Part shown: piece after piece, positions 1 through 64,000 of the stretch
Layout: every line of letters starts with the position of its first letter
Numbering within the stretch: position 1 is the stretch's first letter
Assembly: GCA_041658285.1 (NCBI GenBank)
Contig: JBBAAP010000011.1
Location: 3,308 to 67,307 of the forward strand
Length of the DNA: 64,000 nt
Source: Candidatus Brocadiia bacterium
GTDB lineage: Bacteria > Planctomycetota > MHYJ01 > JACQXL01
Reading direction: 5' to 3'
The notes under the pieces: generated by a model
The model's database searches: none
Told to the model about the DNA's origin: nothing
The model's input: only the letters and a program-made list of their open reading frames with translations
Translations under genes and position numbers: made by a program

Positions 1-123
1 AAACCGCTTGAATATTGAGAAAGAAAATCAGGTGTCTGTCCCACGATGAATAGAGGGGCAAAGAATGCTAGAGAAAAAGATGCTTACAAATATGCAAATG
101 ATAATGATTAAGGAGGTTGTTAT

Positions 124-1281
124 ATGAAAAATAGAACCAAAATAATTGTTGTTCTGGGGGCTTGTTTAATAGGCGGGGCGCTATATGGGTTTTATTCGCA
201 AATGAACAATAAGCCTGTGGCATATTGCCGGCAAGATATGAGTGCTCCTCTTTATACCAAAGAAGAAGGAGTTGTTAACCAGATGTGGGAGTCGGCAAAA
301 ACACCCCAAGAAAAGGAACTTGCGATTAGTAAACTTATTCAGATGGTTAAAGATAACAAAGAAGATATTTTACTAAGAGCGCACGCAATAAGAAAACTTG
401 GGAAAATTGGAGTCTTAGAGGTTCAGGACATAGCAAAAGATATCTCTGATACCGGGGTGTGGAGGAATAAAGTATCTGATATGGAGCACGACATCATAGG
501 AGAGATTATTCAGGAAAAGATGAAGGTTCAAGGTATTGTTGGTGATGAGCGGAATGAAAAGTATCATGAAGTTCATCGCGACCTGTATGTTAACGGCGAA
601 ATTTATAAATTGGGAATCTCTACGGAAAAGTTAATCCAGCTTGTTTTGGAAAAGGAAACTGATATTGATAAACGGAATGACGCGAAGCGTAAGTTAGAGA
701 ATATTGGTTTGAAACATCTTGATATTAGAGGTTGGTACGATAAAGTCGCATCTTTTATAGATGCCGCTAATGAAACGTACCACCGCTTGAGATATCTTCG
801 GGAAACAGACCCTGAGAAAAAATATCAATTATTATTGGATGTGGTAAAAAATAGTGGCGGTGAGGCTCAGGGCTGGGCAGAGGAACAACTTATTCTGAGC
901 GGTGAAGAACGAGCATTGCCTGATATAATTGAAGTGTTAAAACGTGCCTATGGGGACACGGAAGAAGAATATATTAAACGGGAAATAAAAACTTATAGGG
1001 CCAAGTTTGCCGTGGTCAAGGCCGCAAAAAACGACCCCACTGTATACGAAAAGATAGTAAATGGCAAATACTCTTTTCTTTATAGCGATGACGAGGAGAT
1101 ACGAGATTCTGTAACGTGGTGGGTTGCGAAAATAGGCGGGTTTAAAACAGACGAAATTATTCTTGGCACAGAAAACGAAGACAAAGACAAAGATAAGGAT
1201 AAAGAGCAAAAAGACAAAGAACACGGAGACGATAAGGACGGTGGCAAGGACGACAAATCCGGCCAGCCGGACAAGAAGTAG
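124..1281 (+). CDS. hypothetical membrane-anchored protein with a Lys/Asp-rich low-complexity C-terminal tail
   Basis: 385-aa ORF with an AGGAGG RBS about 8 nt upstream. N-terminal hydrophobic segment (IIVVLGACLIGGALYGF). Loosely HEAT-like repeats (AIRKLGKIG, AKRKLENIG). C-terminus is KDKDKDKDKEQKDKEHGDDKDGGKDDK. Locally AT-rich relative to neighbours. Confidence 0.5.
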   Translation: MKNRTKIIVVLGACLIGGALYGFYSQMNNKPVAYCRQDMSAPLYTKEEGVVNQMWESAKTPQEKELAISKLIQMVKDNKEDILLRAHAIRKLGKIGVLEVQDIAKDISDTGVWRNKVSDMEHDIIGEIIQEKMKVQGIVGDERNEKYHEVHRDLYVNGEIYKLGISTEKLIQLVLEKETDIDKRNDAKRKLENIGLKHLDIRGWYDKVASFIDAANETYHRLRYLRETDPEKKYQLLLDVVKNSGGEAQGWAEEQLILSGEERALPDIIEVLKRAYGDTEEEYIKREIKTYRAKFAVVKAAKNDPTVYEKIVNGKYSFLYSDDEEIRDSVTWWVAKIGGFKTDEIILGTENEDKDKDKDKEQKDKEHGDDKDGGKDDKSGQPDKK

Positions 1282-1536
1282 AGTCTAATGGCCTTAGCGA
1301 AGCATCCCTTTAGGGATAATGTTAGGGGGAAATAGCCAGAAAGCAGGTTAATCATATGGCTTATAAGTCATTCAATAGCGCGCATCGCTGGCAGGCGTTC
1401 GGCGAGAAGCCCGTCATCAGCATCCTGTGCACCGGTGTAGGGTGCTACACACATCAGAGACGGTAAAAATTGTTCTTATAGGATGCTTCGCTGTCAGTTT
1501 CTGTCCCTAAAACGAATATAACGCACTTTCAGGCAT

Positions 1537-1577
1537 GGGGGGATACCCCCCCAGACTAGGGGGGGATACCCCCCCTC
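1537..1577. repeat. two adjacent G-run/C-run palindromes (GGGGGGGATACCCCCCC) separated by agacta
   Basis: Read directly in the sequence. Perfect inverted symmetry around ATAC/TATC. Lies immediately upstream of a tandem array. Confidence 0.8.
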
Positions 1578-1589
1578 ACTACTACTACC

Positions 1590-2025
1590 CCCGTATTACA
1601 CCTCTACCCGTTCGGTAATACACCTCTATCCGTTGGGTATTATACCTCTATCCGTTGGGTATTATACCTCTACCCGTTGGGTAATACACCTCTATCCGTT
1701 CGGTAATACACCTCTATCCGTTGGGTATTATACCTCTATCCGTTCGGTATTATACCTCTACCCGTTGGGTAATACACCTCTATCCGTTCGGTAATACACC
1801 TCTATCCGTTCGGTAATACACCTCTATCCGTTGGGTATTATACCTCTATCCGTCCGGTATTACACCTCTACTTGTTGGGTAATACACCTCTACCCGTTCG
1901 GTATTATACCTCTACCCGTTGGGTAATACACCTCTATCCGTTCGGTAATACACCTCTATCCGTTCGGTAATACACCTCTACCTGTTTGGTAATACACCTA
2001 GACTTGTTTGGAATTGCACCTCTAC
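1590..2025. repeat. direct tandem array, about 20 copies of a 22-bp unit (consensus about GGTAATACACCTCTATCCGTTC)
   Basis: Units alternate between minor variants (ccgttcggtaatacacc / ccgttgggtattatacc), visible by eye. No unique spacers between units. Confidence 0.9.
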
Positions 2026-2039
2026 TTTCCCGGCCCCGC

Positions 2040-2110
2040 TAAAGCGGGATAACGTGCCAGTACGTCACTTTGTTCCTACTGGCACTAACCCCGCTAAAGC
2101 GGGATAAGAC
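2040..2110. repeat. composite hairpin element: two CCCGCTAAAGCGGG hairpins flanking a GTGCCAGTA-N-TACTGGCAC hairpin
   Basis: ccccgctaaagcgggataacgtgccagtacgtcactttgttcctactggcactaaccccgctaaagcgggataag. Related copies at 37845-37890, 35415-35460 and 60056-60085. Confidence 0.7.
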
Positions 2111-2420
2111 CCAGTCCCTAAAAATTTACTGCGTTTGCCCTCGCTTGCTTCAGGCAGGGGTAGGTGCTGTAGACAGGTTCTAACAGCTGAGCTATAAATC
2201 AGGGTTCAGGACGCTTTTTGTGCCCCTACGCACCATGTTCTACAGGGCCTGTGGCTCTGTTACTTACGGGGACTACTTCTGCCATCTTCGGGTGCTATTC
2301 CTGCCATTTTCAGGGACTAGAAGAGTGGGTGTAAGGGGTAGGGGGGAGGGGTACGGTATCTGTTACTCACTTTGAATAAAAAACATAACATTTTGCTTAA
2401 ATAACTATTATAATGCATAT

Positions 2421-2455
2421 TCGGTAGGGGGGGGGATACCTACCCCCTCCCCACT
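2421..2455. repeat. G-run/C-run palindrome (GGTAGGGGGGGGGATACCTACCCCCTCCCC)
   Basis: Imperfect palindrome of the same type as 1537-1577 and 53812-53852. Directly precedes the second tandem array. Confidence 0.7.
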
Positions 2456-2459
2456 TAAC

Positions 2460-2935
2460 CTCTACCCCCTATATCGATAACCCCTATAGGGAGTATGGAT
2501 AACTCCCATAGGTGGTGTCAGTTATCCCTATATGCGGTATAGATAACCTCTATTAGGTGTGTGAATTACTACTATAGGGCGTACTAATAATCCCCATAGG
2601 CGGTATCAATAACCCCTATATGGGGTGTGGATGACTACTATGGGACATATGGATAATACCTATAAGCAGTATCGATAACCCCTATAGGATATGTCGTAAA
2701 CCGGTATTAGGGATGTTGATAATTAGTATTAGGGGTATCGATAACCGGGACTGGGCGTATCGTAAACCAGGATTAGGGATATTGATAACCGGTATTAGGA
2801 ATGTCGATAACGGGTACTAGAGGTGCCGATAACCGACATTAGAAGTGTCGATAATCTCTATAGGGTGTATCGTAAACGGGTCCCAGGGATATCGTAAACC
2901 GGTACTAGAGGTATCAATAACCCCTACCACTGTAA
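2460..2935. repeat. direct tandem array, about 21 degenerate copies of a 22-bp unit (consensus about TATCGATAACCCCTATAGGGNG)
   Basis: Strict 22-bp periodicity (tatggataactcccataggtgg / tgtcagttatccctatatgcgg / tatagataacctctattaggtg ...). The first ~270 bp are about 90% identical to 53838-54115. Confidence 0.9.
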
Positions 2936-3057
2936 AAAAAATATGTGATGGCTACTGCCGTATTGCCGGGAATACAATTTATTCCAGCGGGGGTAGGCAG
3001 AGCTTTTCTTAAGGTCTTAGGCAATCACGCCGATAAAAGTATTTTACAGGAGAATAT

Positions 3058-4152
3058 ATGCGTATCCTCAATGTCGTCGGGGCCAGGCCTAATTTCATCA
3101 AGATTGCCCCGTTCCTGCACGCCGCCAAAAAGTATCGCAGCCTGGATATGGTCCTGGTCCATACCGGCCAGCATTACGACTACAATATGTCGCAGGTGTT
3201 CTTCAATGATTTGTGCCTGCCCAAGCCGGATATCCATTTAGGCATAGGGTCGGGCAGCCACGCCGGGCAGACCGGCCGGATAATGATGGCTCTGGATAAG
3301 GCAATCGAGCGGATAAAGCCGTCTTTGGTAGTGGTGGTGGGCGATGTTAACTCGACCCTGGCCGGTGCGCTGGTGGCGGCCAAGCTCCATATACCAATTG
3401 CCCATATCGAGGCCGGTGTTCGGAGTTTTGACAAGCGCATGCCCGAAGAGGTCAACCGGGTGGTAACCGATTCGGTGTCCGATTACCTGTTCGCGCCTTC
3501 GGATACGGCCCGTCGTAACCTGATAAATGAGGACGCCAGCCCGGCGAATATCTTCGTGGTCGGCAACATAATGATAGATGCGCTCAAGTTCTATTACCGG
3601 CCGACTGATTTTACGGGCAGGCACAAACTGGCGCCAAAGGGCTACGCTATGGTTACTCTTCACCGGCCGGCCAATGTGGATGATAAATCCGTTCTGAGCG
3701 GTATCATAAAGGCGTTGATAGCCATCAGCCGCGACGTACCGGTATTTTTCCCGGTCCATCCCCGGACCAGGAAACAACTGGATAAATTTAATTTATTGAA
3801 GGACATTAAGCGCGCCGGCAATATCATAACGTCCGAGCCGCTGGGTTATATCGATTCGCTTAACGCTATAAAGAATGCGCGGTTGGTGCTGACCGATTCG
3901 GGCGGGGTGCAGGAAGAGGCCGTGGCATTCCGGGTGCCGTGCTTGACCTTGCGCCAGACAACCGAATGGGTCGAGACCATTGGAAAAGGCAACAGCCTGG
4001 CCGGCAATAAGCCGGGGTTGATTATCAAGCTGGCTCAGGGCATATTGCGCAAAGGGGTGAAGGTTTCGTCCGGGGCAAGCATACCTCTCTGGGACGGCCG
4101 GGCGTCAGAGCGGATGATGGGTGTTATTTCTCGGAGACTTTCCCGGAGCTGA
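3058..4152 (+). CDS. wecB: UDP-N-acetylglucosamine 2-epimerase (non-hydrolysing)
   Basis: 364 aa. Family hallmark segments: N-terminal RPNFIKIAP, HTGQHYD, and HIEAGVRSFDKRMPEEVNR. Confidence 0.85.
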   Translation: MRILNVVGARPNFIKIAPFLHAAKKYRSLDMVLVHTGQHYDYNMSQVFFNDLCLPKPDIHLGIGSGSHAGQTGRIMMALDKAIERIKPSLVVVVGDVNSTLAGALVAAKLHIPIAHIEAGVRSFDKRMPEEVNRVVTDSVSDYLFAPSDTARRNLINEDASPANIFVVGNIMIDALKFYYRPTDFTGRHKLAPKGYAMVTLHRPANVDDKSVLSGIIKALIAISRDVPVFFPVHPRTRKQLDKFNLLKDIKRAGNIITSEPLGYIDSLNAIKNARLVLTDSGGVQEEAVAFRVPCLTLRQTTEWVETIGKGNSLAGNKPGLIIKLAQGILRKGVKVSSGASIPLWDGRASERMMGVISRRLSRS

Positions 4153-4357
4153 TACGGCATTCCTTGTCTTGTTCAACCAATCGGTCATATTCTTCGGAGT
4201 CTTTGGTCTGCTCGATCTTGACTGATTTAGGGACAGCTATGCCGGCCCATTCGCCGCAGTGATTGCAGACCACGAAAGGATTGGGGATTTCCTGGCCGTT
4301 CCTGATGATGTAATCATCCACCAGATTGACGCCGCAGTTCATACAGAAAATAGCCAT
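4124..4357 (-). CDS. small zinc-ribbon protein (two CxxC pairs)
   Basis: 77 aa with CMNCG ... CNHCGEW. Overlaps the wecB 3' end on the opposite strand, so protein-coding status is uncertain. Confidence 0.35.
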   Translation of the reverse strand: MAIFCMNCGVNLVDDYIIRNGQEIPNPFVVCNHCGEWAGIAVPKSVKIEQTKDSEEYDRLVEQDKECRISSGKVSEK

Positions 4358-4399
4358 AGCAAGCCTCCTCTCAGAGCCGGTTGTTCCCGGGACAATCAG

Positions 4400-5290
4400 T
4401 TATTTCGTTTTCGTCATGGCCAGTTTTATGACCATTGTTTTCAGCGCCAGTTCTTCGGACATCCGGCCTGTTTTTATGGCCAGGTCGGTTTCCAGCAGTT
4501 TGGCATATCTTTCCCGGAGCGTATTGTAACCGGGTTCGCGGCTGAAGAACGAGCGCAGGTATCCGAGAATCCTGGGCCAGGCTTCTCCTTCGCTGAGCAT
4601 TTTATCCAGTATCTCGACGGCCTTGCCGGCATTCCGGTTTACGATTGCCAAGGCTAGCTGCTTGATATCATAATCAGCATCTTTATCAACTAAATTCTGA
4701 ATAATTTCCAGGGGGATTTCCGGCTTGTTGCCTGAGGCCAGCGACAGTTTTTCGACCAGGGCGCTTATTTTGGACAGGTTATTCCCGGTGCCGTCTATTA
4801 TCAGCTTGGCGTTCTCGCGCGAGATGTTTTTGCCCAGGCGTTTGAACTCGGCCGCTATCCAGCGGGGCAGGTCGTATTCCGGGATAGGGGAGCATTCGAC
4901 CAGCCAGCCGTGCTTTTCGGCCAGCTTGGTTATCTTGCCTTCAGCGCCTTTGCCGGTCAGCGCCGGCGCCAGTATGGCCAGCACCGCGAATGTCTTTTTC
5001 TCGGACAGGAATTTGTCCAGGTTTTCCGACAGGGAACCGAACAGCTGGATATTTTTGATGTCAAGCGCGATGATGCGCTTTTTGCCGTCGAACGGCACCA
5101 TATAGATTTCATCCCAGAACGCGGCTTCCTTGAAATCACGCGATGAGAACCGTTTCATATCCGAGCCCAGGCATTCCCGGATTAATTTCAATCCCTGTTC
5201 CTTAAGGAAATCCTCTTCGCCGGACAGCAGGTAAAGCGGCATCAGGCTTTTGGCCGAGGCCAGGCGGGACACGAAATCTTTGAATAGCAT
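4400..5290 (-). CDS. holA: DNA polymerase III delta subunit
   Basis: 296 aa. N-terminal LYLLSGEEDFL motif typical of HolA; length and charge pattern fit. Adjacent and co-directional with radC. Confidence 0.65.
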   Translation of the reverse strand: MLFKDFVSRLASAKSLMPLYLLSGEEDFLKEQGLKLIRECLGSDMKRFSSRDFKEAAFWDEIYMVPFDGKKRIIALDIKNIQLFGSLSENLDKFLSEKKTFAVLAILAPALTGKGAEGKITKLAEKHGWLVECSPIPEYDLPRWIAAEFKRLGKNISRENAKLIIDGTGNNLSKISALVEKLSLASGNKPEIPLEIIQNLVDKDADYDIKQLALAIVNRNAGKAVEILDKMLSEGEAWPRILGYLRSFFSREPGYNTLRERYAKLLETDLAIKTGRMSEELALKTMVIKLAMTKTK

Positions 5291-5291
5291 A

Positions 5292-6008
5292 TCAGATAAG
5301 TTTTTCTTCCTTGAAGCTCAGGCATTTATTCCGGTTGCGGGTGATTATTATGTGGTCAAGCACTTCTATATTGAGGAGTTTTCCGCCGGCCACCAGCTTG
5401 CGGGTGATATTGATGTCCTCGGCTGACGGGGTCGGGTCGCCTGAGGGATGGTTATGTGCGAAAATCACGGCCGCGGCATTGGATTTTATGGCCAGGCTAA
5501 AAACCTCGCGCGGCTCGACGATGCTGGCGTTCAGGCTTCCTTTGGAGATGTTTTCTTTATTGATGATTTGGTTGCGGCTGTCAATGGTGACGATGTAAAA
5601 ATATTCCTGTTTCTTGTCATACAGTTCCGGATAGAGGAAATCAATAATCCGGGCCGGGTTGGCGATGATGTCGGTTTTATTGGGGGCTTCAAAGCTGATA
5701 AGGCGCCGGCCCAGTTCCATAGCCGCCTTGATTTCGGCGGCTTTGGCCGGCCCGATGCCGGATACCCTTGACAGTTCTTCCACCGGTGCGTCGGCCAGCC
5801 CCTGGATGTTCTTGAATTCTCCCAGGAGCCGCTGGGCCAGCATGGTAACCGGCTCGCCCTTTTTGCCGCTGCGCAGGATGATGGCCAGGAGTTCTGGGGC
5901 CGAGAGCTTGTCCGCGCCCAGCGCCCGGAGCCGTTCCCTGGGCCGTTCAGAAGGCGGCGTGTCGTGCATGGTGAAAGATTTAGTGGCAGGTTTTTTATAA
6001 GTAGCCAT
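5292..6008 (-). CDS. radC: RadC-family JAB-domain protein (UPF0758)
   Basis: 238 aa. N-terminal ERPRERL..G...LS.PELLAIILRSG helix-hairpin-helix region. C-terminal JAB motif HNHPSGDPTPSAED. Confidence 0.85.
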   Translation of the reverse strand: MATYKKPATKSFTMHDTPPSERPRERLRALGADKLSAPELLAIILRSGKKGEPVTMLAQRLLGEFKNIQGLADAPVEELSRVSGIGPAKAAEIKAAMELGRRLISFEAPNKTDIIANPARIIDFLYPELYDKKQEYFYIVTIDSRNQIINKENISKGSLNASIVEPREVFSLAIKSNAAAVIFAHNHPSGDPTPSAEDINITRKLVAGGKLLNIEVLDHIIITRNRNKCLSFKEEKLI

Positions 6009-6133
6009 ATTTTTCAGTATGCGGATTCAGCTGATTAAACTGATAATAATCCATACCAACGCAAGAATATCAGGAAGGGGTATCAGGGGATTTGGATATA
6101 AATTCCCTGATTCTCTGATCATCTTTTACACTG

Positions 6134-6463
6134 TTATTCGTGTTCGTTCCTGCCGTCCAGTCGGCGGGCAGGGGCGTCTTCAATCACGCGCGGGACGCGG
6201 AAGAAATTCAACTTCTTGTCCGGCGCGTTCTGCAGGGCCTTATCCGTCGGCAAGCAGGGCTTTATCACGTCGTCACGCAGGATGTTCCCGGCAGAGTCGG
6301 CCTGTATTAATGGTCCTGCTTTGGTCACGTTGAGTTCCTTGAGTTCATCAACATGGTCGAGTATCTTCTTGAGATGGTTTTTCAGGGATTCCTTTTCGTC
6401 ATCCTTGAGTTTTAATCTGGACAGATAAGCCAGGTGCTCGATTAAGTTATTGTCTATATCCAT
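6134..6463 (-). CDS. gatC: Asp-tRNA(Asn)/Glu-tRNA(Gln) amidotransferase subunit C
   Basis: 109 aa. LAYLSRLKLKDDEKESL...ILDHVDELKELNV pattern of GatC. Confidence 0.7.
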   Translation of the reverse strand: MDIDNNLIEHLAYLSRLKLKDDEKESLKNHLKKILDHVDELKELNVTKAGPLIQADSAGNILRDDVIKPCLPTDKALQNAPDKKLNFFRVPRVIEDAPARRLDGRNEHE

Positions 6464-7002
6464 GCGGGTAAGATATTATAGACCGAGTATAAAGTCAATA
6501 AATTCTATTACCTCTTGTACCTGCGACAGATATTAGGGACGGGGGAAATTGGCAGTTCTTAGGATAAAAACTAATAGATTCGTTCCTCACTACAAGTTTA
6601 AACGCACTTTTAGCCCGGACACCAGTGGGGGTATATACACCTCACCGTATACCCTCATCCCAAAGAGCGTATCCGCCCGTTTCCGTAAGCGTATCTGCCA
6701 ATTCCGTTAAGCCGTGCTTGTCTTGAGTATTTCCGAAGGGCTTAACTGGATCTAAGTGCCAGTACGTTTTATATTTCTACCGGCACCAAGAAAGAACGGC
6801 CAGTTTTGCTCTGCTAATGTATGAATGTATGGTTGAAAGGATACATAGAATAGACATGAGTCCTTCGGGAATTATTTCCAAAATATTGTGGATATTCCTC
6901 GTTATTTATTGACGAAAATATTATAAAGACTAATATCATCAAAAGAACCGTGATATTGTCCGGAAACGAACAAGCCGTTCCTGGGAACGTAAAATAGGTT
7001 GT

Positions 7003-7749
7003 ATGAAAATACTGTTGGTAGATGACAGCCTGGTCATCCGCACTTTCGTTAAAGAGGCTTTAACCAAGGATGGGCACAAGGTGGTTGAAGCCGTCAACGG
7101 TACCGAAGGGATAGCCATGTACGGGCCAGAACAGCCGGATTTCGTAATACTTGATTATGAAATGCCTGATTTTACCGGGCTGGAAACCTTCAAACGAATA
7201 AAACAATCACATCCGAAAGCCAAGGGCGTTTTATTGACCGCTTTTTTGCCGTCATCCGAAGAGCTGTCAGCGTTGAAGAAAGAGGCCGAAGAGGCCGGTA
7301 TCGTTCAGTTCCTGCATAAAGGCGGAGGGACCGCAAATGTCATTGCCATGCTGAAAAAGATAATTCCCTCGCTGCAACTGCGGGTGCATACTGTCTTGAT
7401 GGCCGAAGAAAACACCTCCCTCGTTACCGAGGTTAAAAACTTCCTGGCTTCCAAGAACTTTATAATCATTCAAGTGGTCAATATGGCTGATATTTTGGCT
7501 AAGATGGGTTCAACCAGTCCGTCCGTCATAGTCTTGAACAGTATTCTCAACAATGAGAATGGGTTTATTATCCTGAAGAAAATACGTGATATAGATAAAA
7601 CAATGAAAGTAGTAATGACAATAAGCACCAAGCAGGAAGAGCAATTAGCCCAGGCCGCACTGAAAATGCCCCAACTGGGGTTGACTAATTACTTGTCAAA
7701 ACCGTACACGCCCCAGGCTATGTTAGACGTCCTTTCCAAGGTGGTCTGA
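7003..7749 (+). CDS. response regulator with a CheY-like receiver domain and a second degenerate receiver-like domain; no output domain
   Basis: MKILLVDDS...ILDYEMPDFTG..LLTAF receiver signature. No histidine kinase gene adjacent. Confidence 0.75.
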   Translation: MKILLVDDSLVIRTFVKEALTKDGHKVVEAVNGTEGIAMYGPEQPDFVILDYEMPDFTGLETFKRIKQSHPKAKGVLLTAFLPSSEELSALKKEAEEAGIVQFLHKGGGTANVIAMLKKIIPSLQLRVHTVLMAEENTSLVTEVKNFLASKNFIIIQVVNMADILAKMGSTSPSVIVLNSILNNENGFIILKKIRDIDKTMKVVMTISTKQEEQLAQAALKMPQLGLTNYLSKPYTPQAMLDVLSKVV

Positions 7750-7778
7750 TATTTCAGCATGTCTGATGTGAAGATAAG

Positions 7779-7850
7779 TTACCCGGTCTGGACTCGAACC
7801 AGAAATAAGAGAACCAAAATCTCTTGTGTTACCAATTACACCACCGGGTA
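7779..7850 (-). tRNA. tRNA-Gln (anticodon UUG)
   Basis: Manual fold of the reverse complement gives a 7-bp acceptor stem (TACCCGG/CCGGGTA), D-arm GTGT-AATTGGTA-ACAC, anticodon stem AGAGA/TCTCT with loop TTTTGGT (anticodon TTG), and T-arm TCTGG-TTCGAGT-CCAGA. Length is 72 nt. Confidence 0.75.
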
Positions 7851-7937
7851 ATAAGCCACTGATAGTCTAGAGATTTATTTTAACTTGTCAAGTTTCAGTG
7901 ATACCCATCGCAAGCTGATAAGTTATGATGCCGGCCA

Positions 7938-9119
7938 TTATTGGAAGATGGATAAAATTGCCCGTAAGGGCACTTTGTGTTTTTGTGCGGCTTTGCGGCA
8001 GTCTTCGTATTCAGGCACCAGTAATGTGGGTTTGCCCCGCATAAGTGCTGGACTGCCTGCGGGCTTGCCGTCCAATGAGCCGACCTTGCATCGAATGGGG
8101 CCGTAAGGGGTTTTGATGCTTCCAGCTTCGCGGTAAAGCTTGGTGCGTTGGACCTGGTAACGCCTGATGCCCAGGGTGGGTGTTTCGGCGAATATTATCC
8201 GTTCCATCCGGTTGACGTTGTCCGGGTCGCAGAGCACCTGGACCAGCGTGCCGGGCCGTGACTTTTTCATCTGGACTGGGATAGCCACCGCGTCCAGCGC
8301 GCCGGCCGCCAGTAATCGCTCCATCAGGTAGCCGATGACCTGGCCGGTGGCGTTGTCTATATTGGTTTCCAGCACCCAGGCCGTGTCCGAATCGGTTTTA
8401 GGCGCGGCTTCACCGATGAGCACCCGGAGCATATTGGGCTGGTTGGGTATTTCCGTCGTGCCGGCGCCGTAGCCGGCCCGTTCTATCTTCATATTAGGCA
8501 TTCGTTCGGCTGGGCGTCCCAGGGTGGTCAGTATGGCCGCGCCGGTGGGCGTGACCAGTTCGGACTGCAACGGGCTGCGGAATACCTCAAATCCTTTGAG
8601 GAGTTCCATGGCGGCCGGGCCGGGCACTGGATAGATGCCGTGATGGTTTTTGATGGTGCCGCCGGAAAGGGGCAAGGGCGACAGGTAAATCTTATCAATG
8701 CCCAATGATTCCATTCCCGAAACCGCGCCGGTGATGTCGACGATGGTGTCGATACTGCCCAGTTCGGCGAATTCTATGATTCCTTTGTGCGAGCCGTGAT
8801 GGACGCGCTTTTCGGCGGCCATCAGCCGGGCCATTATTTTCAGGCTGTCGGACTTGATACGGGAGCTGAGAGCGCTTCGCTTGATGATAGAGGTCATTTG
8901 GTTGTATGAAAGGTGCTTGTCGGCCGCGGCCAGGCTGAACCCGGTGCCCATCAGCCCGCAGCGTTCTGTCTTGGAGCGGCGGATTTTTATGGTCGGTTTT
9001 AGATGCAGTTTTTTCAGGGATTTCTGGAGTGCGGGAAAAGGCATCCCGGCGTCCAGAAGCGCGCCGATAATCATATCGCCGCTGGCGCCGGAGAAACAGT
9101 CGAAATATGCGATTTTCAT
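7938..9119 (-). CDS. larC: nickel-pincer cofactor biosynthesis protein LarC (DUF111 nickel insertion protein)
   Basis: 393 aa. N-terminus MKIAYFDCFSGASGDM is characteristic of LarC. No larB or larE in the window. Confidence 0.8.
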   Translation of the reverse strand: MKIAYFDCFSGASGDMIIGALLDAGMPFPALQKSLKKLHLKPTIKIRRSKTERCGLMGTGFSLAAADKHLSYNQMTSIIKRSALSSRIKSDSLKIMARLMAAEKRVHHGSHKGIIEFAELGSIDTIVDITGAVSGMESLGIDKIYLSPLPLSGGTIKNHHGIYPVPGPAAMELLKGFEVFRSPLQSELVTPTGAAILTTLGRPAERMPNMKIERAGYGAGTTEIPNQPNMLRVLIGEAAPKTDSDTAWVLETNIDNATGQVIGYLMERLLAAGALDAVAIPVQMKKSRPGTLVQVLCDPDNVNRMERIIFAETPTLGIRRYQVQRTKLYREAGSIKTPYGPIRCKVGSLDGKPAGSPALMRGKPTLLVPEYEDCRKAAQKHKVPLRAILSIFQ

Positions 9120-9261
9120 AGCATTAAGTACACGGATTCAGCTGATTAAGCCGAGGTCTTCTAATGAATAATTTTTCTATCTGTTTAATCTGCTTACATA
9201 ATTTTGGCTGCTCTGTCAAAATAATATTGACAATGGGTCGGCGAACTATAGCATATCGCTT

Positions 9262-10443
9262 ATGTCTGTATTATTCGAGCCTGTCCGTATAAGCAATATC
9301 GAGGTCAAGAACCGGATAGTCCGTTCGGCCACGGCCGAGCGGATGGTGGATAAGGACGGCATCGCCACCGAACAGCTCGTAAAGCTCTACAAGATGTTGG
9401 CCGGCGGTGAAATCGGAACCATTATCACCGGTCATACTTCGGTTGATATCCGCGGCCGGGCCGGCTGGCAGATGACCTCGTTGGAAAGCGATGCGGCCAT
9501 CGGCCCGTTGAAACTTTTGACCGGTGCGGTGCATAAATACGAGTCCAGGATACTGGCCCAGATAAGTCACTGCGGCCGGTACGCGCCCGGAGCCATTATC
9601 GAACAGCGGCCTCTGGCCGTCTGTCTCGACCCCAACGAAGAACAGCGCGGGCAATACCCGCCTCAGGAAGCCGGTCCGGCTGATATCACGTATTTGATAA
9701 ATGCATTTGCCAACGCTGCGGTCCGGGCCCAGGAGGCCGGCTTCGACGGTATTCAGCTGCACTCAGCGCACGGATACCTGTGTTCCCAGTTTCTGTCGCC
9801 GCTGTTCAACCGGCGCACAGATGAATGGGGCGGTTCGGTTGAAAACAGGGCCAGGTTTTTGGTGGAGGTGGTAAAACTTATCAGGCATCGCACCGGGTCT
9901 GGTTTCGCCATCTGGGCCAAAATGAATTGTGAAGATTTCGTACTTCGGCAGTTGGAGCAAAGCGACTTACTGCCGAGTATGGTCGGCTGTAACTCATTAC
10001 ATTCTAACAGCCGATCCATCGAGGGCGGTATGACCGTGGAGGAAAGCATTGCCACGGCCAAGTTACTGAAAGCGGCCGGACTGGATGCTCTGGAGATAAG
10101 TGGGGGAGTCACATTTGATACGGTTATTCGCAAAGGAGTTCCGGACAAGGCGCCCGAGGCGTATTTCCTGGCCCAGGCCGAGCGGTTCCGGAAAGAGTTG
10201 CCTGGCTTCCCGCTGGCCCTGGTGGGCGGAATGCGTTCCTGCGCGGTGATGGAAAAAGTCGTTTCCGGCAAGGGCATCAACCTGGTCTCGATGAGCCGTC
10301 CGTTCATCATCAACCCGCAGTTCGCGCTGGAACTTAAGAAGGCGAAATCAACATCGACCTGCATTTCCTGCAACCTGTGCCTGGGCAAGAAGGGCGAGCC
10401 GGTCAAATGCCGGGCCTTGCCGAAAATACTTCCAATCGCTTAA
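9262..10443 (+). CDS. NADH:flavin oxidoreductase, Old Yellow Enzyme family, carrying a 27-aa in-frame insertion
   Basis: TIM-barrel OYE hallmarks (HSAHGYLCSQFLSP, RRTDEWGGSVENRARF). The expected ...EDF-VEGGMTVEES... junction is interrupted by LRQLEQSDLLPSMVGCNSLHSNSRSI. C-terminal CxxCxxC cluster. Confidence 0.8.
   Translation: MSVLFEPVRISNIEVKNRIVRSATAERMVDKDGIATEQLVKLYKMLAGGEIGTIITGHTSVDIRGRAGWQMTSLESDAAIGPLKLLTGAVHKYESRILAQISHCGRYAPGAIIEQRPLAVCLDPNEEQRGQYPPQEAGPADITYLINAFANAAVRAQEAGFDGIQLHSAHGYLCSQFLSPLFNRRTDEWGGSVENRARFLVEVVKLIRHRTGSGFAIWAKMNCEDFVLRQLEQSDLLPSMVGCNSLHSNSRSIEGGMTVEESIATAKLLKAAGLDALEISGGVTFDTVIRKGVPDKAPEAYFLAQAERFRKELPGFPLALVGGMRSCAVMEKVVSGKGINLVSMSRPFIINPQFALELKKAKSTSTCISCNLCLGKKGEPVKCRALPKILPIA
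9939..10019. mobile_element. 81-bp two-hairpin palindromic element (MITE/RPE-like) inserted in-frame within the OYE gene
   Basis: gtacttcggcagttggagcaaagcgacttactgccgagtatggtcggctgtaactcattacattctaacagccgatccatc. Hairpin 1 is TACTTCGGCAGT/ACTGCCGAGTA; hairpin 2 is TCGGCTGT-aactcattacattctaac-ACAGCCGA. About 45 bp are near-identical to 12120-12165 and 26 bp to 18342-18368. Length is a multiple of 3 with no in-frame stop. Confidence 0.7.
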
Positions 10444-10537
10444 GGTAAATAATATTCCTATTATTTCTTGACAATTATTTATATTAATATATAGCTATGC
10501 GTATATGCGAATATGATATTATATGAAGGAGTGATAA

Positions 10538-10891
10538 ATGGATAATATTACTGCTTTCGGCAAACTGATTTCGGACCAGACCCGCCTTAAAATTATCAAG
10601 CTTCTGTCGATCCGGCCGTTGTGCGTATGCGAGATGATGGATATTCTCCGCTTGAACCAGCCCTGTATCTCTCAGCACCTGGCTATCCTGAAATACCACA
10701 ACCTGCTCAAGTCGAGGCGCGATGGCAAGTGGATTGTTTACGCGGTGGATAAAAAGGTGCTTGGCCGATACCTGAATAAAATCAGCCATTTCCTGGAAGG
10801 TTCTATGAGCCACGTGGCAGAGTTACAGAAAGAGCATAAACGCCTGAAGGAACTTAAGAGTCGTGTGGTGCTATGCAAGAAGTGCAGGTAA
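10538..10891 (+). CDS. arsR: ArsR/SmtB-family metalloregulator
   Basis: 117 aa. HTH region LKIIKLLSIRPLCVCEMMDILRLNQPCISQHLAILK with the metal/arsenite-binding CVC motif. Confidence 0.85.
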   Translation: MDNITAFGKLISDQTRLKIIKLLSIRPLCVCEMMDILRLNQPCISQHLAILKYHNLLKSRRDGKWIVYAVDKKVLGRYLNKISHFLEGSMSHVAELQKEHKRLKELKSRVVLCKKCR

Positions 10892-10894
10892 ATT

Positions 10895-12061
10895 ATGAGT
10901 GAGCGCACTAAACTATTGCTGATACTGGCGATATTCCTGCTGTTTTATTTCGTGCCCTTTGGGCAGGTCCGGATGCAGAACGCGCTGATGGAGGCGTTTT
11001 ATATGCTCCAGGACTACGCCCGCCTGCACGTGATTCTGTGCCTGGTGCCGGCCTTCTTCATCGCCGGCGCGATTAGTAATTTTGTCAGCCAAGCCGCGGT
11101 GATGAAATACTTCGGGGCCAGGGCCAACAAGTTTCTGGCTTATTCGGTGGCTTCCGTTTCCGGCACAATCCTGGCCGTTTGCTCTTGCACAGTTTTGCCA
11201 ATCTTTGCAAGTATTTACCAGCGCGGGGCCGGTATCGGTCCGGCTACGGCTTTCCTTTATTCCGGTCCGGCCATAAATGTTTTGGCGATTATCCTGACCG
11301 CGCGGGTCTTAGGCCTGGAATTGGGAGTTACCCGGGCGGTTGGTGCAATTGCTTTCTCGGTCATTATCGGGTTATTGATGCATTTCATATTCCGCAAGGA
11401 AGAACTGAACAAGCAAAACAGTCAGGATATAGTGATTCCTGAAGAAGCCAAAGGAAGCCGTTCATTATTAAAGAATACCATCTACTTTGCCGTGATGTGC
11501 GGGATTTTGGTATTTGCCAATTGGGGGAAGGATGAGTCCATTCTATTATGGCAGAGTATTTATAATGTAAAGTGGTTCATCTCGGGCGGGTTAATAGTTA
11601 TCCTGGCATTTATCCTGACAAAATGGTTCCGCAGGAGTGAGCTGGGTTTCTGGGTGGATTCCAGCTGGGGATTTGCCAAGCAGATATTTCCTCTGCTTTT
11701 TGCCGGGGTATTTGTTTCGGGATTGCTGTTGGGTCGGCCCGGGCATCAGGCTCTTATCCCGAGCGAGTGGATTCAGTATTTGGTCGGTGGCAATAGCCTC
11801 TGGTCTAATTTCTTTGCTTCATTTGCCGGTGCGTTGATGTATTTTGCCACCCTGACCGAGATACCGATTCTGCAAGGATTAATCGGTTCCGGTATGGGCA
11901 AAGGTCCGGCTTTGGCGCTGTTGTTGGCCGGTCCGGCCCTGTCTTTGCCCAGTATGCTGGTCTTAAGGAGCATTATGGGCACCAAGAAGACGCTGGTTTA
12001 TGTCGGGCTGGTGGTGATAATGGCCACAATCACCGGAATGATTTACGGGGCGTGGATTTAG
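10895..12061 (+). CDS. COG0701-type permease (ArsP-like putative organoarsenical efflux permease)
   Basis: 388 aa, multi-TM. AVCSCTVLP resembles the ArsP TPFcSCS motif. Two-fold internal repeat (YSGPAINVLAI / LAGPALSLPSMLV). Immediately downstream of arsR. Confidence 0.65.
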   Translation: MSERTKLLLILAIFLLFYFVPFGQVRMQNALMEAFYMLQDYARLHVILCLVPAFFIAGAISNFVSQAAVMKYFGARANKFLAYSVASVSGTILAVCSCTVLPIFASIYQRGAGIGPATAFLYSGPAINVLAIILTARVLGLELGVTRAVGAIAFSVIIGLLMHFIFRKEELNKQNSQDIVIPEEAKGSRSLLKNTIYFAVMCGILVFANWGKDESILLWQSIYNVKWFISGGLIVILAFILTKWFRRSELGFWVDSSWGFAKQIFPLLFAGVFVSGLLLGRPGHQALIPSEWIQYLVGGNSLWSNFFASFAGALMYFATLTEIPILQGLIGSGMGKGPALALLLAGPALSLPSMLVLRSIMGTKKTLVYVGLVVIMATITGMIYGAWI

Positions 12062-12064
12062 TGA

Positions 12065-12168
12065 CGGTTCGAGTATAACGAGTTATACTCCAGCAGTTTG
12101 AACGTTAGTGAATTACTGCTGAGTATCCTCGGCTGATAACTCATTACATTCTAACAGCCGATGGACCG
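12065..12168. repeat. intergenic copy of the two-hairpin palindromic element family
   Basis: gagtataacgagttatactc palindrome, then tactccagcagt...actgctgagta, then tcggctgataactcattacattctaacagccgat. Near-identical to the in-frame copy at 9939-10019. Confidence 0.7.
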
Positions 12169-12310
12169 GCACCTTATCCAGTGTAAATCACAGTGGTAAT
12201 GATAGTTGTACTGGAGGCTAGGCTCTCCCGACTATTGAGCCGCAGCGAAATCCAGCACTTATGCAGGATTCCGTCGGGGTTAAGGTTACAGATAAACAAA
12301 AGGATTTAAA

Positions 12311-12868
12311 ATGCCTTACTTGAACGAGATAAAACTGGTTCAGACGATGCCCTGCATCGCAATGCCGGAGCGGATAAGGTTTGTGTCCGAGCTGGACCGC
12401 GATATTTCGGAGATGATGCCTTACATAAATGCAGTGGTGGAGGAGTCCATTTATAACCACGACGGTCCGTGCATTACTATGAAGCGTGATGGCCGGCTGA
12501 TAGGGGTCCAGCCGCGGCAGCTGGCGGCTGGCAAGGTAGTTGACCTAAAAGAAGCCACCGAGTTGATGGCTTGGTTTAAGGATGTGGTCAATGATTGCTA
12601 CAACCGGCGCGATTCAATTAAGCCGAACTATGAACGGCGCAACAAGCTTACACCGCTGGATGTCTATAAGCTTTTGCCTGGAACTAATTGCCAAAAGTGC
12701 GGACAGCCGTCCTGCCTGGCGTTCGGGGTGAAGGCGGCGGCTGAAGAAATCGGCATAATGAACTGTCCGGAACTATTTTCCGGCAGGTATGACGACAAGC
12801 GGAATTTGCTGGTCAAGCTGCTCAAATCGTGCGGTTACAGCGTTCCTGCGCCGTTTAGTGAAAAATAA
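12311..12868 (+). CDS. Cys-rich protein of unknown function, possibly Fe-S or zinc binding
   Basis: 185 aa with CQKCGQPSC...NCPELF and further Cys residues. Sits between the permease and the thioredoxin genes. Function not recognised. Confidence 0.4.
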   Translation: MPYLNEIKLVQTMPCIAMPERIRFVSELDRDISEMMPYINAVVEESIYNHDGPCITMKRDGRLIGVQPRQLAAGKVVDLKEATELMAWFKDVVNDCYNRRDSIKPNYERRNKLTPLDVYKLLPGTNCQKCGQPSCLAFGVKAAAEEIGIMNCPELFSGRYDDKRNLLVKLLKSCGYSVPAPFSEK

Positions 12869-12879
12869 AGGAGGTAGCT

Positions 12880-13128
12880 ATGAAGATAGAGATTTTGGGT
12901 ACCGGTTGCCCCAAGTGCAAGAAACTGACCGAGTTAACCAATGAAGTAGTTAAGGAATTGGGCGTTGAGGCAGAGGTGGTCAAGGTGGAAAAGATAACTG
13001 ACATAATGAAATACGGAGTGATGATGACCCCGGCGCTGGTTATAGACGGCCAGGTTAAGTCATCCGGCAAACTTCCCAGCAAAGCCGAGATTACCTCAAT
13101 TGTTACCACAGAACTATCAAAGCATTAA
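12880..13128 (+). CDS. small thioredoxin-fold protein (redox-active disulfide protein 2 type, CPKC active site)
   Basis: 82 aa. MKIEILGTGCPKCKKL... glutaredoxin/thioredoxin-like. RBS AAGGAGG upstream. Confidence 0.8.
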   Translation: MKIEILGTGCPKCKKLTELTNEVVKELGVEAEVVKVEKITDIMKYGVMMTPALVIDGQVKSSGKLPSKAEITSIVTTELSKH

Positions 13129-13149
13129 GATATAAAGAAAAGAGGTTGT

Positions 13150-13602
13150 ATGAGCTATGATAATAGGCGAAAACATTCTGCTGTAATCATTGTGTTTGTG
13201 TTGATTATTGCGGCTATCGCCGGCATAAAGTGCGATACTGAAGCCAAGCCGCCGGTTTCGGATAAGCCGGTTGTGATTGAGGTAAAAACGGCCGTTAATA
13301 ATCCTTTGGAGTCGGCGCTTAAGACCGGCCGTCCGGTGGTGGCTGATTTCGGCCGGGGCACCTGTATTCCCTGCAAGATGATGAAGCCGATACTGGATGA
13401 ACTGGCCGCGACGTATAAAGGCCGGGCGGAAATATTTATTTTTAGCATTGATGATTATCGGGACTTGACCGAGCAATACCGTATCCAGTTGATACCGACC
13501 CAGATATTCTTTGACAAGTCTGGTAAAGAGGTTTGGCGACACGAAGGGTTTTTGGATAAGGATAAAATTATTAGCAAGTTAGTTGAATTAGGTGTGAAAT
13601 AA
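13150..13602 (+). CDS. membrane-anchored thioredoxin (TlpA-like, CIPC active site)
   Basis: 150 aa. N-terminal TM anchor. GRGTCIPCKMMKP thioredoxin motif. Confidence 0.75.
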   Translation: MSYDNRRKHSAVIIVFVLIIAAIAGIKCDTEAKPPVSDKPVVIEVKTAVNNPLESALKTGRPVVADFGRGTCIPCKMMKPILDELAATYKGRAEIFIFSIDDYRDLTEQYRIQLIPTQIFFDKSGKEVWRHEGFLDKDKIISKLVELGVK

Positions 13603-14297
13603 TGATGCAGGAAGTATTTGCTAAATTAACGCAATGTTTTGATGCGGCGCCGTATATGGCTATCGTGGCGGCTTTTATCTGGGGTATCTTGAGCATTCTC
13701 TTGAGCCCGTGCCATTTAGCCAGCATCCCGCTTATCGTCGGGTTTATCAGCGGCCAGCGTGATAGCTCCGGGCGCAAGGCCTTTGGCTTGTCGCTTCTTT
13801 TCGCTACAGGTATCCTGATTACGGTTGGGATAATCGGACTGATTACAGCCGGTCTGGGCCGGATAGCCGGTGATGTCGAGCCGTATGGCAATTACCTGGT
13901 GGCCGTGATATTTTTCCTGGTTGGGTTGCATCTTGTCGGCGTCATACCGATGCCCTGGTCCGGTTTTTCCGGTCAGGGTAAGTGCAAGGGCTGGATGGCG
14001 GCGTTTTTATTGGGGTTAATCTTCGGCATTGCCCTGGGCCCCTGCACCTTTGCTTATATGGCGCCGGTCCTGGCTATGACATTTAAGATAGCGCCGACTA
14101 ATTTCGTATATGCGGCCGGATTGCTTTTGGCCTATGGGTTAGGCCACTGTTCTGTTATCGTGGCTGCCGGGACCAGTTCCGGGATGGTGCAATCGTATTT
14201 AAATTGGAGCGAGTCATCCAAGGCGACGATGATTATTAAAAAGATATGCGGGATACTCGTTATCCTGGGCGGGCTTTATTTGATATGGATTGCTTGA
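13602..14297 (+). CDS. ccdA: cytochrome c biogenesis / thiol-disulfide transporter CcdA (DsbD transmembrane domain family)
   Basis: 231 aa. [11 protein letters not shown] and ALGPCTFAY conserved Cys-containing TM motifs. Confidence 0.8.
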
Positions 14298-14319
14298 TTG
14301 TACGGGAAGGAGTAACATT

Positions 14320-15360
14320 ATGAGTAATGGCACGACTAAAAGGTTATCATTTTTAGACCGTTTCCTGACGCTCTGGATATTCCTGGCTATGGGCATCGGC
14401 GTGGCTATGGGGTATTTTATCCCTTCTATTGTCCAGTTCTGGGACCAGTTCAATTCAGGCACGACCAATATCCCCATTGCCATCGGGTTAATCCTGATGA
14501 TGTATCCGCCGCTGGCCAAGGTCAAATACGAGGAACTGGGCGATGTATTCAAAAATGTCAAGGTGCTTCTGCTGTCGTTGGTCCAGAACTGGATAATCGG
14601 TCCTATCCTGATGTTCGCGCTGGCTGTCATATTCCTGCCGGACAAGCCGGAGTATATGGTTGGCCTGATAATGATAGGCCTGGCTCGGTGCATCGCCATG
14701 GTCATAGTTTGGAACGAACTGGCCAAAGGCGACAGCGAATACGCCGCGGCGCTGGTGGCTTTCAATTCCATATTTCAGGTGCTGTTCTTCTCGGTCTACG
14801 CCTGGGTTTTTATCACCATACTGCCGGGCTGGTTCGGACTAAAAGGCATCGAGGTGAATATCACCATTGGGCAGATTGCCAAGAGCGTTTTTATATATCT
14901 GGGCATACCGTTCCTGGCCGGGATGATTACCAGATTCACTTTGATAAAACTTGTTAATAAAGATTGGTATCAGACAAAATTCATCCCGCGCATCAGTCCG
15001 ATTACCCTGATAGCCTTGCTGTTTACGATTATCGTGATGTTCTCCCTGAAAGGGGAGTATATCGTCAAGATACCGCTGGACGTGGTCCGGATTGCCATCC
15101 CTCTGCTTATATACTTTGTAGTTATGTTCCTGGTATCGTTCTATATGGGCCGGAAGGTAGGGGCCGATTATTCCAAGACCGTGACGCTGTCATTCACGGC
15201 GGCCAGTAACAACTTTGAGCTGGCCATAGCCGTAGCCGTGGCTGTGTTCGGGATAAACTCCGGAGCTGCCTTCGCCGCCGTTATAGGCCCGCTGGTCGAG
15301 GTGCCGGTGATGATAGGGCTGGTCAACGTGGCGTTCTGGTTTCAGAGAAAATATTATTAG
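14320..15360 (+). CDS. acr3: arsenite efflux transporter ACR3
   Basis: Start re-called at ATG 14320, after a GGAAGGAG RBS (the ORF track starts at 14290). [24 protein letters not shown] and the overall 10-TM pattern match ACR3 (BART superfamily). Confidence 0.8.
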
Positions 15361-15496
15361 CCACAGAGACGCAGAGAATTCTGAAATACTGTTATAGTGT
15401 CATTGGTAAATGATTTGACTTACTTGGTGCGATTCGATATATTCTGAACTAAGGAATTAGTTCCTGTGATATTGGATGTTATAAGAGGGTAACTTT

Positions 15497-16117
15497 ATGT
15501 CAAAACGAATATTTATATATCCGGTTTTATTATTATGTATCATTTCAATTTGTTGTAGTTCATCTGGGGCAAAACCGGCAACAAATATAGGGGCATTAGC
15601 ACAAGAACCGTTATCGTTAGAGTGTTTTGATGAGGCCATTGAAGGCTCCCCTTTAAAAAATGGGATGGTAAGGGTGAAATGTACTTGGTATGATTTGTTC
15701 TATCAAACCGAAATACAACCGGCGAGTATTAAGGTGAAAAATACGGGTAGATTATATTTTATTTCAAGTGGTGGAGCTCCTGCCGTTGCTTTGCATGAAG
15801 ATTCAAGTAGAAATTTTGCCCTTATATATGATGTTAAATCAATAGCTGAAAATTTGATTACGTTAAATTTAAAAGGAACACTATCTTATGTTAAAGAGAA
15901 TTTTTTTGTAGAATCTTTATGGGAAGGCACTGTGAAAAATGGCGAGGAGCAAGCTTTCAGTAAAGTATTCACAGACCCTATCAGTAAAGAAAATCGGTTG
16001 CTGTTAATTATAATTAAAGCTAATAATAAAAATGACAGCACAGATCCAGTTGACGAATACCGCAAAATGCATCCCTTTCTGAAAGAGCCTGACAAATCCA
16101 AAGAGCAACCTAAATAG
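15497..16117 (+). CDS. hypothetical lipoprotein
   Basis: 206 aa. Signal peptide with lipobox region (LLLCIISICCSSSG). AT-rich. Confidence 0.45.
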   Translation: MSKRIFIYPVLLLCIISICCSSSGAKPATNIGALAQEPLSLECFDEAIEGSPLKNGMVRVKCTWYDLFYQTEIQPASIKVKNTGRLYFISSGGAPAVALHEDSSRNFALIYDVKSIAENLITLNLKGTLSYVKENFFVESLWEGTVKNGEEQAFSKVFTDPISKENRLLLIIIKANNKNDSTDPVDEYRKMHPFLKEPDKSKEQPK

Positions 16118-16222
16118 GGGGTAAGGGACATCATTATGTACTATAAATGAATTAATTGGCGCCAGAGGTGTTTCGCAGTGCAGCCTGCCTTGCCGTCAGG
16201 CAGGGGTAATCAACGATTCATA

Positions 16223-16430
16223 GCATGCTGGGGAAGATTTGCAGCATGCTGGGGAAGATTTGCAGCATGCAGGGGAAGATTTTCAGCACGCTGAGGAAGT
16301 TTTCAAGCATGCTGGGAAAGTTTTCAAGCACGCTGGGGAAGATTTACAGCATGATGGGGAATATTTACAGCATGCTCGGAATGGTTTATAGCACGCTCGG
16401 AATGGTTTATAGCACGCTCGGGAACGATTC
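16223..16430. repeat. direct tandem array, about 10 copies of a 21-bp unit (GCATGCTGGGGAAGATTTGCA and variants)
   Basis: Visible by eye. The 78-aa ORF in the track (MLGKICSMLGKICSM...) is simply the translation of this repeat. Confidence 0.85.
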
Positions 16431-16560
16431 ACTCCAGGGTGTGAACGACTTGTTCGAATAACTTAGCGGGTTTGCCGTATGACTGAGGCGGCCTGAAAAG
16501 TGATTACTACGGGCGTAAAACGGACAAAAACTGTCACTTTGAGGGGCTAAAACGAATTAA

Positions 16561-16650
16561 ACGCGGAATCAGGAGGGTAGGGATAGGGTATGGGGAGGGG
16601 GTAGATACCCTACTCAGACGTAGGGGGTACGGTTATCGTATACCCCCATT
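16561..16650. repeat. G-run/C-run palindromes (gggtatggggagggggtagataccctac; gggggtacggttatcgtataccccc)
   Basis: Same architectural element as at 1537-1577, 2421-2455 and 53812-53852. Directly precedes a tandem array. Confidence 0.65.
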
Positions 16651-16885
16651 TGGTAAATATAGGTATACGGCTTGGTAAATCAAGGCTCACGGCTTGGCAA
16701 ATAGAGGTATACGGCTTAGTAAATCCAGGCGCACGGCTTGGTAAATAGAGGTATACGGCTTAGTAAATCCAGGTGCACGGCTTGGTAAATAGAGCTATAC
16801 GGTTTAGTAAATCCAGGTGCACGGCTTGGCAAATAGAGCTATACGGTTTAGTAAATCCAGGCGCACGACTTGGCAAATACTGGAG
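16651..16885. repeat. direct tandem array, about 10 copies of a 22-bp unit (alternating GGCTTGGTAAATAGAGGTATAC / GGCTTAGTAAATCCAGGTGCAC)
   Basis: 44-bp super-period, visible by eye. Confidence 0.85.
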
Positions 16886-17021
16886 ATGTATCTAAAAAAC
16901 CAAAAGAGGCGTTATTTTCCTTGTGTTTTAATGAAGATTTGCTTAAGATATTCACGAACCGGCAATATTATTATTCCAAAATCTGCCGGGCGCTAAGAGC
17001 GGCAGAGTAAGGAGTTGTTCT

Positions 17022-18278
17022 ATGTCGCAGAATTGGTGGAAATATGCAGGATTATTCCTGCTTTTAGGGGCGGTGGTAATACTGAGCCAGGGCGGATGCG
17101 GCAGTAGCGGCGGTGATGATAATGAGGATGGTGATAGTGGACCTTTATTTCCTGGATATTCCGGTAATCTGACCACAACCGGCGGCGTGATATATGACGG
17201 CGGAAATATGGATTGGGGTTCTGACATTGCCGTGGACAGCACCATAACCGCCAGTCCGGTGGTTTACGTGTTGGGCGCGGCTTTTGCTTCGCCGACCGGC
17301 AACGGAGACGCGGTTATTTCTAAATTCAACAGCAGCGGCGATATCACCGCAGCTGCCAGGTTTAACGGTACGGGCGGCACGGCGCTTGCCGTAAACCAGA
17401 ACGGCGTTTATATGACCGGTCAGCGTCCAAGCCCGAGCGCTTATGTCACCGCTAAGTATGACCTGAACCTTAACCTGATAACCTCGACCGCTTTGGCCGG
17501 CGATGCCAGCGCCCGGGCTATGGCTCTGGATAATTCCGGCAATGTTTATGTCATCGGTTCGGACGGGACGATCAACGCTTATAATTATAAAATAGTCAAA
17601 TACGATGCCGATTTGGTCCAACAGGGTAGTCCGGTTATTTATGATAGCGGCTATAACGATGAGGGAAGCGGCATCGCGGTTGATAATTCCGGTAATATCT
17701 TTGTGACCGGTATGAAGATATCCGGCACCGGTTACAGCATCGTAACGTTGAAGTATAATTCTTCTCTGGTTCTTCAGAATACGGTCGAGTACAGCACCAA
17801 TGTTTATTATAGCACCAGTTATGGTTTATATCCAAGAATTGCGGTGGACAAGAACTCGGGCAGCGTCTATGTATCCGGGACTATATTAGGTACGGCCGGG
17901 CCGGGAGACCCGTTCAGGGACATTTTATTGATTAAGTATGACGCCAGCCTTAATCAGGTTGCCACCGCTATTTATGCGGATGGGCTTGAAGGCACGAATC
18001 TGGCGGTTGATGCCAGCGGTAATGTATATGTCAACGGCAACTATTATAACGGTGTTGTGCAGGATGCCTGGCTGGTGGTGAAGTATAATTCTTCCCTGGT
18101 TTACCAGTCTTATTTCACGGATAAATCAGCAACCAATTCGATGGACGAGCCGGGCGGGATAGCGCTGGACAGCGCCGGTAACGTGTATCTGAGCGGCATA
18201 ACTGCGCCGACTTATGTCTCGGGGGATTGGTCTAATTTTAATATCCGGGCTAAACGGTTTCCGCCGATGGGGCCGTAA
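17022..18278 (+). CDS. secreted beta-propeller repeat (SBBP-type) protein
   Basis: 418 aa with signal peptide. Repeated DNSGNVYVIG / DNSGNIFVTG / DASGNVYVNG / DSAGNVYLSG motifs. Confidence 0.7.
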   Translation: MSQNWWKYAGLFLLLGAVVILSQGGCGSSGGDDNEDGDSGPLFPGYSGNLTTTGGVIYDGGNMDWGSDIAVDSTITASPVVYVLGAAFASPTGNGDAVISKFNSSGDITAAARFNGTGGTALAVNQNGVYMTGQRPSPSAYVTAKYDLNLNLITSTALAGDASARAMALDNSGNVYVIGSDGTINAYNYKIVKYDADLVQQGSPVIYDSGYNDEGSGIAVDNSGNIFVTGMKISGTGYSIVTLKYNSSLVLQNTVEYSTNVYYSTSYGLYPRIAVDKNSGSVYVSGTILGTAGPGDPFRDILLIKYDASLNQVATAIYADGLEGTNLAVDASGNVYVNGNYYNGVVQDAWLVVKYNSSLVYQSYFTDKSATNSMDEPGGIALDSAGNVYLSGITAPTYVSGDWSNFNIRAKRFPPMGP

Positions 18279-18285
18279 TAATTAA

Positions 18286-18332
18286 TTTTAAACCACGAAT
18301 TAACACGAATATACACTAATTTATTCTCGTGG
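18286..18332. promoter_or_regulatory. inverted repeat AACCACGAA-N-TTCTCGTGGTT upstream of the giant pseudopilin-like gene
   Basis: aaccacgaattaacacgaatatacactaatttattctcgtggtt. Same half-site as the repeats at 57350-57500 and 35350-35375. Confidence 0.3.
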
Positions 18333-18337
18333 TTATA

Positions 18338-18372
18338 CTTCGGCAGTTGATGCAAAGCGACAGCATCTTTTC
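18338..18372. repeat. partial copy (hairpin-1 half) of the two-hairpin palindromic element
   Basis: tacttcggcagttgatgcaaagcgac differs by 2 nt from 9942-9967. An additional taactcgttatactc fragment at 18489-18503 matches the 12085-12105 palindrome. Confidence 0.55.
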
Positions 18373-18410
18373 TTTGACACTTTAGGGCTATCAGGGTATA
18401 ACTACGCCCG

Positions 18411-21400
18411 ATGAAACCAGCTGATATTCATAATCCCGCTCCGCTGCGCTTCGGGGATAAGGTCCTTTCAGGAGGCTGCGCACTGCCACTAACTCGTTAT
18501 ACTCGAAGTGGCACTAAACCGGGTATTGCACTGGTGATGGTGCTTTTGGTCCTGCTGGTTCTGATGTTCCTGGGCATACCGTTTGTCGCCTCGATGCTTC
18601 TTAAAGAGAAAACTAATAAGAATTCGCTGTTTTTGGCCAAGAGCCGCATTGCTGCGGTCAGCGCCCGCAATTATGCCATCGCTTCGCTCGTTCGTGGATG
18701 CCTGAGCGAGGAACGTAAGGATACGGCGCTTGACCCGTTCAATACCCCGGATTATGACGTCGGAGTCGAGTTTGCCTCGAGGGAGATGACTTATACCGAT
18801 GTGGCTGACCCCAAGGGTGTTATCTGGTCCACCCGGGTAATCGATGAACAATCCAAGATTAATATCGGAGAAATCGCCAAGGCGGCTGAAAACCATCATA
18901 CCTTGATGAATAACCTGATTTCCCAGATGAAGCCGGCCGACAAGCTGGATGATTACATTACCGAGCACAGTTACCGCGCCACGCCCTGGGTGGACGCGCA
19001 GATGTTGGGCGGATATATGCTATACCAGGATTATAAAGATATCATGCGCACGGCGCTTTACCTGAAGAATTCATATTGGTACAGCGAGACCGGCGTCCGG
19101 GTCCGGTTGACTGCCGGTAACAGGGAGTTTATCTCTACGGCCAGTTACCAGCCCTGCGGACAGGGGCTTTGCCTTGATGCTAATTCCATTAAGGTTGTTC
19201 CGCTGGAATACAGTCCGCATATACAACACCCGCATAAAAAGCCGCCTTTCCCTTTGAATCAAGAAATATGGCGGACCGTAGCGGCCGGAGGATACACCTG
19301 GCTTTACATTGACCGAAACGTGCCGCCAGAGTTCCTGACGCCGGATACTATTTTCGAGGTGGAACAGCCGCACGCGGTGAATATAAACACCGCACCCAAG
19401 GAATTGGTCACGGCCTTATTGTGGGAATTGGGCCGGCGGTATTATGACCCGATTTTTAGCAGGCAGGTTGACGAGCGCATCAGTCTGGGCCAGGCCCAGA
19501 TGCTGGCCACAATGATAAAATCACGTGACTTCGCTAATCCAACCGACTGGCTGGGTTTCCTGCTCGATGTCAATGACAGCCGGATTATCACGGGGACGCA
19601 CGTATCGGCCTTGTGGACTAATTCGCGCCATCCCCGGTCATCGGCTTTTTACGATATTATCGACGAGCGGTTTACCGGGACATTGCCGTTCTGCTACCGC
19701 AGTTATGATACCTATAATATTAAGTCCACCGGCGTGGTTAATTATCCTTCAGGGTTGGAAGCGGCTCGGACGGTATTCAATGATATTGTGGAAGTTGCTC
19801 CGGCCCAGACTGCTACATTCCTTCTTGAGTCGCAATACGATTTTGATGAACAGTTTAATATGTTGTTGGGTAACCCCAGGCGATTCAGCACATTTCCTAA
19901 CGTATCTACTTTAAGGGTGGATAATTACATTGTCGGTTCGACTGAATACGTTGAGCCGGATTATTTGCGTTCAACCCAGCCGGAGATTGGGGAACTAAAG
20001 CTGAAGACGGCTGAAGATGACCGGGGAATAGACGTGATTTATAAGGATTCTTTTGAAGACACCCAGGAAGGGGAGCAGTTGGCCGGGACAGCTTTGACCT
20101 ATCAGAGCGATGATACGTTTGTTTTTCCGCCGGACCCGGCGAATAAGCCGGATATTTATCCGGGCGGAATCGAGCTCTGGGTGAAATTTTCTGCCAGCCC
20201 GTCGGGGTATATCGCTGATATTCGCCAGAGCGAATACGAGAACCGGATAAGCATTTCTTACGAGAATAACGAGTTGATATTGACGGTTTGTGACGCGGGC
20301 ATAGAGCGAAAATCGGCGCGGGTGGTGGCGCCGGTACAGTTGAGGGAAAATATCTGGTATCACATCGGCGCTTATTTTGAAGGCACCAAGCATTCCGGAT
20401 TGGCTTTATTCCTGGACGGCAAACCGGTGGGCAGTTTTGCTCACTACGACGATATGGACCGGGCTATTATTACGGAGTTGATGGCTGATGTGCCGGATAC
20501 GGTTACAGTCGCACCCGGGACTGACCTGATAATTCCGGTTAAGGATACCTCTTGTTTCCCGGGATCCGGTGTTATCCAGGTTGGAGAAGAAGCCATTGAA
20601 TATTCCGAAATCGTCGGCGGCGGGTTCAAAGTCCCGGTTTTTTGGAATATGTCGAATACCCCTCCGACTCCGGTGGGGAACGGCCGGGGACAGCGCGGCA
20701 CGGTGCTTATGGCGCATCCGGCCGGCGCTAAGGTAACGCCCTTTGGCTATTCTAACTTATTCGTCAGCAATGTTGATGTAACTGGTCCCGGTTTTCCTGC
20801 ACCGGTCCGGATAGATTATCAGCCCCTGCCGAAAGGCGGCGCTACTTTAGTTGAAAGCATTCTTGACACCTTGCCGCAGACAACTATTAACTGGCCTTTA
20901 GGTATTGATGCGGCAGATACGGTTATTACCGTTACTTCGGTAACTAATTTTCCTAATGAGGGATACGTCAGGCTGGGCAATAATGAAGTTATTTTTTATT
21001 TAGGTAAGGATGACAACTCCAAAACGCTGTTGAATTGCCGACGCGGTTTGTTGGGCACTGTCGGCCGTGACCACAGCAGCGGCGAGGCCGTGGATATGTA
21101 TTCCATAAAGGTCTCCGACAATACCGAATATCCGTCGCCGGGTATGATTCAGATTGACGACGAATGGATAGGGTTGGTCCAGAAAGGGGAAACGCCCGAA
21201 TACTTTACAGGCGTGGTTAACGGTACTACTCCGGTTGATTTTATGAGAGGTGTCTACGGACAAAGGACGCCTCATATGTCCGGAGCCTTGATTATTCCGG
21301 TGCTGGCGGCTGATGAACCTACTTGCGGCAAGGGCGATGTGGTGACTATTGTCGAAGATGACCATGTGACTGACAGCAAAGAAATGAAAACCATCCGTAA

Positions 21401-22532
21401 CGCAATGCGTTACAATGACGCGCAGACCGGAGAACCGAAATGTTTGCTGGCTTTTTTTGATAATCTTAGCAGGAATTATGATGTTGACGGAATAACAAGG
21501 ATGCTTAAATTTCCTTCGGATGAACTGCCTTCTTACTTGCCGGGCAATTTTTATATCGGCGGGGATGAGGCAGGTGGGTCTATACTGGGAATGGTGGATG
21601 AATTAAAGTGCTACAGCGGGGACCAGATAAATCGCCCGCTTTCGGACACATTGTATTCCGATACGCACAATGACCGGATCAGGGTACTGAATCTTAATGG
21701 CATGTCACCTTCAGGCGGGGTTATCAAAATAGGGGATGAGATTATCGGGTATGGCGGTATCGATTACCTGGCCGGCGAAATTACCGGGTGCGTACGCGGA
21801 TATCTCAATTCTACGCCGCAAACGCACGACTATCGGGAGAGGATATTCTATATTCCTTATTTGCCGGTGGCTGCATTAAAAAATAATCTTAGCCCGACTG
21901 ATTTTTCCGTGCCGGTCAGTACTATGAATGGTTTTTCGACGGACGCGGCTTATTTGTTGGTTGGTAATGACTTCAGCCAATCGGAGATGATCGGGTATCT
22001 TTGGCGAGATACCGGTAATGGACAGTTTCTGATGCCTTCTGATCGGACCGGTACGGGAATGTTCCGGGGGGCATTTGGGACTCCGGTTGGTTCATTTATA
22101 CAGGGGACGCTGGTTTACGCCATGCCGTTCCGTTACTGGCATTTGGAAAAACGCCAGGCGTTTCATCATGAAATGGCCTATTTCCATACGGCTCATTTTT
22201 CACGGGATGCCACATGGCAGAAGGTGCGCTGGACTGAGCGGCACGATCCGGCAGACGATGGGCTGGTCCAGTGGAGATTCTTAGTTCGGTTTGATAGCGG
22301 GCCGCACTGGGCCGATACGCCAACGAACCGCAAGGACGGTTTGTTTGAGTTCTTTTCACGGAATAGGGAGCAGGTTCTTAACATCGTTGCTAACCAGATA
22401 GAACTGCTGGCATTTGTCCAGTACCAGCCTGGCGCATTTCTTACGGATTCCTGGAAACGCGCCCCAGCTTTGACTAATCTATACATTGATTATTCTAAAC
22501 CTTCAGATATTATTTCCCACCAGGAAGAATAA
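18411..22532 (+). CDS. giant GspK-like pseudopilin N-terminus fused to a LamG/ConA-like adhesin-type extracellular region
   Basis: 1373 aa. N-terminal KPGIALVMVLLVLLVLMFLGIPF hydrophobic segment resembles GspK/PilX-type minor pseudopilins and lacks a classical G-FTLIE motif. A central segment (ELWVKFSASPSGYIADIR...WYHIGAYFEGTKHSGLALFLDGKPVG) looks like a laminin-G/concanavalin lectin fold. Exact start codon uncertain. Confidence 0.55.
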   Translation: MKPADIHNPAPLRFGDKVLSGGCALPLTRYTRSGTKPGIALVMVLLVLLVLMFLGIPFVASMLLKEKTNKNSLFLAKSRIAAVSARNYAIASLVRGCLSEERKDTALDPFNTPDYDVGVEFASREMTYTDVADPKGVIWSTRVIDEQSKINIGEIAKAAENHHTLMNNLISQMKPADKLDDYITEHSYRATPWVDAQMLGGYMLYQDYKDIMRTALYLKNSYWYSETGVRVRLTAGNREFISTASYQPCGQGLCLDANSIKVVPLEYSPHIQHPHKKPPFPLNQEIWRTVAAGGYTWLYIDRNVPPEFLTPDTIFEVEQPHAVNINTAPKELVTALLWELGRRYYDPIFSRQVDERISLGQAQMLATMIKSRDFANPTDWLGFLLDVNDSRIITGTHVSALWTNSRHPRSSAFYDIIDERFTGTLPFCYRSYDTYNIKSTGVVNYPSGLEAARTVFNDIVEVAPAQTATFLLESQYDFDEQFNMLLGNPRRFSTFPNVSTLRVDNYIVGSTEYVEPDYLRSTQPEIGELKLKTAEDDRGIDVIYKDSFEDTQEGEQLAGTALTYQSDDTFVFPPDPANKPDIYPGGIELWVKFSASPSGYIADIRQSEYENRISISYENNELILTVCDAGIERKSARVVAPVQLRENIWYHIGAYFEGTKHSGLALFLDGKPVGSFAHYDDMDRAIITELMADVPDTVTVAPGTDLIIPVKDTSCFPGSGVIQVGEEAIEYSEIVGGGFKVPVFWNMSNTPPTPVGNGRGQRGTVLMAHPAGAKVTPFGYSNLFVSNVDVTGPGFPAPVRIDYQPLPKGGATLVESILDTLPQTTINWPLGIDAADTVITVTSVTNFPNEGYVRLGNNEVIFYLGKDDNSKTLLNCRRGLLGTVGRDHSSGEAVDMYSIKVSDNTEYPSPGMIQIDDEWIGLVQKGETPEYFTGVVNGTTPVDFMRGVYGQRTPHMSGALIIPVLAADEPTCGKGDVVTIVEDDHVTDSKEMKTIRNAMRYNDAQTGEPKCLLAFFDNLSRNYDVDGITRMLKFPSDELPSYLPGNFYIGGDEAGGSILGMVDELKCYSGDQINRPLSDTLYSDTHNDRIRVLNLNGMSPSGGVIKIGDEIIGYGGIDYLAGEITGCVRGYLNSTPQTHDYRERIFYIPYLPVAALKNNLSPTDFSVPVSTMNGFSTDAAYLLVGNDFSQSEMIGYLWRDTGNGQFLMPSDRTGTGMFRGAFGTPVGSFIQGTLVYAMPFRYWHLEKRQAFHHEMAYFHTAHFSRDATWQKVRWTERHDPADDGLVQWRFLVRFDSGPHWADTPTNRKDGLFEFFSRNREQVLNIVANQIELLAFVQYQPGAFLTDSWKRAPALTNLYIDYSKPSDIISHQEE

Positions 22533-22589
22533 TTCGGGTTGAGCGCAACAATAGACCGAAAATATATAAGGGCTTGGTAAGGTTTTTAG

Positions 22590-22618
22590 TTGACAAATCA
22601 ACCAGTTTGTCATATACT
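22590..22618 (+). promoter_or_regulatory. sigma70-like promoter (TTGACA-17-TATACT)
   Basis: TTGACA at 22590-22595 and TATACT at 22613-22618, 14 nt before the ATG at 22632. Confidence 0.45.
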
Positions 22619-22631
22619 ATACACAAGATAT

Positions 22632-23732
22632 ATGAAAAGAACGTTTCAATTATTAATAGTGGTAATCATTGTTCTGGGCGGTTATATTGTTCTTGATTTT
22701 GTCCAGAGCAGGGCAGATGAGAAGCTTTTTCAGAAACAGTTGGAGACTTCAGTTACTGGACCTGCGATATCAAATGAAACTATAAACCGCGGTATTGCTA
22801 AAGAGATTCTTGTGAAGATGCCCTGGCCCAGTTTCGAAGGTACAAATGTCGGCAAGCCTGTTTCTCAGGCTGATGTTGTTGTCAAGTCACAGTTAAGGCT
22901 TAATGGCATAATTATTGAGCCGGGCCGCCCGGCTACGGCTTTTATTGAGGATCTGATTTCCAAGCAGTCTGGCTGGTATATCGAAAATGAGCGTTTGAAC
23001 GAGTGGATTATTGTCAAGATAACAGAGGATGAAGTAACGCTTCGCAACAATGCCGGTGAAATTTCCCGATTGACTATAGAGCGCACTTGGGGAGCGGCCA
23101 TAACCAATAGCGTGGTGGATTTGGTCAAAGGAGCTCAGAATATTGTTAATATGGCGTCGCCGGCTAATATGGCTGATATGGCCAAGATAATTGAGCCTAT
23201 GCTTAAAAAGGATGTACCCATAGAGCAGCTTCGGCCTCAGATTCAGGCGATTATTAATACTTTACCGCGCAAGGTTATCGAAGATCAGCTTCAGACATTG
23301 GGGATTGCGCCTTCAGAGATACCGCCGGATACAAACCTGACCGATTATGCGATAAAATTACTGGCTATTGGGCGTAATGAACAGGTTACTATTAGTGGGG
23401 CAGTCGTTGATATGCTGTTTTCACTTCAGGTTAATAAGGACAATAGCCCAATGACGCCGACAAAGATATTACCGATTGGTAAATACCGGATTTATGCTTG
23501 TTTCCCCAATAAGGATGCGTTAAAAGGGATATCTAAAGCAATTATTCGTTGGAATAACCAGACATCGGGGGAAACAGTAAGCATGAAACTTCATTCACTT
23601 GATCCTAATGCGCCCAACAATTTTATCTGGTTGGAGGCGAAGGAAGGTTGGACCAGGGGTACCTACGAGGTGGAACTTTTCAGGGTTAATACAGCCGAAA
23701 AGGTGGCTAGCGGAATATATAGAGTGGAGTGA
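22632..23732 (+). CDS. hypothetical membrane-anchored periplasmic protein (candidate secretin-associated component)
   Basis: Start taken at MKRTFQLLIVVIIVLGGYIVL (signal anchor). No recognised domain. Tightly coupled to the secretin gene with a 4-nt gap. Confidence 0.4.
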   Translation: MKRTFQLLIVVIIVLGGYIVLDFVQSRADEKLFQKQLETSVTGPAISNETINRGIAKEILVKMPWPSFEGTNVGKPVSQADVVVKSQLRLNGIIIEPGRPATAFIEDLISKQSGWYIENERLNEWIIVKITEDEVTLRNNAGEISRLTIERTWGAAITNSVVDLVKGAQNIVNMASPANMADMAKIIEPMLKKDVPIEQLRPQIQAIINTLPRKVIEDQLQTLGIAPSEIPPDTNLTDYAIKLLAIGRNEQVTISGAVVDMLFSLQVNKDNSPMTPTKILPIGKYRIYACFPNKDALKGISKAIIRWNNQTSGETVSMKLHSLDPNAPNNFIWLEAKEGWTRGTYEVELFRVNTAEKVASGIYRVE

Positions 23733-23736
23733 ATTT

Positions 23737-25668
23737 ATGAAATATAAGATTCTTGTCATGTGTTTATTGATGATGGCTCCGGTGTTTGCCCAAGAGCCTG
23801 CGACGCCTTCCACGCCCACAGGAGGTGTGGTAAAATATAATGGTCCGGTTAAGCTGAGTGAACTTCTTGGGTACATAGGGAACCGCGAGCAGAGGACCAT
23901 TATTTATGCCGATGCGGCTATCCCGCAGGAAACCATATTTGTTATTACGCCCAAGGAAGGCATCTCTGTGGATAATTTCCTTAATATGATAGATACATTG
24001 CTTAGGTTGAAGAATGTAGTGGCTATTAGAACGGAAACCACGCTTAAGGTGATGAGGACAGGTGATGCCCGCGACATTACGCCGGTTAGGCCGCCTGCTG
24101 ATATAGGGAGTCTGCCCGATACCGACCAGCTTATTACCCAAACTATCCCATTGAAGTATCTTGATGCCAATACGGCTAATCAGATAGTTCAGCAGATGAG
24201 GGGCAAGGATACTCAGAGTATTGCTTCGATGGATGGCAACAGTATTATTGTTGTCGATTATGCATCCAACATCAAGAGGTTTTACGAGATATTAAAACAG
24301 CTTGATATTGAGCAGACGCCCTATCTGAGCGAGGTAAGGATATTGAAGAACGCATCTTCCACCGCAGTCAAAACTGCGCTGGATAGTTATGTTCAGGGTA
24401 CGGCGCAGTTCATTAAGCAAAAGGCCGGAGTGCCTCCGGCCCGTCCTTTTATCACGGTTGATGAACGTACCAGCACTATAATGATATTTGCCTTAGAGAA
24501 AGATATGCCACAGCTTTTAAAGCTGGTTGAAATGCTTGACAAGGAAGCGGCGCAGAAGGATACGTCGGTTTATATTTACAAGTTGGTCAATACCACAGCG
24601 GATGATATCGCGAAAATAGTTTTGGATGCTTACAGCAAACAACAGTTCCAACCGCCGGCCCGCCGGACTATGGAAATTATCAGCGTCACTGCAGAAAAGA
24701 GCACTAACTCACTGATTATTGTTGCTCCGCCTAGAATTTATGAAGAGATGGTTGAGTTGATAAAAAAACTAGATGTCCGTAAATTGCAGGTGAACATTGA
24801 GGCGGCTATTGGTGAGTTTTCTTACGACAAGATGCTGGAACTTGGTATCGAACTCGCCGCATTCAGCCAGCCGACTGTTGCGGGTACTAATGCGACGAAT
24901 GTTAGTGGTGCGCCGCTTCCCGGTGTTATTGCCGGAACTACTTTTGGTTTGTCGCAAATAAAGCCGGATGGGGGAAAAGTACCTATTCCGCCGACATATG
25001 GTGGTTTGACAATGGGTTTATGGGCCGGGAAACAAGACAGCATTCCTTTTTTGCTCAGGGCGGCTAAAACAGATGGAGACGTTAATGTCAAGGCCGCGCC
25101 TTCTATTGTGGTTAATGATAATTCAGAGGCAACGATTACTATCGGGGAAAAGATTCCTTATGATACGAAAACAGTCGGGCCGGATGGTACGGTTACTGGC
25201 ATTACTTTCGGCGGATATCTGGAAGCAGCTATTAAGCTTAAGATAATTCCTCATATCAGCGAGGATGATTATCTGCGGCTTGAAATAGACCAGACAGTTG
25301 ATGAATTTATGGAAACATCGTATTCAGATACAAGGCCGGGTACGACCTCGCGTTCGGCCAAGACCATGGTGACTATTCCGAATAAGAATACAGTTGCTAT
25401 CGGCGGGATGAAGAAAGAGTATAAAACTTACACTGTGTCCAAGGTTCCTTTTTTAGGTGATATACCGATATTTGGGTTTTTCTTTAGCAAGACCAAGGAG
25501 GTTGTGCGGGAGAAATACCTGTGGATATTCATCAAGCCGGAGATTATAAAGAATTTTCAGGATTTGATTGAGAAGACCAAGCAGGATCAGAAAACGCTGG
25601 AAGGTGTTCAGAATAATAAAGAGGGTATTAAGGATAAGGACTACATAGAAACACCTGTTAATAAATAA
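23737..25668 (+). CDS. secretin (GspD/PilQ family outer-membrane channel)
   Basis: Start re-called at MKYKILVMCLLMMAPVFAQ (signal peptide). N-domains, then C-terminal secretin core (NVKAAPSIVVNDNSEATITIGEKIPY ... VPFLGDIPIFGFFFSKTKEVVREKYLWIFIKPEII). Confidence 0.85.
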   Translation: MKYKILVMCLLMMAPVFAQEPATPSTPTGGVVKYNGPVKLSELLGYIGNREQRTIIYADAAIPQETIFVITPKEGISVDNFLNMIDTLLRLKNVVAIRTETTLKVMRTGDARDITPVRPPADIGSLPDTDQLITQTIPLKYLDANTANQIVQQMRGKDTQSIASMDGNSIIVVDYASNIKRFYEILKQLDIEQTPYLSEVRILKNASSTAVKTALDSYVQGTAQFIKQKAGVPPARPFITVDERTSTIMIFALEKDMPQLLKLVEMLDKEAAQKDTSVYIYKLVNTTADDIAKIVLDAYSKQQFQPPARRTMEIISVTAEKSTNSLIIVAPPRIYEEMVELIKKLDVRKLQVNIEAAIGEFSYDKMLELGIELAAFSQPTVAGTNATNVSGAPLPGVIAGTTFGLSQIKPDGGKVPIPPTYGGLTMGLWAGKQDSIPFLLRAAKTDGDVNVKAAPSIVVNDNSEATITIGEKIPYDTKTVGPDGTVTGITFGGYLEAAIKLKIIPHISEDDYLRLEIDQTVDEFMETSYSDTRPGTTSRSAKTMVTIPNKNTVAIGGMKKEYKTYTVSKVPFLGDIPIFGFFFSKTKEVVREKYLWIFIKPEIIKNFQDLIEKTKQDQKTLEGVQNNKEGIKDKDYIETPVNK

Positions 25669-25856
25669 GTTCTGTTGAAATAAAATGTGCTTATAGAGCG
25701 TTATATAAGAAGAGGAGATTTTGTGATGGTGGAGTTTATAGTGTTAAAATATAAACGAAATGCTTGACAATTATGTATGGGAGAGTATTTTGCCATATAA
25801 AAATAGGGGAAGTTAGTATATAGGCATCAAATTTTAACTCGGAAAGGAGTTAAGAT

Positions 25857-27191
25857 ATGAAAAATTGGCAATGGTTGGTGTTGATTAGTGTCCCATTTTT
25901 TGCATTTATACTTGCAGGTTGTCCTTGGGCTGGTGAGGATGATTACGAAACAGGCGCCAGCGGAGTTATTTCAGGAGTTGTGGGTGGAGTCGGTTCTTGG
26001 GAATTGATAGCGCCTTGGCTCAGTCCGGGCGGAAGAAACCAGCCTCCGGTGGGAACGCCTCTGGTTGCGGCCCGTGAACAGCATACTATGGTATGGACAT
26101 GGCCCGGTACTCCTAGATTTATTATCTGGGGTGGTCGTGGCGTAGGCGGTTATTTGACTTCTGGCGCATTGTGGAGACAAAGTACCAGGGTTTGGTCTGC
26201 TACACCGGCCGTATTTACCGGCGGTTGGTATGGCGGTGGTTTGCCTCCCCGAACCGGACATACCGCCGTTTGGGATGGACAGGAAAAGATTGTTTTTGGC
26301 GGTCAGGGTTCAGACGGTACCATATATAACAGTGGGGCAATGTATGACCCGGCCGGTGCGACCTGGATATATATGAGTCCTCCTTCCTCGGTCTATACCA
26401 GAATCGGACATACTGCTAATTGGAACGGTACCAGGATGCTCGTATTCGGTGGATATGGTAGTGCTTCCTATTCCTATTACTGGTGGTGGACGTATACTCC
26501 GGCCACATTCTTAGCTAGCTTGCAGATATTTAATCCGACGCTTAATACCTGGACTAATGGTTCAACCAGTGGCGAGGCAACACCGCGTTGGAATCATACG
26601 TCAATCTGGACAGGCACAGAACTTATTGTTTGGGGCGGTTCGTCCGCTTCTTATCTTAATAACGGCCGCAGATATAATTTTTCTACAGACAGTTGGAGTG
26701 AAATGACTCTTAGCCGTGCACCTTCGGCGCGAGAAAACCATACAGCGGTGTTTACCGGGAACGGCACCAATGCTTGGAATAATAAGATGATTATCTGGGG
26801 CGGAGGCAGTCCGCGGCCTACGAACTCTGGTGGTATCTATGATATTGCGCTTGATCAATGGTTGCCGGTAACAGATGGTATCACGGCACCGATATCTAGG
26901 ACAAATCATACGGCGTTATGGACTAATCCTGGTGTTGATGATGATACCATTAGATTTAAGAGAATGATTGTTTGGGGCGGGACTGATACGGATGGTAACC
27001 AGTTGAACTCGGGAGGCATTTATGACCCGTTGACTAATACTTGGCAGGCAACGCAACAGAGTGCCAATCCTCCTCCGGTTAGAAGGCGTCATACGGCAGT
27101 CTGGACCGGGACTCAAATGGTAATATTTGGGGGTTATAACGGTGAGGATTATCTTAGTGATGCTTGGATATATACTCCGCCGGCAAGATAA
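25857..27191 (+). CDS. Kelch-repeat beta-propeller lipoprotein
   Basis: 444 aa. Lipobox LAGC. At least 6 Kelch-like blades (HTAVWDG..IVFGG; HTANWNGTRMLVFGGYG; HTSIWTGTELIVWGG; HTAVWTGTQMVIFGGYNG). Confidence 0.75.
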   Translation: MKNWQWLVLISVPFFAFILAGCPWAGEDDYETGASGVISGVVGGVGSWELIAPWLSPGGRNQPPVGTPLVAAREQHTMVWTWPGTPRFIIWGGRGVGGYLTSGALWRQSTRVWSATPAVFTGGWYGGGLPPRTGHTAVWDGQEKIVFGGQGSDGTIYNSGAMYDPAGATWIYMSPPSSVYTRIGHTANWNGTRMLVFGGYGSASYSYYWWWTYTPATFLASLQIFNPTLNTWTNGSTSGEATPRWNHTSIWTGTELIVWGGSSASYLNNGRRYNFSTDSWSEMTLSRAPSARENHTAVFTGNGTNAWNNKMIIWGGGSPRPTNSGGIYDIALDQWLPVTDGITAPISRTNHTALWTNPGVDDDTIRFKRMIVWGGTDTDGNQLNSGGIYDPLTNTWQATQQSANPPPVRRRHTAVWTGTQMVIFGGYNGEDYLSDAWIYTPPAR

Positions 27192-27212
27192 TTTATTAGA
27201 AAGTGTGATGAT

Positions 27213-27431
27213 ATGCGTGACAAGGTAGAAGCAGTACTTAATAAGATTCGTCCTATGCTGGTTGCGGATGGCGGTAATATAGAGCTCGTGGACGTTAAGG
27301 ACGGGGAAGTTTCTGTAAGATTAACCGGGGCATGTGGTTGTTGCCCGATGTCTCAGATGACCTTAAAGATGAGTGTGGAAGAAGCACTCAAAAAAGAAAT
27401 TCCTCAGATTAAGAAAGTCAAGGCAGTCTAG
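27213..27431 (+). CDS. NifU-like Fe-S cluster assembly protein (Nfu C-terminal domain type)
   Basis: 72 aa. GGNIELVDVKDGEVSVRLTGACGCCPMSQMTLK is the NifU C-domain signature. Confidence 0.85.
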   Translation: MRDKVEAVLNKIRPMLVADGGNIELVDVKDGEVSVRLTGACGCCPMSQMTLKMSVEEALKKEIPQIKKVKAV

Positions 27432-27443
27432 CCGGTAAATAAC

Positions 27444-28370
27444 TTGAGAGAACAATTCTGGCGTAGAATTCCTGTACCTAAGACACTTCTTTTTTATCTA
27501 GAGTATATATTAACTCGGGTAATTTTCTGTCTGTTGCTTGCGTTGCCGTTGCAACTGGCCAGGGTGTTGATAACTAGTTTTATTTATGTGTTATCAGCTT
27601 TTGCTAAGCGGCAGATTGCCGTTATGATTGATAATCTCCATTTTGCCGGAATCAACATCAAGCCGATTTCGGTATTAAGTCATTTCGCAGAAACTATTCT
27701 TGATTTAGCTCGATCAATGCGCCTGATCCGGAGAGCAACATTTCAAAAGTATTTTTCGTTTGAGAATGAAGCGGTTTTGGGAAAAGCTGTTAATTCTAAT
27801 AATGGTGTGATATTAGTTTCCGGTCATTTAGGTAACTGGGAGATGGGGGTGGCGGCATTAGCGTTGGCGGGGTATTCCGTTAATCTTGTAGCTTTTAAGC
27901 AAATAAACCCATATCTTGATGGACTGATTAACCACTACCGGGTTAAATATGGCGTTAAGGTGATGTATTCCAAAGGGGCTATTAGCCGATGTGTCGAAGT
28001 ACTGAATAAGCATGAAATTGTAGTGATGCTCATAGATCAAACCGGAAGAGATGACGGTGTTATGGTTGATTTCTTCGGACGGACGGTTCCGGCTATGTGG
28101 GGTCCGGCTAACCTGGCGCTTAAAACTGCTTCGCCTATAATTCCATTTGCTTGCGTCAAAAGCAAACCTAATGAGATGCGATATTTGATAACCTTTTTGC
28201 CGGAGGTCCAGTGCCAGCGGACTGGAGATAAAGATCGGGATATCCAACTTATAACTCAGTTCTACATTAAGAATCTCGAGTTTTTAATCAGGAAATATCC
28301 CGAACAATGGATATGGTTTCATCGAAGATGGAAACAGTACATACCCGCAGAAAACAAGCAAAATTCTTGA
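27444..28370 (+). CDS. lysophospholipid / lipid A acyltransferase (LpxL/HtrB-like)
   Basis: 308 aa. TTG start per ORF track. VSGHLGNWEMG motif of lipid A biosynthesis lauroyl/myristoyl acyltransferases. Confidence 0.65.
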   Translation: MREQFWRRIPVPKTLLFYLEYILTRVIFCLLLALPLQLARVLITSFIYVLSAFAKRQIAVMIDNLHFAGINIKPISVLSHFAETILDLARSMRLIRRATFQKYFSFENEAVLGKAVNSNNGVILVSGHLGNWEMGVAALALAGYSVNLVAFKQINPYLDGLINHYRVKYGVKVMYSKGAISRCVEVLNKHEIVVMLIDQTGRDDGVMVDFFGRTVPAMWGPANLALKTASPIIPFACVKSKPNEMRYLITFLPEVQCQRTGDKDRDIQLITQFYIKNLEFLIRKYPEQWIWFHRRWKQYIPAENKQNS

Positions 28371-28395
28371 CATTGTATACACAAACCGATAATAT
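28367..28395 (+). promoter_or_regulatory. sigma70-like promoter (TTGACA-17-TAATAT) for the OmpA-like gene
   Basis: TTGACA at 28367-28372 and TAATAT at 28390-28395. Overlaps the last codons of the upstream gene. Confidence 0.4.
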
Positions 28396-28434
28396 CCAAA
28401 ATAGTATTATTATAACCAATAAAAGGAGTGTGTT

Positions 28435-29100
28435 ATGACTAAAAGAATAGGCCTTATTGTTCTGGTGGGTTTTCTGGGTATTTTGGGGTCGGGATGCATT
28501 TCGAGCAAATATCGCTCTCAGATAAAAGAGTTGCAGCGCCAGAATGAAGAACTGGAGCTGAGGAATGCCAAACTAGAATCATACTACAAAGAATTAAACC
28601 AGAGAAATGAACTCTTGGCAAAAAAACTTCAGGAAACTGAGAACGACGAAGAGTATTATGCCCAACCGGTCAAAAATGTTGACACCGTGCTTATTCGCAA
28701 GCTTGAATCTAAGGGACTTGAAGTAATTGATCGTGAAGGTAATCCGGCAATTATTGGGACGGGCCTTTTCAATCCCGGCTCGGCCACAATTTCAGCTGAT
28801 GGTAAAGATAAGCTGGATAAGATATTAAAAGTTATCAAAGAGGAAACCCCAGCTGCGACTATATCTATAGACGGATACACCGATGATCAGCCTGTTAAAG
28901 AATCAAAATATAAGACTAATGAGAAGCTTTCGTTGGTTCGGGCTGAGGCGGTTAAAACATACTTTGTTGAGCATAAGATATCCGAAAAACGCATTTCCAC
29001 CCGCGGTTTAGGTGCGGTTAATCCAATAGCAGATAACAAAACTCCAGAAGGTAAGCAAAAAAACAGGCGTGTAGAAATCGTATTGTTGGTAAATAAATAG
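28435..29100 (+). CDS. OmpA-family lipoprotein with an N-terminal coiled coil
   Basis: 221 aa. Lipobox LGSGC. Coiled coil (QIKELQRQNEELELRNAKLE). C-terminal OmpA_C domain (ISIDGYTDDQP...NRRVEIVLL). Confidence 0.85.
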   Translation: MTKRIGLIVLVGFLGILGSGCISSKYRSQIKELQRQNEELELRNAKLESYYKELNQRNELLAKKLQETENDEEYYAQPVKNVDTVLIRKLESKGLEVIDREGNPAIIGTGLFNPGSATISADGKDKLDKILKVIKEETPAATISIDGYTDDQPVKESKYKTNEKLSLVRAEAVKTYFVEHKISEKRISTRGLGAVNPIADNKTPEGKQKNRRVEIVLLVNK

Positions 29101-29166
29101 ACCAAAACTGCGGTTTCGGCTAACCTTAGATGTCCTAGAATCTCTGTACGAAGAGAGGAATTTAAA

Positions 29167-31209
29167 ATGAAGCCTAGCGAAATAAGAAATGTTTCTTTTA
29201 TCGGCCATGGCGACGGTGGTAAGACTTCTTTGGTGGAGGCGATGCTCCATAAAGCTGGTGCTACCAACCGTTTGGGTGATGTTGGTGAAGGCTCGGCCGT
29301 ATGCGATTTTGAACCGGACGAAAAAGAACGTAAGAACTCTTTGGATTGCGGCATCGTTTACTGCAATTGGAAGGGGTTACTGTTTAATTTGATTGATACT
29401 CCAGGCTACCCGGACTTTATTGGAGAGGCGATTTCGGGGCTTAGCGCTTCAGACATGTCTTTTCTGGCTATTAATGCTTCATCGGGGGTGATGGTGAATA
29501 CCCGGAAAATGTGGGAACAGGCCGTAAAGAAAGAGATGCCCAGGGCTATTGTCATTAACAAAATGGATATGGAGAATATTAAATTCGATGAGTTAATGGC
29601 ATCTATTCAGGAAAGTTTCGGCGATCGATGTATGCCGGTATTCCTGCCTTTAACAGATTCTGGTATCGGTGGCGGTTCAGCCATGAAAAGGATTATCAGT
29701 ATTACTGATGAGCGCCCGAAAGATATTAAGGATGTGGCTACTTACTACGAGAAATTATTAGAGGCAGTGGTAGAGATAGATGATGCCTTGCTTAATAAAT
29801 ACTTGGATGGCAAGGAAGTAACTGAATCTGAATTCCAGGCTGCTTTTAAGGAATCCATACTTAAAGCCAAAGTGATTCCGGTTCTGGTAACATCTTACCG
29901 CAGAAATCTTGGAATCCAGGAGTTTTTGGATTTTGTGGCAAAATATGTGCCGTCTCCGGCCGATATGCCGTCTAAAACTGCGTTGGATCAGGCCGGTAAG
30001 GATGTTAAAGTTGAGGCTAACGAGGCAGGCCCGTTGGTTGGGTTTGTCTTTAAGGTTATCAGCGACCCGTTTGTCGGGAAGATTACTTATATCCGTTTAT
30101 ATTCGGGCACTATTACTGCGGACAGTTCAATTTATAACGCGCGGACAAAGAAAAGCGAGCGCTATGGTAAGATATTTAAGGTATTTGGCAAGGAGCAGCG
30201 GTCAGTTGATAAAGCTATTGCCGGCGATATCATAATAATACCTAAGCTCGAGGATTCGCAGATATGCGATACTCTCTGCCAGCAGAATAACCTGGTCAAA
30301 ATGCCGGATATAAAATTCCCGACCCCGATGGTGTCGCTGTCGGTTGAACCCAAATCGAAAGGTGATGAACAAAGATTGAGTACTTCCTTAGCTAAAATGG
30401 TAGCCTCGGATCCGGCTTTCAAGGTTGTGCGTGATCATCAAACGAGTGAAATGGTTATCACCGGTATGAGCAACCTGCATCTGGATATTATCATGGGGCG
30501 GCTCAAACGCAAATTTGATGTCCAAATTAATACCAAGCAGCCCAAGATCCCTTACAAAGAGACGATAGCTCAGCCGTCTGAAGGTCATCATAAGCATAAA
30601 AAGCAATCCGGTGGCCGGGGACAATATGGCGAAGTATATCTTAAATTAGAGCCGCTTACCCGCGGGGCCGGATTTGAGTTCGCTAACGAGTTATTTGGCG
30701 GTTCCGTGCCATCGCAATATGTTCCGGCCGTGGAAAAAGGAATTAAAGAGGTCCTCGAACGAGGTGTTATTGCCGGTTATCACGTGGTGGATGTGAAAGT
30801 GACTATATTTGATGGTTCCTACCACGATGTTGACTCATCTGAAGCTTCATTTAAAATCGCCGGCTCCAAGGCATTCAAGACGGGATTCATGGCGGCTAAA
30901 CCGTCTCTTCTAGAGCCGATAGTTAATATCGAAATAACGGTGCCGTCCAAATATATGGGCGATATCACGGGCGATTTGAACTCCCGCCGCGGCCGGATTA
31001 CTGGTATGGATACAGTCTCCGGACAGCAGGTCATAAAAGCCACTGTTCCACTGGGGGAAATAGCAAGTTATTCCACCGAACTTCGTTCAATCACGGCCGG
31101 AGAGGGGCATTACTCTATAGAGTTTTCCCATTACGACCTGGTGCCTTTCAAGATTCAGGAAGCAATTATCGCGAAGAACAAACCCAAGGAAGAAAAAGAA
31201 GACGAATAA
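29167..31209 (+). CDS. elongation factor G paralog (EF-G-like GTPase)
   Basis: 680 aa. G1 GHGDGGKTS, DTPGYPDF, NKMD, and EF-G domains III-V. N-terminus diverges from canonical FusA. Confidence 0.85.
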   Translation: MKPSEIRNVSFIGHGDGGKTSLVEAMLHKAGATNRLGDVGEGSAVCDFEPDEKERKNSLDCGIVYCNWKGLLFNLIDTPGYPDFIGEAISGLSASDMSFLAINASSGVMVNTRKMWEQAVKKEMPRAIVINKMDMENIKFDELMASIQESFGDRCMPVFLPLTDSGIGGGSAMKRIISITDERPKDIKDVATYYEKLLEAVVEIDDALLNKYLDGKEVTESEFQAAFKESILKAKVIPVLVTSYRRNLGIQEFLDFVAKYVPSPADMPSKTALDQAGKDVKVEANEAGPLVGFVFKVISDPFVGKITYIRLYSGTITADSSIYNARTKKSERYGKIFKVFGKEQRSVDKAIAGDIIIIPKLEDSQICDTLCQQNNLVKMPDIKFPTPMVSLSVEPKSKGDEQRLSTSLAKMVASDPAFKVVRDHQTSEMVITGMSNLHLDIIMGRLKRKFDVQINTKQPKIPYKETIAQPSEGHHKHKKQSGGRGQYGEVYLKLEPLTRGAGFEFANELFGGSVPSQYVPAVEKGIKEVLERGVIAGYHVVDVKVTIFDGSYHDVDSSEASFKIAGSKAFKTGFMAAKPSLLEPIVNIEITVPSKYMGDITGDLNSRRGRITGMDTVSGQQVIKATVPLGEIASYSTELRSITAGEGHYSIEFSHYDLVPFKIQEAIIAKNKPKEEKEDE

Positions 31210-31278
31210 ATTACGCATATTCATTGGGGCGTGATTAATCCCAGCCTGATGCGTAATGCCACATACCTTTATTGAATT

Positions 31279-33387
31279 ATGCTCAACGGATTGTTTAACC
31301 CCTCGTCAATAGCGGTTATTGGCGCCTCACGCCATAAGGGTAAACTCGGGCATACCACGCTTTATAATATTATTAAAAGCGGCTACAAGGGTAAAATATT
31401 CCCGGTTAATCAAAGCGCTCGTTCGGTGCTGGGTCTGAAATGCTATCCGGATATTTTAAGTATAAAAGAGGCGGTTGATTTGCTGGTATTTGTTATTCCG
31501 GCGCCATTTGTCCTGGCTAATTTCCAGGCTGTGGTTAAAGCCGGCAAGCGGATAAAGGCGGCCGTAATTATTACGGCTGGATTTAAGGAGACCGGACCTG
31601 AAGGCGCGGCTTGGGAAAGCGAGATTGCCAAGCTTGCAAAGAAACATAATATCAGCGTGATTGGGCCGAACTGCATCGGGATGATTGATACTCATACGCC
31701 GCTTAATGCGACATTCTCAACTACTGCCAAGATACCGCCGCGCGGAAAAATATCTTTCTTTTCCCAGTCCGGCGCTCTTTCCATGGCAATTCTGGACTGG
31801 GCCATAAAAGAGAAAATAGGAATTTCCAAACTGATTTCCTTGGGTAATAAAGTCGATGTCGATGAAGCCGATCTGATAGAATATTTAGCCAAAGACAAAA
31901 ACACATCGGTGATACTGGCGTATTTAGAGGGTATTCGCGACGGCCGGAGATTTATGGATGTAGCCCGGCGGGTCAGCCGTCAAAAACCGATACTGATACT
32001 TAAGGGCGGCACCACCGCGGCTGGCGCTCGGGCGGTTTCATCGCACACCGGCTCTTTAGCCGGGAAGGACATTGCTTATCAGTGCGCCTTTAGGCAGAGC
32101 GGCGTTATCAGGGCAAACAATATCGCCGAGATGTTTGATATTGCTAAAGCGCTGGCTAATAAATCGTTGCCTTTGTTAAAAGGTCCGCGCATTGCGATTA
32201 TAACTAATTCCGGAGGTCCGGCCGTGCTGGCCGCGGACAGGATAGAAAAGTCAGGGCAGACTGATGGGTTGAAGATGGCTTATTTTACCGAGGCAACCAT
32301 AAATAAGCTGCGTGAAACTCTGCCCAAAGGCGCTGGTATTTACAACCCGGTTGATGTCATTGCCGATGCCAATATGGCCCGTTACAAAATAGCGCTTCAG
32401 GTAGCGGTGGATGATAAGAACGTGGACGGCATACTGGTTATTTATACTCCGGCCACAAAGGAACAGCCGGATTTTATAGCGTCTGCTACGATTGATGTAT
32501 ACAAAAAGTCGCCCAAGCCGATAATTACCAGTTTTATGGGCGGCGAGATTGCCGGTAAAGGGGTGCGCGCGTTGGAGATTGCCGGATTGCCGCACTATTC
32601 CGCCCCTGAGGATGCTATCGCTGTTTTCGAGGGGGTCTTTAAGTATCAGATGATGAAGGCGTCAACAGCGCTGGCGGCTCAATCAAAAGTGCAGGTTATG
32701 CGCAAGCCTTCGGTCAAGCAGATTCTGGCCCGCTATAATGAAGGTGAAAATATTTCTCTGGAAGATTCGATGAATATCCTGGATGCTTACGGTATTCATA
32801 TTCCGCAATCAATCCTTGCCGGGTCGCTGGCCGAAGCCCAGAAGGCGGCGGAAAAAGTCGGTTATCCCGTCGCCCTGAAGATTGTTTCTCCGGAAATCAG
32901 CCATAAAACCGATGTCGGCGGGGTGCGCTTGAACATATATACCCAGGCGGACCTTAATAAGGCATATCAGGATATCATTGATAAAGCCCGGATGATGAGC
33001 GGAGTTCACATCAAGGGGGTTATCGTCCAACAAATGATTCTTGGTGGGAAAGAGATTATTATCGGCGTCAATAAAGACCCGCAATTCGGGCATCTGGTGA
33101 TGTTTGGGCTTGGCGGTATATACGTCGAAGTATTGAAGGACGTGTCGTTCAGGCTGGCGCCGCTGTCGCTTCAGGATGTTGATGCTATGATACGTGAAAT
33201 ACGTTCATACCAGCTCCTATCCGGCATCAGGGGTGAAGAGCCTTCGGATATAAACGCCATTAGGGACGTGTTGTTGAAGATTTCTCAATTGGTCACAGAT
33301 TTCCCTGAAATAACGGAACTGGATATCAACCCGTTCAAGGTGTTTGCCAAGGGCGGGGTTGCTCTGGATACCAGATTTAGAATATAA
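31279..33387 (+). CDS. acetate--CoA ligase (ADP-forming), fused alpha/beta subunits
   Basis: 702 aa. CoA-binding N-domain (IAVIGASRHKGKLGH), succinyl-CoA-synthetase-like flavodoxin domain, and C-terminal ATP-grasp. Confidence 0.85.
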   Translation: MLNGLFNPSSIAVIGASRHKGKLGHTTLYNIIKSGYKGKIFPVNQSARSVLGLKCYPDILSIKEAVDLLVFVIPAPFVLANFQAVVKAGKRIKAAVIITAGFKETGPEGAAWESEIAKLAKKHNISVIGPNCIGMIDTHTPLNATFSTTAKIPPRGKISFFSQSGALSMAILDWAIKEKIGISKLISLGNKVDVDEADLIEYLAKDKNTSVILAYLEGIRDGRRFMDVARRVSRQKPILILKGGTTAAGARAVSSHTGSLAGKDIAYQCAFRQSGVIRANNIAEMFDIAKALANKSLPLLKGPRIAIITNSGGPAVLAADRIEKSGQTDGLKMAYFTEATINKLRETLPKGAGIYNPVDVIADANMARYKIALQVAVDDKNVDGILVIYTPATKEQPDFIASATIDVYKKSPKPIITSFMGGEIAGKGVRALEIAGLPHYSAPEDAIAVFEGVFKYQMMKASTALAAQSKVQVMRKPSVKQILARYNEGENISLEDSMNILDAYGIHIPQSILAGSLAEAQKAAEKVGYPVALKIVSPEISHKTDVGGVRLNIYTQADLNKAYQDIIDKARMMSGVHIKGVIVQQMILGGKEIIIGVNKDPQFGHLVMFGLGGIYVEVLKDVSFRLAPLSLQDVDAMIREIRSYQLLSGIRGEEPSDINAIRDVLLKISQLVTDFPEITELDINPFKVFAKGGVALDTRFRI

Positions 33388-33414
33388 TTACTGATTCAGA
33401 ATTATGGAGGTGCT

Positions 33415-34506
33415 ATGAAGACGCTATTTATTACTTCAGCTGCCGATGCGGCCGGCAAGAATATGCTTATGCTTGGCCTGGGCAGCCAGATGCAGCAGGA
33501 CAAATATCGAGTCGGGTTTTTTAAGCCTATCGGGAACAAGCCGATACGCCACGAACGCATCCTGACGGATGAGGACATCGTTTTCTTTCACCAATCCTTG
33601 GGGCTTAATGAATCCGTCAATAATCTATGCCCGCTAGTGCTGAGCGACGAGATTACCGAGGAGGTTATCAGCGGCAAGTCTATGCCTCAGCCGGTTATGG
33701 ACTTGAACGGGAAAATCGCGAAGTTGATGGAGCGGATATCACAGGACAAGGATGTAATGTTGGTGAAGGGCCTGGGCAGATTCTATCGCGGCGCTATGTT
33801 TGGCTTGACCGAGTCTAATTTGATCAAGGATTTTAACTGGAAAACTATTCTGGTTGATGGGTATCGGGCCGGCCGGTTGGCTTTGCCGATTGATACCCTG
33901 GACGGATTCATTACCGCCAAGAAGTTGTTCGGAAACCTGCTCATCGGCGTGGTAATAAATAACGTGCCGGATTCCCAGCTGGACTACTTGAAGAAAAAGG
34001 TTGTGCCTTACCTGCGCGATAGGCATCAAATAGATGTGCTGGGCATAATACCGCAGACGGATGCCCTTAGGGCCGTTTCGGTCAAGGAACTGTGCCAGGC
34101 ATTGGGCGGTGAAATCATCTGCGCCAAGGATAAAGAGGATACGCTGGTCGAACGGTTCTGCATGAGCACTATGAACGTCGAAAATGACCTGCGCTATTTC
34201 AGGCAGGAAAAATGCAAGGCGGTTGTCTGCAGCGGCGACCGGACCGATATCCACCTGGCCGCGCTGGAAACGCCGACTCAGTGCCTGGTCCTGACCGGAC
34301 GTCTTTACCCGGCAGATATTATTCTTTCCAAGGCCGAAGAACAGGGCGTTCCGGTGATAGTCGTCCGGGATGATACGCTCAAGACCATGGGCAAGATCGA
34401 CCGGCTTTCCAAGCATCTGGGGGTGTTTACGCCTTCAAAGGTCAACGCCGCCATCAAGATAGTCAAACAGCACGTTAATATCAAAGCCATATACAAGAGG
34501 ATATAA
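33415..34506 (+). CDS. stand-alone phosphotransacetylase N-terminal-like protein (P-loop BioD-like plus DRTGG domain)
   Basis: 363 aa. P-loop-like AADAAGKN. CSGDRTDIHLAALE (DRTGG-like). No PTA_PTB catalytic domain. Confidence 0.55.
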   Translation: MKTLFITSAADAAGKNMLMLGLGSQMQQDKYRVGFFKPIGNKPIRHERILTDEDIVFFHQSLGLNESVNNLCPLVLSDEITEEVISGKSMPQPVMDLNGKIAKLMERISQDKDVMLVKGLGRFYRGAMFGLTESNLIKDFNWKTILVDGYRAGRLALPIDTLDGFITAKKLFGNLLIGVVINNVPDSQLDYLKKKVVPYLRDRHQIDVLGIIPQTDALRAVSVKELCQALGGEIICAKDKEDTLVERFCMSTMNVENDLRYFRQEKCKAVVCSGDRTDIHLAALETPTQCLVLTGRLYPADIILSKAEEQGVPVIVVRDDTLKTMGKIDRLSKHLGVFTPSKVNAAIKIVKQHVNIKAIYKRI

Positions 34507-34512
34507 CTCTAT

Positions 34513-35340
34513 ATGGATTTACTATTCGGCACGGCCGGGGTGCCCAGGAGCAGTCAGGCATCTGATACGCTGTCCGGAATGGAGCGAATCAAAGAGCTTG
34601 GCCTGGGATTTATGGAGCTCGAGTTCGTCCAGGGCGTCCGGATGGGCAAGGAAACGGCGCAGAAGGTCGCCTTGAAAAGGGCAGAGCTGGGCATAGAGCT
34701 GACGGTGCACGGGCCGTATTTCATCAACCTGAATGCCAAGGAAGAGGCCAAGATAGAGGCCAGCAAGAAAAGAATCTACGACAGCGCCTATATCGGCGCG
34801 CTCTGCGGCGCCCAAAGCGTTACCTTTCACGCCGGTTTCTATCTGGGCGATTCGCCCAAGCAGGCCTATAGCAAGATAAAGAAGAATCTGGCGGATGTGG
34901 TTAAGCAACTGTGGAAAGATAAGATAAACATCAGGCTTTCGCCCGAGCTTACCGGCAAGCCCAGCCAATTCGGTTCGTTAGAGGAGCTGTTGGAACTTTC
35001 CCGCGAGATAGAAGGCATCAGCCCGTGCATAGATTTCTCGCATCATCACGCCCGGAGCGGGGGAGCTAATAATACTTACCAGGAGTTTGCGTCAGCGCTG
35101 GATAAGGTTCAGAAAATGCTAGGTTCTAGCGCATTAAAGCAGATGCATTTCCATACATCGGGAATCAAGTATTCAGCCAAGGGGGAGTTGAAGCACCTTG
35201 ACCTGCCGGATTCTGATATGAACTATAAGGATTTACTCAAGGCGCTTAAGGATTATCAGGCCGGCGGTTTCCTGGTCTGCGAAAGCCCGAACCTGGAAAC
35301 AGATGCACTGTTGATGCGGGACTTTTATAATAGTTTATAA
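34513..35340 (+). CDS. xylose-isomerase-like TIM-barrel protein (AP endonuclease family 2 / sugar phosphate isomerase-epimerase fold)
   Basis: 275 aa. VHGPYFINL, TFHAG, IDFSHHHA metal-ligand-like positions. Confidence 0.5.
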   Translation: MDLLFGTAGVPRSSQASDTLSGMERIKELGLGFMELEFVQGVRMGKETAQKVALKRAELGIELTVHGPYFINLNAKEEAKIEASKKRIYDSAYIGALCGAQSVTFHAGFYLGDSPKQAYSKIKKNLADVVKQLWKDKINIRLSPELTGKPSQFGSLEELLELSREIEGISPCIDFSHHHARSGGANNTYQEFASALDKVQKMLGSSALKQMHFHTSGIKYSAKGELKHLDLPDSDMNYKDLLKALKDYQAGGFLVCESPNLETDALLMRDFYNSL

Positions 35341-35452
35341 ATACCTTTCATTTACCACGAAACCGCGAAAATATAAAATCGCAAAAAAATACTCCTGATT
35401 TAAAATCGAGGTGCCGCAGCCTATCCCGCCTTTAGCGGGGCTCTAACTGGCA

Positions 35453-36076
35453 CTAAGGCGCGTATTTGGCGCACGGGTCGCTGTATGGACCCTGTCCGGC
35501 CGCGCCCACCCCGGCTACCCGGAACCAGAATTTGCCTCCGCTGGCCAGCCCGGTGATGGTGGCGGATGATTCAGTCACATTCGTTTTATGCTTCCAACTG
35601 GTAGGCACATTGGCGTCTGTGGTTATCTCAACCACGTAACTCCGGGCGCCGCGTACCGGTTTCCAGTTAAGGTCAATCTCGCCGTCATTATAGCCGGCTT
35701 TGGCGGATAACTTCTTCGGCGCTTGTAGTTCCCCAATCGGAGCGGCGATATGCCTGATATTCATTCCGGCCGAGGATATTTTCTGGTCATCGCCGACTGA
35801 TTCATTTTCAACGTAAAGCGATTCTAACATTAACGAACGGTCCAGTTCCTTTTCATCATTAGTCATCAAATCAGTCGCGGCCTTGGCCTGAGCGCGCTTA
35901 GATAATGCGTCATTATAAGATGTGCGCAAGGCGGTTGTTTTGGCCGTAATATCGGCCAGTGCCGGATTAGGCGTGGTGAAATTCGCATTGCCGGTCATCG
36001 CAGTGACAATCCGGGTAGCCAATGCAATCTTATCAGGAATTGGCATGCCCTTGAGACCTAACTTAACTTTTCCCAT
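35453..36076 (-). CDS. hypothetical protein with a C-terminal fibronectin type III domain
   Basis: 207 aa. No signal peptide. The FN3-like region (GEIDLNWKPVRGARSYVVEI...GGKFWFRVAGV) is followed by a ~25-aa tail to the stop. Confidence 0.45.
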   Translation of the reverse strand: MGKVKLGLKGMPIPDKIALATRIVTAMTGNANFTTPNPALADITAKTTALRTSYNDALSKRAQAKAATDLMTNDEKELDRSLMLESLYVENESVGDDQKISSAGMNIRHIAAPIGELQAPKKLSAKAGYNDGEIDLNWKPVRGARSYVVEITTDANVPTSWKHKTNVTESSATITGLASGGKFWFRVAGVGAAGQGPYSDPCAKYAP

Positions 36077-36199
36077 AGTTACGCCTTTTTTTCTTAGAGT
36101 CTGTTAATCCATACAGCGTTATGGCGCCGAAGCGCCATGGTCCCGAAAGCATTCGGGGCCACTTCCCACAACTTCATAGATTATTAATCTTACATAACA

Positions 36200-36460
36200 T
36201 CAAACTGCTCCAATGTCTCATAGGACTGCTCCAATCCTATGTCAAATTATTATAATTGCTCATAGGACTGCTCTAATCCTATGACAAATCACTCCAACAT
36301 CTCACAGGATTGTTCAAATCCCTCAAGGGATTACTATAATCCCTCGCAGGATTACCACAATCCCTTGAAGGACTACTATAATCCTTTATCGGATTGCTAT
36401 AATCCCTCATAGGATTGCTAAAATCCTTCAAAGAATCACCATAATTATGTGAATATTATA
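36200..36460. repeat. degenerate direct tandem array (about 22-bp unit, ATAATCCCTCATAGGATTGCT-like, about 11 copies)
   Basis: Visible by eye. Units contain the internal palindrome TCCTATG/CATAGGA. Confidence 0.75.
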
Positions 36461-36689
36461 CCATCAGCCAAAGGCTGATCCGCCTCAGGTGGAAAGTACC
36501 GTTACTTTGTCAACTCCATTAGATGTTTTATCTAGCATATTTTTAACTATCTTACCAGTTTTATTCATCAACGGATAACATAGTCATCCAGCGGGGTCAA
36601 TAATTGAGTGTTGAATATCTATAATTAGTGTCTCGTTAGTAGGTAGGTGCGGCAGGCAGGTTCCCAGAAATCTAAATTGTGAAGTACCC

Positions 36690-37814
36690 CTATCTTATTA
36701 TTTTTTTGATGCGGCTTACAGGCCAATATATTTTGCAGGTCTTCCCAATAATCTTTTCTTTTGGGATGGGGCCGTATTGGCGGCTGTCTTTGCTATTAGT
36801 TAAATTGTCGCCAATAACAAAATAGGTATTATTAGGAACCAGGTAAGGACCATAAGGCTCGGTATTTATTTGCTCTTCAAGCTGAGGGTATTCTTTGAAT
36901 AATTTACCGTTGACATAAGCTTTATTGCCTTTGACTTCAACGGTTTGGCTACCGTTGGCAATTATGCGTCTGATAAGTACCTTTTGGGGATCTTCCGGTG
37001 ATTCAAACGTAATAATGTCGCCGGGTTCAGGATTGGAAAACCTATAAGTCAGTTTTTCTACAATAATCCTGTCTTTCTCCATAATTGCCGGCTCCATTCC
37101 TTTTGTTGGAATGCGATATGTAACCAAAAGACTGGTAAGTAAGACATAAATAAAAACTTTATATAATAGCAAAAGAACTAAGAAGGTTATCAGTGTTTTC
37201 TTTGGTTCTTTTTGCGGTCTTTGCGCAGAAACAAAAGCATCGTAACAAACTATAAGACGGTATAATAATGCTAGAAGTAATGATACCCACCTATGTTGAA
37301 ATGTAATTTCATCAAGAAGAGCAAAGCCAATAATAAAAATAATGCCTTTTACCCATCTTTTACAATAAAGCTGGCCTACGCCCGGGAGTATATAAGAAAG
37401 AAAAACCGCCAACCAGGTGTTTTTCTGCGGCTGGTCGGCCGGAATGTCAGGCGGCAAGGAGGCGTTGTGATTGCGGACCAGTTTATGCGCATTAAATAAA
37501 TTCCAAATAGCCAATAAGACAGATAGCGTAAAAAAAAGGGCCGCCCAATGGAAAACTATCATTGGGCTGACCATCGAGTAAAATAAAGCAACTAACAATG
37601 AAAGATAGACAAACAGGATAGTTATTCCAATGGAGTTTCTTTTGGCGTATAGTTGGCCTGTGCCCGGTAAAATCCATGATAAACATACCGCCAGCCAGGG
37701 GTTTTTTACTTTTGCATTTTTCATATTTTCTTTTTTGTTCGGGGAGACTAAGACCGCTACAACTTTCCTTTCGCCTATCTTCCTCAAATTCCGGTGACAC
37801 CATATGAGCGCCAC
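36690..37814 (-). CDS. signal peptidase I (S26) homolog with substituted catalytic dyad and an extended N-terminal multi-TM region carrying a duplicated motif
   Basis: 374 aa. S26 boxes present: GMEPAI (canonical SMxPTL), GDIITF, LIRRIIANGS (canonical YIKRxxGxPGD), GDNLTNSKDSR. N-terminal repeats NPWLAVCLSWILPGTGQLYAKR and NTWLAVFLSYILPGVGQLYCKRW. Start codon uncertain (alternative Met at 37724). Confidence 0.65.
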   Translation of the reverse strand: MALIWCHRNLRKIGERKVVAVLVSPNKKENMKNAKVKNPWLAVCLSWILPGTGQLYAKRNSIGITILFVYLSLLVALFYSMVSPMIVFHWAALFFTLSVLLAIWNLFNAHKLVRNHNASLPPDIPADQPQKNTWLAVFLSYILPGVGQLYCKRWVKGIIFIIGFALLDEITFQHRWVSLLLALLYRLIVCYDAFVSAQRPQKEPKKTLITFLVLLLLYKVFIYVLLTSLLVTYRIPTKGMEPAIMEKDRIIVEKLTYRFSNPEPGDIITFESPEDPQKVLIRRIIANGSQTVEVKGNKAYVNGKLFKEYPQLEEQINTEPYGPYLVPNNTYFVIGDNLTNSKDSRQYGPIPKEKIIGKTCKIYWPVSRIKKIIR

Positions 37815-37844
37815 TCAATTCACTCGCTCTAATCACGACGGAAT

Positions 37845-37890
37845 AGTCGGGATAACGTGCCAGTAATTCATTTCGTTCAAACTGGCACTA
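37845..37890. repeat. GGGATAACGTGCCAGTA-N20-ACTGGCACTAACC hairpin element
   Basis: Near-identical to 2055-2098. Loop sequence matches the hairpin at 60056-60085. Confidence 0.65.
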
Positions 37891-37982
37891 ACCGTCGCTG
37901 GCGGAGAATATGAGCCATATTAGTTGCCTTCCAAGCTTATAATAGGGTAGTATACTTTCAGGTTTGGTCAATATAATATAAT

Positions 37983-38300
37983 ATGTATATTGTAGTATTC
38001 GTTACCGTTCCATCAGCTAAGATAGCCGGCGTTATTGCCACCGCCGTAGTCCAGGCCAAGTTAGCCGCCTGCGTTAATATCATTCTGTCCATAAGGTCGG
38101 TATATAAATGGAAGGGCAAGCTTTGCCGGGATAAGGAAGCGCTTATGGTCATCAAAACTAAAAAGACCTTGTTCCCTAAATTAGCCGATAAAATAAGGGT
38201 TATGCACCCGTATCAGGTCCCGGAAATAATAGGGTTGCCCATAATCGCTGGTAATAAGCCTTATTTGAAATGGCTGAATGCCGCTGTTAAGACGCGATAA
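37983..38300 (+). CDS. cutA: divalent-cation tolerance protein CutA
   Basis: 105 aa. ...AACVNII... and HPYQVPEIIGLPI signature of CutA1. Confidence 0.8.
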   Translation: MYIVVFVTVPSAKIAGVIATAVVQAKLAACVNIILSIRSVYKWKGKLCRDKEALMVIKTKKTLFPKLADKIRVMHPYQVPEIIGLPIIAGNKPYLKWLNAAVKTR

Positions 38301-38311
38301 TTGTTTTATTC

Positions 38312-38340
38312 TTGACAAATGAGAATTTATAGGCTATATT
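38312..38340 (+). promoter_or_regulatory. sigma70-like promoter (TTGACA-17-TATATT) upstream of the HEAT/polyferredoxin/NicO operon
   Basis: TTGACA at 38312-38317 and TATATT at 38335-38340. AGGAGG RBS at ~38348. ATG at 38363. Confidence 0.5.
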
Positions 38341-38362
38341 AACGCTAGGAGGATATGAAAAT

Positions 38363-40147
38363 ATGAGAAATTATGCATTGCTTGTACTGGTATTGGCATG
38401 TTTTATTTTTGTGCTGCCTTGGGAACAGAATAGCGAAGCCTGGTGTCCAAACCCGCCCAAGACTATGGGCAGTGAAGCCGCGCCGCCGTCTGTTAACCCA
38501 ACGCCTGTCCTGGTTTCTCGTCCGGCTCTGAGCATAGGTTTGATGCCGCGCATCCAGGCGATGAGAACGCCGGTTGGGCCGACTTTGGACGGTGTGGCTG
38601 AGACTTGGGAGGTTTGGTGGACTCTCAACCGCGATAAATTCTTCAGCTTCAAGCAGCCGATCGAATGGGTCAGCATCAAGAAGACCGACGGCGGTACCAC
38701 CTCAATAACCAAACATCCGATATACGAAGAACTTCTTAAACTCTTAAGGACCGCTTTAACCGAGAAGGATCAGACCGTTGCCTGGAACGCGGCGCTGGCT
38801 TTGGGCCGGAGCGGCGAACCAACGGTTTTGCCGGATTTACAGAAAGCGTTCAAGGAGAATAAGCAGATCCTGGTCAAGGACTACTCCATCCTGGGGCAGG
38901 GCTGGCTTAGAAGCAACGAAGCCCTGGAAATGTTGAAATCAGTCGCGCTCGATAATAAGGAACAGGAAGTCCTGCGCAGTCATGCGGTAGCGGCTTTGGG
39001 ATACCTGTCCGACCCGGCCGTATTCGGGATACTGAAAAGCATTATTGAAGACAAGGAAAACAAGAAATTCACGGACCTGCGAGCCGCTGCGGCGATAGCC
39101 ATGGGTTTTACCAAGGATAAGGACGCGGTAACCACGCTGGCTGGTTTGCTCAATAGCGCCGAGAAGGTGAATCCTAAAATCCGCAGTTATGCGGCTATGG
39201 GCCTGGGCCGAATCGGCAATGAAGGTGCTTTCAATGAACTTAAGAAGGTTATGGCCGATCGTGACAACAGTGTCAGGGTATCCGCAGCCATCGCTTTGGG
39301 TATGATGAGTGTCGGCCCGGTTGGTTCAGCCAATGAGCCGAAAAAGATTCAGGATGAGCTGATCAGCCTTCTGAAAGACAAGCAGGGTATTATCCGCGGT
39401 CTGGCGGCCATATCACTGGCTCAGATCACGGTTAAAAATAAGGAAGTAATGGATACAAAAACCATCGTTCCGGCTCTATCCAAGGCTTTGAAGGATACCA
39501 AAACCGCCGATGGCGACGGCTTGATTGTCCTGGCCATGGGCATCCTCGGTGACGAATCATACAAGGCCGAATTCAAGAGCATAATGGAGGACCGTAAGAA
39601 GCGCCAGCTTCTCAAGGCGGCCGTAGTTATGGCTACTGGCTTGATGAAAGATAAAAGCCAGGCGCCGACCTTTATCGCTATGCTTAAGAAACAGTCCGAT
39701 GACCCAATTATGTCTCCGTATCTGATAATGTCGTTAGGCATGATCGGCGACGAAAAAGCACTCGAAGCCATCGAACCGATTTGGGCCAAGGTCGATAAAA
39801 ATGTCACTTCATTAGCCTATACCAATATGGCTGTGGCCATGTCCATGCTGGGCAAGAGAAGCGAAATCGTTGCTCAATTAATCCAACATACCAAGAGCAA
39901 TAATGATGCGCTTAAGCAGTATGCTTGCCACACGCTGGGTATGCTGGGCGACCGGGATTCGGCCAAGACTTTCGTGGAAAATTACAACAGCGAGAAGAGC
40001 GATACCAATAAAGCGTTTATCATCACCGGTATCGGATTTCTGATGGAAAAGGCGTCTTCACCTATAGTAGCTGAGTGGACAGGTAATAATAACACCGAGA
40101 TCTCGACGTTGATTATCGACCATTTATTGCCATTGCCCACCTGGTAA
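38363..40147 (+). CDS. secreted HEAT/PBS-lyase-type repeat protein (paralog A)
   Basis: 594 aa with signal peptide. Many AALALGRSG / AAMGLGRIG HEAT-like repeats. Shares WEVWWTLNRDKF and C-terminal IDHLLPLPTW with the next gene. Confidence 0.65.
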   Translation: MRNYALLVLVLACFIFVLPWEQNSEAWCPNPPKTMGSEAAPPSVNPTPVLVSRPALSIGLMPRIQAMRTPVGPTLDGVAETWEVWWTLNRDKFFSFKQPIEWVSIKKTDGGTTSITKHPIYEELLKLLRTALTEKDQTVAWNAALALGRSGEPTVLPDLQKAFKENKQILVKDYSILGQGWLRSNEALEMLKSVALDNKEQEVLRSHAVAALGYLSDPAVFGILKSIIEDKENKKFTDLRAAAAIAMGFTKDKDAVTTLAGLLNSAEKVNPKIRSYAAMGLGRIGNEGAFNELKKVMADRDNSVRVSAAIALGMMSVGPVGSANEPKKIQDELISLLKDKQGIIRGLAAISLAQITVKNKEVMDTKTIVPALSKALKDTKTADGDGLIVLAMGILGDESYKAEFKSIMEDRKKRQLLKAAVVMATGLMKDKSQAPTFIAMLKKQSDDPIMSPYLIMSLGMIGDEKALEAIEPIWAKVDKNVTSLAYTNMAVAMSMLGKRSEIVAQLIQHTKSNNDALKQYACHTLGMLGDRDSAKTFVENYNSEKSDTNKAFIITGIGFLMEKASSPIVAEWTGNNNTEISTLIIDHLLPLPTW

Positions 40148-40158
40148 AGGAGGGTCTA

Positions 40159-42042
40159 ATGAAGCGATTTCAAATCCTGGTTAGTGTTGGTGCAATTGTC
40201 CTGGCCATTCTATTCCTGACCGACAGCTTTATCTTCGGCTCCTGCCCGGGTTCGATGTTTTTCCGGCGCTCGCAAGCCAATCCTGAACCGGCCCAACCTA
40301 ATAACGATACTACTGAGACTAAGAAGGAAGAGCCTAAAAAGACGCCCGAGGTGGCCGCCGAGCCCAAGAAGGAAGAGCCTAAACAAGAATCCTCGACTGA
40401 AGCCACGCCGACTGCCATCAGCGCCGTCCGGCCGCCTTTAGGCAGCGGATTACAGCCGCGCATCACCAGCCTGCGCACCTTAGCCAACTCCGATGGCCAG
40501 ATTATGACTCTGGCCGGCATGGTCGAACCCTGGGAGGTATGGTGGACGCTTAACCGCGACAAATTCCTCAACTTCAGACAGCCGATTACGTGGGTTACTG
40601 TCAAGGAGTCGGAGGGCAGCAGGTCAGTCATCATACTGCCCATATACAAGGAACTTTTAGAAATATTAAAATCAGCCCTTAACGAAAGGGATTATACCCT
40701 GGTTTGGAATGCCGCCCTGGCTTTGGGCCGTTGCGGCGACCCCGAGGCGATACCTTTACTTCAGAAGGCGTTTAACGATACCGAGCACCCGCTGGTCAAG
40801 AATTATACACTGGTTAGCCTGGGTTGGATAAGAGACCCGTCTGCGGTGGATTTCCTTGCCGGCAAGCTTACTGACAAGAAAACACAGGAAATCGTCCGGA
40901 GCCACGCCGCGGTCGGCCTGGCCTATATCAACGAGCCGGGTTCGCTCAAGGCTCTGAATGAAACCATCAACGAAAAGGAATACCGCAAACAGGCAGACGT
41001 TGTTTGCGCCGCCGCCTACGCGTTGGGATTGCTTAAGGATAATTCTGCCGTCAAGACTCTGGCTGCTTACCTGAGCGGCGAGCTGAAATCAGATACCCGC
41101 ATCCGTTCCTACGCGGCTTTGGCCCTGGGACACATCGGCTCCAAGGATGCCTTCCAGGAGCTGAAGAAGTCCGCCGGCGATAAGGACAGGGGAGTGCGCA
41201 CATCAGTGGCCATTGCCCTGGGTTTGATGGAAGAACCCAAGGCCAAGGATGAGCTGCTTAATATGCTTCAGGACAAGGACGAGGTCATCCGGGGCATGGC
41301 GGCCCTGGCCCTGGCCGAGTCAACCCTGAAATATCCCGATAAGGCGCACAGCCAGAAGATGGTGTCAGACAACATTCTTAAATGCTTTGGTAATTGCAAG
41401 CGCGATGGACAGGGCTTGACCATAATTGCCCTGGGCATCCTGGGTGAATCTAAGATAAAACCGGAATTGCGCAAAATGCTCGAGGAAAAGCGGAAACCGC
41501 GCGCCGTCAAGGGCGCGGCCATAATGGCTTATGGTCTGCTGAAAGACAAGGAAGCCGTGCCGTTGCTGATGGATCTGCTTAAGACCACACCCGACGACCC
41601 GATACTGGCGCCTTATGCCATACTGGCCCTGGGCATGATCGGCGACGAAAAGGCCGTGGCATCAATCCAACCGCTCTGGGACCGGGTCGACAAAAACGTC
41701 AGCGCTGTGGCCTATTCCAATATGGCCGTATCGCTGTCCATGCTCGGCAAACGCAAGGAAGTGCTGGATCAACTGGTCAAGCATTCGGTCAAAGGGCAGA
41801 GCGACACCTTGAGACAATATTCATTGCATACGCTCGGCCTGCTGGCTGACAAGGAAGCGGCCCAGGCCTTTGTGGAGGCCTATAAAGAAGGCGATACCAA
41901 CGCCAAGGCCAACGCCGTGGTTGGCATCGGACTGCTTATGGAAAAGAACTCCATACCGCTGGTGACCCAATGGCTGGCCGACAATAATACCGACATATTT
42001 ACCTGGATAATCGACCATCTTCTGCCGATTCCGACGTGGTGA
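40159..42042 (+). CDS. secreted HEAT/PBS-lyase-type repeat protein (paralog B) with a Glu/Lys/Pro-rich linker
   Basis: 627 aa. Collinear with paralog A (WEVWWTLNRDKF ... IDHLLPIPTW). Extra KKEEPKK repeat region. Confidence 0.65.
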   Translation: MKRFQILVSVGAIVLAILFLTDSFIFGSCPGSMFFRRSQANPEPAQPNNDTTETKKEEPKKTPEVAAEPKKEEPKQESSTEATPTAISAVRPPLGSGLQPRITSLRTLANSDGQIMTLAGMVEPWEVWWTLNRDKFLNFRQPITWVTVKESEGSRSVIILPIYKELLEILKSALNERDYTLVWNAALALGRCGDPEAIPLLQKAFNDTEHPLVKNYTLVSLGWIRDPSAVDFLAGKLTDKKTQEIVRSHAAVGLAYINEPGSLKALNETINEKEYRKQADVVCAAAYALGLLKDNSAVKTLAAYLSGELKSDTRIRSYAALALGHIGSKDAFQELKKSAGDKDRGVRTSVAIALGLMEEPKAKDELLNMLQDKDEVIRGMAALALAESTLKYPDKAHSQKMVSDNILKCFGNCKRDGQGLTIIALGILGESKIKPELRKMLEEKRKPRAVKGAAIMAYGLLKDKEAVPLLMDLLKTTPDDPILAPYAILALGMIGDEKAVASIQPLWDRVDKNVSAVAYSNMAVSLSMLGKRKEVLDQLVKHSVKGQSDTLRQYSLHTLGLLADKEAAQAFVEAYKEGDTNAKANAVVGIGLLMEKNSIPLVTQWLADNNTDIFTWIIDHLLPIPTW

Positions 42043-42054
42043 TAAGTATTTTTA

Positions 42055-42594
42055 ATGAAATGGTTCCGATATTGGCTGTTCCTGCTTGTCCTGGGACTTT
42101 ACCCGCCTGATGCCTCGGCGCACCACGCCGGGCTTACCGGCATCCAGAAGGAACTAATTGCCGCCAACGCGCATCTGCCGCATACCAGCCTCAACGCTAT
42201 TTATAAGGATTACAGCCTTTTCGTGACTATTCTGGACCGGGCGCCGGATACGGTTGACCTGATGTTATATCTTGAGGACAATCTTAAGCGCCCGATATTC
42301 GGCAAGAGGGCGGTGGTCATCGAGGATGCGGACGGCAAGCCGGTCTTCAGCAGTTTTCTGGAGCCTGACGATACCGGCATCTTTTACCTGCGGTATTCGT
42401 ATGACCGTCCGCTCAAAGGACGGCTCAAGGTGTCTTATGAACCGGTTGGTGGTTCAGGCACTCCGGCCCAATGGCTCCAGACCGATATCCAGCTCGGTTC
42501 GCCGGCGCCGAGCATAACTTTCCTGATAGTGATTGGTCTGGTCTTGCTGGCAACCATAGTGGCAGTTAAGATGAGACGCGGAGAAATAACCTGA
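42055..42594 (+). CDS. small periplasmic protein with a C-terminal TM anchor
   Basis: 179 aa. Signal peptide, mature N-terminus HHAGLTG (possible metal ligand), C-terminal TM ITFLIVIGLVLLATIVAV. Confidence 0.4.
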   Translation: MKWFRYWLFLLVLGLYPPDASAHHAGLTGIQKELIAANAHLPHTSLNAIYKDYSLFVTILDRAPDTVDLMLYLEDNLKRPIFGKRAVVIEDADGKPVFSSFLEPDDTGIFYLRYSYDRPLKGRLKVSYEPVGGSGTPAQWLQTDIQLGSPAPSITFLIVIGLVLLATIVAVKMRRGEIT

Positions 42595-43892
42595 TGAATA
42601 TCTTAGGTAACCGGCTAAAGCGGATGATTATCAGTCCTTATCTGATATTTATCTTCCAGCTTGTCTTTGTTGGATTCCTGCTTCTGATTATCATCAGCGG
42701 ACTGTTCGGCAACGTTTATCGTAACATCAATACCTGGCTGACCGGACTGGGCTGGATGGTCTTCATCACTCTGATGATACTCGTCAGCGGCAAGAGCTGG
42801 TGCCTGGTCTGTCCCTGGAACACTATGGCCCTCTGGCTCCGGCGGCTGAGATTATGGGGAGTCTCGGCCCAGGTCTTTTCGCTCAACCTTAAATGGTTCA
42901 GCCCGCTGCGCAATATCTGGATAGCCTCGATATTGCTCGGCGCCATCATCGGGCTGGAGTATGTCTTCAATATGACCGACAGCCCGCGCCTGACCGCCTA
43001 CATCGCCCTGATAATCCTGATAGCGACCGTTATCTCGGCCTTGCTGTTAGAGCGCCAGTCGTTCTGCCGCTATGTCTGCCCGGTCGGCGCCGTGTCCGGC
43101 GTTTACAGTATGCTGGCTCCGCTGGAACTGCGCAGCGCCGACAAGGATGTTTGCCAAAAATGTGCTACCAAGGACTGCATCAAGGGTAATGCCCGCGGCT
43201 ATGCCTGCCCGGTCTTTGAATATCCGGGCAATATGGATACCAGCCTTTATTGCATCCTCTGCACCGAGTGCATCCGGACCTGTCCCAACAATAATATCGC
43301 CGTCAATGTCCGTTCGCCATTCAGCGAGCTGTCCGGCCTGAGCCGGAACGCGGAATTCCCGCTGGCCCGCAATCGGAGCGAAATATGGATGATTGTCCTG
43401 CTCCTGTCAATGACGCTCTTCGGAGCCGTGTCGCTCAGCCCGCGCTACCAGGCCATCACCGTGCAGATGGGGCAGTGGCTCGGTTTTAACGTGGGCATAT
43501 CGCTGATATTCAGCCTGAGCGTTCTCCTGGGCATCATACTATTTATCATTGCCAACTACGGATTCCGGCGTGGCGTTTACGCCGTCATTCCGTTGACCTT
43601 GTTCTTCCATCTGGCCAATACCATGAAGCTGGTCGACCTTAGGGCATCCGAGATAGTGGCGCTGATATCCGACCCCTTTGGTCTGCGCTGGAACCTCTTC
43701 GGTACGGCCGGGCATCTGCCCGCACCGCTAATGGCGCCGGCCACGCTCTGGTCAATCAACACCGCATTGATAGGGCTGGGCATAGTTGCCACTCTCTGGC
43801 TGGCATTGAGGATGCGCATAAAAGTGCCCGGTATCCTGGTTCTGCTGATATTTGCTTTAATTGCTGGATATTTCCATTGGATTTTACTATGA
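42594..43892 (+). CDS. NapH/NosR/MauN-like polyferredoxin integral membrane protein
   Basis: 432 aa, multi-TM. CLVCPWN and CRYVCPVG (CxxCP motifs in TM regions) plus two ferredoxin-type clusters CQKC...C...CP and CILCTECIRTCP. Confidence 0.65.
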   Translation: MNILGNRLKRMIISPYLIFIFQLVFVGFLLLIIISGLFGNVYRNINTWLTGLGWMVFITLMILVSGKSWCLVCPWNTMALWLRRLRLWGVSAQVFSLNLKWFSPLRNIWIASILLGAIIGLEYVFNMTDSPRLTAYIALIILIATVISALLLERQSFCRYVCPVGAVSGVYSMLAPLELRSADKDVCQKCATKDCIKGNARGYACPVFEYPGNMDTSLYCILCTECIRTCPNNNIAVNVRSPFSELSGLSRNAEFPLARNRSEIWMIVLLLSMTLFGAVSLSPRYQAITVQMGQWLGFNVGISLIFSLSVLLGIILFIIANYGFRRGVYAVIPLTLFFHLANTMKLVDLRASEIVALISDPFGLRWNLFGTAGHLPAPLMAPATLWSINTALIGLGIVATLWLALRMRIKVPGILVLLIFALIAGYFHWILL

Positions 43893-45454
43893 ATAGAAAT
43901 ATGAAGTATAGACTGCTCGGTTTGCTCATGGTCTTGATGCTGCTGGCCGGCGGGCTGGCCCAGGCGCACGACATCTCCGACCGCCAGGTTCAGGGCATCA
44001 CCAACAGCGTCCAGCTCAGCGTCTGGCAGGACCTGATATTCATCGATTATTGGATTGCCATCGGCAACCTAGAGGCCGTCAACTACTTACCCATCATTGA
44101 TGTCGACAAGGATGGCGAGATAACCGATGATGAGAAACTGGCCTATCTCGAAGTCATCCGTCAGAAGGTGGCCAACTCGGCCTTCTCGCTGACCATCGAC
44201 GAGGCGCGTAACCTGCCGTTCAAGCAATGGAAGCCTGGCACCATCACGGTGGACGAAAGCAAAGACGCGGCCGTGCCCATAAAAATCGGGCTGGAGTTCG
44301 TGCTCGATTTCGAGACATTACCCGCTACAGCGGGATGGCGCTCTGCGTTCACAACCCACCCCATAACCAAGGCGCAGGAGCACAACCTGACCTTCTTCAT
44401 CGGCAATGTCATGGACAAGAAGGTGCTTACCAAGGTTTATGTTAACCAGGACGAATGGATTGGCATCAACTGGACGCCCGAAGACTACCGGCACTGCCTG
44501 GGCCTGAGCAGCGGCATCTATCTCAAGCCCTACGAATCCAGCTGGGCCAAGTTCGCATTTTCCCTGCTGGACAAGCCGGCCGGGGCGCCGTCGCCTTTTG
44601 CTTTTAATATGACCCCGGTCAAGCCGTCCAGCCAGCAGAACCTCAAGGTCGAAGGCCTGCTGTCAGGCGACCTGACCTTCCTGATAATCCTGGGCGCGCT
44701 GGCGGCCGCATTCATCTACGGGGCCGGGCACGCCCTGGCGCCCGGACACGGCAAGACCCTGGTGGCCGCCTACCTCATCGGCTCCCGCGGCACGGTCTGG
44801 CAGGCCATACTCCTGGGCCTGATTGTCACCTTTACCCACATATTTACCGTAGTAGTGGCCGGTGTGATTGCCCTGGGCGCATCCAGCTATGTCCATCAGG
44901 CTGCACTGAGCACCTACCTGGGCGTCGTATCCGGCCTGATTATCGTCATCCTGGGCGTGTGGATATTCGTGTCGCGTGCCTTCGGCAAGGGCGATGGGCA
45001 TCATCATGGACATGACCACGAACATGAACACGGTCATGACCATGATAACGAGCATGAGCATACCGAACATTCGCACGAACATAGTTTGCCTCAGCCGATT
45101 ACCGGAGAGAAAATAAAGCTCAAACATCTTATCGGCCTGGGCATCAGCGGTGGGTTGGTTCCTTGCCCGACCGCCATATTCATACTCCTGCTGGCCGTTA
45201 ACTTCAAGAAGACAGTATGGGGACTGGTACTCATCGGCGCCTTCAGCCTGGGCCTGGCCGCGGTGCTGATTGCCATCGGCATCCTGATGGTCACCGGTTC
45301 GTCCCTGGTCAATCGCTTCTCGGCCGGAAGCAAGGTAATCAAGATTCTTGGCATCATCAGCCCGATAATAATTACCGTTATCGGCTTGGCCATCGTTTTC
45401 AAGACCTTTATTGATGCCGGCATAATAATAATCAATCTCCAGGCAATGCCTTAA
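43877..45454 (+). CDS. NicO/RcnA-family nickel/cobalt transporter with an extra ~250-aa N-terminal extracytoplasmic domain and His-rich loop
   Basis: 525 aa. GAGHALAPGHGKT and GGLVPCPTA RcnA signatures. HHHGHDHEHEHGHDHDNEHEHTEHSHEH loop. Start overlaps the previous gene by 16 nt. Confidence 0.65.
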   Translation: MDFTMNRNMKYRLLGLLMVLMLLAGGLAQAHDISDRQVQGITNSVQLSVWQDLIFIDYWIAIGNLEAVNYLPIIDVDKDGEITDDEKLAYLEVIRQKVANSAFSLTIDEARNLPFKQWKPGTITVDESKDAAVPIKIGLEFVLDFETLPATAGWRSAFTTHPITKAQEHNLTFFIGNVMDKKVLTKVYVNQDEWIGINWTPEDYRHCLGLSSGIYLKPYESSWAKFAFSLLDKPAGAPSPFAFNMTPVKPSSQQNLKVEGLLSGDLTFLIILGALAAAFIYGAGHALAPGHGKTLVAAYLIGSRGTVWQAILLGLIVTFTHIFTVVVAGVIALGASSYVHQAALSTYLGVVSGLIIVILGVWIFVSRAFGKGDGHHHGHDHEHEHGHDHDNEHEHTEHSHEHSLPQPITGEKIKLKHLIGLGISGGLVPCPTAIFILLLAVNFKKTVWGLVLIGAFSLGLAAVLIAIGILMVTGSSLVNRFSAGSKVIKILGIISPIIITVIGLAIVFKTFIDAGIIIINLQAMP

Positions 45455-45456
45455 AT

Positions 45457-47601
45457 ATGTTCAAGCTTTCTAAAATCTGCGGTATTCTCTGTGTTCTCTG
45501 TACATTCGCTACGCTCAGTATAAACGTCTCAGTGGCAAATATTTACGCTGATCAGAACACGGACGCCCTGATTCAGAAGCTGTCAGCCAAGGACATCAAA
45601 ACCCGCCAAGAGGCCGTGCAGGAAATAGGCAGGCTTAACAACATCACCGGCGCGCGGCTGCTCCTGACCGCGGCCGACGACCGAGAGCTCCAGCCGGCCA
45701 TCATCCAATCGCTGTCCCTGTTTACCGACACAGCCGTGGTCAGGTTCTTGCAGTCCGAGGCGCTGGTTTTTCCCAACAACAACATCCGCCTGATTGCTGC
45801 CGGCGCTTTGGCCGGGGCCGACCTCAAGGGTGACGAGTATTACCGGCAGGTAATCATCCCGCTGTTCAAGTCATTGACCGATTCCTTCGTCGAGGTGCGC
45901 CTGGCCGTGCTTGAAGCCGTCAGCAACTATATTTCGCCCCGGCACACACCCCAGCGGATAGATAAGGACAACGGCATCTTTCCTATGCTGTTCCGGGCGC
46001 TGGATGATTCGGACTATCCCCAGGTGCGCGAGGGGGCTGTCTATGTCTTAATCAGGTTCATCGCCAACCAGGATATACTCAACCGGTTGCTGGAACGTTA
46101 CCGGTTCGAGGACAACCTGACCGTGCTATGGACCATCGAAGAACTGCTGGTCGAGAAATCCGGCCCGCAGACGCTTGAATACCTGGCCGATGCCGGGTTA
46201 AGCCATAACTCCATGCTCATCCGGGCGCTGTCCGCCAGGATTCTGGGCCGGCTCCGGGCTGATAAATACCTGGAACGGCTCCAGCCCGATTCGTCCGACA
46301 GCCGCGACGTTATTGCCGACAAGGCCTGGGCGCGGACCCAGATAAAACCGGCCACCAGCTGGCTCGCAATATCCGGCACGGCATTCACCTATGCTAAACT
46401 GCCGCCCATCCTGGGGTTGCGGATGAACGAGGCCAAGGAAAAGGCCTTGCGCGCCCGCGGCGCCTTGCTCCAGACCGAGCAGGCCGTGGCCAAGGGGCTC
46501 GACTGGTTGGTCCGGAACCAGGAAGACAACGGCTCCTGGAGCTGTGCCCGTCATAACCCCAGCCACGGCAACCTGTCACTGCCCGGGTTTACCTTTGACG
46601 AGGACGAACTGCTCGACCCGTCCGTGACCGGACTGGCTCTGTTGGCATTAATGGCATCGGGTAATACTCACCGCTACGGCCCGCATCACGATGCCGTGGA
46701 AAAGGGTATGAACTACCTGATTTACTGCCAGGACAAGGCCGGATGCATCAACCTGGCCAAGGACCACGTCCACGACAAACGCTGTCTTCGGAGCGGCGAT
46801 GACCACGGCGTGCTGGTCCGGCGTTACAACCACAACATCGGCACCATGGCGCTGGTGGAATTATACGCCATGACCGGTGACTCGGCGTTGAAACCCTACG
46901 CCCAGCAGGCGCTCGACCACTCGAGAGAATATGTCCTGCCCGAGTTCGGCTGGTCGTTCTACCTGGAGCCGACCGACATCGGCCCGAGCATATTTTATAT
47001 CTTCGCCCTGAGGATGGCCGGTGAAACCGACCTGATGGTCTCGCCGGACGACCTGACACGGGCTAAAAAATATATCAAGACCCTGACCGACCCGAAGACC
47101 GGCCGGATTCTGCATATCTGTCCCATACCGGTCTGCTACGGCGGGTTCGACAGCACCGCTAGCGGCATCGTCGCCCGGTTTTTGATATCGCCTTATGACC
47201 AAACCGAGCTTAAGGATGTCCAGTCAAAGGCGCGCGAATTCCTTAAAGGCCATCCGCCGGTCTGGCGGCCGATGTACCAACTGCCGTCCGATATGTGGGC
47301 CAGCCAGTTCATCCGGGGCGATATTCTCAACGAGTGGTACTGGTATTACGCCACGCTGGGGTTGCTGGCGATGACTTGTAGTGAGAGTAGCGAATCTAAC
47401 GGACCCGAATGGCAGTCCTGGAACCGGACGATGCAGTCGTTGTTATTGAAGCACCAGCGGCAGGGCGGCGACTGGGACGGCTCCTGGGACCCGGACGGGC
47501 CCTGGGCCAACGTCGGCGGACGGGTCTATTCCACCGCCTTTGCGGTGATGACATTACAGGCGTATTATAGCTATGATTTAGTGCCAGTGCGAACGAAGTG
47601 A
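45457..47601 (+). CDS. secreted HEAT-repeat protein with a C-terminal alpha/alpha-toroid (prenyltransferase / terpene-cyclase-like QW-motif) domain
   Basis: 714 aa with signal peptide. AKGLDWLVRNQEDNGSWS (QW motif) and HQRQGGDWDGSWDP...GGRVYSTAFAVMTL. Confidence 0.55.
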   Translation: MFKLSKICGILCVLCTFATLSINVSVANIYADQNTDALIQKLSAKDIKTRQEAVQEIGRLNNITGARLLLTAADDRELQPAIIQSLSLFTDTAVVRFLQSEALVFPNNNIRLIAAGALAGADLKGDEYYRQVIIPLFKSLTDSFVEVRLAVLEAVSNYISPRHTPQRIDKDNGIFPMLFRALDDSDYPQVREGAVYVLIRFIANQDILNRLLERYRFEDNLTVLWTIEELLVEKSGPQTLEYLADAGLSHNSMLIRALSARILGRLRADKYLERLQPDSSDSRDVIADKAWARTQIKPATSWLAISGTAFTYAKLPPILGLRMNEAKEKALRARGALLQTEQAVAKGLDWLVRNQEDNGSWSCARHNPSHGNLSLPGFTFDEDELLDPSVTGLALLALMASGNTHRYGPHHDAVEKGMNYLIYCQDKAGCINLAKDHVHDKRCLRSGDDHGVLVRRYNHNIGTMALVELYAMTGDSALKPYAQQALDHSREYVLPEFGWSFYLEPTDIGPSIFYIFALRMAGETDLMVSPDDLTRAKKYIKTLTDPKTGRILHICPIPVCYGGFDSTASGIVARFLISPYDQTELKDVQSKAREFLKGHPPVWRPMYQLPSDMWASQFIRGDILNEWYWYYATLGLLAMTCSESSESNGPEWQSWNRTMQSLLLKHQRQGGDWDGSWDPDGPWANVGGRVYSTAFAVMTLQAYYSYDLVPVRTK

Positions 47602-47661
47602 GCTTACTGGGACTTATCCCCGAAGCCGTTAGGCGGAGTGGGATAATTTTAACCGCTGATT

Positions 47662-48141
47662 ATGCGTATTAATGCGGATAATATGAAGATAGTTAATATT
47701 ATAATTATCGTCGCGATAGGGGTGATGATGTCTTCGTGCCGGAAGGTGGATGATGTTCCGGTGGCGGGCTATATCACCAACCAGCCGGGCCTATCGGCCT
47801 ACAGCGACCCGTCCGGGCTGACCGAAGAGTACCGGCTCTGGCTTGACTCCGCGCCTTTGATAAACTATTCAGAAAATCTTAAATATGGCATCGTGGTCAT
47901 CAACGGGTTCCTGGCCCAGGGCGATGATGCGGTTATGACCAAGAAACTGTCCATTACGGTCAATCTGGCGGATATCAGGGATGACGGCGTCAAGAAGGTC
48001 GAACTGATGTCCGGGTATAAGTTGAAAGGCGTCCGGCACCGGCTCTCGGTGACTTTAAGCTTTATGGATTACAGCACCATCACGCCCGCCGGCGCTCCCG
48101 GCGCTACCAAGGATATAACTCTGCCGGTGTATGTATACTAA
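47662..48141 (+). CDS. hypothetical lipoprotein
   Basis: 159 aa with lipobox MMSSC. Confidence 0.4.
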   Translation: MRINADNMKIVNIIIIVAIGVMMSSCRKVDDVPVAGYITNQPGLSAYSDPSGLTEEYRLWLDSAPLINYSENLKYGIVVINGFLAQGDDAVMTKKLSITVNLADIRDDGVKKVELMSGYKLKGVRHRLSVTLSFMDYSTITPAGAPGATKDITLPVYVY

Positions 48142-48297
48142 ACATAGCAGCTTGCTTAAGAAAACAGTGCCTTGGAACCCGCTCAAATAAAGGGAAAGAA
48201 AATGTGGTGTCCTTATCCCTAAAGGGAGGCTTACGCTCCAGGAGGCCGGTAGGCTCTGTTTCCAGCCCCAACGATTATTTTTAAAGCAATAATTTTC

Positions 48298-48333
48298 TTG
48301 ACTTATTTAGTATTTTAGTGGATACTAAAATAC
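48298..48333 (+). promoter_or_regulatory. promoter-like TTGACT-17-GATACT overlapping a perfect 10-4-10 inverted repeat (GTATTTTAGT-ggat-ACTAAAATAC) that abuts the ATG
   Basis: Palindrome at 48310-48333 ends 1 nt before the start codon at 48334. Candidate ArsR-type operator, possibly on a leaderless transcript. Confidence 0.45.
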
Positions 48334-48675
48334 ATGAATAAAGCTTCGGGCATCCAGGAAATCACGAAAATATGCAAAGCCCTCTCGGTCGACAAGCGGG
48401 TGCGTATTATTCAGGTGCTGATGGGACGTTGTCTGTGCGTCGGCGCTATCTCATCGCAATTCGGAATATCGGCAGGGGCGGTATCGCAGCATCTCCGCAT
48501 TCTCAAAGAAGCCGGTTTGATAGAAGCGGAAAAACGCGGTTATTACGTCCATTATCGCATTAGAACCGGTACGCTGTCTAAATGGCGTTCCAGCATCGGG
48601 AAACTGATTGGAAAACCTATAGCCCCATTTAAAAATGTCAAGATGCAACGATGCACGATGTCTAAAATAAAATGA
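48334..48675 (+). CDS. ArsR/SmtB-family transcriptional regulator
   Basis: 113 aa. VRIIQVLMGRCLCVGAISSQFGISAGAVSQHLRILKEAGLI HTH with Cys pair. Confidence 0.8.
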   Translation: MNKASGIQEITKICKALSVDKRVRIIQVLMGRCLCVGAISSQFGISAGAVSQHLRILKEAGLIEAEKRGYYVHYRIRTGTLSKWRSSIGKLIGKPIAPFKNVKMQRCTMSKIK

Positions 48676-50051
48676 GCGCCAATAGAATATTCGCGGTGAC
48701 GTTTTCCTGGCTCTTGGCCATGAGCTATTTCGGCTGCGCCAGCCAGCCGGTCACCGGACCGGATTACAAGTCCTTGAACTCAAATCCCAAGTCGGCCCCG
48801 ATGCCTAGTTCCGTCCGTGGCGGCATAGCCCGTGGAAAATTGACATTGGATGATTGCCTGAGAATCGCCCTGGAGAACCATCCCAAATTGAAAATATACC
48901 AGACCAAAATCAAACAGCGTCAAGAATCGTACAATTCAGCAAAGGCGTTGGATTACCCGGTATTAAGTCTATCCACGAGTTACGACCGTTTATCCTACGT
49001 CTCGCCGGTCAAAAGGCAATTCCTGGGCGATTCGAACAATGATTACCAGGTCAGCCTGAACATTGAATCCCCGATATTCACCGGCGGCAGAATCACGGCC
49101 GAAAAGGAACAGGCTAGGTACTCGATAAACGGCGCCCGAGAGGATTATCGCGGCACCGAACTCGAAGTGATTCACGGCGTCAAATCGGTCTATTATAAAT
49201 TATCCGTGGCCGAAGAAATGGTTGCCATCCGGCAGGATTTATCGGCCAAGCTGAACGCTTTCTGGGAAATCGCCAAAGAGCTCAACCAGCGGATGAAAAC
49301 GCCCCGGGAAGAAGTGCTCCTGCGGATTGAAGTGCAAGTTAACAACGCCGAGCAGGAATTAATCAATGCCCAAACCAACGTCAGGATACTAAAAGAACTC
49401 CTGCTCAATGCCATGGGTTTGAACCCCGGCGGGCAAACGCAGATGGAAATACAGGCTATTGATATGTCCCGGCAATTACCCGGCGACCCAAGCCAGGAGA
49501 ATATGGATTTGAACGCAGGCAATAATCCCGACCTTTTTAAGCTGGAGCAGGAGCTGAAAAGGGCTCAGGAATCGGTCAGCCTGGCCCGGAGCGAGTATTT
49601 CCCGCAAGTCAAGTTGCGCGGTTCGTACGGCTACGAATGGGCGACGCTCCCGCCCGAAAGGGATACTTGGAGTTTCGGGCTGGTAATGAACCTGCCGCTT
49701 TGGGATTGGGGGCGTGTTAATTCCAAGGTCAAACAGGCCAACGCCTATCTGGAAGAAATAAACGCGACCAAGGAGTTCACGGAGCAAAAAGTATCACTCG
49801 AAGTCAAAAGCGCTTTCCTTGACTACCAATCAAGCCGGCAAAGGGCCCGGATTGCATATGACAGTTTGAGCAAGTCCAGCAAGAGCCTGGACATCTTCGA
49901 ACAAAGGTATAAAGACAACACCGTGACCAGCCTGGACGTTCTGGATGCCTACCAGTCCTACGCCACGGCCCGGTCGAATCACGCCCAGGCGGTATTGTCG
50001 ATGTATTTATCCCAGGCCGCGCTCGAACGGCTTTTAGGTAAAACCAAATGA
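48672..50051 (+). CDS. outer-membrane efflux protein (TolC/OMF family)
   Basis: 459 aa with lipoprotein-like signal. Two-fold repeat of the OEP motif, and coiled-coil segments. Confidence 0.75.
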   Translation: MSANRIFAVTFSWLLAMSYFGCASQPVTGPDYKSLNSNPKSAPMPSSVRGGIARGKLTLDDCLRIALENHPKLKIYQTKIKQRQESYNSAKALDYPVLSLSTSYDRLSYVSPVKRQFLGDSNNDYQVSLNIESPIFTGGRITAEKEQARYSINGAREDYRGTELEVIHGVKSVYYKLSVAEEMVAIRQDLSAKLNAFWEIAKELNQRMKTPREEVLLRIEVQVNNAEQELINAQTNVRILKELLLNAMGLNPGGQTQMEIQAIDMSRQLPGDPSQENMDLNAGNNPDLFKLEQELKRAQESVSLARSEYFPQVKLRGSYGYEWATLPPERDTWSFGLVMNLPLWDWGRVNSKVKQANAYLEEINATKEFTEQKVSLEVKSAFLDYQSSRQRARIAYDSLSKSSKSLDIFEQRYKDNTVTSLDVLDAYQSYATARSNHAQAVLSMYLSQAALERLLGKTK

Positions 50052-53000
50052 ACATAAGTGATCTGTCCATAAAAAGGCCCATCGGCGTCTTGGTGCTTAC
50101 ATTAACGGTGGTGATATTGGGACTTTTCTTCCTGAGCACGATTTCGGTCGACCTCCTGCCCCGGATAACCTATCCGATGGTCAGGATTGTGATTGACTGG
50201 AAAGGCGCCAGCCCCGAAGAAGTCGAAGAGAACATCACCAAGAAGGTCGAGGCCAGCGTCGCCACCACGGAAGACGCGGTCATGGTCATTTCCAACTCCA
50301 TCGAGGGCAATACTTCGTTAGAGGTTTCGTTCGAGTTCGGCAAGGATATGGATATCGCCCTCCAGGATACCCGGGCAAAGCTGGACCTGATAAAGAAAGA
50401 ACTGCCCAAAGACGCTGACGAACCCAAGATTTTCAAGGCCGACCCTTCGAACCTGCCTATTGTGGACGTGGCGGTCTTCTCCGAAACCAGGGACGAAAGA
50501 TACCTGCGTCAATGGGTGGAGAATGATTTAAGCAATTATTTTCTGGGCATCACCGGCCTGGGCTCGATCGTCACCAGCGGCGGGAAAATACGGGAAATAC
50601 AAATCGTATTCAACCAGGAGAAAATCCAGCGCTACGAGATTTCCACCGATCAGGTATTGGCCGCGCTCAAAGCTGGGAATATAGAATTACCCACCGGCCG
50701 GATAACCGCCGGCGAAAAGGAATACACCGTTAGGCTTTTAGCCAAGTTCAATAATATGGAAGAGATTAAAAATACCATCGTGGCTAACCGTGAAGGGTGG
50801 CTGATAAAGGTGGCCGATGTCGCCGAAGTGACCGATTCTTACGAAGAACAACGGGTGCTGACCAGGTTCAACAACCAGCCCTGCGTGCTGATGAGCTTCT
50901 TCAAACAGCCCAATGCCAACACCGTCAGGATAGTATCGGGCATAGAGAAAAAGGCCAAAGAGCTCAAAAGAAAGAAGATCATCCCCGACGACATAAACTA
51001 CGCCGTGGCCTCAAGCCAGGCCTATTACATCGTCAACTCCATCAATAACGTCAGCTCTTCGGCCATCATAGGCAGCATATTGGCCATTCTCGCCATATGG
51101 TTTTTCCTGCACGACATAAAAAGGACTTTGATTATCGGCATCGCCGTGCCGGTCAGCATCCTGGGCACATTCATCCTGATGGGGTTCTTCGACCTGACGC
51201 TCAACATATTCTCGTTGGGAGGATTGGTCCTGGCCGTCGGCATGCTGGTGGACAATGCCATCGTCATGCTTGAGAATATCACCAGGCACCAGAAAGACTC
51301 GGACGACCCCAAAGAGGGCGCCCGGTCCGGCAGCCGCGAGGTGATCAGCGCCCTGGCCGCATCCACCCTCACCAACGTCGCGGCCATCGTCCCCTTTTTC
51401 CTGATAACCGGGCTATCCGCACTGCTCTTCAGGGATTTTGTCATCACCATTACCGTGGCTTTTGTCATCTCATTATTGGTCAGCCTGACGGTCGTGCCGG
51501 CGCTCTCGGCCCACCTCATCAAACCCATAAACCCCAATGCCGCCCAGACCCTGTCCATGCGATTTCTCGACGGTCTGACGATATTTTATAAACGGCTGCT
51601 CCAGAGCGCATTGAAACACCGGGTAATATTGTTTGGCTCTGTCCTGATGATGCTGGCGTTCAGCCTGTTCCTGATCGGACGCATTGGCCGCGAGTTCCTG
51701 CCGCCCATGGATGACGGCAAGGTCACGGTCAAGCTCAAGATGCCCATCGGCACGGCCCTGGAAAAGACCAACCAGGTCACCAAAAAAATAGAAGAGCTGA
51801 TTAAGTCCATGCCCGGCGTGGAGAAATTCTATACTCAGGCCGGCGGGTATTGGTACCGCAAGAACATCTACGAAAAGGCCAACGAGTCTGAACTGCAAAT
51901 CCAGCTTCTGCCTAAGGCCAAACGCCCCTTAGCCACCAACGAATTCGTCAAGAAACTGCAGAAGAAAATAAAGGACCAATCCATTCCCAAGGCGAAAATC
52001 AAGGTGATGCGCACGCCCCTCAAAGGGATAAGAACCACCTCGACCTCGGATATCGACGTCCGGGTCAAAGGCTATAACCTTGATAAACTATACGGCATCG
52101 CCAGGGACATCCAGGACAAGATAAAGGATGTCGCCGGATTAAGCAACCTGGATATATCGATAGATTTATCCAAGCCGGAACTGCATATAATATTGGACCG
52201 GGAAAAGATGAGTTATTTCGGCCTGACCGCTAATAATGTCTCGGAGATGCTCAAAGCGGCGGTGGATGGCGCGGTTAACACCCAATTCACGGACAAAGAG
52301 TTGAACGTTGATTACGATATTCGGCTACTGGTCAACCCGCTGGCCTTGAACAGCAAAGACACGGTCGAAAATATCATCTTGTATCCGCCCAATAAAGCCG
52401 AGATACGGCTGAAAGAAATAGGCCGGGTGGAAATATCCGAAGGTCCGGTCCAGATAGACCGGGAAAACCAGGTCCGGCTGGTGGAAATAACCGGAGACGC
52501 CACCGGCAGAAACGTCGGCCTGATAACCAGTGATGTCAAGTCCCGGCTCGGCGCCTTAACACTGCCCCAGGGATACACCATAAACTACGGCGGCGAAGCA
52601 GAATCCATCAGCCAGTCCAACAATCAGCTAATCATCGTCATTATCCTGGCCATATTCCTGGTCTTTGTGGTCATGGCCGTCCAGTACGAATCCTTGATAG
52701 ACCCGCTGGTCATAATGATTACCCTGCCGCTGACCCTGATAGGCGCGGCTGTTTTTATGGCCGCCACCGGAACCACCTTCGGGGCCACGGCCTTTTTAGG
52801 GCTGATTCTGCTGGTTGGCATAGTCGTCAACAACGCCATCATCCTGGTCGAATACATCAATATCCTGCGCCGGGAGCAGGGGCGGAACATTCACGACGCG
52901 GTCTTAGAGGCGCCGCCCATAAGGTTGCGCCCGATTCTTATGACTAACCTGACCACCATAGTCGGGCTGTTGCCGATTGTCTTGGGCTGGGGCGAAGGAC

Positions 53001-53110
53001 TGGAAATGCTCCAGCCATTAGCCATAGTCATCATCGGCGGCCTGGGGTTCGGTATGGTGCTGACGCTTTTTGTGATTCCGGCAGTTTACCTGACGCTTCA
53101 TAAACATTAG
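50048..53110 (+). CDS. RND efflux transporter permease (AcrB/CzcA superfamily)
   Basis: 1020 aa. 12-TM topology with two large periplasmic loops. TM4 GLVLAVGMLVDNAIVMLENI. Overlaps the OMF gene by 4 nt. Confidence 0.9.
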   Translation: MNISDLSIKRPIGVLVLTLTVVILGLFFLSTISVDLLPRITYPMVRIVIDWKGASPEEVEENITKKVEASVATTEDAVMVISNSIEGNTSLEVSFEFGKDMDIALQDTRAKLDLIKKELPKDADEPKIFKADPSNLPIVDVAVFSETRDERYLRQWVENDLSNYFLGITGLGSIVTSGGKIREIQIVFNQEKIQRYEISTDQVLAALKAGNIELPTGRITAGEKEYTVRLLAKFNNMEEIKNTIVANREGWLIKVADVAEVTDSYEEQRVLTRFNNQPCVLMSFFKQPNANTVRIVSGIEKKAKELKRKKIIPDDINYAVASSQAYYIVNSINNVSSSAIIGSILAILAIWFFLHDIKRTLIIGIAVPVSILGTFILMGFFDLTLNIFSLGGLVLAVGMLVDNAIVMLENITRHQKDSDDPKEGARSGSREVISALAASTLTNVAAIVPFFLITGLSALLFRDFVITITVAFVISLLVSLTVVPALSAHLIKPINPNAAQTLSMRFLDGLTIFYKRLLQSALKHRVILFGSVLMMLAFSLFLIGRIGREFLPPMDDGKVTVKLKMPIGTALEKTNQVTKKIEELIKSMPGVEKFYTQAGGYWYRKNIYEKANESELQIQLLPKAKRPLATNEFVKKLQKKIKDQSIPKAKIKVMRTPLKGIRTTSTSDIDVRVKGYNLDKLYGIARDIQDKIKDVAGLSNLDISIDLSKPELHIILDREKMSYFGLTANNVSEMLKAAVDGAVNTQFTDKELNVDYDIRLLVNPLALNSKDTVENIILYPPNKAEIRLKEIGRVEISEGPVQIDRENQVRLVEITGDATGRNVGLITSDVKSRLGALTLPQGYTINYGGEAESISQSNNQLIIVIILAIFLVFVVMAVQYESLIDPLVIMITLPLTLIGAAVFMAATGTTFGATAFLGLILLVGIVVNNAIILVEYINILRREQGRNIHDAVLEAPPIRLRPILMTNLTTIVGLLPIVLGWGEGLEMLQPLAIVIIGGLGFGMVLTLFVIPAVYLTLHKH

Positions 53111-53123
53111 AAAAGGAGAGGCT

Positions 53124-53444
53124 ATGAAAATAGGAGTGGTAATTTCGAGTAATGATGCCGAGACCTGCTGGAATGCGCTGAGATACGCCAACTATTGCAT
53201 CGGGCAGAAGGATGAAGTCAGGGTATTCCTTATGGGTAAAGGAGTCGAATACCAGAAGGTCAGCACCGACAAATTCAACAACATCGAGCAAGCCGCTAAA
53301 ATCATCAAATCAGGCGGCAAGGTTTTCGCCTGCGGAACGTGCATCAAATCCCGGGAGCAGGAAAGCTCGGAAATGTGCCCGATGTCGACCATGAAGGATA
53401 TGTACGAGATTGTCAAAGAGAGCGACAAGGTCGTGACTTTCTGA
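53124..53444 (+). CDS. DsrE/DsrF-like sulfur-relay fold protein
   Basis: 106 aa. MKIGVVISSNDAETCWNALRYA...FACGTC motif. RBS AAGGAGAGG upstream. Confidence 0.6.
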   Translation: MKIGVVISSNDAETCWNALRYANYCIGQKDEVRVFLMGKGVEYQKVSTDKFNNIEQAAKIIKSGGKVFACGTCIKSREQESSEMCPMSTMKDMYEIVKESDKVVTF

Positions 53445-53570
53445 TTTATTTCGACGGTCAAGCGAGACACCTGCCTGCGGCGCACAGGCAGAGACCAGAG
53501 CCTACCGGCTCGCATGTTATTCCACCATCAACACTTCGAGAAATATTAATATTCCCCCATTCCCATACCT

Positions 53571-53710
53571 TCCCCGGGTAGTATGGGTAACTTCCCCCGG
53601 TAGTATAGGCAACCTCTCCGGGTAGTATAGGTAACCTCCCCGCCTAGTATAGGTAACTACCCCCGGTAGTATAGGTAATATCCCCCCGTAGTATAGGTAA
53701 TATCCCCGTG
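53571..53710. repeat. direct tandem array, about 6 copies of a 22-bp unit (CCCGGTAGTATAGGTAACCTCC-like)
   Basis: Visible by eye. Confidence 0.8.
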
Positions 53711-53811
53711 AACGCTAGGGACACATCCCATCCCCGGTAACGCACTAACCAGGCCCCTTCCAGGCCGTACTTTTCTCGGTTTCCGCTCAAATCCTTATTT
53801 AATTCGAGATA

Positions 53812-53852
53812 GAGGGGGGGGGAGATACCTACCCCCCTCCCCCCTAACCTCT
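53812..53852. repeat. G-run/C-run palindrome (GGGGGGGGGAGATACCTACCCCCCTCCCCCC)
   Basis: Homologous in type and position to 2421-2455. Confidence 0.7.
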
Positions 53853-53859
53853 ACTTCCT

Positions 53860-54478
53860 ATATCTATAACCCCTATATAGAGTATGGATAACTCCCATAG
53901 GTGGTGTCAGTAATTCCCATAGGCGGTATAGATAACCTCTATGAGGTGTGTGAATTACTGCTATAGTGAGTACTAATAATTCCCATAGGCGATATCAATA
54001 ACCCCTGTAAGGGGTGTGGATGACTACTATGGGACATCTGGGTAATACCTATAAGCAGTATCGATAATCCCTATAGGATATGTTGTAAACTGGTATTAGG
54101 TGTATCGAAAACTGGGACTAGGCATATCGAAAACGGGGATAGATGATATCGGAAACGGGGATAGGGTGTATCGGAAACCGGGACTAGGCATATCGAAAAC
54201 GGGGATAGATGATATCGGAAACGGGGATAGGTGATATCTAAAACGGGGATAGGGTGTATCGAAAACGGGTAATAGGTGTATCGAAAACGGGGATAGGGTG
54301 TATCGAAAACCGGTAGTGGGTGTGTCGAAAATGGGGATTGGGCGTATCGAAAACCGGGGCTAGGTGTATCGAAAACGGGGATAGGTGATATCTAAAATGG
54401 GGATAGGTGATATCGAAAACGGGGATTGAGCGTATCGAAAACCGGTAGCGGGTGTATCGAAAACCCATACTACCATCA
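53860..54478. repeat. direct tandem array, about 28 copies of a 22-bp unit (TATCGATAAC...TATAGG grading into TATCGAAAACGGGGATAGGGTG)
   Basis: Strict 22-bp phase throughout. The first ~12 units are about 90% identical to 2460-2725. The spurious minus-strand 76-aa ORF at 54238-54468 lies within this array. Confidence 0.9.
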
Positions 54479-54516
54479 AAAAAATAAGTGATAATAAGAT
54501 GGTAGTGGATGGGGTT

Positions 54517-57342
54517 CTACTTCGGAAGCGGCACATCCGGCGCTAACTGCTTGACCTTGGTTGCCATATCCGCGGCCTCTTTGAGCCGGCCTTTTAACCT
54601 GTAGAAGTTCATCAGGTTATAATAGCCCAGATAGTCGTTGGGCTTATACTTTACGAGCATCTGGTTGGTGCGCTCGAACATTAGCTCCTGGTTGGGGTCG
54701 CGCATTACTTCCTGCCCGCTCTTGTGCACTAAAGCGGCCTTATAATAGTTTTCCACCGCTTCGTTGATTTTACCCTGGTCTAGGTAGATGTCGCCCAGAT
54801 GGGCGAAGGTCTCGGAGAATTCGGGGTCTATCCGGGCGGCCGCCTGGTATCGCTCGATGGCATTGGCCAGGTCGCGCTGTTCGTAATAGGTCTCGCCCCA
54901 TTCGTTCATCAGCGAGGGGTTGTGCGGGCTGAGCTTGCAGGCGGCCCAGTAATACTTGTGCGATTGGTCGTAGCGCTCCTGCCGCTCGGCCGGATTGTTT
55001 GCCGCCTGCGCCCAGACCCGGTAGAACCTGCCGATGTTGGCGTTGCGGGTGGGGCTGAGCCGTTCGTATTCGATGGACTTCATCAGGTACTTGTTGCATT
55101 CGGCCAGCAGTTCGGCCCGCTTGCGGGCGTCTTTTTCGATGTAGTATTTTTCCAGGTAGACCCGGGCGATGGACGCGGCGTAGTAGCTGTTGTCCATCGA
55201 ATGCTTGACCGCCTCCTGGTAGTGGTAAAGGACCGTGTCCCATTGCCGGGACTTCTCGTGCGACACGCCTATCTTATAGAGGATGTTGCCCCGGATGGGG
55301 TCGATGTTGGTATAGAATATGAATATCAGCCCGGCCAGGATGCCGACGACAGAGATGCCAATCGTGGACGACTTTATGAATGTTGCGCCGGATGTTTGTC
55401 CCGGCAGCGCCCAGGCCAGGGTGATGATGCCTATCAGGAGCCAGACGCTCAGGAAGGTGATGGTGTCTATGGGCGAATTGAACGGCGGCAGGAACGAGAA
55501 GAGTATGAATACGAATATGCCGGCGCCGACAGCCGCGCCGATGGCGGCCGTGATAATCGAGCCCAGCTTGGCTCCGATCGTGAAATACCAGACCGTAGCC
55601 AACGCCAGCCAGCTCAGGCCGAGCAGTACAATCGCCCGGGTTATCGGGCCGGAGGTCTCAACCGAGTACTGGAAGAAGAACAGGTCAAAGGCGAAGAGGG
55701 AGAGAATCAGGACCAGAATAATGATGAATGTCCCTCGGGAATACTCGGGATAAATTGAATTATGGGTGCTGAATGATGGATTAATATTGCTGCTTTTTTC
55801 TTGCGGAGTTTGTTCATTCTGCATTCCGAATTCTACATTCCGAATTAGGACGGCCAGGAATATCCAGAAATATGTCCGCGAGGCGGTCAGGTCGATGCCG
55901 AACTGTGTCTCGACGAAGTGGCCGATGATAGCGCTGAAAATCCCGATTTGCCAAATAGGTACTGAGAGTTTATTATCTATGATCTCCGTGTGCTCAGTGC
56001 CTCTGCGGCTAACTAAATAATAGAAAAGGTAGAGCACGGCGCCCATGACCAGTCCGATGGGTACGCCGATGGAGGAATAGATGAACGAGCCTTGGACCAG
56101 GTGCGGGATGGCCAGCCCGCTCAGTCCGCCCAGGGCCAGTAAGATTATCAGAATCAGTGACTGGGGCTTGGACGCAACCAGTTTGAGATACCGGAAGAAC
56201 CAGAAGATAATCCCGGCGAAGAGGAGCAGGTAGAGCGTTGCGCCTATGAGCCCGTTGGTGATGAGCGTGTCGAAGAGCTCGTTATGCGCCCGGTCAGGGA
56301 AGGCTATCTTATGCTCGCTGCGCACCAGCTCGGGCGGAGCATATTTGTGGTAGGGAATGAACATATTCTCCGGCCCGTAGCCGACCAGCGCCCGGTTGGT
56401 GTCGGACCTGGCCATATTGGTGACGCCTTCCCAGATGAGCAGCCTGACTTTGGCGGCCGGCTCTTTGGATTCGAATATCTGGCCGAACCGGCCGAACATC
56501 GGCTTGATGCCGGACAGCGGCGAGTTGGGCACGTTGAGCAACAGCAGGAACCCGACCAGCAGACCGGCTCCGGCATAGGTAACATAGGCCAGCCATTTCC
56601 GGCCGTAGACGGCGGCGCTTAAGGTGATAAAGAAGAACAGCCCGGTCATCAGGCCCAGGAACGGGCCGCGGCTCTGGGTCAGCCACAGGCTGAGCATTTG
56701 CAGGACCAATAATGCGGCCAGGACGATATGCCTGGCTCGGATGGGTAGTCTGAACTCGTAGAGCAGACTGGCTATTGTCACGGGGATGACCATAATCAGG
56801 TAAGAGCCCAGGAAGATGGGGTTGCCCAGGGTCGAGCCGATACGGCGCGAGAAGTCGGTGTCCCAGGTGAGCGGGTCGAGCTTGAGCTTCTGGGCGAAGC
56901 CGTATAATATTATGGGGATGCTGGTCAGGAGCACGGCGGTGATGATGCGTTTTATTTGTTCGGCGGACTTGAGCGATGACAGGGTAATGATGAATACGAC
57001 GAAATAGCCCAGCAGGGTGTAGGTTCCCTGTCCGCGTGAGTAGCTTCCCCACCAGCTGGTATGGAAGGCCACGCCGATGATGCTGGAAAACAGGTAGCTG
57101 GCGAAGAGCAATATGGCCGTGACGGGGATGAAACCGCGCCAGGCGGAGTCGCCGGGGCCGGACTCGGCCCGCCTGATGGCGTAGGCCGCCAGCATAATCA
57201 CGGCGATGGAGCGGATCAGGGTGCTTTTGTCCGGGTCGAATACGGTGTTAGAATGGTAGTTAAAGAAGAGCGGAGCGATTATCAGGGCCAGCAGCCAGCA
57301 GGCCTCGATGACCTTGTCGCAGAATAAGCCGACCTTAGACAT
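54517..57342 (-). CDS. O-antigen ligase/polymerase-like multi-TM protein fused to C-terminal TPR repeats
   Basis: 941 aa. More than 10 TM segments with a Wzy_C-like RGPFLGLMTGLFFF region. The C-terminal third is TPR (repeated AxxYxxLG patterns). Confidence 0.6.
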   Translation of the reverse strand: MSKVGLFCDKVIEACWLLALIIAPLFFNYHSNTVFDPDKSTLIRSIAVIMLAAYAIRRAESGPGDSAWRGFIPVTAILLFASYLFSSIIGVAFHTSWWGSYSRGQGTYTLLGYFVVFIITLSSLKSAEQIKRIITAVLLTSIPIILYGFAQKLKLDPLTWDTDFSRRIGSTLGNPIFLGSYLIMVIPVTIASLLYEFRLPIRARHIVLAALLVLQMLSLWLTQSRGPFLGLMTGLFFFITLSAAVYGRKWLAYVTYAGAGLLVGFLLLLNVPNSPLSGIKPMFGRFGQIFESKEPAAKVRLLIWEGVTNMARSDTNRALVGYGPENMFIPYHKYAPPELVRSEHKIAFPDRAHNELFDTLITNGLIGATLYLLLFAGIIFWFFRYLKLVASKPQSLILIILLALGGLSGLAIPHLVQGSFIYSSIGVPIGLVMGAVLYLFYYLVSRRGTEHTEIIDNKLSVPIWQIGIFSAIIGHFVETQFGIDLTASRTYFWIFLAVLIRNVEFGMQNEQTPQEKSSNINPSFSTHNSIYPEYSRGTFIIILVLILSLFAFDLFFFQYSVETSGPITRAIVLLGLSWLALATVWYFTIGAKLGSIITAAIGAAVGAGIFVFILFSFLPPFNSPIDTITFLSVWLLIGIITLAWALPGQTSGATFIKSSTIGISVVGILAGLIFIFYTNIDPIRGNILYKIGVSHEKSRQWDTVLYHYQEAVKHSMDNSYYAASIARVYLEKYYIEKDARKRAELLAECNKYLMKSIEYERLSPTRNANIGRFYRVWAQAANNPAERQERYDQSHKYYWAACKLSPHNPSLMNEWGETYYEQRDLANAIERYQAAARIDPEFSETFAHLGDIYLDQGKINEAVENYYKAALVHKSGQEVMRDPNQELMFERTNQMLVKYKPNDYLGYYNLMNFYRLKGRLKEAADMATKVKQLAPDVPLPK

Positions 57343-57349
57343 AAATTAA

Positions 57350-57500
57350 TATTACCACGAAGGCACGAAATAACAAAAACACGAAGTTTAGAGTCTTCTT
57401 AATTTAGTGTTTTCGTGGTATTCTAATAGTCTTTTTTTTTCCTAACTATCTTATTCCTTTTCCTTATTTTTCCCTTTCGAGCTTTCGTGGTAAAGGTATT
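57350..57500. promoter_or_regulatory. cluster of TACCACGAA / TTCGTGGTA inverted-repeat half-sites in the upstream region of the minus-strand O-antigen-ligase-like gene
   Basis: ttaccacgaaggcacgaaataacaaaaacacgaag ... gttttcgtggtattc ... gctttcgtggtaaagg. Confidence 0.35.
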
Positions 57501-57508
57501 CTTGTTGT

Positions 57509-58711
57509 TTATTTCAGGAGCGCCTCTATTTTGGACCTGAGCACCGATTCTTCCTGGTAGCCGACCAGGTATTCGCGCACCTTGCCTTCCTTGTCGATGA
57601 TAACCAGTGTCGGGAAGGCCGTGATACGGTAGCTCCGGCAGGCCGAGCCGTCGTCGGTTAAGGTGGTGAACGAATATTTGTTCTCCTTAACGAACTGGAT
57701 GGGTTTCTCGGGCGGTTCGTTATTGACGCCGAATACGGCCAGGCCTTTGGCCTTGAGCTCGTCGTTAAGTTTCTGGATATGGGGCAGTTCTTTGCGGCAG
57801 GGCGGGCACCAGGTGGCCCAGAAATCCAGCAGGACGACCTTGCCCCGGTAATCCTTGAGCGATACCTTGGCGCCTTCGAGCGAGACCAGCGCTAGGTCCG
57901 GAGCCGGCTGGCCGACCAGGTCGCCGCCTTCTTCCTTTTTAAACTCCTTGACCAGCTTGGCGTCCTTGGGTGGGCTGAAGGCGAACGCGTTAGCCGCTAT
58001 GGGTTGGTTGACCTGGCGGTTTGAATAGGTGATGTCTATGGTCACGCGCTGGCTGATTGGACGGCCGTTGCTGTCGGTCGTATCTTTAAGCATATTGGTC
58101 AGGTAACGGTGCAGCAGGCTGTCTTCCTTGCCCAGCCAGATGCGGGCGGTCACTCGGTCCCAGGCCTCGGGCGATTTCTCGATTTGGTCTTCGACCTCGA
58201 TGACGTCTAATTCCTTGCCGTCAATCTTGTCGGTGCCGGAGTACCTGAGCGATTTGGTCACTTTGATAAATTCGCCGTAGTAGTTCTCGGTAAAGATATG
58301 CTCCACGGACGGGTCCAGGCTGGCCCACTGCTTGATGTCGCTCATATTTATCTGGGCCGGCGCGGGCTCGACCGTATACTGGCCGTAATCGGAGATGTAT
58401 TTCAGGAGCGTCTTGCCGTCCGAGACGAACTCGGTCCGGCCCGAATCGTTGGCCCGGGTCAGCCGGACCATATTGGGGCGGCTGATGATGGCGTTGTTGG
58501 TTACCTTGTCGGTGCGCTTCTGGCCGGACTGCTCCTGGGTTATTTGCACCGTGGCCGTGCCCTGGTATGATTTCAGCTCACGGTAGGTCTGGAACATCTT
58601 CTTGAGGATGGCGTCGGCCTTGGGGTCGATGTTCGGCTTGGCGTCTTCGGCCTGAACCATAGCGGCGATGAAACACACGGCCAATAGCGCGGCTACCAGC
58701 AGTTTCTTCAT
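57509..58711 (-). CDS. periplasmic two-domain protein: N-terminal LolA-like/uncharacterised domain plus C-terminal TlpA-like thioredoxin (WCPPC)
   Basis: 400 aa with signal peptide. VVLLDFWATWCPPCRKELPHI thiol-disulfide oxidoreductase motif. Confidence 0.7.
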   Translation of the reverse strand: MKKLLVAALLAVCFIAAMVQAEDAKPNIDPKADAILKKMFQTYRELKSYQGTATVQITQEQSGQKRTDKVTNNAIISRPNMVRLTRANDSGRTEFVSDGKTLLKYISDYGQYTVEPAPAQINMSDIKQWASLDPSVEHIFTENYYGEFIKVTKSLRYSGTDKIDGKELDVIEVEDQIEKSPEAWDRVTARIWLGKEDSLLHRYLTNMLKDTTDSNGRPISQRVTIDITYSNRQVNQPIAANAFAFSPPKDAKLVKEFKKEEGGDLVGQPAPDLALVSLEGAKVSLKDYRGKVVLLDFWATWCPPCRKELPHIQKLNDELKAKGLAVFGVNNEPPEKPIQFVKENKYSFTTLTDDGSACRSYRITAFPTLVIIDKEGKVREYLVGYQEESVLRSKIEALLK

Positions 58712-58738
58712 ATAATTTCCTCTCTAATCAGCGTAATA

Positions 58739-59209
58739 CTATTTCTTTAACTCGGCGCACACCTTTTCCAGCGAGCGCGAGATGACCTTGTGTCCGGAGA
58801 GGGCGGGCATGAAGTTGGTGTCGCCCTGCCAGCGGGGCACCAGGTGGATATGCACGTGCGAGAGCAGCCCGGCGCCGGCGTCGGCCCCGATGTTGATGCC
58901 GATGTTGAACCCGTCCGGCTTCATGCATTTCTTTATCCGTTTTTTCATCTCCACGGTCAGCGCCATCATCTCGCTGATTTCGGCCGGGGTAAGGTTGTCG
59001 ATGTCGGGCTTATGGGCGATGGGGCAGATGAGCAGGTGCCCGGCGTTATAAGGGAACTTGTTCATTATGACGAAGGCCAGCTTGCCTTTCTTGATGACTA
59101 GATTCTTCTTGTCCGTTTTCTTGATGGCATCGCACAGGAAACAGCGGGTGCGGTGCGCCGGTTTGACGTTGATGTAGCCGCTGCGCCAGGGCGCCCAGAG
59201 GTGTTTCAT
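58739..59209 (-). CDS. HIT-family (histidine triad) hydrolase
   Basis: Start re-called at MKHLWAP (RBS AGGAGTC upstream; the ORF track extends to 59308). HVHIHLVPRW histidine triad. Confidence 0.8.
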   Translation of the reverse strand: MKHLWAPWRSGYINVKPAHRTRCFLCDAIKKTDKKNLVIKKGKLAFVIMNKFPYNAGHLLICPIAHKPDIDNLTPAEISEMMALTVEMKKRIKKCMKPDGFNIGINIGADAGAGLLSHVHIHLVPRWQGDTNFMPALSGHKVISRSLEKVCAELKK

Positions 59210-59219
59210 ATCTGACTCC

Positions 59220-59459
59220 TTATCCGCAAGACGAACAACTGCCCGAGCCGCAGGAACCGCAGGAGGACTTGCCGTGTCCGCCTGAGGACGGTACCGCAGA
59301 CGAATCACCCGAACCGCCCATCCTGAAGCTTGATAATTGCTTGGTCACCTTATGGTTTTTGCAGTGCGGGCAGGCCAGGTTCTTTTCATCGGCCGGCGAG
59401 CGGATGAGCAACTCGAATATCTTCTTGCACTTGGCGCATTCAAATTCGTATAATGGCAT
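59220..59459 (-). CDS. FmdB-family zinc-ribbon protein
   Basis: 79 aa. MPLYEFECAKCKK...CPHCK plus Gly/Ser/Cys-rich tail. Confidence 0.8.
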   Translation of the reverse strand: MPLYEFECAKCKKIFELLIRSPADEKNLACPHCKNHKVTKQLSSFRMGGSGDSSAVPSSGGHGKSSCGSCGSGSCSSCG

Positions 59460-59462
59460 ATA

Positions 59463-60005
59463 TTATGGCAGATAGCTCATGGGGTTGACCGGTTGTTCAT
59501 TGTGAAACAGCCGGAAGTGCAGTTCGGGCGTTTCAGCCCGGCCGGTCTGTCCGGCCTTGGCGATGATGTCTCCCTGCTTGACTACCTGGTTTAGCTGGAC
59601 CAGTATTTCCGAGTTATAGGCGTAGACCGAGACGAAACCGTCCGTGTGTTTGATATTGATGATTTTGCCGTAGCCCTCAAAACGCTCGGAGACGAAACTG
59701 ACCACGCCGCTTTTGACGGCCTTGACCGGCTCGCCGGCCTTGGCCTTGATGTTGATGCCGCCCGTGCCCATGTTGTTCAGTACCGTATTCTTTATGGGCC
59801 AGATGAATCCGGATTCCGAGACCAGGTTTTCGGGAATCTTGATTTCGGTATCGTCCGGGTTGGCGCTGGCCGGTTTGGTGCTGATGATGGATTCGAGTTC
59901 GCTGTTCAGGCGCGCTTCCTCATCGCCGGGCAGGCGGGGAACGGTGGCGCAACCGGTCAGCACCAGGATGGATATTGCAACGGTCAACATACGGATATTA
60001 CGCAT
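59463..60005 (-). CDS. M23-family peptidoglycan metalloendopeptidase lipoprotein
   Basis: Start re-called at MRNIRMLTVAISILVLTGC (lipobox). GINIKAKAGEPVKAVKSGVV ... HTDGFVSVYAY...GQTGRAETPELHFRL M23 core. Confidence 0.8.
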   Translation of the reverse strand: MRNIRMLTVAISILVLTGCATVPRLPGDEEARLNSELESIISTKPASANPDDTEIKIPENLVSESGFIWPIKNTVLNNMGTGGINIKAKAGEPVKAVKSGVVSFVSERFEGYGKIINIKHTDGFVSVYAYNSEILVQLNQVVKQGDIIAKAGQTGRAETPELHFRLFHNEQPVNPMSYLP

Positions 60006-60055
60006 AATTTCTTTCCGATCCTTCTGCGCCATCGGCGCCATCAGGATCTAACTGC

Positions 60056-60085
60056 CGGTAATTCACTTCGTTCAAACCGGCAGTA
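60056..60085. repeat. hairpin CTGCCGGTAATTCACTTCGTTCAAACCGGCAG immediately 3' of tRNA-Gly
   Basis: Loop is identical in sequence to the 37860-37880 element. Possible tRNA 3' processing or terminator structure. Confidence 0.5.
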
Positions 60086-60090
60086 AAGAG

Positions 60091-60162
60091 AGCGGGCGAT
60101 GGGATTCGAACCCACGGCGACCAGCTTGGGAAGCTAGCATTCTACCGCTGAATTACGCCCGC
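60091..60162 (-). tRNA. tRNA-Gly (anticodon CCC)
   Basis: Manual fold of the reverse complement: acceptor GCGGGCG/CGCCCGC, D-arm ATTC-AGCGGTA-GAAT, anticodon stem CTAGC/GCTGG with loop TTCCCAA, T-arm GTGGG-TTCGAAT-CCCAT. Confidence 0.8.
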
Positions 60163-60291
60163 CTGTTCCACCAGGCCAGAATATGTAATCAGCGCCCATT
60201 TGTCAATAATTTGTTGACAGGAAATATAATTTTCATATAGTCAATAGGTTGGTATTTAACCGATTTCTAATAATTAGTATAGGAGGAAACA

Positions 60292-61074
60292 ATGACTGAT
60301 GTCTTATTGAAGGATTTAGTGGAAAGCGGGGCGCATTTTGGGCATAAAGTAAGCCTGTGGAACCCCAAGATGAAGCAATATATTTACGGTTCCAAGAAGC
60401 GGATTCATATCATCGACGTGCGCGAGACCGTCAAGGGCATGGTCAATGCGGCGCATCTGTTGAAACGGATAGTCCAGAAGGGCGGCGAGGCCATTATTGT
60501 TGGAATCAAGCGCCAGGCCCAGCATATCGTAAAAAGCGAAGCCACCCGTTGCGGGATGCATTACGCCAGCGACCGCTGGATCGGCGGAACGCTTACTAAT
60601 TTCGATACCATCAGGCTGCAGATCAGGAAGCTGTTTGAGATGGAGAAGAAAGCGACGGACGGCACTTTATCGCTTTATAAGAAGAAAGAACAGGTCGTAT
60701 TCCGCCGTGAGCTGGAAAGGCTTAGGATTAATCTGGGCGGTATCCGGAATATAACCAGGCTGCCGGCCGTGCTGGTAGCCGTTGATTATAAGAAGAGCAA
60801 GCTGGCCATCAAGGAGGCTCAGAAGATAGGTATCCCGTCAATCTGCCTGATAGATACCGACGGCGATCCTTCTGATGTGACGCTGGCTATTCCGATAAAT
60901 GACGACGGCACCAGGAGCATTCAGATAGTCATATCCTACCTGGCTAACGCCATCATTGAGGCCAAGAGCAAGATGGAAGTCAAGCCGTTGGAAGGCAAGA
61001 ACGCACCGGTAAAGGCGGTCAAGGTGATTGCCAAGGCCCATACCGCTGCTAAGCCGGAAAAAGCAAAAGGCTAA
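60292..61074 (+). CDS. rpsB: 30S ribosomal protein S2
   Basis: 260 aa. LLEAGAHFGH-type N-terminus (LVESGAHFGHK). Conserved gene order rpsB-tsf-pyrH-frr. Confidence 0.95.
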   Translation: MTDVLLKDLVESGAHFGHKVSLWNPKMKQYIYGSKKRIHIIDVRETVKGMVNAAHLLKRIVQKGGEAIIVGIKRQAQHIVKSEATRCGMHYASDRWIGGTLTNFDTIRLQIRKLFEMEKKATDGTLSLYKKKEQVVFRRELERLRINLGGIRNITRLPAVLVAVDYKKSKLAIKEAQKIGIPSICLIDTDGDPSDVTLAIPINDDGTRSIQIVISYLANAIIEAKSKMEVKPLEGKNAPVKAVKVIAKAHTAAKPEKAKG

Positions 61075-61126
61075 ATTCACAGGGTGCGGGATTGAGTTTG
61101 AGTATTAGAAAGAATGAGAGGATATC

Positions 61127-61729
61127 ATGCCAGAGAATATCAGCACAAAAGATGTCAAAGAACTGAGGGATAAAACCGGCGCCGGTATCATGGAATGCAA
61201 TAACGCTTTGCGCGAGTGCAAAGGCGATGTGACCAAGGCTTCTGAGTGGCTTAAAAGGAAGGGCTTGGTCAATGCCGATAAGAAAAAAGACCGGGTTACC
61301 AAATCAGGATATATCGGGTCTTATATCCACGCTAACGGTAAAATCGGAGTCCTGATTGAAGTCGCCTGTGAATCTGATTTCGTGGCCAAGAACGAGAAGT
61401 TCCAGGAAATGATAAAAGAGCTTTGCCTGCAGATCACGGCCATGTCGCCGGTGGTTGTTTCCCGCGAGGATTTATCCCAGGAGATGCTCCAGAAGGAGCG
61501 TGAGTTCTACGCCCAGGAAATGAAAGGCAAGCCGCCGCAAATGGTGGAGAAGATAGTCGAAGGGAAATTGGAAAAGCTTTTCTATAACCAGAAATGTCTT
61601 TTGGAGCAGCCTTACGTCAAGGACGATAAGATAAAGATAATCGACCTTGTTAAGAACTGCATTTCGCAGTTCGGGGAAAATATTGTTGTTAAACGTTTTG
61701 TCCGCTTTGAACTTGGCAAATACGAATAA
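61127..61729 (+). CDS. tsf: elongation factor Ts
   Basis: 200 aa. VKELRDKTGAGIMECNNALRECKGD UBA-like N-terminus of EF-Ts. Confidence 0.95.
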   Translation: MPENISTKDVKELRDKTGAGIMECNNALRECKGDVTKASEWLKRKGLVNADKKKDRVTKSGYIGSYIHANGKIGVLIEVACESDFVAKNEKFQEMIKELCLQITAMSPVVVSREDLSQEMLQKEREFYAQEMKGKPPQMVEKIVEGKLEKLFYNQKCLLEQPYVKDDKIKIIDLVKNCISQFGENIVVKRFVRFELGKYE

Positions 61730-62442
61730 TGCAAAAAGTCAAATACCAGCGGGTTGTTCTTAAGATCAGCGGCGAGAGCTTTTGCCGGCCCAACGTCGGT
61801 GGTATTGATGTCGGTGTTTCCGGATTCATAGCGGATGAGATCAAGGCCGCGGCCCAGTTGGGCACCCAGTTGGCCGTGGTTGTGGGCGGCGGCAATATCG
61901 TCCGGGGCAAGCAATTCGAGAAGTTAGGCATTAACATCGCCACGGCTGATTATATGGGCATGGTAGCCACGGTCGTCAACGCTCTGGCCCTTCAGGATAT
62001 TCTTGAAAAGAAGGGCGCTCAAACCAGATTGATGACGGCTATCCCGATGGAAGCGGTGGCCGAACCTTTTATCCGCCGCAAGTGCATCCGCCATCTGGAA
62101 AAGGGGCGGGTGGTCATTCTGGCGGCCGGCACCGGCAATCCGCATTTCACCACGGATACGGCTGCGGCGCTCAGGTCAATCGAGATTAATGCCCAGGCAC
62201 TTCTCAAAGCCACTAAGGTTGACGGGGTTTATTCGGCCGACCCTAACATCAATAAGTCAGCCAGGAAATATACTCATCTTAATTACATGCAGGTTATAAA
62301 GAGCAAGTTACAGGTTATGGATTCCACCGCGGTGACCATGTGCATGGAAACCAAGATACCGGTGATAGTATTTAACCTTAAGAAAAAGGGGAATATCGTT
62401 CAGGCCATCAGGGGTGATAACGTCGGCACGATTATTTCCTGA
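61729..62442 (+). CDS. pyrH: UMP kinase
   Basis: 237 aa. YQRVVLKISGE, VVVGGGNIVRG motifs. Confidence 0.95.
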   Translation: MQKVKYQRVVLKISGESFCRPNVGGIDVGVSGFIADEIKAAAQLGTQLAVVVGGGNIVRGKQFEKLGINIATADYMGMVATVVNALALQDILEKKGAQTRLMTAIPMEAVAEPFIRRKCIRHLEKGRVVILAAGTGNPHFTTDTAAALRSIEINAQALLKATKVDGVYSADPNINKSARKYTHLNYMQVIKSKLQVMDSTAVTMCMETKIPVIVFNLKKKGNIVQAIRGDNVGTIIS

Positions 62443-62455
62443 TAGGAGCATTTTT

Positions 62456-63016
62456 ATGGTCTCTCAGCAGATTATGCAAAGCAATGAGCAGAAGATGGCC
62501 AAGGCTATCGAAGTGATGAGTAACGACTTTAAGGGCATCCGCAGCGGCCGGGCGACTCCGGCGCTAGTCGAGAATATCCGGGTTGATTATTACGGCGCGC
62601 CGACGCCGCTGAAGCAACTGGCCAATATTTCTATTCCTGAGGCGCGGTTGGTAATAATAAAACCGTATGACGCCTCGGTTCTCCAGACTGTGGAGAAAGC
62701 CATCCTTAAGTCAGATATCGGGATTACCCCGGCCAATGACGGGAAGATGATCCGGTTAGCCATCCCGCACCTGAGCGAGGATCGCCGGAAACAGCTGGGT
62801 AAGATGGCTAAGGATGCTTCGGAGAAAACTAAGATTAGCGTACGAAATGTCAGGCGCGAAGCTCTTCATCAGGTTGAAGAGGAAGAAAAGAAGAAGACTC
62901 TTACCGAGGATGATAAGTTTAGATTGAAGGAAGACCTCCAGAAGCTTACCGATAAGTACGAGAAGCAGATTGACGAGTTGTTAAGCAAGAAGACCAAGGA
63001 AATAATGGAAGTATGA
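62456..63016 (+). CDS. frr: ribosome recycling factor
   Basis: Start re-called at MVSQQIMQ (the ORF track starts at 62414). IRSGRATPALVENIRVDYYGAPTPLKQLANI signature. Confidence 0.9.
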   Translation: MVSQQIMQSNEQKMAKAIEVMSNDFKGIRSGRATPALVENIRVDYYGAPTPLKQLANISIPEARLVIIKPYDASVLQTVEKAILKSDIGITPANDGKMIRLAIPHLSEDRRKQLGKMAKDASEKTKISVRNVRREALHQVEEEEKKKTLTEDDKFRLKEDLQKLTDKYEKQIDELLSKKTKEIMEV

Positions 63017-64000
63017 CACAGCTGCAGATGGCCAATGCCAGCAAGATTACGGCTCAGATGGAAGCGGTAGCTAAAATCGAGTCGGTGGCGCCGTCTTATA
63101 TCAGGGATAAAATAAAAGAGGGGCATATCGTTCTTCTTTCCAATAATCTTCGTTGGACCGGAAAATCAAACATTCCTCAAAGGATAATCTGCGGTGTTGG
63201 TGAAGGCCTGCGCACCAAAGTAAACGCTAATATCGGCACGTCTTCGCATGGCATTGACGAGAAGGCGGAAATAAAGAAGCTTAAAGCATCCGAGGAATCC
63301 GGCGCCGATACGGTTATGGATCTTTCAACCGGCGGGGATCTTAAGAAGATTAGGGAATCCGTGATCAGGTCTAGTCGAATACCGGTCGGTACCGTGCCGG
63401 TTTACGAAGCGGTGGTAAGACGGGCATCAAACAAAGACCGAAAGGACCTGCTAGGCAAAATGACCGCGGACGATATATTTGACGCGGTTGAAGCGCATCT
63501 TAAATCAGGCGTTGATTTTATAACGGTTCACTGTGGCGTGACTCGTGATGTGGTTAAAGACTTGTCCGAAGACGGCCGGGTCGGCGGCATGGTTAGCCGG
63601 GGTGGTACTATGCTGACCGAGTGGATGAGGTTGCACCAGTCTGAAAATCCGCTCTATGCTGAATTTGACCGTTTACTGGATCTTACCAAAGCGTACGATG
63701 CGACGTTGAGCTTGGGTGACGGACTCAGGCCTGGTGCGCTGGCTGATGCATTTGACCGGGCTCAGGTTCATGAGCTGATGGTTCTGGCCGGATTGGCCCG
63801 ACGGGCCCGTGCGGCCGGAGTTCAGGTCATGATTGAAGGTCCGGGTCATGTGCCGCTTGATCAGATTCAGGCCCAGGTAAAACTGCAAAAGGAATTGTGC
63901 GATGGTGCGCCTTTTTACGTGCTCGGGCCGTTGGTTGTTGACAATGCTCCGGGTTATGACCATATAACTTCAGCCATAGGCGCCGCCTTAGCCGGATGGG
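63013..64000 (+). CDS. thiC: phosphomethylpyrimidine synthase, 5' partial (runs off the window)
   Basis: Not in the ORF track (no stop before the window end). Frame 1 from ATG 63013. Translation gives ...GTVPVYEAV..., HCGV, MVSRGG, LGDGLRPG, IEGPGHVP, LVVDNAPGYDHIT, which are ThiC radical-SAM HMP-P synthase signatures. The ATG overlaps the frr stop (ATGA). Confidence 0.8.
   Translation, partial: MTQLQMANASKITAQMEAVAKIESVAPSYIRDKIKEGHIVLLSNNLRWTGKSNIPQRIICGVGEGLRTKVNANIGTSSHGIDEKAEIKKLKASEESGADTVMDLSTGGDLKKIRESVIRSSRIPVGTVPVYEAVVRRASNKDRKDLLGKMTADDIFDAVEAHLKSGVDFITVHCGVTRDVVKDLSEDGRVGGMVSRGGTMLTEWMRLHQSENPLYAEFDRLLDLTKAYDATLSLGDGLRPGALADAFDRAQVHELMVLAGLARRARAAGVQVMIEGPGHVPLDQIQAQVKLQKELCDGAPFYVLGPLVVDNAPGYDHITSAIGAALAGW

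Follow-up and report, generated by a model that had tools for sequence, protein, structure and literature searches.

Iterons of 22 bp are known from the R6K gamma origin and from pPS10, where about 3-7 of them lie beside a rep gene on the plasmid and define the origin. Phased repeats are also found in parC of plasmid R1 (10 repeats of 11 bp placed around a promoter) and in sopC of F (12 repeats of 43 bp). The BOX elements of Streptococcus pneumoniae are dispersed, modular and intergenic, with the arrangement boxA-boxB(n)-boxC. In Neisseria the pilE G-quadruplex (G4), which has an adjacent sRNA promoter, drives gene conversion of a coding gene, and the CsrB/RsmZ sponges and the ToxI antitoxin arrays are repeat RNAs. 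Prokaryotic non-coding satellites are a known but rare class, only 18 of 119 surveyed bacteria reaching more than 4 satellites per Mb (Subirana & Messeguer 2019, PMC6749651), and polymorphic intergenic tandem repeats rich in structural variants have been noted for the Planctomycetota (Okazaki et al. 2022, PMC9426551).

The locus described here is a non-coding region of about 1.4 kb located 5' of wecB, at positions 1537-2935 of the window, that is, of the whole 64-kb stretch of DNA that was analysed. It is well supported that it consists of two neighbouring members of one family of modular tandem-repeat elements, which is lineage-specific, chromosomal and non-coding, and also that the host of this family is an uncultured 'Candidatus Brocadiia' planctomycete. 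The modules resemble the satellites of PMC6749651 and PMC9426551 in being non-coding tandem repeats that form dispersed families of variable copy number. However, those two papers describe no leader, no G/C head and no phased 21/22-bp module, and the array density in the window, about 110 per Mb, is far above the value of more than 4 per Mb used in PMC6749651. An earlier note on this DNA had stated that its author knew of no described element with such an architecture. A description of the module was indeed not found in the searchable literature, although related repeat classes are known; the architecture is not singular either, as the module recurs elsewhere and the locus is one instance of it, with two heads and their arrays side by side.

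Organization of the locus

The palindromes, the 20-copy array, the hairpin cluster, the second G/C palindrome and the 21-copy array that the earlier note had listed were all found in their places. The features of the locus are the following.

1503-1536, plus strand: leader A, GTCCCTAAAACGAATATAACGCACTTTCAGGCAT, A/T-rich, with a -10-like TATAAC and an ACTTTYAGSC motif
1537-1575, no strand assigned: head A, palindromes G6ATAC7 (1537-1553) and G7ATAC7 (1559-1575)
1593-2032, plus strand: array A, 20 units of 22 bp, consensus GTAATACACCTCTATCCGTTCG
2034-2103, no strand assigned: hairpin cluster, CCCCGCTAAAGCGGG at 2034-2048 and 2089-2103 around GTGCCAGTAC..CTACTGGCAC (2054-2085)
2267-2319, plus strand: mini-repeat of 22 bp, 2.4 copies, in the spacer separating arrays A and B (TRF)
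2327-2351, plus strand: short-loop canonical G-quadruplex motif, GGGTGTAAGGGGTAGGGGGGAGGGG (regex scan)
2385-2426, plus strand: leader B, A/T-rich, ATAACA-18-TATAAT, the -10 element stopping 12 nt 5' of the G run
2427-2470, plus strand: head B, G9ATACCTAC5TC4 (imperfect palindrome, 2427-2452) followed by ACTTAACCTCTACCCCCT, in the register of array B
2471-2932, plus strand: array B, 21 degenerate 22-bp units, consensus GTATCGATAACCCCTATAGGGG
2911-2958, plus strand: tail of the B-type element, AACCCCTACCACTGTAAAAAAAATATGTGAT, common to the tail of array E2 (54454-54500), as read from the sequence

Array A was reported by TRF with 18.5 copies, 88% matches, 0% indels and a score of 576. Its final two units are degenerate, and its 12 unit variants show a higher-order pattern from which indels are absent. 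The ACCTCTA core keeps a single phase in 20/20 units, and the palindromes of head A share a 22/23-bp register with the array. The units of array B give 61-66% matches (TRF) in one register throughout, with the core in one phase (18/18 matches). The claim of a two-helical-turn geometry is thus borne out, the register being perfect over about 500 bp with zero indels even in the degenerate arrays, and this register appears to be actively maintained.

The region is non-coding, as had been proposed, since the only ORFs that cross it are of 51-55 aa. ORF 124-1281 has no Pfam match and ORF 3058-4152 is a UDP-GlcNAc 2-epimerase (Pfam scan), i.e. the wecB flank. The exclusion of a CRISPR was also correct: the units follow one another head to tail without spacers, and Pfam scans of the window gave no cas domains.

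The hairpin cluster at 2034-2103 is a copy of a dispersed REP-like or terminator-like hairpin and not specific to the locus. This hairpin is also present at 37848-37893, 60043-60088 and 6756-6787, as well as in the relatives L002 and L200. Compared with REP/BIME elements, REP-like hairpins are present and RAYT is absent within the 64-kb window. The G6ATAC6 palindrome taken alone is likewise a generic hairpin, with at least 120 matches in viral contigs, all without adjoining arrays. The G/C runs of 6 nt or more are concentrated, 10 of the 11 in the 64-kb window falling inside modules, and the regex scan gave a second canonical G4 motif in the head of module C (16575-16595). Similarly to the pilE G4, a structure-prone G-rich element is placed just 3' of a promoter-like sequence and near frequently recombining DNA; the modules differ in having no donor and recipient genes, and their G4 formation and transcription are putative.

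Other modules in the window

At least seven intergenic arrays with a period of 21 or 22 bp were detected in the window (TRF), which contains at least three modules.

6598-6787, plus strand: minimal module, leader-like GTTTAAACGCACTTTTAGCC, head GGGGGTATATACACC..GTATACCC, about two 22-bp units (6666-6712) and GTGCCAGTACG hairpin
16215-16879, plus strand: module C, upstream array of 10 units of 21 bp (16215-16429), leader (16547-16573), G-rich head with G4 motif, GGGGGTACGG..CGTATACCCCC (16572-16649), downstream 22/44-bp array (16650-16879)
36200-36445, no strand assigned: headless 21/42-bp array with an AATCC-N6-GGATT dyad
53569-54500, plus strand: module E, upstream array E1 of 6.4 units of 22 bp (53569-53719), leader (53786-53813), head G9AGATACCTAC6TC6 (53814-53845), array E2 of 28 units of 22 bp (53860-54475), then the tail

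It is well supported that a module is composed of an upstream 21/22-bp array, an A/T-rich leader with an ACTTTYAGSC-type motif, a head and a downstream array. Equally well supported is the composition of the head, a G run followed by (A)TACC and C runs, and of the downstream 22-bp units, whose core starts with GTAT. This GTAT is on the leader strand in the B family, in the downstream array of module C, in that of L329 and in the mini-module. The leader A motif ACTTTYAGSC recurs as an exact pattern in two tandem copies at L150:6308-6361, with looser likenesses at 16547-16573 and 6598-6617 of the window and at L200:4160-4190. The array at 36200-36445 shares the period class, its membership of the family being uncertain.

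Several unit cores are loop-less dyads (TATCGATA, CAGCATGCTG and GGTACC, as read from the sequence), and higher-order periods of 44 and 66 bp are present. The core of E2 is in one phase (25/25 matches), and the longest exact internal repeat in the arrays other than A is 19-52 bp. From one upstream array to another the unit sequences are unrelated, and therefore one protein cannot account for all arrays; no complementarity of upstream and downstream arrays was found. The modules sit between transcription units and at synteny breaks, and their flanks are housekeeping genes. The flanking ORFs are unrelated across loci, with no conserved neighbour gene. HEAT-repeat genes occur as neighbours of modules, which is probably coincidental.

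Arrays B and E2 are paralogues located 51 kb apart. Positions 2427-2726 share 89% identity with 53816-54115, where the head and first units of module E lie, and the first 10 units of B pair one-to-one with the first 10 of E2, after which the unit number differs (21 in B, 28 in E2). With its head, n units of 22 bp and tail in dispersed copies, the B/E2 element can be compared, by analogy alone, to the BOX elements. The latter belong to another phylum and have 45-bp units, whereas the modules have units of 22 bp in far greater number per element, keep a strict helical period and are accompanied by an upstream array.

Relatives and evolution of the modules

Searching for the units beyond the locus led to the modules elsewhere in the window and to homologous ones (leader, G head and 22-bp array) in four other assemblies of related Planctomycetota. 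L200, whose WecB is 70% identical, carries one, as does L150. In L329 and L325-L328 (AcrB 78% identical) the module is downstream of acrB, the site orthologous to that of module E, and the full architecture is kept there while the unit sequences have been replaced. Over the window and the loci of the relatives 15 arrays were counted, 12 of 22 bp and 3 of 21 bp; this count comes from few homologous modules, and the units of one array are not independent observations. The downstream array of L329 holds its register over about 22 units (lag-22 identity of 0.51 against a background of about 0.22), and the L200 core is in one phase (11/11 matches). Between array B and the downstream units of L200 there are two offsetting 1-bp indels, both units still being of 22 bp.

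Copy number was found to vary among relatives by one whole unit, the upstream array at the acrB site having 7+2 units in L325, L326 and L328 and 6+2 in L329. In L002, the closest sequenced relative, arrays are absent upstream of wecB and downstream of the dnaA-GH106 genes, and so the modules are dispensable at individual sites. For module C the orthologous site was sought through ACR3, where the contigs stop too early, one of them in a C19 run. A strand bias like that of ssDNA transposons was considered and rejected, as the orientation of the modules is not tied to GC skew in L329, L325 or L150.

Exact-pattern scans gave no matches, either for the 25-mer of head B in GTDB genomes or for the array units and leader in viral contigs. 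Three copies of ACCTCTAY at 22-bp spacing were present in at least 118 contigs of a metagenome scan, nearly all of them unrelated repeat-rich DNA of many periods with a likeness to the units at chance level; L150 was the sole true homologue among them.

It is well supported that inheritance of the modules is vertical at some sites, that duplication places copies at new sites, and that whole units are gained and lost as in satellites or VNTRs. With these the modules share head-to-tail non-coding repeats, higher-order structure and a copy-number difference, the latter at the upstream array of the acrB site. The modules might then be nothing else: hairpin- and G4-prone heads would stall replication, and slippage or unequal exchange would build selfish or neutral arrays without function, made uniform by concerted evolution and occasionally duplicated in a manner comparable to BOX or MITE dispersal. 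The higher-order repeats, the single whole-unit difference among close relatives, the minimal two-unit copy at 6598-6787, the paralogy of B and E2 at a distance, the positions at synteny breaks and the array-less L002 sites are what such a process would leave, and structural variants of Planctomycetota do fall at intergenic tandem repeats (PMC9426551). Nevertheless neutrality predicts indels and mixed periods, whereas the period is 21 or 22 bp in all 15 arrays and the register has not shifted in units that are old and diverged. Moreover, single invariant positions stand beside neighbours saturated with change, and the architecture at the acrB site has outlived its unit sequences. Transposase, RAYT and reverse transcriptase are all absent from the window, and the relation of orientation to GC skew is inconsistent. 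We regard this explanation as unlikely, though it deserves serious weight.

Reality of the arrays

The source contig is a MEGAHIT k141 assembly of a short-read metagenome, and the contigs of Logan and others break in arrays or in poly-G heads, so an assembly artefact had to be considered. Nevertheless, since the longest exact internal repeat, that of array A, is 87 bp, all 141-mers in the arrays are unique. In addition, Logan contigs of SRR8449812, which are independent, agree exactly with the outer parts of B and E2 before breaking off inside the arrays, and homologous modules are present in the four other independent assemblies. It is hardly conceivable that the arrays were created by assembly. 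The 21/22-bp pattern is far beyond chance: with a criterion of period 21-23, 44 or 66 and at least 4 copies, essentially no such arrays were present in about 1.18 Mb of control loci, drawn from 80 other genomes, or in 1.07 Mb of viral contigs.

Comparison with iterons, centromeres and replication origins

The earlier note had pointed to the geometry of protein-binding arrays of the iteron or centromere type. Its broader part, a protein-binding array, is favoured by the few invariant positions amid a near-saturated unit, while the plasmid version is not supported. Like the iterons of R6K and pPS10, the modules have direct repeats spaced about 22 bp centre-to-centre (repeats of about 17-22 bp), each with a conserved core and a variable spacer; this spacing, by analogy, and the A/T-rich stretch adjoining head B could suggest that a plasmid or phage has integrated here with its iteron origin or its partition centromere. 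However, there are 10-28 units per module instead of a single locus of 3-7 iterons with DnaA boxes and an A/T-rich element, the window has at least three modules in 64 kb of ordinary chromosome with arrays of 20 copies or more, and another species has kept a module at the orthologous place on its chromosome. The long ORFs of the 64-kb window, scanned with Pfam, gave no rep, par, integrase, transposase or phage genes, the flanks being housekeeping genes, and blastn against 72,556 plasmids and 50,697 phages gave no match. With parC and sopC the likeness lies in the phasing of the arrays, and the two repeat blocks of parC that flank its promoter resemble the two arrays around the leader. Those arrays load a cooperative nucleoprotein structure, whereas binding to the modules is putative, and the modules occupy many loci per replicon instead of one site, with neither parA/parB nor parM/parR in the window. 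The integrated plasmid or phage reading is thus largely refuted and is very improbable.

A cluster of DnaA boxes, forming oriC or a datA-like titration site, is similarly implausible. Six DnaA boxes with one mismatch, all in the same orientation, lie within 360 bp of array B, dnaA is about 2 kb away from the L200 module, and the ancestral gene order in this neighbourhood is dnaA-rplKAJ-wecB. However, two positions separate the array consensus TTATCGATA from TTATCCACA, boxes of this kind are confined to array B, with none at up to one mismatch in the homologous array of L200, and L002 shares the dnaA gene order without arrays. The window moreover contains several paralogous modules and no GC-skew switch. 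On the strength of the box-less L200 array, the array-less L002 and the missing skew switch this role was rejected.

Possible transcription of the arrays

The leaders raise the possibility of a transcribed repeat RNA. The leader would serve as its promoter, a hairpin of the G/C head would stabilise its 5' end, and the array would yield a long transcript of 22-nt repeats that acts as a protein sponge or scaffold, or is processed to unit-length small RNAs, with the hairpins after array A as terminator. Of 8 leaders, 5 have a -10-like hexamer placed 10-18 nt 5' of the G run, the background frequency being about 24% of positions, and this enrichment is a hint of transcription. Leader B gives the best sigma-70-like match among the leaders, agreeing with the consensus at 10/12, a value that shuffled sequence also reaches. 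In addition, G7AUAC7 would form a very stable 5' hairpin, the hairpin cluster is directly 3' of array A, all five full modules are downstream of a co-oriented gene, and the TCTC variants of the L200 units could still pair with GGGG via G-U.

Against this, there is no convincing -35 and the combined promoter score is 7.6/12 for a background of 7.0; a sigma-70 promoter in the leaders was accordingly rejected, the -10-like enrichment being weak. Terminator-like site prediction in 1200-3200 was negative, Rfam searches gave only tRNAs or sub-threshold noise, and transcripts of three of the five downstream arrays would enter a convergent gene in antisense. No covariation supports the intra-unit hairpin (CCCC..GGGG; p = 0.14-0.8 in shuffle controls), and E2-type units are entirely without palindrome. 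The modules resemble CsrB/RsmZ and ToxI in having a tandem non-coding unit behind a possible promoter, but differ in having no GGA-loop motifs, toxin gene, Rfam match or hairpin covariation, and in their exact 22-nt spacing. Sponge RNAs are not known to need an exact two-turn spacing. On balance a repeat RNA seems rather improbable, though it is still a serious rival.

A proposed phased docking array

The period of two helical turns favours DNA over RNA, as do the loop-less dyads of several cores and the negative covariation result for an intra-unit hairpin. In the B and E2 units T2 and A10 are invariant (47/47), the remaining positions carrying 0.1-0.6 bits. The explanation that we tentatively prefer, while giving it somewhat less than an even chance, is a phased multivalent docking array for a putative DNA-binding protein, the arrays evolving in a satellite-like way by slippage. 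The downstream array would be a multivalent docking platform on double-stranded DNA, in which a short recognition core recurs exactly every two helical turns. A putative sequence-specific protein could assemble cooperatively on a single face of the helix, or in the form of a shallow superhelix, by analogy with iteron or parC-type arrays, and the G/C head and A/T-rich leader may mark or nucleate one array end. Slippage or unequal exchange, possibly promoted by the hairpin- or G4-prone head, would alter the copy number, with selection retaining the unit length and the contact bases. The invariant bases and fixed length could alternatively come from the amplification mechanism or from an RNA-binding partner.

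For such a docking array a role in local chromosome organisation is likely, as a topological or transcriptional boundary or as a loading site for a nucleoid protein, because the modules number several per 64 kb and occupy synteny breaks and the gaps separating transcription units. A role in initiating replication or in partitioning a plasmid is unlikely. Going further, the modules might be the cis-acting sites of an undescribed chromosome-organising system of the Brocadiia-lineage Planctomycetota, with phase-locked 21/22-bp arrays nucleated at the head and coated by protein on one face. This conjecture is a doubtful one; if true, it would represent a bacterial counterpart of satellite- or centromere-type chromatin, in which sequence turns over fast and period, position and architecture are conserved.

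Significance

Bacterial genomes are usually thought to be poor in satellite-like DNA and the known cases are mostly coding or unstructured. Here dense arrays on one chromosome conserve period, register, a few bases and architecture across species as the unit sequences change, a signature usually tied in eukaryotes to functional repeat DNA. Its recurrence, both within the Brocadiia genome and among related species, gives the module the appearance of an undescribed element with a structural or protein-docking role, and not of junk, a CRISPR or a plasmid remnant. The modules also break short-read assemblies, contigs repeatedly ending in arrays or poly-G heads, and they are therefore systematically under-represented in MAGs. 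The cell biology of the Planctomycetota is already known to be unusual. Should a binding protein exist, the modules would be a new layer of nucleoid organisation in this phylum and would explain why its intergenic regions are hotspots of structural variation.

The locus upstream of wecB

The intergenic region was described in an earlier note as two G/ATA/C palindromes, about 20 direct 22-bp repeats, a stem-loop cluster, a second G/C palindrome and about 21 degenerate 22-bp repeats, with no ORF through the arrays. All of these parts were recovered, and the ORFs crossing the region have just 51-55 aa.

Features of the locus (positions in the window)
124-1281, flanking ORF on the upstream side, no Pfam match
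1537-1553, palindrome G6ATAC7
1559-1575, palindrome G7ATAC7
1593-2032, array A, 20 head-to-tail 22-bp units
2034-2048 and 2089-2103, CCCCGCTAAAGCGGG, two copies around the hairpin GTGCCAGTAC..CTACTGGCAC (2054-2085)
2427-2452, imperfect palindrome G9ATACCTAC5TC4
2471-2932, array B, 21 units of 22 bp in one register throughout
3058-4152, flanking gene, UDP-GlcNAc 2-epimerase

Tandem Repeats Finder (TRF) scored array A at 576, with 18.5 copies, 88% matches and no indels. By the module plan described below, the locus consists of a head with array A, then a spacer in which dispersed REP-like hairpins lie, and then leader B with its head B and array B. A long-range inverted repeat (AGCGAAGCATCC / GGATGCTTCGCT, 1298-1309 / 1480-1491) brackets about 170 nt immediately before leader A, its fold z-score being only -1.7.

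The source is a MEGAHIT k141 contig of 92,689 bp (ENA ERZ27247322 k141_23397), in which every 141-mer of the arrays is unique, the longest exact internal repeat being 87 bp in array A and only 19-52 bp elsewhere. Moreover, contigs from Logan, an independent assembly (SRR8449812), are identical to the outer parts of array B and of array E2 (the downstream array of module E, 53569-54500) and then break. The arrays are thus not the assembly artefact that had been considered possible.

Further arrays and the plan of the module

TRF, a check proposed earlier, and a lag-identity scan recovered arrays A and B together with other intergenic arrays of the same period class.

Further arrays in the window
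6666-6712, two-unit miniature array
16215-16429, 21 bp x 10 (module C, 16215-16879)
16650-16879, 22/44 bp (module C)
36200-36445, 21/42 bp
53569-53719, 22 bp x 6 (array E1)
53816-54480, 22/66 bp, 28 units (array E2)

Arrays with such periods and four or more copies were essentially absent from 1.18 Mb of 80 unrelated genomes and from 1.07 Mb of viral contigs. The array at 36200-36445, which carries an AATCC-N6-GGATT dyad between two minus-strand genes, belongs to the same period class without a G/C head or leader, and is only a possible member of the module family.

Alignment of the regions at the G that opens each G run gives a plan of five parts: a 21- or 22-bp upstream array whose unit sequence varies between loci; a spacer some 100-400 bp long; an A/T-rich leader that carries a TATAAT/TTTAAT-like hexamer together with an ACTTTYAGSC-type motif; a head consisting of a G run, (A)TACC and C runs; and a downstream array with 22-bp units. 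Of the window's 11 G or C runs of at least 6 nt, ten lie inside the array loci. The G-quadruplex potential suggested earlier holds at the level of motifs, two short-loop G4 motifs being present at 2327-2351 and 16575-16595. Two more flank prs in the metagenome contig L150 (415-439 and 1492-1514, one of them GGGAGAGGGTTAGGGTGAGGGGG), neither adjoining an array.

The stretch 53816-54115 is 89% identical to head B and the first ten array-B units, with a one-to-one unit match. Beyond these, B has 11 more units and E2 has 18 more, with a 66-bp higher-order repeat in E2, and both end in a shared tail (..TACCAC..A7-8TA(T/A)GTGAT). From the shared head, first units and tail, we infer that B and E2 are paralogous copies of one discrete element of the type head + n x 22 bp + tail.

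Relatives and conservation of the site

The window's WecB is identical to a MAG protein that NCBI labels 'Candidatus Brocadiia bacterium', and the nearest genomes are other Planctomycetota MAGs. The search of related genomes advised in the earlier note yielded homologous modules in L200, L150 and contigs carrying an AcrB orthologue, only five independent loci in all. WecB is 79% identical in the relative L002 and 70% in L200, and in both wecB directly follows rplK-rplA-rplJ with dnaA upstream, which places arrays A and B at a synteny break specific to this genome. The relatives read GH106-dnaA / rplK-rplA-rplJ-wecB (L002:4600-10000, L200:4591-9800), whereas a Pfam-less ORF and the arrays precede wecB in the window (1-3057). 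After acrB the window has dsrE and a convergent Wzy gene and the groundwater contig L329 has groEL. Given these differing gene orders, the modules coincide with rearrangement breakpoints.

L200 holds a full module at 3984-4520, away from the wecB site, with a 21-bp array (x 4.7), leader TCCTCATTTAATTCGTTTTCAGCCCGTTTA, head GGGGGGTGGGGGTACCCC and eleven 22-bp units GTATGGTTACCCCTATGCGGGG in a 66-bp higher order, whose kinship with the array-B unit GTATCGATAACCCCTATAGGGG is evident. L150 contains two copies of the leader motif, the head GGGGGGTACCTCCCC and an array of fourteen 22-bp units. In the AcrB-orthologue contigs (78% identical; L325-L328 from four samples, and L329) a module lies immediately downstream of acrB, the site of module E, with an upstream array of 22-bp units (TAAACTGCATTTCTTACGTTGC), a spacer that aligns in part with the window, an A/T-rich leader and head GGGGGGTGGGGGGGGTAGAGTATCCCATCCCCCC. 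The downstream array of L329 keeps a strict 22-bp register over about 22 units, their core being GAGTATATT. In this comparison, the most informative one, the acrB site thus shows conserved position and architecture but replaced unit sequences.

The copy-number comparison also proposed earlier found one unit more in the upstream acrB-site array of L325, L326 and L328 than in L329; the poly-G head forms the contig end in three of those contigs. L327 (ERZ27254748 k141_151965) is identical to L325, L326 and L328 through the upstream array and diverges right after ..GGGGTGTCAGCA, about 320 nt past the acrB stop, with leader and head replaced. This is due either to structural variation or to a chimeric join. 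In the sample of L200, contig L331 ends in a run of 19 C (9658-9676), about 120 nt after ACR3-DUF5618, roughly at the place of module C, and this run may represent the edge of a module head in inverted orientation.

In an unrelated taxon, contig L083 (8490-8730) has a conserved pair of neighbouring 22-bp arrays, AAAATACCTCTACTTTTCAATG x ~6 then GAATGTTATATTACTTTCGGTC x ~4, between a terminator and a fumC/aspA-like gene, and similar pairs occur in L086, L088, L097, L103, L116 and others (contigs up to 1.2 Mb). Planctomycetota are therefore not the only group with paired 22-bp arrays.

Dispersed hairpins

The REP-like hairpin family, (C)GGGATAAC-GTGCCAGTA..TACTGGCAC-TAACC, is dispersed at gene ends, one copy abutting tRNA-Gly; it is conserved in related species and unconnected with the arrays. 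A second family, CCTGCC..GGCAGG(GG), lies just past stop codons and is probably a terminator or another REP type.

Hairpin copies
REP-like, window: 2045-2090, 6756-6787, 37848-37893, 47581-47613, 60043-60088
REP-like, relatives: L002:4300-4560; L200:4556-4577, 14885-14910
CCTGCC..GGCAGG(GG), window: 2140-2160, 6150-6173, 16186-16206, 53470-53497
CCTGCC..GGCAGG(GG), L150: 6160-6180, 6755-6790

Comparison with known elements

No rep, par, cas, integrase, transposase or reverse-transcriptase domain was found among the long ORFs of the window, the locus had no similarity in plasmid and phage collections and no exact matches in viral contigs, and Rfam gave tRNAs only. The absence of cas agrees with the earlier exclusion of CRISPR. 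Of the proposed iteron or centromere-like arrays, the two-turn phasing stands, while the missing rep/par and the lack of plasmid or phage similarity speak against that identity. The G6ATAC6 palindrome by itself is a common hairpin. An oriC with DnaA boxes was rejected. Array B has six boxes with one mismatch, yet no such box occurs in the homologous L200 array; the dnaA neighbourhood of L002 is the same and lacks arrays; and there is no skew switch in the window. Across the whole window, 26/29 near-consensus DnaA-box 9-mers (at most one mismatch) are on the minus strand, a strong oligomer strand skew that agrees with the uniformly positive GC skew.

Pneumococcal BOX is a modular dispersed repeat, and resembles the modules by analogy only. 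In line with the earlier statement that no such element was known to have been described, our literature search found no account of a bipartite module (leader, G/C head, phased 21/22-bp arrays) conserved between species. Prokaryotic non-coding satellite families are known, if rare (PMC6749651).

Signs of constraint and proposed function

Ordinary dynamics of slippage and unequal exchange are evident from the higher-order repeats, the copy changes by whole units and the two-unit miniature. This fits a published report of an unusual richness of structural variants at intergenic tandem repeats in Planctomycetota MAGs (PMC9426551). Satellite DNA that is purely selfish or neutral would explain these dynamics and the dispersal, but it leaves the fixed period, the indel-free register and the invariant bases unexplained. 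All 47 units of arrays B and E2 have T2 and A10, and T4, A16 and G20 are strongly conserved, most other positions having 0.1-0.6 bits. All core-motif matches fall in a single phase (B 18/18, E2 25/25, L200 11/11, A 20/20), and lag-22 identity in the L329 downstream array is 0.51 (background ~0.22), the register never shifting. Window-B and L200 units are both 22 bp even though two offsetting single-base indels separate them; all 15 arrays counted across loci are of 21 or 22 bp; and four independent lineages of downstream arrays carry GTAT on the leader strand. Such a pattern is hard to reconcile with unconstrained satellite drift.

A transcribed repeat RNA is possible. A -10-like hexamer lies 10-18 nt before the G run in 5/8 leaders, compared with about 24% of background positions, leader B has a promoter score of 10/12 and the head would fold into a strong 5' hairpin; however, no -35 element or terminator was found, and neither covariation nor an Rfam family supports such an RNA.

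On the best-supported reading, the downstream arrays would serve as phased docking platforms on duplex DNA. Their conserved ~10-bp core recurs exactly every two helical turns from a bounded start given by the G/C head, a spacing that would suit cooperative loading of a putative sequence-specific protein along one helix face. They would work in the manner of iteron or parC-type arrays while lying outside those families. The upstream arrays may perhaps be docking platforms too, with other partners.

Follow-up and report, generated by a model that had tools for sequence, protein, structure and literature searches.

The Old Yellow Enzyme (OYE) gene of a Candidatus Brocadiia (Planctomycetota) MAG contains a palindromic segment that recurs in nearby intergenic DNA, which raises the question of whether a dispersed repeat has entered this gene in frame, when it did so and by what means. 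The DNA analyzed here, hereafter the window, is a 64,000-nt stretch of contig JBBAAP010000011.1 (assembly GCA_041658285.1).

The host gene and its insert

The host ORF belongs to the OYE family (Oxidored_FMN, PF00724, E 1e-58). AF2 modeled its product as a confident TIM barrel, the best Foldseek matches of this model are OYE structures (TM 0.75–0.88), and the active-site motif HxxHGY (H167, H170, G171 and Y172) is invariant in the OYE alignment, as is the Cys motif. Both hallmarks of the family, the FMN-binding TIM barrel and HxxH(G)Y, are present. The features of this locus are as follows.

9262–10443, plus strand: OYE family gene hosting the insert, 393 aa (ORF; Pfam PF00724)
9940–10017, plus strand: 78-nt A-B unit in frame, residues 227–252, VLRQLEQSDLLPSMVGCNSLHSNSRS (gap versus L002/L003; covariance model, 104 bits)
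9940–9980, plus strand: hairpin A, GTAC-T-TCGGCAG / 18-nt loop TTGGAGCAAAGCGACTTA / CTGCCGA-GTAT, with a bulged T (fold; stem covariation in 24 copies)
9981–10017, plus strand: hairpin B, GG-TCGGCTG / loop TAACTCATTACATTCTAA / CAGCCGA-T-CC (fold; covariation; strand comparison)

When solved OYE structures were aligned, the query jumped from residue 226 to residue 254 while the target (7fev) moved by one residue, indicating ~26–27 extra residues in the window OYE. The insert separates the Phe codon that ends the conserved motif N-C-E-D-F from the Ile codon after it. The 26 added residues, whose predicted translation includes the peptide LLPSMVGCNSLHSNSR, extend the loop after barrel strand 216–222, and residues 229–249 of the insert have pLDDT <50 in the model.

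Orthologues were defined by the synteny LarC-OYE-ArsR-ArsP-FeS-Trx and comprise L001, the syntenic locus of the sister MAG GCA_043808305.1, and L002 and L003, the loci of two more distant lineages. In both L002 and L003 a gap of exactly 78 nt falls at the insert site (empty site GAT TTY|ATA CAR), and these loci are among the 22 of 25 aligned OYE homologues without extra residues at this position. The sequence-only reading had described an in-frame insertion of 81 bp and 27 aa between the EDF motif and a segment that follows it directly in other OYEs. The in-frame insertion holds, as does the contiguity of the two segments elsewhere, which is seen as a gap both in the structure alignments and against L002 and L003; the indel against these related orthologues is clean. 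The size needs correction to 78 nt and 26 codons, with boundaries ambiguous by one A (9941–10018 is equally valid, ±1 nt).

As had been proposed, the reading frame is preserved without an in-frame stop, and both flanks of the 26-codon insert continue the orthologous gene. The absence of a stop and the 78-nt length of the OYE variant suggest that the insert is read through. Translational bypass or removal of the insert was judged unlikely, because there are no matching take-off/landing codons and no stop, and the insert is in frame. Comparison of the OYE genes of the window and the sister MAG gave dN 0.069 and dS 0.84 (dN/dS ~0.08), which indicates that purifying selection has been kept on the insert-bearing gene in both lineages.

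RNA folding of the insert segment recovered the two hairpins named earlier (MFE −34.5 kcal/mol versus a shuffle mean of −19.2, z = −4.8), and none of 200 shuffles folded as well. Read on the minus strand, hairpin B is an A-type hairpin with the loop TTAGAATGTAATGAGTTA.

The sister orthologue L001 carries identical insert residues and identical nucleotides, so that the shared residues come with their nucleotide likeness to the repeat. This bears on the possibility that the repeat was misjoined into the OYE gene during assembly. Repeats can mislead assemblers in general, and nothing specific to this locus favors such a chimera; the identical insertion at the identical position in an independently assembled MAG, the record of the window OYE protein from four sources, and in-frame junctions with the orthologous gene continuing on both sides make its probability negligible.

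A nested repeat family in intergenic DNA and in proteins

Further copies occur across the window, and zero chance matches were expected in the repeat motif searches.

2045–2090, minus strand: diverged A'-type hairpin unit adjoining a 22-nt tandem array
12058–12084, plus strand: 5' half of an outer A'-type unit, TTAGTGACGG followed by the loop TTCGAGTATAACGAGTTA
12085–12165, plus strand: intergenic A-B unit with 83% identity to the OYE copy, inside the loop of the outer A'-type unit
18336–18361, plus strand: truncated copy, limited to the loop and 5' arm of hairpin A (92% over 26 nt versus 9941–9966)
37848–37893, minus strand: uninterrupted ('empty') A'-type unit, TTAGTGCCAG / TTTGAACGAAATGAATTA / CTGGCAC GTTATCCCG
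60043–60088, minus strand: uninterrupted A'-type hairpin between a tRNA (60091–60162) and an M23 peptidase gene

The outer A' unit resumes after the inner one at 12166–12179 (CCGGCAC CTTATCC), and the TAG within it at 12059–12061 serves as the ArsP stop codon. Almost verbatim recurrence at ~12.1 kb and a partial copy near 18.3 kb had been claimed. The partial copy is the truncated first hairpin, and the repeat at ~12.1 kb is present as well; it is not verbatim, since 9941–10015 and 12086–12162 are 83% identical over 77 nt (E 6e-15), with 92% identity in a 50-nt core. The unit at 12085 is missing between the ArsP and FeS genes in L001 and L003, where the orthologous spacers measure 42 and 27 nt, and that at 60043–60088 is missing at the orthologous sister-genome site. 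The absence of these two intergenic copies from their sister sites points to recent turnover, in keeping with the recent activity first proposed. Non-orthologous copies in the two genomes are nevertheless close: the OYE insert is 96% identical to the intergenic sister copy L012:7408–7480, and the 12085–12165 unit is 96% identical to the sister copy L017:5617–5714.

The A-B unit (78–82 nt) consists of two homologous, mutually inverted hairpins, each built from a 7-bp stem, a short extension that contains a bulged T, and a conserved 18-nt loop. Hairpin A scores +4 against reverse-complemented B and −6 against same-strand B, the ends being loosely inverted repeats of modest similarity; hairpin B likewise gives a better alignment with A and A' when these are inverted than on the same strand, and fits the 7-bp stem with the loop TTnGAn..GAnTTA. 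The hairpin feet are ATAC...GTAT, CC...GG and TTAG...GTTA. Across 24 copies, the stem cells comprise 442 Watson–Crick, 8 G:T and 9 mismatched pairs (96% Watson–Crick), and at least two Watson–Crick types were seen at 11 of 20 stem pairs. The loops are conserved between genomes.

An exact 21-mer of the loop was matched 13 times in a scan of 185,579 species genomes, each time in the sister MAG. A covariance model placed the family at ~28 sites in 178 kb of sampled DNA, confirming a dispersed repeat; seven further metagenome contigs carry it. Rfam returned only two tRNAs over the whole window at the gathering threshold and nothing over 9850–12300 at E ≤ 1, so the repeat is not a known RNA family. 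The insert had no blastn match among PLSDB plasmids or INPHARED phages, and a pattern scan of IMG/VR was likewise negative. The family thus appears, on the sequences searched, to be confined to a few groundwater/sediment Planctomycetota, which agrees with the initial view of an unrelated lineage and an unrelated element family.

That the repeat remodels proteins had also been put forward, and the persistence of a selected OYE gene around the insert (dN/dS ~0.08) is joined by several other cases. P0008, an OYE homologue with 52% identity, carries an 81-nt A'-B' unit at GAC TTT^, the same codon boundary, and this insertion is independent and lies in another lineage. A GH106 gene contains an in-frame nested pair of superfamily units (56 aa) that is absent from homologues with 82–85% identity, and the C-terminal tail of a Fic protein is element-derived. 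LarC in the window and Wzy_C in the sister MAG are further neighboring-gene cases. Within the OYE family, at least seven independent in-frame insertions were found at four sites, involving several hairpin families. Such recurrence suggests that many lineage-specific protein loops in this clade may be repeat-derived, which would bear on annotation, alignment-based phylogeny and structure prediction for such MAGs.

Age of the OYE insertion and its missing synonymous change

The pattern of filled and empty sites makes it very probable that a 78-nt non-autonomous repeat entered the OYE gene in the ancestor of the window MAG and GCA_043808305.1, after the split from L002 and L003. The reverse history, in which the 26-residue loop is ancestral to this OYE, was lost in relatives, and left the intergenic copies as fragments of the gene, draws on a few other OYE orthologues with insertions at or near the same loop. 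We consider it highly improbable, because the extra residues are missing from 22 of the 25 homologues aligned, among them the syntenic loci L002 and L003, the segment is one among dozens of dispersed copies, none of which carries other OYE sequence, and the P0008 insertion at the same site is a different unit type.

In a single pairwise comparison between the window and the sister MAG, dS is 0 over the insert, 0.84 over the rest of the OYE gene, and 2.6 and 1.1 in the 26-codon blocks that flank the insert. Among 4,346 sliding 26-codon windows from 17 orthologue pairs, identity at 26 of 26 third positions was found only over the insert, which is the most conserved synonymous stretch among the ~5,000 codons compared; its overall identity is equalled only by a tRNA gene and by short segments within ArsP and ACR3. 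An insertion older than the split should show synonymous decay, and dS = 0 runs against an ancestral insertion.

These values would be expected if the window and sister lineages, once separated, had each been struck on their own by near-identical units at one shared hotspot. Recent parallel insertions are supported by the contrast in dS between insert and flanks, by the uniqueness of the identical third positions, by the same codon boundary having been struck independently in P0008, by the fast turnover of intergenic copies, and by the ~96% identity of non-orthologous copies in both genomes. We nonetheless regard this explanation as unlikely. The base of hairpin B is GG..CC in the OYE insert and CC..GG in all other copies, and this compensatory swap is common to both OYE copies and found in none of ~35 others; the two OYE copies also agree exactly in their boundaries and fall within one 78-nt subfamily, and one ancestral event is more parsimonious than two.

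Compatible with a single ancestral insertion is a second explanation, to which we give tentative weight: after insertion, the OYE copy may have been exapted as a nucleic-acid element under nucleotide-level purifying selection. The forms that we can suggest, with similar caution, are a structure in mRNA or in single-stranded DNA, or a site bound by a sequence-specific protein. The complete lack of synonymous change across 26 codons, extreme among ~5,000, speaks for this, as do an overall identity matched only by the tRNA gene and the ArsP/ACR3 stretches and the conservation of family loops across genomes. Moreover, the GG..CC swap keeps the pairing, which suggests that the hairpin has been selected in the OYE copy. 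Structural selection alone, however, would permit loop and compensatory changes, none of which were observed; there is no Rfam match and no assigned function, other intergenic copies have been freely gained and lost, and the argument rests on a single pairwise comparison. The absence of any synonymous change in the shared copy offers a testable sign that inserted repeats can gain sequence-level function inside genes.

Target site, possible mobilization and comparable known elements

Comparison of filled and empty hairpins (..GARTTA^[TAC...GATGGA]^CTGCC..) revealed insertion without duplication. The filled OYE site reads GATTTY^[unit]^ATM, its two ends sharing no more than a single ambiguous A, and a target duplication of TA or longer is ruled out by the filled/empty comparison. 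The family inserts immediately 3' of RRTT(A), in a single orientation and usually in another unit's loop: RRTT lies directly 5' of 16 of 24 copies, with at most one weak match to the motif in the opposite orientation. Since RRTT(A) is the 3' end of the units' own hairpin loop, copies accumulate as nested sets. With its filled and empty sites, strict polarity, nesting and lack of duplication, the family is a clean natural data set for the transposition mechanism and for the identification of its enzyme. Some 16 copies are co-oriented with neighboring genes and 6 opposed, which is not significant. An integron attC-like site was rejected, there being no GTTRRRY core and no cassette context.

The polarity, the lack of duplication, the Watson–Crick-only covariation and the bulged T point to an element that is recognized as single-stranded DNA in its folded form. 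The presumed enzyme, acting in trans, would most likely be a transposase of the HUH/Y1 type, like those of IS200/IS605 or RAYT systems. An HUH..Y regular expression found no match in the ORFs of the window and loci L001–L018, Pfam searches of ~50 ORFs in the window and beside copies returned only housekeeping/metabolic genes and no transposase, and pairs of A-type and inverted hairpins 0.25–3.5 kb apart enclose ordinary genes and no full-length element; those at 1–3.5 kb enclose acyl-CoA dehydrogenase, MgsA and Ser/Thr kinase genes. As no transposase of any kind was found in the ~260 kb sampled, a fraction of each genome, the mobilizing enzyme is one that we purely infer.

At the OYE site, the GAY-TTY of the E-D-F codons partly mimics the RRTT(A) target. 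The left flank there (GATTTC / GATTGC) fits the usual RRTT^A only loosely. A hairpin loop as the OYE target was rejected: the empty sites in L002 (z = +1.1) and L003 (z = −0.5) are no more stably folded than shuffled sequences, and the OYE insertion is thus left unexplained by loop targeting. It is conceivable, if doubtful, that the family is a self-targeting single-stranded DNA element whose RRTTA signal is mimicked by GAY-TTY codons, with at least the OYE copy under nucleotide-level selection as a functional RNA or DNA structure. If so, codon mimicry of RRTTA would cause the same protein loops to be remodeled repeatedly in different lineages.

The kind of element is already known (RPE-, REP- or PATE-like) and the family itself is new, Rickettsia palindromic elements (RPEs) being compared by description only; a literature search on nested small dispersed repeats returned nothing useful. 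One close match in behavior is to IS200/IS605 elements and their miniature derivatives (PATEs), which have hairpins instead of simple inverted repeats at their ends, no target duplication and oriented insertion 3' of a short sequence, and whose imperfect palindromes are recognized as folded single strands (PMC3201880, PMC5027513, PMC5934647). The window family shares with PATEs the lack of duplication, the single orientation 3' of RRTT (16/24 copies), and two distinct imperfect hairpins with a bulged T, which would act as single-stranded DNA rather than RNA. IS608, in contrast, has subterminal hairpins, distant cleavage sites and the target TTAC, whereas the window family has hairpins extending to its very termini and is flanked by RRTT(A); neither TnpA nor TnpB turned up in the ~260 kb sampled.

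The REPIN concept describes mobile units made of two hairpin modules in inverted arrangement. Mosaic clusters, an inverted module doublet, the lack of target duplication and compensatory stem change are likenesses to REP/BIME/REPIN systems. REP elements are imperfect palindromes, mainly extragenic and at times intragenic (PMC3733652). Their foot tag GTAG or CGTC is absent from the hairpin feet here, their loops are short whereas those of the window family are long (18 nt) and conserved, insertion here is exactly at the 3' end of another unit's loop, and no RAYT gene was found in the ~260 kb sampled.

Classical MITEs have terminal inverted repeats and a DDE-transposase target duplication, for example TA for Correia; this duplication is absent in the window family. 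Bacterial MITEs (Correia/NEMIS, ERIC, Coxiella QMITEs) are small and non-autonomous and can produce in-frame fusions or altered gene ends (PMC10969869, PMC5896051).

The family also resembles RPEs in consisting of dispersed palindromes that lie in frame in genes (OYE, GH106 and the P0008 OYE). The best-documented in-frame 'selfish DNA in genes' is that of Rickettsia, commonly tied to the reductive evolution of an intracellular parasite; the same outcome is now seen in free-living, uncultured Planctomycetota. RPEs are short and dispersed and lie in frame in unrelated genes, where the added peptide is tolerated by the fold (PMC10969869). They measure ~100–150 bp versus 78–82 nt here, and their hosts are obligate intracellular Alphaproteobacteria as opposed to free-living groundwater/sediment Planctomycetota, the exact loop 21-mer occurring in one Planctomycetota MAG only among the 185,579 species genomes. 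Sequence similarity to RPEs is not expected. Nesting in each other's loops sets the window family apart from them, and a large share of RPEs is intragenic, whereas ~3 of roughly 35 copies here lie within coding sequence.

The in-frame hairpin insert of the OYE gene

An in-frame segment of the Old Yellow Enzyme (OYE) gene folds as two hairpins (minimum free energy −34.5 kcal/mol, shuffle mean −19.2, z = −4.8), as the sequence-only reading had described. That reading gave it 81 nt and 27 residues, which is one codon too many: blastn against the OYE locus of a more distant lineage (L003) left exactly 78 nt extra in the window and 0 nt in L003, and codon alignment likewise gave 78 nt (26 residues).

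OYE gene and its insertion site in codon alignment
9262-10443, plus strand: NADH:flavin oxidoreductase/Old Yellow Enzyme family gene, 393 aa, PF00724
Window, site filled: GAT TTC [GTA CTT ... CGA TCC] ATC GAG
L003, site empty: GAT TTC / ATA CAG
L002 (another distant lineage), site empty: GAT TTT / ATA CAA

A search of 5.8 billion proteins returned an identical protein from a 'Candidatus Brocadiia bacterium' MAG, recorded from four sources, one orthologue at 86% identity (P0002, from the sister MAG), P0003 and P0004 at 71-73%, and many relatives at 60% or less. The gene order LarC, OYE, ArsR, ArsP, FeS protein and thioredoxin-like protein is common to the window and the P0002, P0003 and P0004 loci, and these are therefore true orthologues. 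In the OYE alignment, the insert is present in the window protein and P0002 only; P0003 and P0004 align with a clean gap of 26 residues. The PF00724 match (E = 1e-58) is split into two stretches, and alignments with solved OYEs break near residue 226 and restart at 254-255, a query gap across which 7fev moves on one residue. An assembly artefact is excluded, because the independently assembled sister MAG GCA_043808305.1 (locus L001) carries the same insertion.

AlphaFold predicts a TIM barrel with confidence (mean pLDDT 82, pTM 0.86), and OYE structures match this model with TM up to 0.88. Insert residues 229-249 (pLDDT below 50) are predicted to leave the barrel on its catalytic (C-terminal) face, between strand 216-222 and helix 259-272. 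With the insert removed, dN is 0.069 and dS 0.84 between window and sister, and the gene has remained functional with the insert in place. OYE heads an arsenic-type cluster (9262-15360: ArsR, ArsP permease, FeS protein, thioredoxin-like proteins, DsbD, ACR3/SBF transporter) whose order is conserved in three further lineages. Its C-terminal four-Cys motif (C367, C370, C373, C383) is invariant and suggests an Fe-S site of the kind found in dienoyl-CoA reductase.

A mobile, self-nesting family of hairpin doublets

The segment is a genuine repeat. Within the window, 9941-10015 matches 12086-12162 by blastn (83% over 77 nt, E = 6e-15; 92% over a 50-nt core) and 9941-9966 matches 18336-18361 (92% over 26 nt); motif searches for the repeat had no matches expected by chance. 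Across one genome per species (185,579 species), the exact 21-nt loop of the second hairpin occurs at 13 sites, all in the sister MAG. A covariance model trained on 10 copies located ~28 separate sites across the window and fetched loci (178 kb together), one of them in L002, whose OYE site is empty. A degenerate junction pattern retrieved seven further contigs from the JGI/ENA metagenome collection, sampled from the Hainich aquifer or belonging to three JGI samples (Ga0265292, Ga0315284, Ga0307377). Rfam, plasmids, phages and IMG/VR gave no match to the element.

Each A-B unit comprises hairpin A, ATAC-T-(7 bp) / 18-19-nt loop TTTGAGCGTTAGCGAATTA / (7 bp)-GTAT, and hairpin B, CC-(7 bp) / loop TAACTCATTACATTCTAA / (7 bp)-T-GG. 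On the opposite strand, B matches the A pattern with the loop TTAGAATGTAATGAGTTA, which makes the unit an inverted pair of homologous hairpins. The related A'-B' type, TTAGTGCCAG / TTyGARCGnAAyGARTTA / CTGGCAC GTTATCCCG-n-CGGG, shares the loop consensus. Stem cells of 24 copies comprise 442 Watson-Crick, 8 G:T and 9 mismatched pairs in an alignment that was fitted to the covariance model and is thus biased towards structure; 11 of 20 stem pairs occur as two or three Watson-Crick types. Pairing is kept through compensatory change, without strand asymmetry.

Further copies in the window
2045-2090, 37848-37893 and 60043-60088: uninterrupted A'-type copies
12085-12165: A-B copy nested within an outer A' unit beginning at 12058

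Comparison of interrupted with uninterrupted hairpins (...GARTTA^[TAC......GATGGA]^CTGCC...) places the insertion point at another unit's 3' loop edge; one A at the junction is ambiguous and a target-site duplication is absent. RRTT lies directly 5' of the unit in 16 of 24 copies, with at most one weak match in the opposite orientation. In L010, L015 and L019, inserts directly follow CGGCTG, the mirror position in hairpin B, which on the opposite strand is the identical site. Insertion at these two positions accounts for nested sets, which reach three deep in L014, L009 and L021. The TAG of the outer A' unit is the ArsP stop codon in the window. There the unit opens with TTAG (12058-12061), and the last codon and the stop lie at the element junction; ArsP ends in CTA TAA in L001 and TTT TAA in L003.

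The suggestion of recent activity holds. The window's ArsP-FeS spacer is 250 nt long; its counterparts in L001 (42 nt) and L003 (27 nt) are free of units. The sister genome also lacks the 60043-60088 copy in its orthologous tRNA-peptidase spacer. Moreover, non-orthologous copies are ~96% identical between the two genomes, as against ~81% for genes.

A further A'-type hairpin, GTGCCAC/TTCGAGTATAACGAGTTA/GTGGCAG, lies at 18483-18514 (minus-strand sense), followed by a TTATCCCC module (region 18430-18520). Both fall within the first 35 codons of a predicted 1373-aa ORF (18411-22532), whose true start is probably downstream, near a transmembrane segment.

Repeated in-frame hits and the shared OYE copy

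Only 78-nt variants of the A-B unit keep the frame, other copies being 79-80 nt. In P0008, a 52%-identical OYE homologue from MAG GCA_043801445.1, an A'-B' unit of 81 nt occupies the codon boundary that is interrupted in the window gene (GAC TTT^TTAGAGCCAG...GTCGGGA^ATG GAA); this unit is related to sister-genome units (E = 1e-6). The insertion is an independent event involving a different unit type, which marks GAY-TTY as a hotspot.

Within the insert, window and sister MAG are identical at 76 of 78 nt and at all 26 third positions (dS = 0), both changes being non-synonymous, while the flanking 26-codon blocks have dS of 2.6 and 1.1. Among 4,346 sliding 26-codon windows in 17 orthologue pairs, only those over the insert had 26/26 identical third positions. 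The contrast in dS could reflect two recent insertions at the hotspot, one per MAG; against this, both OYE copies share a compensatory GG..CC for CC..GG swap that occurs in no other copy. Because the swap is unique to these two, it argues for a single ancestral insertion shared by both MAGs, in which case a nucleotide-level constraint would be needed to explain the missing decay.

Other proteins are affected. In a GH106-like gene (3-1421, Ga0265292_1000191, L021), a triple-nested set of 168 nt at ~406-573 lies in reverse orientation and in frame: one A-B unit is contained in another, together with a mini hairpin. The set adds 56 residues after HGMPF that are missing in homologues 82-85% identical. 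P0122, a close homologue, shows several further lineage-specific insertions. A Fic/DOC-domain protein of the sister MAG (L014 5490-6224, minus strand) ends in an element-encoded tail of ~30 residues (...SELLPPILGSKSGAKAPSNCRSIG...), read in the frame of the OYE insert.

Other lineage-specific OYE insertions with strong hairpins or repeats occur in P0013 (123 nt), P0006 (114 nt and 36 nt) and P0002 (30 nt). The last, an in-frame hairpin (L001 6380-6409, ARPGEQGEAG), is lacking in the window gene, and P0006 and P0021 have different insertions at its alignment position. Sixteen window-sister orthologue pairs contain five further indels of at least 5 aa, among them a hairpin in LarC.

Hairpin insertion in LarC
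8037-8069, minus strand: in-frame, 33 nt, 11 aa (GKPAGSPALMR), in the LarC gene (7938-9119)

The L001 and L003 orthologues lack the LarC insertion, and a relative of its hairpin, a 20-mer with 3 mismatches, lies in the ArsP-FeS spacer (12248-12267). The sister Wzy_C/TPR protein (L026 4673-7624; window 54517-57342) has 11-aa and 19-aa insertions containing the GC hairpin modules GTCCCG..CGGGAC and TCCCGCC AAG GGCGGGA TAAAC, the second of the same kind as modules nested in repeat arrays.

Relation to known elements

In-frame palindromic repeats are already known as Rickettsia palindromic elements (RPEs), intragenic REPs and some MITEs (PMC10969869, PMC3733652, PMC5896051), so the kind is not new. 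The element differs from RPEs in lineage and probably in sequence, from classical MITEs in lacking a duplication, and from GTAG/CGTC REPs in lacking the tag; a REPIN or IS200/IS605-type miniature element is closest in behaviour. In our view it is a new family within a known kind. Added interest comes from three features: units nest in one another at an exact point of the loop, one protein loop has been hit repeatedly, and a shared copy shows no synonymous change.

In IS200/IS605 and REP-RAYT systems, an HUH/Y1 enzyme recognizes DNA as a folded single strand (PMC3201880, PMC5027513, PMC3733652). Such an enzyme, acting in trans, might also mobilize this element, a tentative proposal to which we give rather less than even credence. 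It would fit the absent duplication, the strict polarity to a short asymmetric motif, the end hairpins with a bulged T, and the Watson-Crick-only covariation. An HUH..Y regex over ORFs of the window and loci L001-L018 matched no HUH/Y1 gene, and Pfam scans of ~50 ORFs, in the window and beside copies, yielded ordinary genes and no transposase.

The window also holds many intergenic tandem arrays in ORF-free gaps. Their period is 21 or 22 nt, with 42, 44 and 66 nt as further values; an array has as many as 18 copies, and the unit sequence differs per array. The segments 2427-2726 and 53816-54115 are 89% identical.

Tandem arrays
1593-1999
2472-2922
16215-16429
16650-16879
36208-36445
53569-53708
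54087-54464

Follow-up and report, generated by a model that had tools for sequence, protein, structure and literature searches.

The locus considered here (locus 3) is a non-coding gap of about 900 bp, 5' of the gene for an SBBP protein in a chromosome of Candidatus Brocadiia (Planctomycetota). It lies within a stretch of 64 kb, which as a whole is called the window below. The 5' neighbor (ORF 15497–16117) specifies, as read from its translation, a protein with a lipoprotein-like signal sequence; it matched nothing in Pfam or NCBIfam and, with its annotated start, was absent from the records searched. The 3' neighbor (ORF 17022–18278) was identified as an SBBP protein through Pfam (PF06739). 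The gap between them is made up of a conserved motif of approximately 45 nt, a REP-like G/C hairpin and two fast-evolving tandem arrays with periods of 21 and 22 bp. Its features are the following:

16184–16208, + strand: G/C hairpin CCTGCC-TTGCCGTCA-GGCAGG, then GGTA (regex scan)
16215–16429, no strand: left array, 21 bp x10.2, consensus GATTTGCAGCATGCTGGGGAA (TRF, register listing, shuffle control)
16225–16461, + strand: 78-aa ORF, the sole stop-free frame through the 21-bp (7-codon) repeat
16530–16574, + strand: conserved leader (alignment, nhmmer E = 6e-7)
16575–16614, + strand: G-rich tract with the G-quadruplex-type motif GGGTAGGGATAGGGTATGGGG, then the small palindrome GGGTAGATACCC (motif scan)
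16620–16647, + strand: GTAG-tagged G/C hairpin GTAG-GGGGGTACG-GTTAT-CGTA(TA)CCCCC (hairpin scan, folding)
16650–16885, no strand: right array, 22 bp x about 10.4, equal to a 44-bp higher-order repeat x5.2 (TRF, register listing)
16943–16971, + strand: candidate SBBP promoter of sigma-70 type, TTAAGA-17-TATTAT (consensus match only)

The first of the hairpins begins 67 nt past the stop codon of the 5' gene and is directly followed by the left array. A like CCTGCC..GGCAGG hairpin is found at 53470–53491, 5' of the left array of locus 5, and the 13-mer TCAGGCAGGGGTA of the locus 3 copy recurs at 2149–2161. The left array was recovered by TRF with 82% matches and a score of 204, the top score in 200 shuffles of 16118–17021 being 46. 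Every unit carries the 10-bp palindrome CAGCATGCTG, and the unit variants change gradually from left to right. Both strands of the array fold strongly (z about -6), which follows from the palindromes alone. A frequent T-to-C variant produces an A-C mismatch when the + strand folds and a G-U pair when the - strand does (unit listing); the GGA or GGGAA between the palindromes is not specific.

The annotated ORF of 78 aa is an artefact, a translation of the repeat and no gene. Since a period of 21 is divisible by three, one frame is open throughout the left array, and a genuine repeat protein of the form (MLGKICS)n might be read from it. Such a protein is, however, improbable in the extreme, as both a codon-position bias and a family match are missing: diversity at codon positions 1/2/3 is 0.17/0.29/0.26, without any third-position excess, neighboring units differ by 23 non-synonymous versus 4 synonymous changes, no match was obtained in Pfam, and the exact 78-aa sequence was not found in a collection of 15 billion proteins. 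The sister arrays, furthermore, are all of period 22 and closed in all frames, the right array of locus 3 having stops in every one. The preliminary description had held the ORF to be a repeat translation and the locus to be a DNA element, and the codon-position figures and the 23:4 ratio agree with this.

In the right array, units of two kinds alternate, A = GGCTTGGTAAATAGAGGTATAC and B = GGCTTAGTAAATCCAGGTGCAC. Two TRF rows cover it (16650–16856/16879), one with 22 bp x9.4 (71% matches) and a better one with 44 bp x5.2 (93%, score 362). The 6-bp palindromes of the units, GTATAC and GTGCAC, are related by a symmetric double change. RNA structure in this array was not beyond chance (z -1.2 and +0.4). 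The order array, palindromes, array that had been described for this locus is confirmed. As the promoter candidate of the SBBP gene lies 3' of the right array, the gene could do without the array as a promoter; the count of sigma-70-type matches around locus 3 was not clearly above the shuffle mean.

Between the two arrays the conserved leader stands shortly 5' of the GTAG-tagged hairpin. Its core (CTAAAACGAATWWAACGC), which as CTAAAACGAATTAAACGC occupies 16547–16564, has exact matches at 1507 and 16547, and the leader can be aligned with what precedes the hairpin in each of the four modules. The core is also found 5' of hairpins on contigs L053 and L042, both of which are assigned to this MAG (L042 by its WC980 locus-tag prefix; L053, which is named Candidatus Brocadiia, has repeats in common with L042), and on L043/L016 and L024, which come from other metagenomes. 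Across organisms 18–27 nt are exactly conserved. Depending on the copy, 12 to 60 nt separate the leader from its hairpin. Besides the hairpin, no conserved secondary structure was detected in the leader, and a literature search found no paper containing its sequence. The G-quadruplex-type tract that follows spans 16575–16595; two of the three + strand motifs of this type in the 64 kb are in array loci (2327 and 16575). The hairpin at 16620–16647 is REP-like, with a 9-bp stem, a 2-nt bulge and a 5-nt loop, and adjoins the first unit of the right array. Its 5' tag, GTAG, is shared by the hairpin at 2423; the tags are CATG/CTAG in module 1 and ATAG in module 5, and outside the window GTAG (L053) and TTAG (L043).

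The order leader, hairpin, 22-bp array is present at locus 3, at four other sites in the window and at a decayed sixth, in every case on the + strand. The sixth module (6590–6712) has a leader-like stretch, which was the best non-training nhmmer match (E = 0.32), together with a hairpin and 2.1 copies of a 22-bp repeat. Only five G-run..C-run hairpins exist in the 64-kb window, and all five are directly 5' of a + strand 22-bp array. Loci 3 and 5 agree over a longer order: gene end, CCTGCC..GGCAGG hairpin, left array, leader, (N)TAG-tagged hairpin of G-run, ATAC and C-run, and right 22-bp array. The grammar previously proposed to recur elsewhere in the window does so, and is richer than was described, as it includes the extra CCTGCC hairpin and the leader. 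Hairpins and arrays run head-to-tail on one strand, the left array of locus 5 alone being inverted relative to the right one.

There are about ten arrays in the 64 kb, making up some 4% of the window, and periods of 21–23 bp or their multiples (42, 44, 66) account for 22 of the 26 TRF rows scoring at least 40. All module copies in the window are intergenic. Each of the five intergenic gaps longer than 300 bp holds such repeats, and all other gaps measure 252 bp or less. At the start of module 1 stand two tandem hairpin units of 23 bp, both intact. Modules 2 and 5 have defined ends and are paralogous: an ungapped alignment of 12 units, which differ among themselves, gave 90% identity, as against only about 65% in the distal, homogenised part. 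These two modules also have in common an identical stretch of 31 nt. Palindromic cores occur in other arrays as well (TATCGATA and CCCCTATAGGGG at loci 2 and 5, AATCC..GGATT at locus 4). One motif common to every array (such as RTAGRGG or AGRGGTRTA) was tried, but beyond array 1 it fitted just a few units, and an enrichment of 6-bp restriction-type palindromes was unconvincing.

The hairpin of locus 3 is homologous to the units of the arrays at 2670–2922 and 53860–54464 (z = 7.6 and 4.8). By pair, H3 gave z = 7.6 with the reverse complement of A2b, H2 gave z = 4.7 with A1, and H1, H2 and H3 gave z values of 3.3–4.6 with the reverse complement of A5L. Because hairpins are homologous to the arrays of loci 2 and 5, the 22-bp period probably derives from the hairpin unit of 22–23 bp. 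In locus 3 itself neither array is significantly similar to its own hairpin (p = 0.2 and 0.07), and for these two arrays descent from a hairpin is suggested by analogy only. The units of locus 3 had been called unrelated to those of the other loci. This stands insofar as neither unit sequence had a significant match in any other array of the window; it is too strong for the family as a whole, given the homology of the locus 3 hairpin to the units of loci 2 and 5 and the matches between other hairpins and arrays. It had also been suggested that structure or periodicity is under selection, but descent of the 22-bp period from the hairpin unit is the simpler explanation.

A relative on contig L002 has an SBBP protein 90% identical to that of locus 3 and a different 5' neighbor gene. 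Its module is inverted and retains about three decayed units homologous to the right array (AGAGGTAGTATCTGGTTGGTAAA...). On L042 and L053 three copies of the leader occur with the hairpin and without an array. The arrays are thus labile between relatives, and the conservation of architecture claimed earlier does not apply to the arrays themselves. Their decay and inversion in the relative, and their absence beside other leader copies, argue against strong selection on the arrays at locus 3. Contig L043, from an unrelated metagenome and another organism, has the same leader and hairpin followed by an unrelated array of 22 bp x14.6. The units of the latter are 5-bp hairpins with one variable pair (G-C x2, A-T x5, G-T x6, A-C x1).

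Genes or remnants of IS elements lie beside leader copies: L053 has an rve transposase there, and L043 the remnant of an IS630-type element. In L042 a Y1 transposase gene (NF047646, E = 6e-5) lacks its 5' half, and a leader stands there instead. The Y1 remnant has a terminal repeat of its own (TIRYT type), GTATGGTGTCCCC, which is different and absent from the window, so that no cognate transposase is identified; nor does the window contain a Y1/RAYT gene. Most short-read contigs of SBBP homologs stop 60–300 bp 5' of the gene, and the W124 protein has one relative only, on a contig of 1.2 kb, the lineage being poorly sampled. No similarity of the locus to plasmid or phage records was found. In a scan of viral contigs the left-array unit had no match, the right-array unit had single chance matches in one phage family, the leader core had chance matches only, and the hairpin pattern met isolated intergenic hairpins, none with arrays.

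Our preferred reading, to which we give a probability of roughly one half, is that the locus belongs to a set of REP/BIME-like, selfish or near-neutral hairpin modules which seed head-to-tail minisatellites. In the Candidatus Brocadiia chromosome, locus 3 would be one member of a family of modular, non-coding elements specific to the lineage, each consisting of a leader of about 45 nt and an (N)TAG-tagged, REP-like hairpin of the form G5-9 / ATAC / C5-7. Tandem arrays would grow head-to-tail 3' of the hairpin, inheriting from its 22–23-bp unit their period of 21–22 bp, and would expand, homogenise (into the 44- and 66-bp higher-order repeats) and decay via slippage or unequal recombination. 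As selfish or nearly neutral minisatellites they would be tolerated at the boundaries of transcription units only. The modules may have spread as non-autonomous elements of the REP/TIR type, dependent on HUH (Y1) transposases, and array growth, rather than being a selected function, might follow from the hairpin as a by-product, when replication stalls or strand transfer of the Y1 type is repeated. This reading takes in the observed architecture and its recurrence, the homology of hairpins to the arrays of loci 2 and 5, the dispersal of whole modules, the lability of arrays and the missing coding signal. Against this reading stand the dissimilarity of the locus 3 arrays to their own hairpins, the absence of a Y1/RAYT gene from the window and the different terminal repeat of the Y1 remnant, and three further points. 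The exact conservation of the leader core and the 31-nt identity between modules 2 and 5 hint at a function, for which a purely neutral model has no explanation; the modules are head-to-tail whereas classical REPs form inverted doublets; and bacteria usually lose useless DNA, yet about 4% of the window is array.

It is possible, though we think it unlikely, that the arrays serve as binding sites in helical phase, of the kind known from iterons, centromeres or nucleoid proteins, along which a dimeric protein would polymerise. Each unit of 21–22 bp would then equal two helical turns, so that its short palindrome faces one side of the helix, with a role in, for example, chromosome organization or insulation, or titration of a factor. 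The constancy of the period at 21–22 bp over arrays unrelated in sequence argues for this, as do the palindromic cores noted above (CAGCATGCTG; GTATAC/GTGCAC; TATCGATA and CCCCTATAGGGG; AATCC..GGATT), the lack of RNA structure in the right array and the known analogues, the R6K iterons and R1 parC. DnaA-box-like 9-mers are also enriched in the window (29 versus 14.7 expected), eight of them in the arrays of loci 2 and 5; being relevant to those two loci only, and without a single site in locus 3, they were dropped as an explanation of the latter. Against binding sites, the unit families, at least five and unrelated, would need as many cognate proteins, the arrays are neither conserved in the close relative nor present beside other leader copies attributed to the same MAG, and plasmid or phage similarity is wanting. 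A ParB-, Rep- or Xre-type gene had been proposed as a possible partner; among the window ORFs scanned against Pfam no gene of these types, and no rep, par or other obvious DNA-binding gene, adjoins any array. Somewhat less probable again is that the leader serves as promoter or processing signal for a module transcribed into a non-coding RNA, which opens with the stable G/C hairpin, runs on through 10–20 repeats of 22 nt and acts as a sponge for protein or RNA or yields unit-length small RNAs from a spacer-less locus of leader plus array. Such an RNA is favored by a leader core that is exactly conserved across organisms beside differing arrays, by the single orientation of all six modules in the window, and by the variable pairs of L043 (six of them G-T), which suggest RNA on the leader strand; the GGA/GGGAA of the left array recalls CsrB/RsmZ loops, and module 2 has a 10/12 sigma-70 match with a perfect TATAAT ending 12 nt 5' of the hairpin. 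Yet promoter-like matches are not above shuffles, other leaders have no good -10 element, no terminator follows the arrays, and intrinsic terminators in general do not exceed shuffle expectation. The right array is unstructured, the T-to-C variant of the left array breaks pairing on the + strand (A-C) and keeps it on the - strand (G-U), the leader has neither a conserved structure apart from the hairpin nor a fixed distance to it, and Rfam gave no match for the whole window at gathering score or for the array loci at E <= 5.

A more novel reading is slightly less probable still: leader and hairpin may together act as a functional start signal, with the 22-bp arrays as what it yields or carries, the unit sequence being free to change and the period fixed. 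In one version this may be a leader-array RNA locus yielding 22-nt units as sponge or small RNAs, in another a set of replication-oriented, iteron-like chromosomal sites which load a structural or segregation protein; the Brocadiia are a group with unusual cell biology. Finally, the source contig is a short-read MEGAHIT assembly (k141 contig), and contigs of a Logan assembly from another run break within arrays, beginning at window positions 16832 and 54202. The array copy numbers given here are those of the MEGAHIT assembly and, as the second assembly covers the arrays in part only, are without independent confirmation. That the arrays are themselves artefacts of assembly is nevertheless very improbable: the two independent assemblies are identical base for base where they overlap, the units are diverged enough to be assembled (71–93% matches), and L002, which belongs to a different MAG, has homologous units, as L043, from another metagenome, has an analogous array.

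New here are the conserved leader, the homology of the hairpin to the arrays of loci 2 and 5 and the lability of the arrays. If the modules are selfish DNA of the REP type, they offer a clean example of a hairpin unit growing into a minisatellite, and the arrays would explain why metagenome assemblies of Brocadiia fragment at such sites. If the leader is functional, the family would represent a novel type of locus composed of leader and array. The arrays would in addition suit strain typing (VNTR markers). More than four satellites per Mb occur in only 18 of 119 reference species, and families of non-coding satellites are rare in bacteria (PMC6749651). For Kuenenia, 260 short tandem repeats are listed but not analyzed in the genome paper (PMC5854607), which suggests that the phenomenon may be general in the anammox class; our literature search found no papers on 22-bp arrays in Planctomycetes or anammox bacteria.

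Among known systems, CRISPR loci likewise have a conserved leader and then a regular repeat array at which short-read assemblies break. The units here, however, abut without spacers and are degenerate and not identical, and no cas domains were found in the window ORFs scanned, so that CRISPR was rejected. For described RNA families, a CsrB/RsmZ-type sponge included, there was no Rfam match, and promoters or terminators were not above chance; the GGA or GGGAA between the palindromes of the left array is not specific to such a sponge.

Pneumococcal BOX elements have the structure boxA-(boxB)n-boxC, and the mycobacterial MIRU is a comparable modular minisatellite. The present elements resemble them in their conserved end modules, their variable number of internal tandem units and their dispersed intergenic copies (modules 2 and 5); they differ in a unit of 22 bp as against 45–77 bp, in the absence of sequence relationship, and in the G/C hairpin and leader specific to the present family.

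The gamma-origin of R6K has seven 22-bp iterons, sopC of F is 12 x 43 bp, and parC of R1 consists of two iteron clusters (11-bp repeats) flanking a core. Locus 3 is similar in its direct head-to-tail repeats, which recur every two helical turns or so and in many cases contain a small dyad, and in two arrays flanking a central core; a spacing of about 22 bp is that of iterons, which are direct repeats of 17–22 bp. Unlike these plasmid sites the locus is chromosomal and multi-copy, its unit sequences are unrelated between loci, and it shows no plasmid or phage similarity and no rep, par or DnaA-box/AT-rich context. An iteron-type replication origin was discarded, the scanned neighbors being housekeeping genes or without a family match and DnaA-box-like sites being absent from locus 3, as was a centromere-like partition site (parC/sopC/parS), no parA/parB or parM/parR domains having been found in the window ORFs scanned.

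The TIRYTs are Y1 transposases associated with TIRs of consensus GGGGWSAS (PMC3733652). A transposase of this type is present in the source MAG as the remnant fused to a leader copy in L042. Homologs of this transposase are flanked by GGGGACACCAYAC...GTRTGGTGTCCCC, which by eye resembles the G-run and ATACC half of the present hairpins; the closest likeness among the hairpins is GGGGGGGGATACCACCCATAC in L043. These sequences are similar, not identical, and the TIR is absent from the window.

The REP/BIME elements of the GTAG superfamily come closest to the reading preferred here. They differ in that the present units are strictly head-to-tail with a 21–22-bp period, number 10–20 copies and have mostly lost the stem, in the conserved leader of about 45 nt 5' of the hairpin, in the absence of the inverted doublets (REPIN/BIME) by which REPs are organized, and in the absence of a flanking RAYT gene from the DNA examined. 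The element at 16620–16647 is, as REPs are, an imperfect palindrome of 20–40 bp (stem 5–13 bp, loop 2–20 nt) with an unpaired GTAG at its 5' foot. REPs have a high copy number across the genome; here five or six hairpin modules were counted in the 64 kb, and three leader copies on two other contigs attributed to the same MAG. Tandem arrays of GI–GIII REPs in P. fluorescens SBW25 are oriented by replichore (PMC3116915), Thauera sp. MZ1T has tandem GTAG-1 REPs with 5-bp stems, and REPs serve as insertion targets for IS elements (PMC3733652). With this superfamily the modules share a short, G/C-rich extragenic stem-loop with an unpaired 5' (N)TAG tag, an intergenic position at operon boundaries, several sequence families per genome, clusters reiterated in tandem along with the DNA beside them, further copies of arrays at other places in the genome and in the same orientation, and adjoining IS elements.

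The intergenic gap at locus 3 spans 904 bp (16118-17021), between a lipoprotein-like ORF (15497-16117) with no match in Pfam or NCBIfam and the SBBP beta-propeller gene (17022-18278, PF06739). The arrays that the preliminary description placed at 16223-16885 were recovered by Tandem Repeats Finder (TRF), with a leader, G-tract, palindrome and hairpin between them; the top TRF score among 200 shuffles of this region was 46.

Features of locus 3, and of a sixth module found in the window (array copy numbers are those of a short-read assembly)
16184-16204: CCTGCC..GGCAGG hairpin, 5' of the left array
16215-16429: left array, 21 bp x10.2, 82% matches, TRF score 204
about 100 bp: unique sequence, the first element between the arrays
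16530-16574: conserved leader, between the unique sequence and the G-tract
16575-16595: G-quadruplex-type G-tract, 3' of the leader
between G-tract and hairpin: small palindrome
16620-16647: hairpin GTAG-GGGGGTACG-GTTAT-CGTA(TA)CCCCC, the last element before the right array
16650-16879: right array, 44-bp higher-order repeat (alternating 22-bp units) x5.2, 93% matches, TRF score 362
6590-6712: decayed sixth module, flanked by gatC (- strand) and a response-regulator gene (+ strand)

The 78-aa ORF at 16225-16461 is, as had been proposed, a translation of the repeat. It is the sole stop-free frame of six across a 7-codon repeat, and a real gene is rejected by the ratio of differences between adjacent units (23 non-synonymous to 4 synonymous), by variation that is not enriched at third codon positions, and by the lack of database matches: there is none in Pfam, and the exact product is absent from a collection of 15 billion proteins. 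The sister arrays have a period of 22 and are incapable of coding.

Locus 3 belongs to a repeat family. Periods of 21-23 or a multiple (42, 44, 66) account for 22 of the 26 TRF rows scoring at least 40, the remaining four having periods of 12, 14 or 15. The window contains exactly five G-run..C-run hairpins (at 1537, 1559, 2427, 16623 and 53814), each of them immediately 5' of a + strand 22-bp array, and the approximately 45 nt preceding the hairpins can be aligned across all four modules; the leader core CTAAAACGAATWWAACGC is present in exact copies at 1507 and 16547. The array-hairpin-array grammar previously described recurs, and loci 3 and 5 agree in full order: gene end, CCTGCC hairpin, left array, leader, G/C hairpin, right array. 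Locus 4 (36208-36445) consists of 21/42-bp arrays of AATCC..GGATT hairpin units, without a G-run hairpin. The sixth module has a leader-like stretch, TTTAAACGCACTTTTAG (the top non-training nhmmer match, E = 0.32), a hairpin, GGGGGTATA..TATACCC, and a 22-bp x2.1 repeat with a unit similar to array 1. Such repeats are present in each of the five intergenic gaps that exceed 300 bp; every other gap in the window is at most 252 bp. A separate small repeat, which looks like a second REP-like family, occurs in two intergenic sites (2036-2113 and 37848-37917; 77% identity over 70 bp) and has two CCCCGCTAAAGCGGGATAA stem-loops around the inverted repeat GTGCCAGTA..TACTGGCAC.

The surroundings are those of ordinary core chromosome. 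Among the genes are holA, radC, gatC, an ars operon, a secretin cluster, fusA and rpsB-tsf-pyrH, and no transposase, rep, par or cas gene was found among the window ORFs scanned. GC skew is positive across the whole window, which suggests a leading-strand role for the + strand. The arsR/ArsP-permease genes lie between two copies of a 77-bp direct repeat (83% identity; 9941-10015 and 12086-12162), and two tandem HEAT/PBS-lyase-repeat paralogues lie at 38363-42042 (61% nucleotide identity over 1.6 kb).

The locus-3 units had been described as unrelated to those of loci 1 and 5. In profile comparisons array 1 and each locus-3 array are singletons, the locus-2 and locus-5 arrays form one family, and both parts of locus 4 form another. 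Homology does exist between hairpins and arrays. Taken as its reverse complement, the distal unit of locus 2 aligns with the locus-3 hairpin (CGGTTATCGTATACCCC vs CGGTTATCG-ATACCCC; z = 7.6, 0 of 300 shuffles), and this hairpin also matches the units of locus 5 (z = 4.8). Array 1 is matched by the segment 3' of the module-2 hairpin (z = 4.7), and the hairpins match the locus-5 left array in reverse orientation (z = 3.3-4.6). In addition, the locus-2/5 unit forms a small hairpin of its own, TAGGGG-GTATCGATAA-CCCCTA, and module 1 starts with two tandem intact 23-bp hairpin units. The simplest account of the period of 22 is therefore inheritance from a 22-23-bp hairpin unit; selection on periodicity, proposed initially, is less simple. 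The locus-3 arrays are not significantly similar to their own hairpins (p = 0.2 and 0.07), so that a hairpin origin for these two would be an analogy rather than a result.

Module 2 (about 2393-2950) and module 5 (about 53783-54495) are paralogous and have defined ends. The two share 90% identity, gap-free, over 12 mutually divergent proximal units and about 65%, with indels, over the internally homogenised distal parts, the pattern expected of whole-module duplication followed by array turnover. A 31-nt sequence, GAGTATGGATAACTCCCATAGGTGGTGTCAG, is identical in both (2491-2521, 53880-53910) despite differing surrounding units, and on its - strand carries a promoter-like CTGACA-18-CATACT directed toward the hairpin. 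DnaA-box-like 9-mers (TTATCCACA, at most one mismatch) number 29 window-wide against 14.7 expected, 26 of them on the - strand; eight lie within the locus-2/5 arrays (2494-2854, 53883-54023), spaced at multiples of 22 bp.

The analysis covered about 72 kb of the source contig (a 92.7-kb MEGAHIT assembly) and fragments of two further contigs; the lineage is thinly sampled. In a relative MAG, L002, the SBBP protein is 90% identical, with another gene as its upstream neighbour. The L002 module is inverted and has a leader-like stretch, a palindrome (GGGGGGTGGGGGATCCCCCCCC) and no more than about three decayed units, clearly homologous to the locus-3 right array (AGAGGTAGTATCTGGTTGGTAAA vs TAGAGGTATACGGCTTGGTAAA); there is no left array. 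A scan of metagenomes with the leader core returned mostly chance matches, together with four sets of contigs. L053 has a leader and GTAGGGGGGATATCCCC without an array, adjoining an IS (rve) transposase; L042 has two leaders, both without arrays; L043/L016 has the core in duplicate, TTAGGGGGGGGATACCACCC and then a 22-bp x14.6 array built on an unrelated unit, CTCCCGTAAAAACCGGAATGGG, adjacent to an IS630-type remnant; and L024 has the core followed by a short G-run. From these comparisons, what is conserved is the leader with its hairpin; arrays are labile and can be missing, and the unit sequence is free provided that the period is 22.

NCBI annotates the SBBP protein and the first window ORF (locus-tag prefix WC980) as proteins of a "Candidatus Brocadiia bacterium" MAG. 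Based upon the tag of an L042 protein (WC980_10675), the name "Candidatus Brocadiia bacterium" on an L053 protein, and their common metagenome and repeats (90-96% identity), L042 is assigned to the MAG of the window, and L053 is probably part of that MAG as well. L043 has no close orthologue in common with the window.

The coding ends at 16050-16117 and L053 4408-4480 (- strand), each ahead of a leader copy, belong to otherwise unrelated proteins that are alike only in their last 21 residues (71% identity; P-x-x-EYRK-x-HP-x-x-KEPDK-x-KEQ); the conserved module may start within the 3' end of the upstream ORF. Of the ORFs that precede some other leader copies, W124 and L042_6475 show AIRKLGKIG motifs that resemble HEAT repeats on visual inspection; L053_4408 is matched by HEAT models of Pfam. 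In other metagenome contigs the core or a close variant, CTAAGACGAATAAAACGC, is also tandemly repeated, in 69-bp x4.8 arrays (L018, L045, L050) and in 18/36-bp arrays reaching about 16 copies (L034, L044); these could be coincidental matches or distantly related to the motif. Isolated intergenic TAGGGGGG..GATAC..CCCCCCTA hairpins, none with a 22-bp array nearby, occur in several unrelated IMG/VR viral contigs (L096-L102), so that hairpin shape alone is not family-specific.

An ORF beginning 39 nt 3' of one L042 leader corresponds to the C-terminal third of a Y1 transposase, its residues 2-32 aligning with the final 31 positions of NF047646, the NCBIfam "REP-associated tyrosine transposase" (E = 6e-5). 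Inverted repeats, GGGGACACCAYAC...GTRTGGTGTCCCC, border the full-length homologues (PF01797, about 222 aa), which are of the "TIRYT" type, with consensus GGGGWSAS (PMC3733652). L042 keeps the 3' terminal repeat and has the leader in place of the gene's 5' half. This Y1 family, noted at L063, L064, L066 and L042 8109-8135, has many records of 112-115 aa, in which the gene was called from a Met inside the frame; L063 and L064, the two contigs examined, keep the upstream frame intact, so that the gene there is full length (about 222 aa). The L042 remnant shows that TIRYT-type transposases exist in the source MAG and that a leader sits at a breakpoint in one. It does not establish this enzyme as the mover of the modules: its terminal repeat differs in sequence, and the window has no copy of it.

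The best-supported reading is a family like REP/BIME, the known bacterial extragenic hairpin repeats. A conserved leader with its (N)TAG-tagged G/C hairpin would have dispersed through intergenic DNA, where it would attract IS insertions, mark rearrangement breakpoints and seed head-to-tail minisatellites on its 3' side. Labile arrays, and leaders without any, argue against both phased protein-binding arrays and a leader-driven repeat RNA, which we consider less likely. Both stay in consideration because the core is exactly conserved across organisms, and a period of two helical turns with dyad cores would suit protein binding. As to RNA, the left array folds strongly on both strands, solely from a 10-bp palindrome in every unit, and the right array folds no better than shuffles. 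Rfam gave no family match, the leader has no conserved structure besides the hairpin, whose pairing is maintained via changes on both sides, and promoter-like matches are no more frequent than by chance, the sole good one (ATAACA-18-TATAAT) lying 12 nt 5' of the module-2 hairpin. Among units of the L043 array the variable hairpin pair reads G-T in six cases and A-C in one, which hints at RNA on the leader strand; the common variant of the locus-3 left array favours the opposite strand. In our judgement explanations at the DNA level are the more likely.

Precedents exist in the literature: Pseudomonas fluorescens SBW25 has tandem REP arrays, duplicated elsewhere in its genome and replichore-oriented (PMC3116915), and Thauera has short-stem GTAG REPs in tandem arrays beside EPS genes (PMC3733652). 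Unlike classical REPs, the present family has a strict head-to-tail order, a fixed period of 21-22 bp with the stem decayed in most units, a leader, and no cognate transposase that we could find. For these reasons we do not file it among REPs proper and regard it as a variant of the REP kind.
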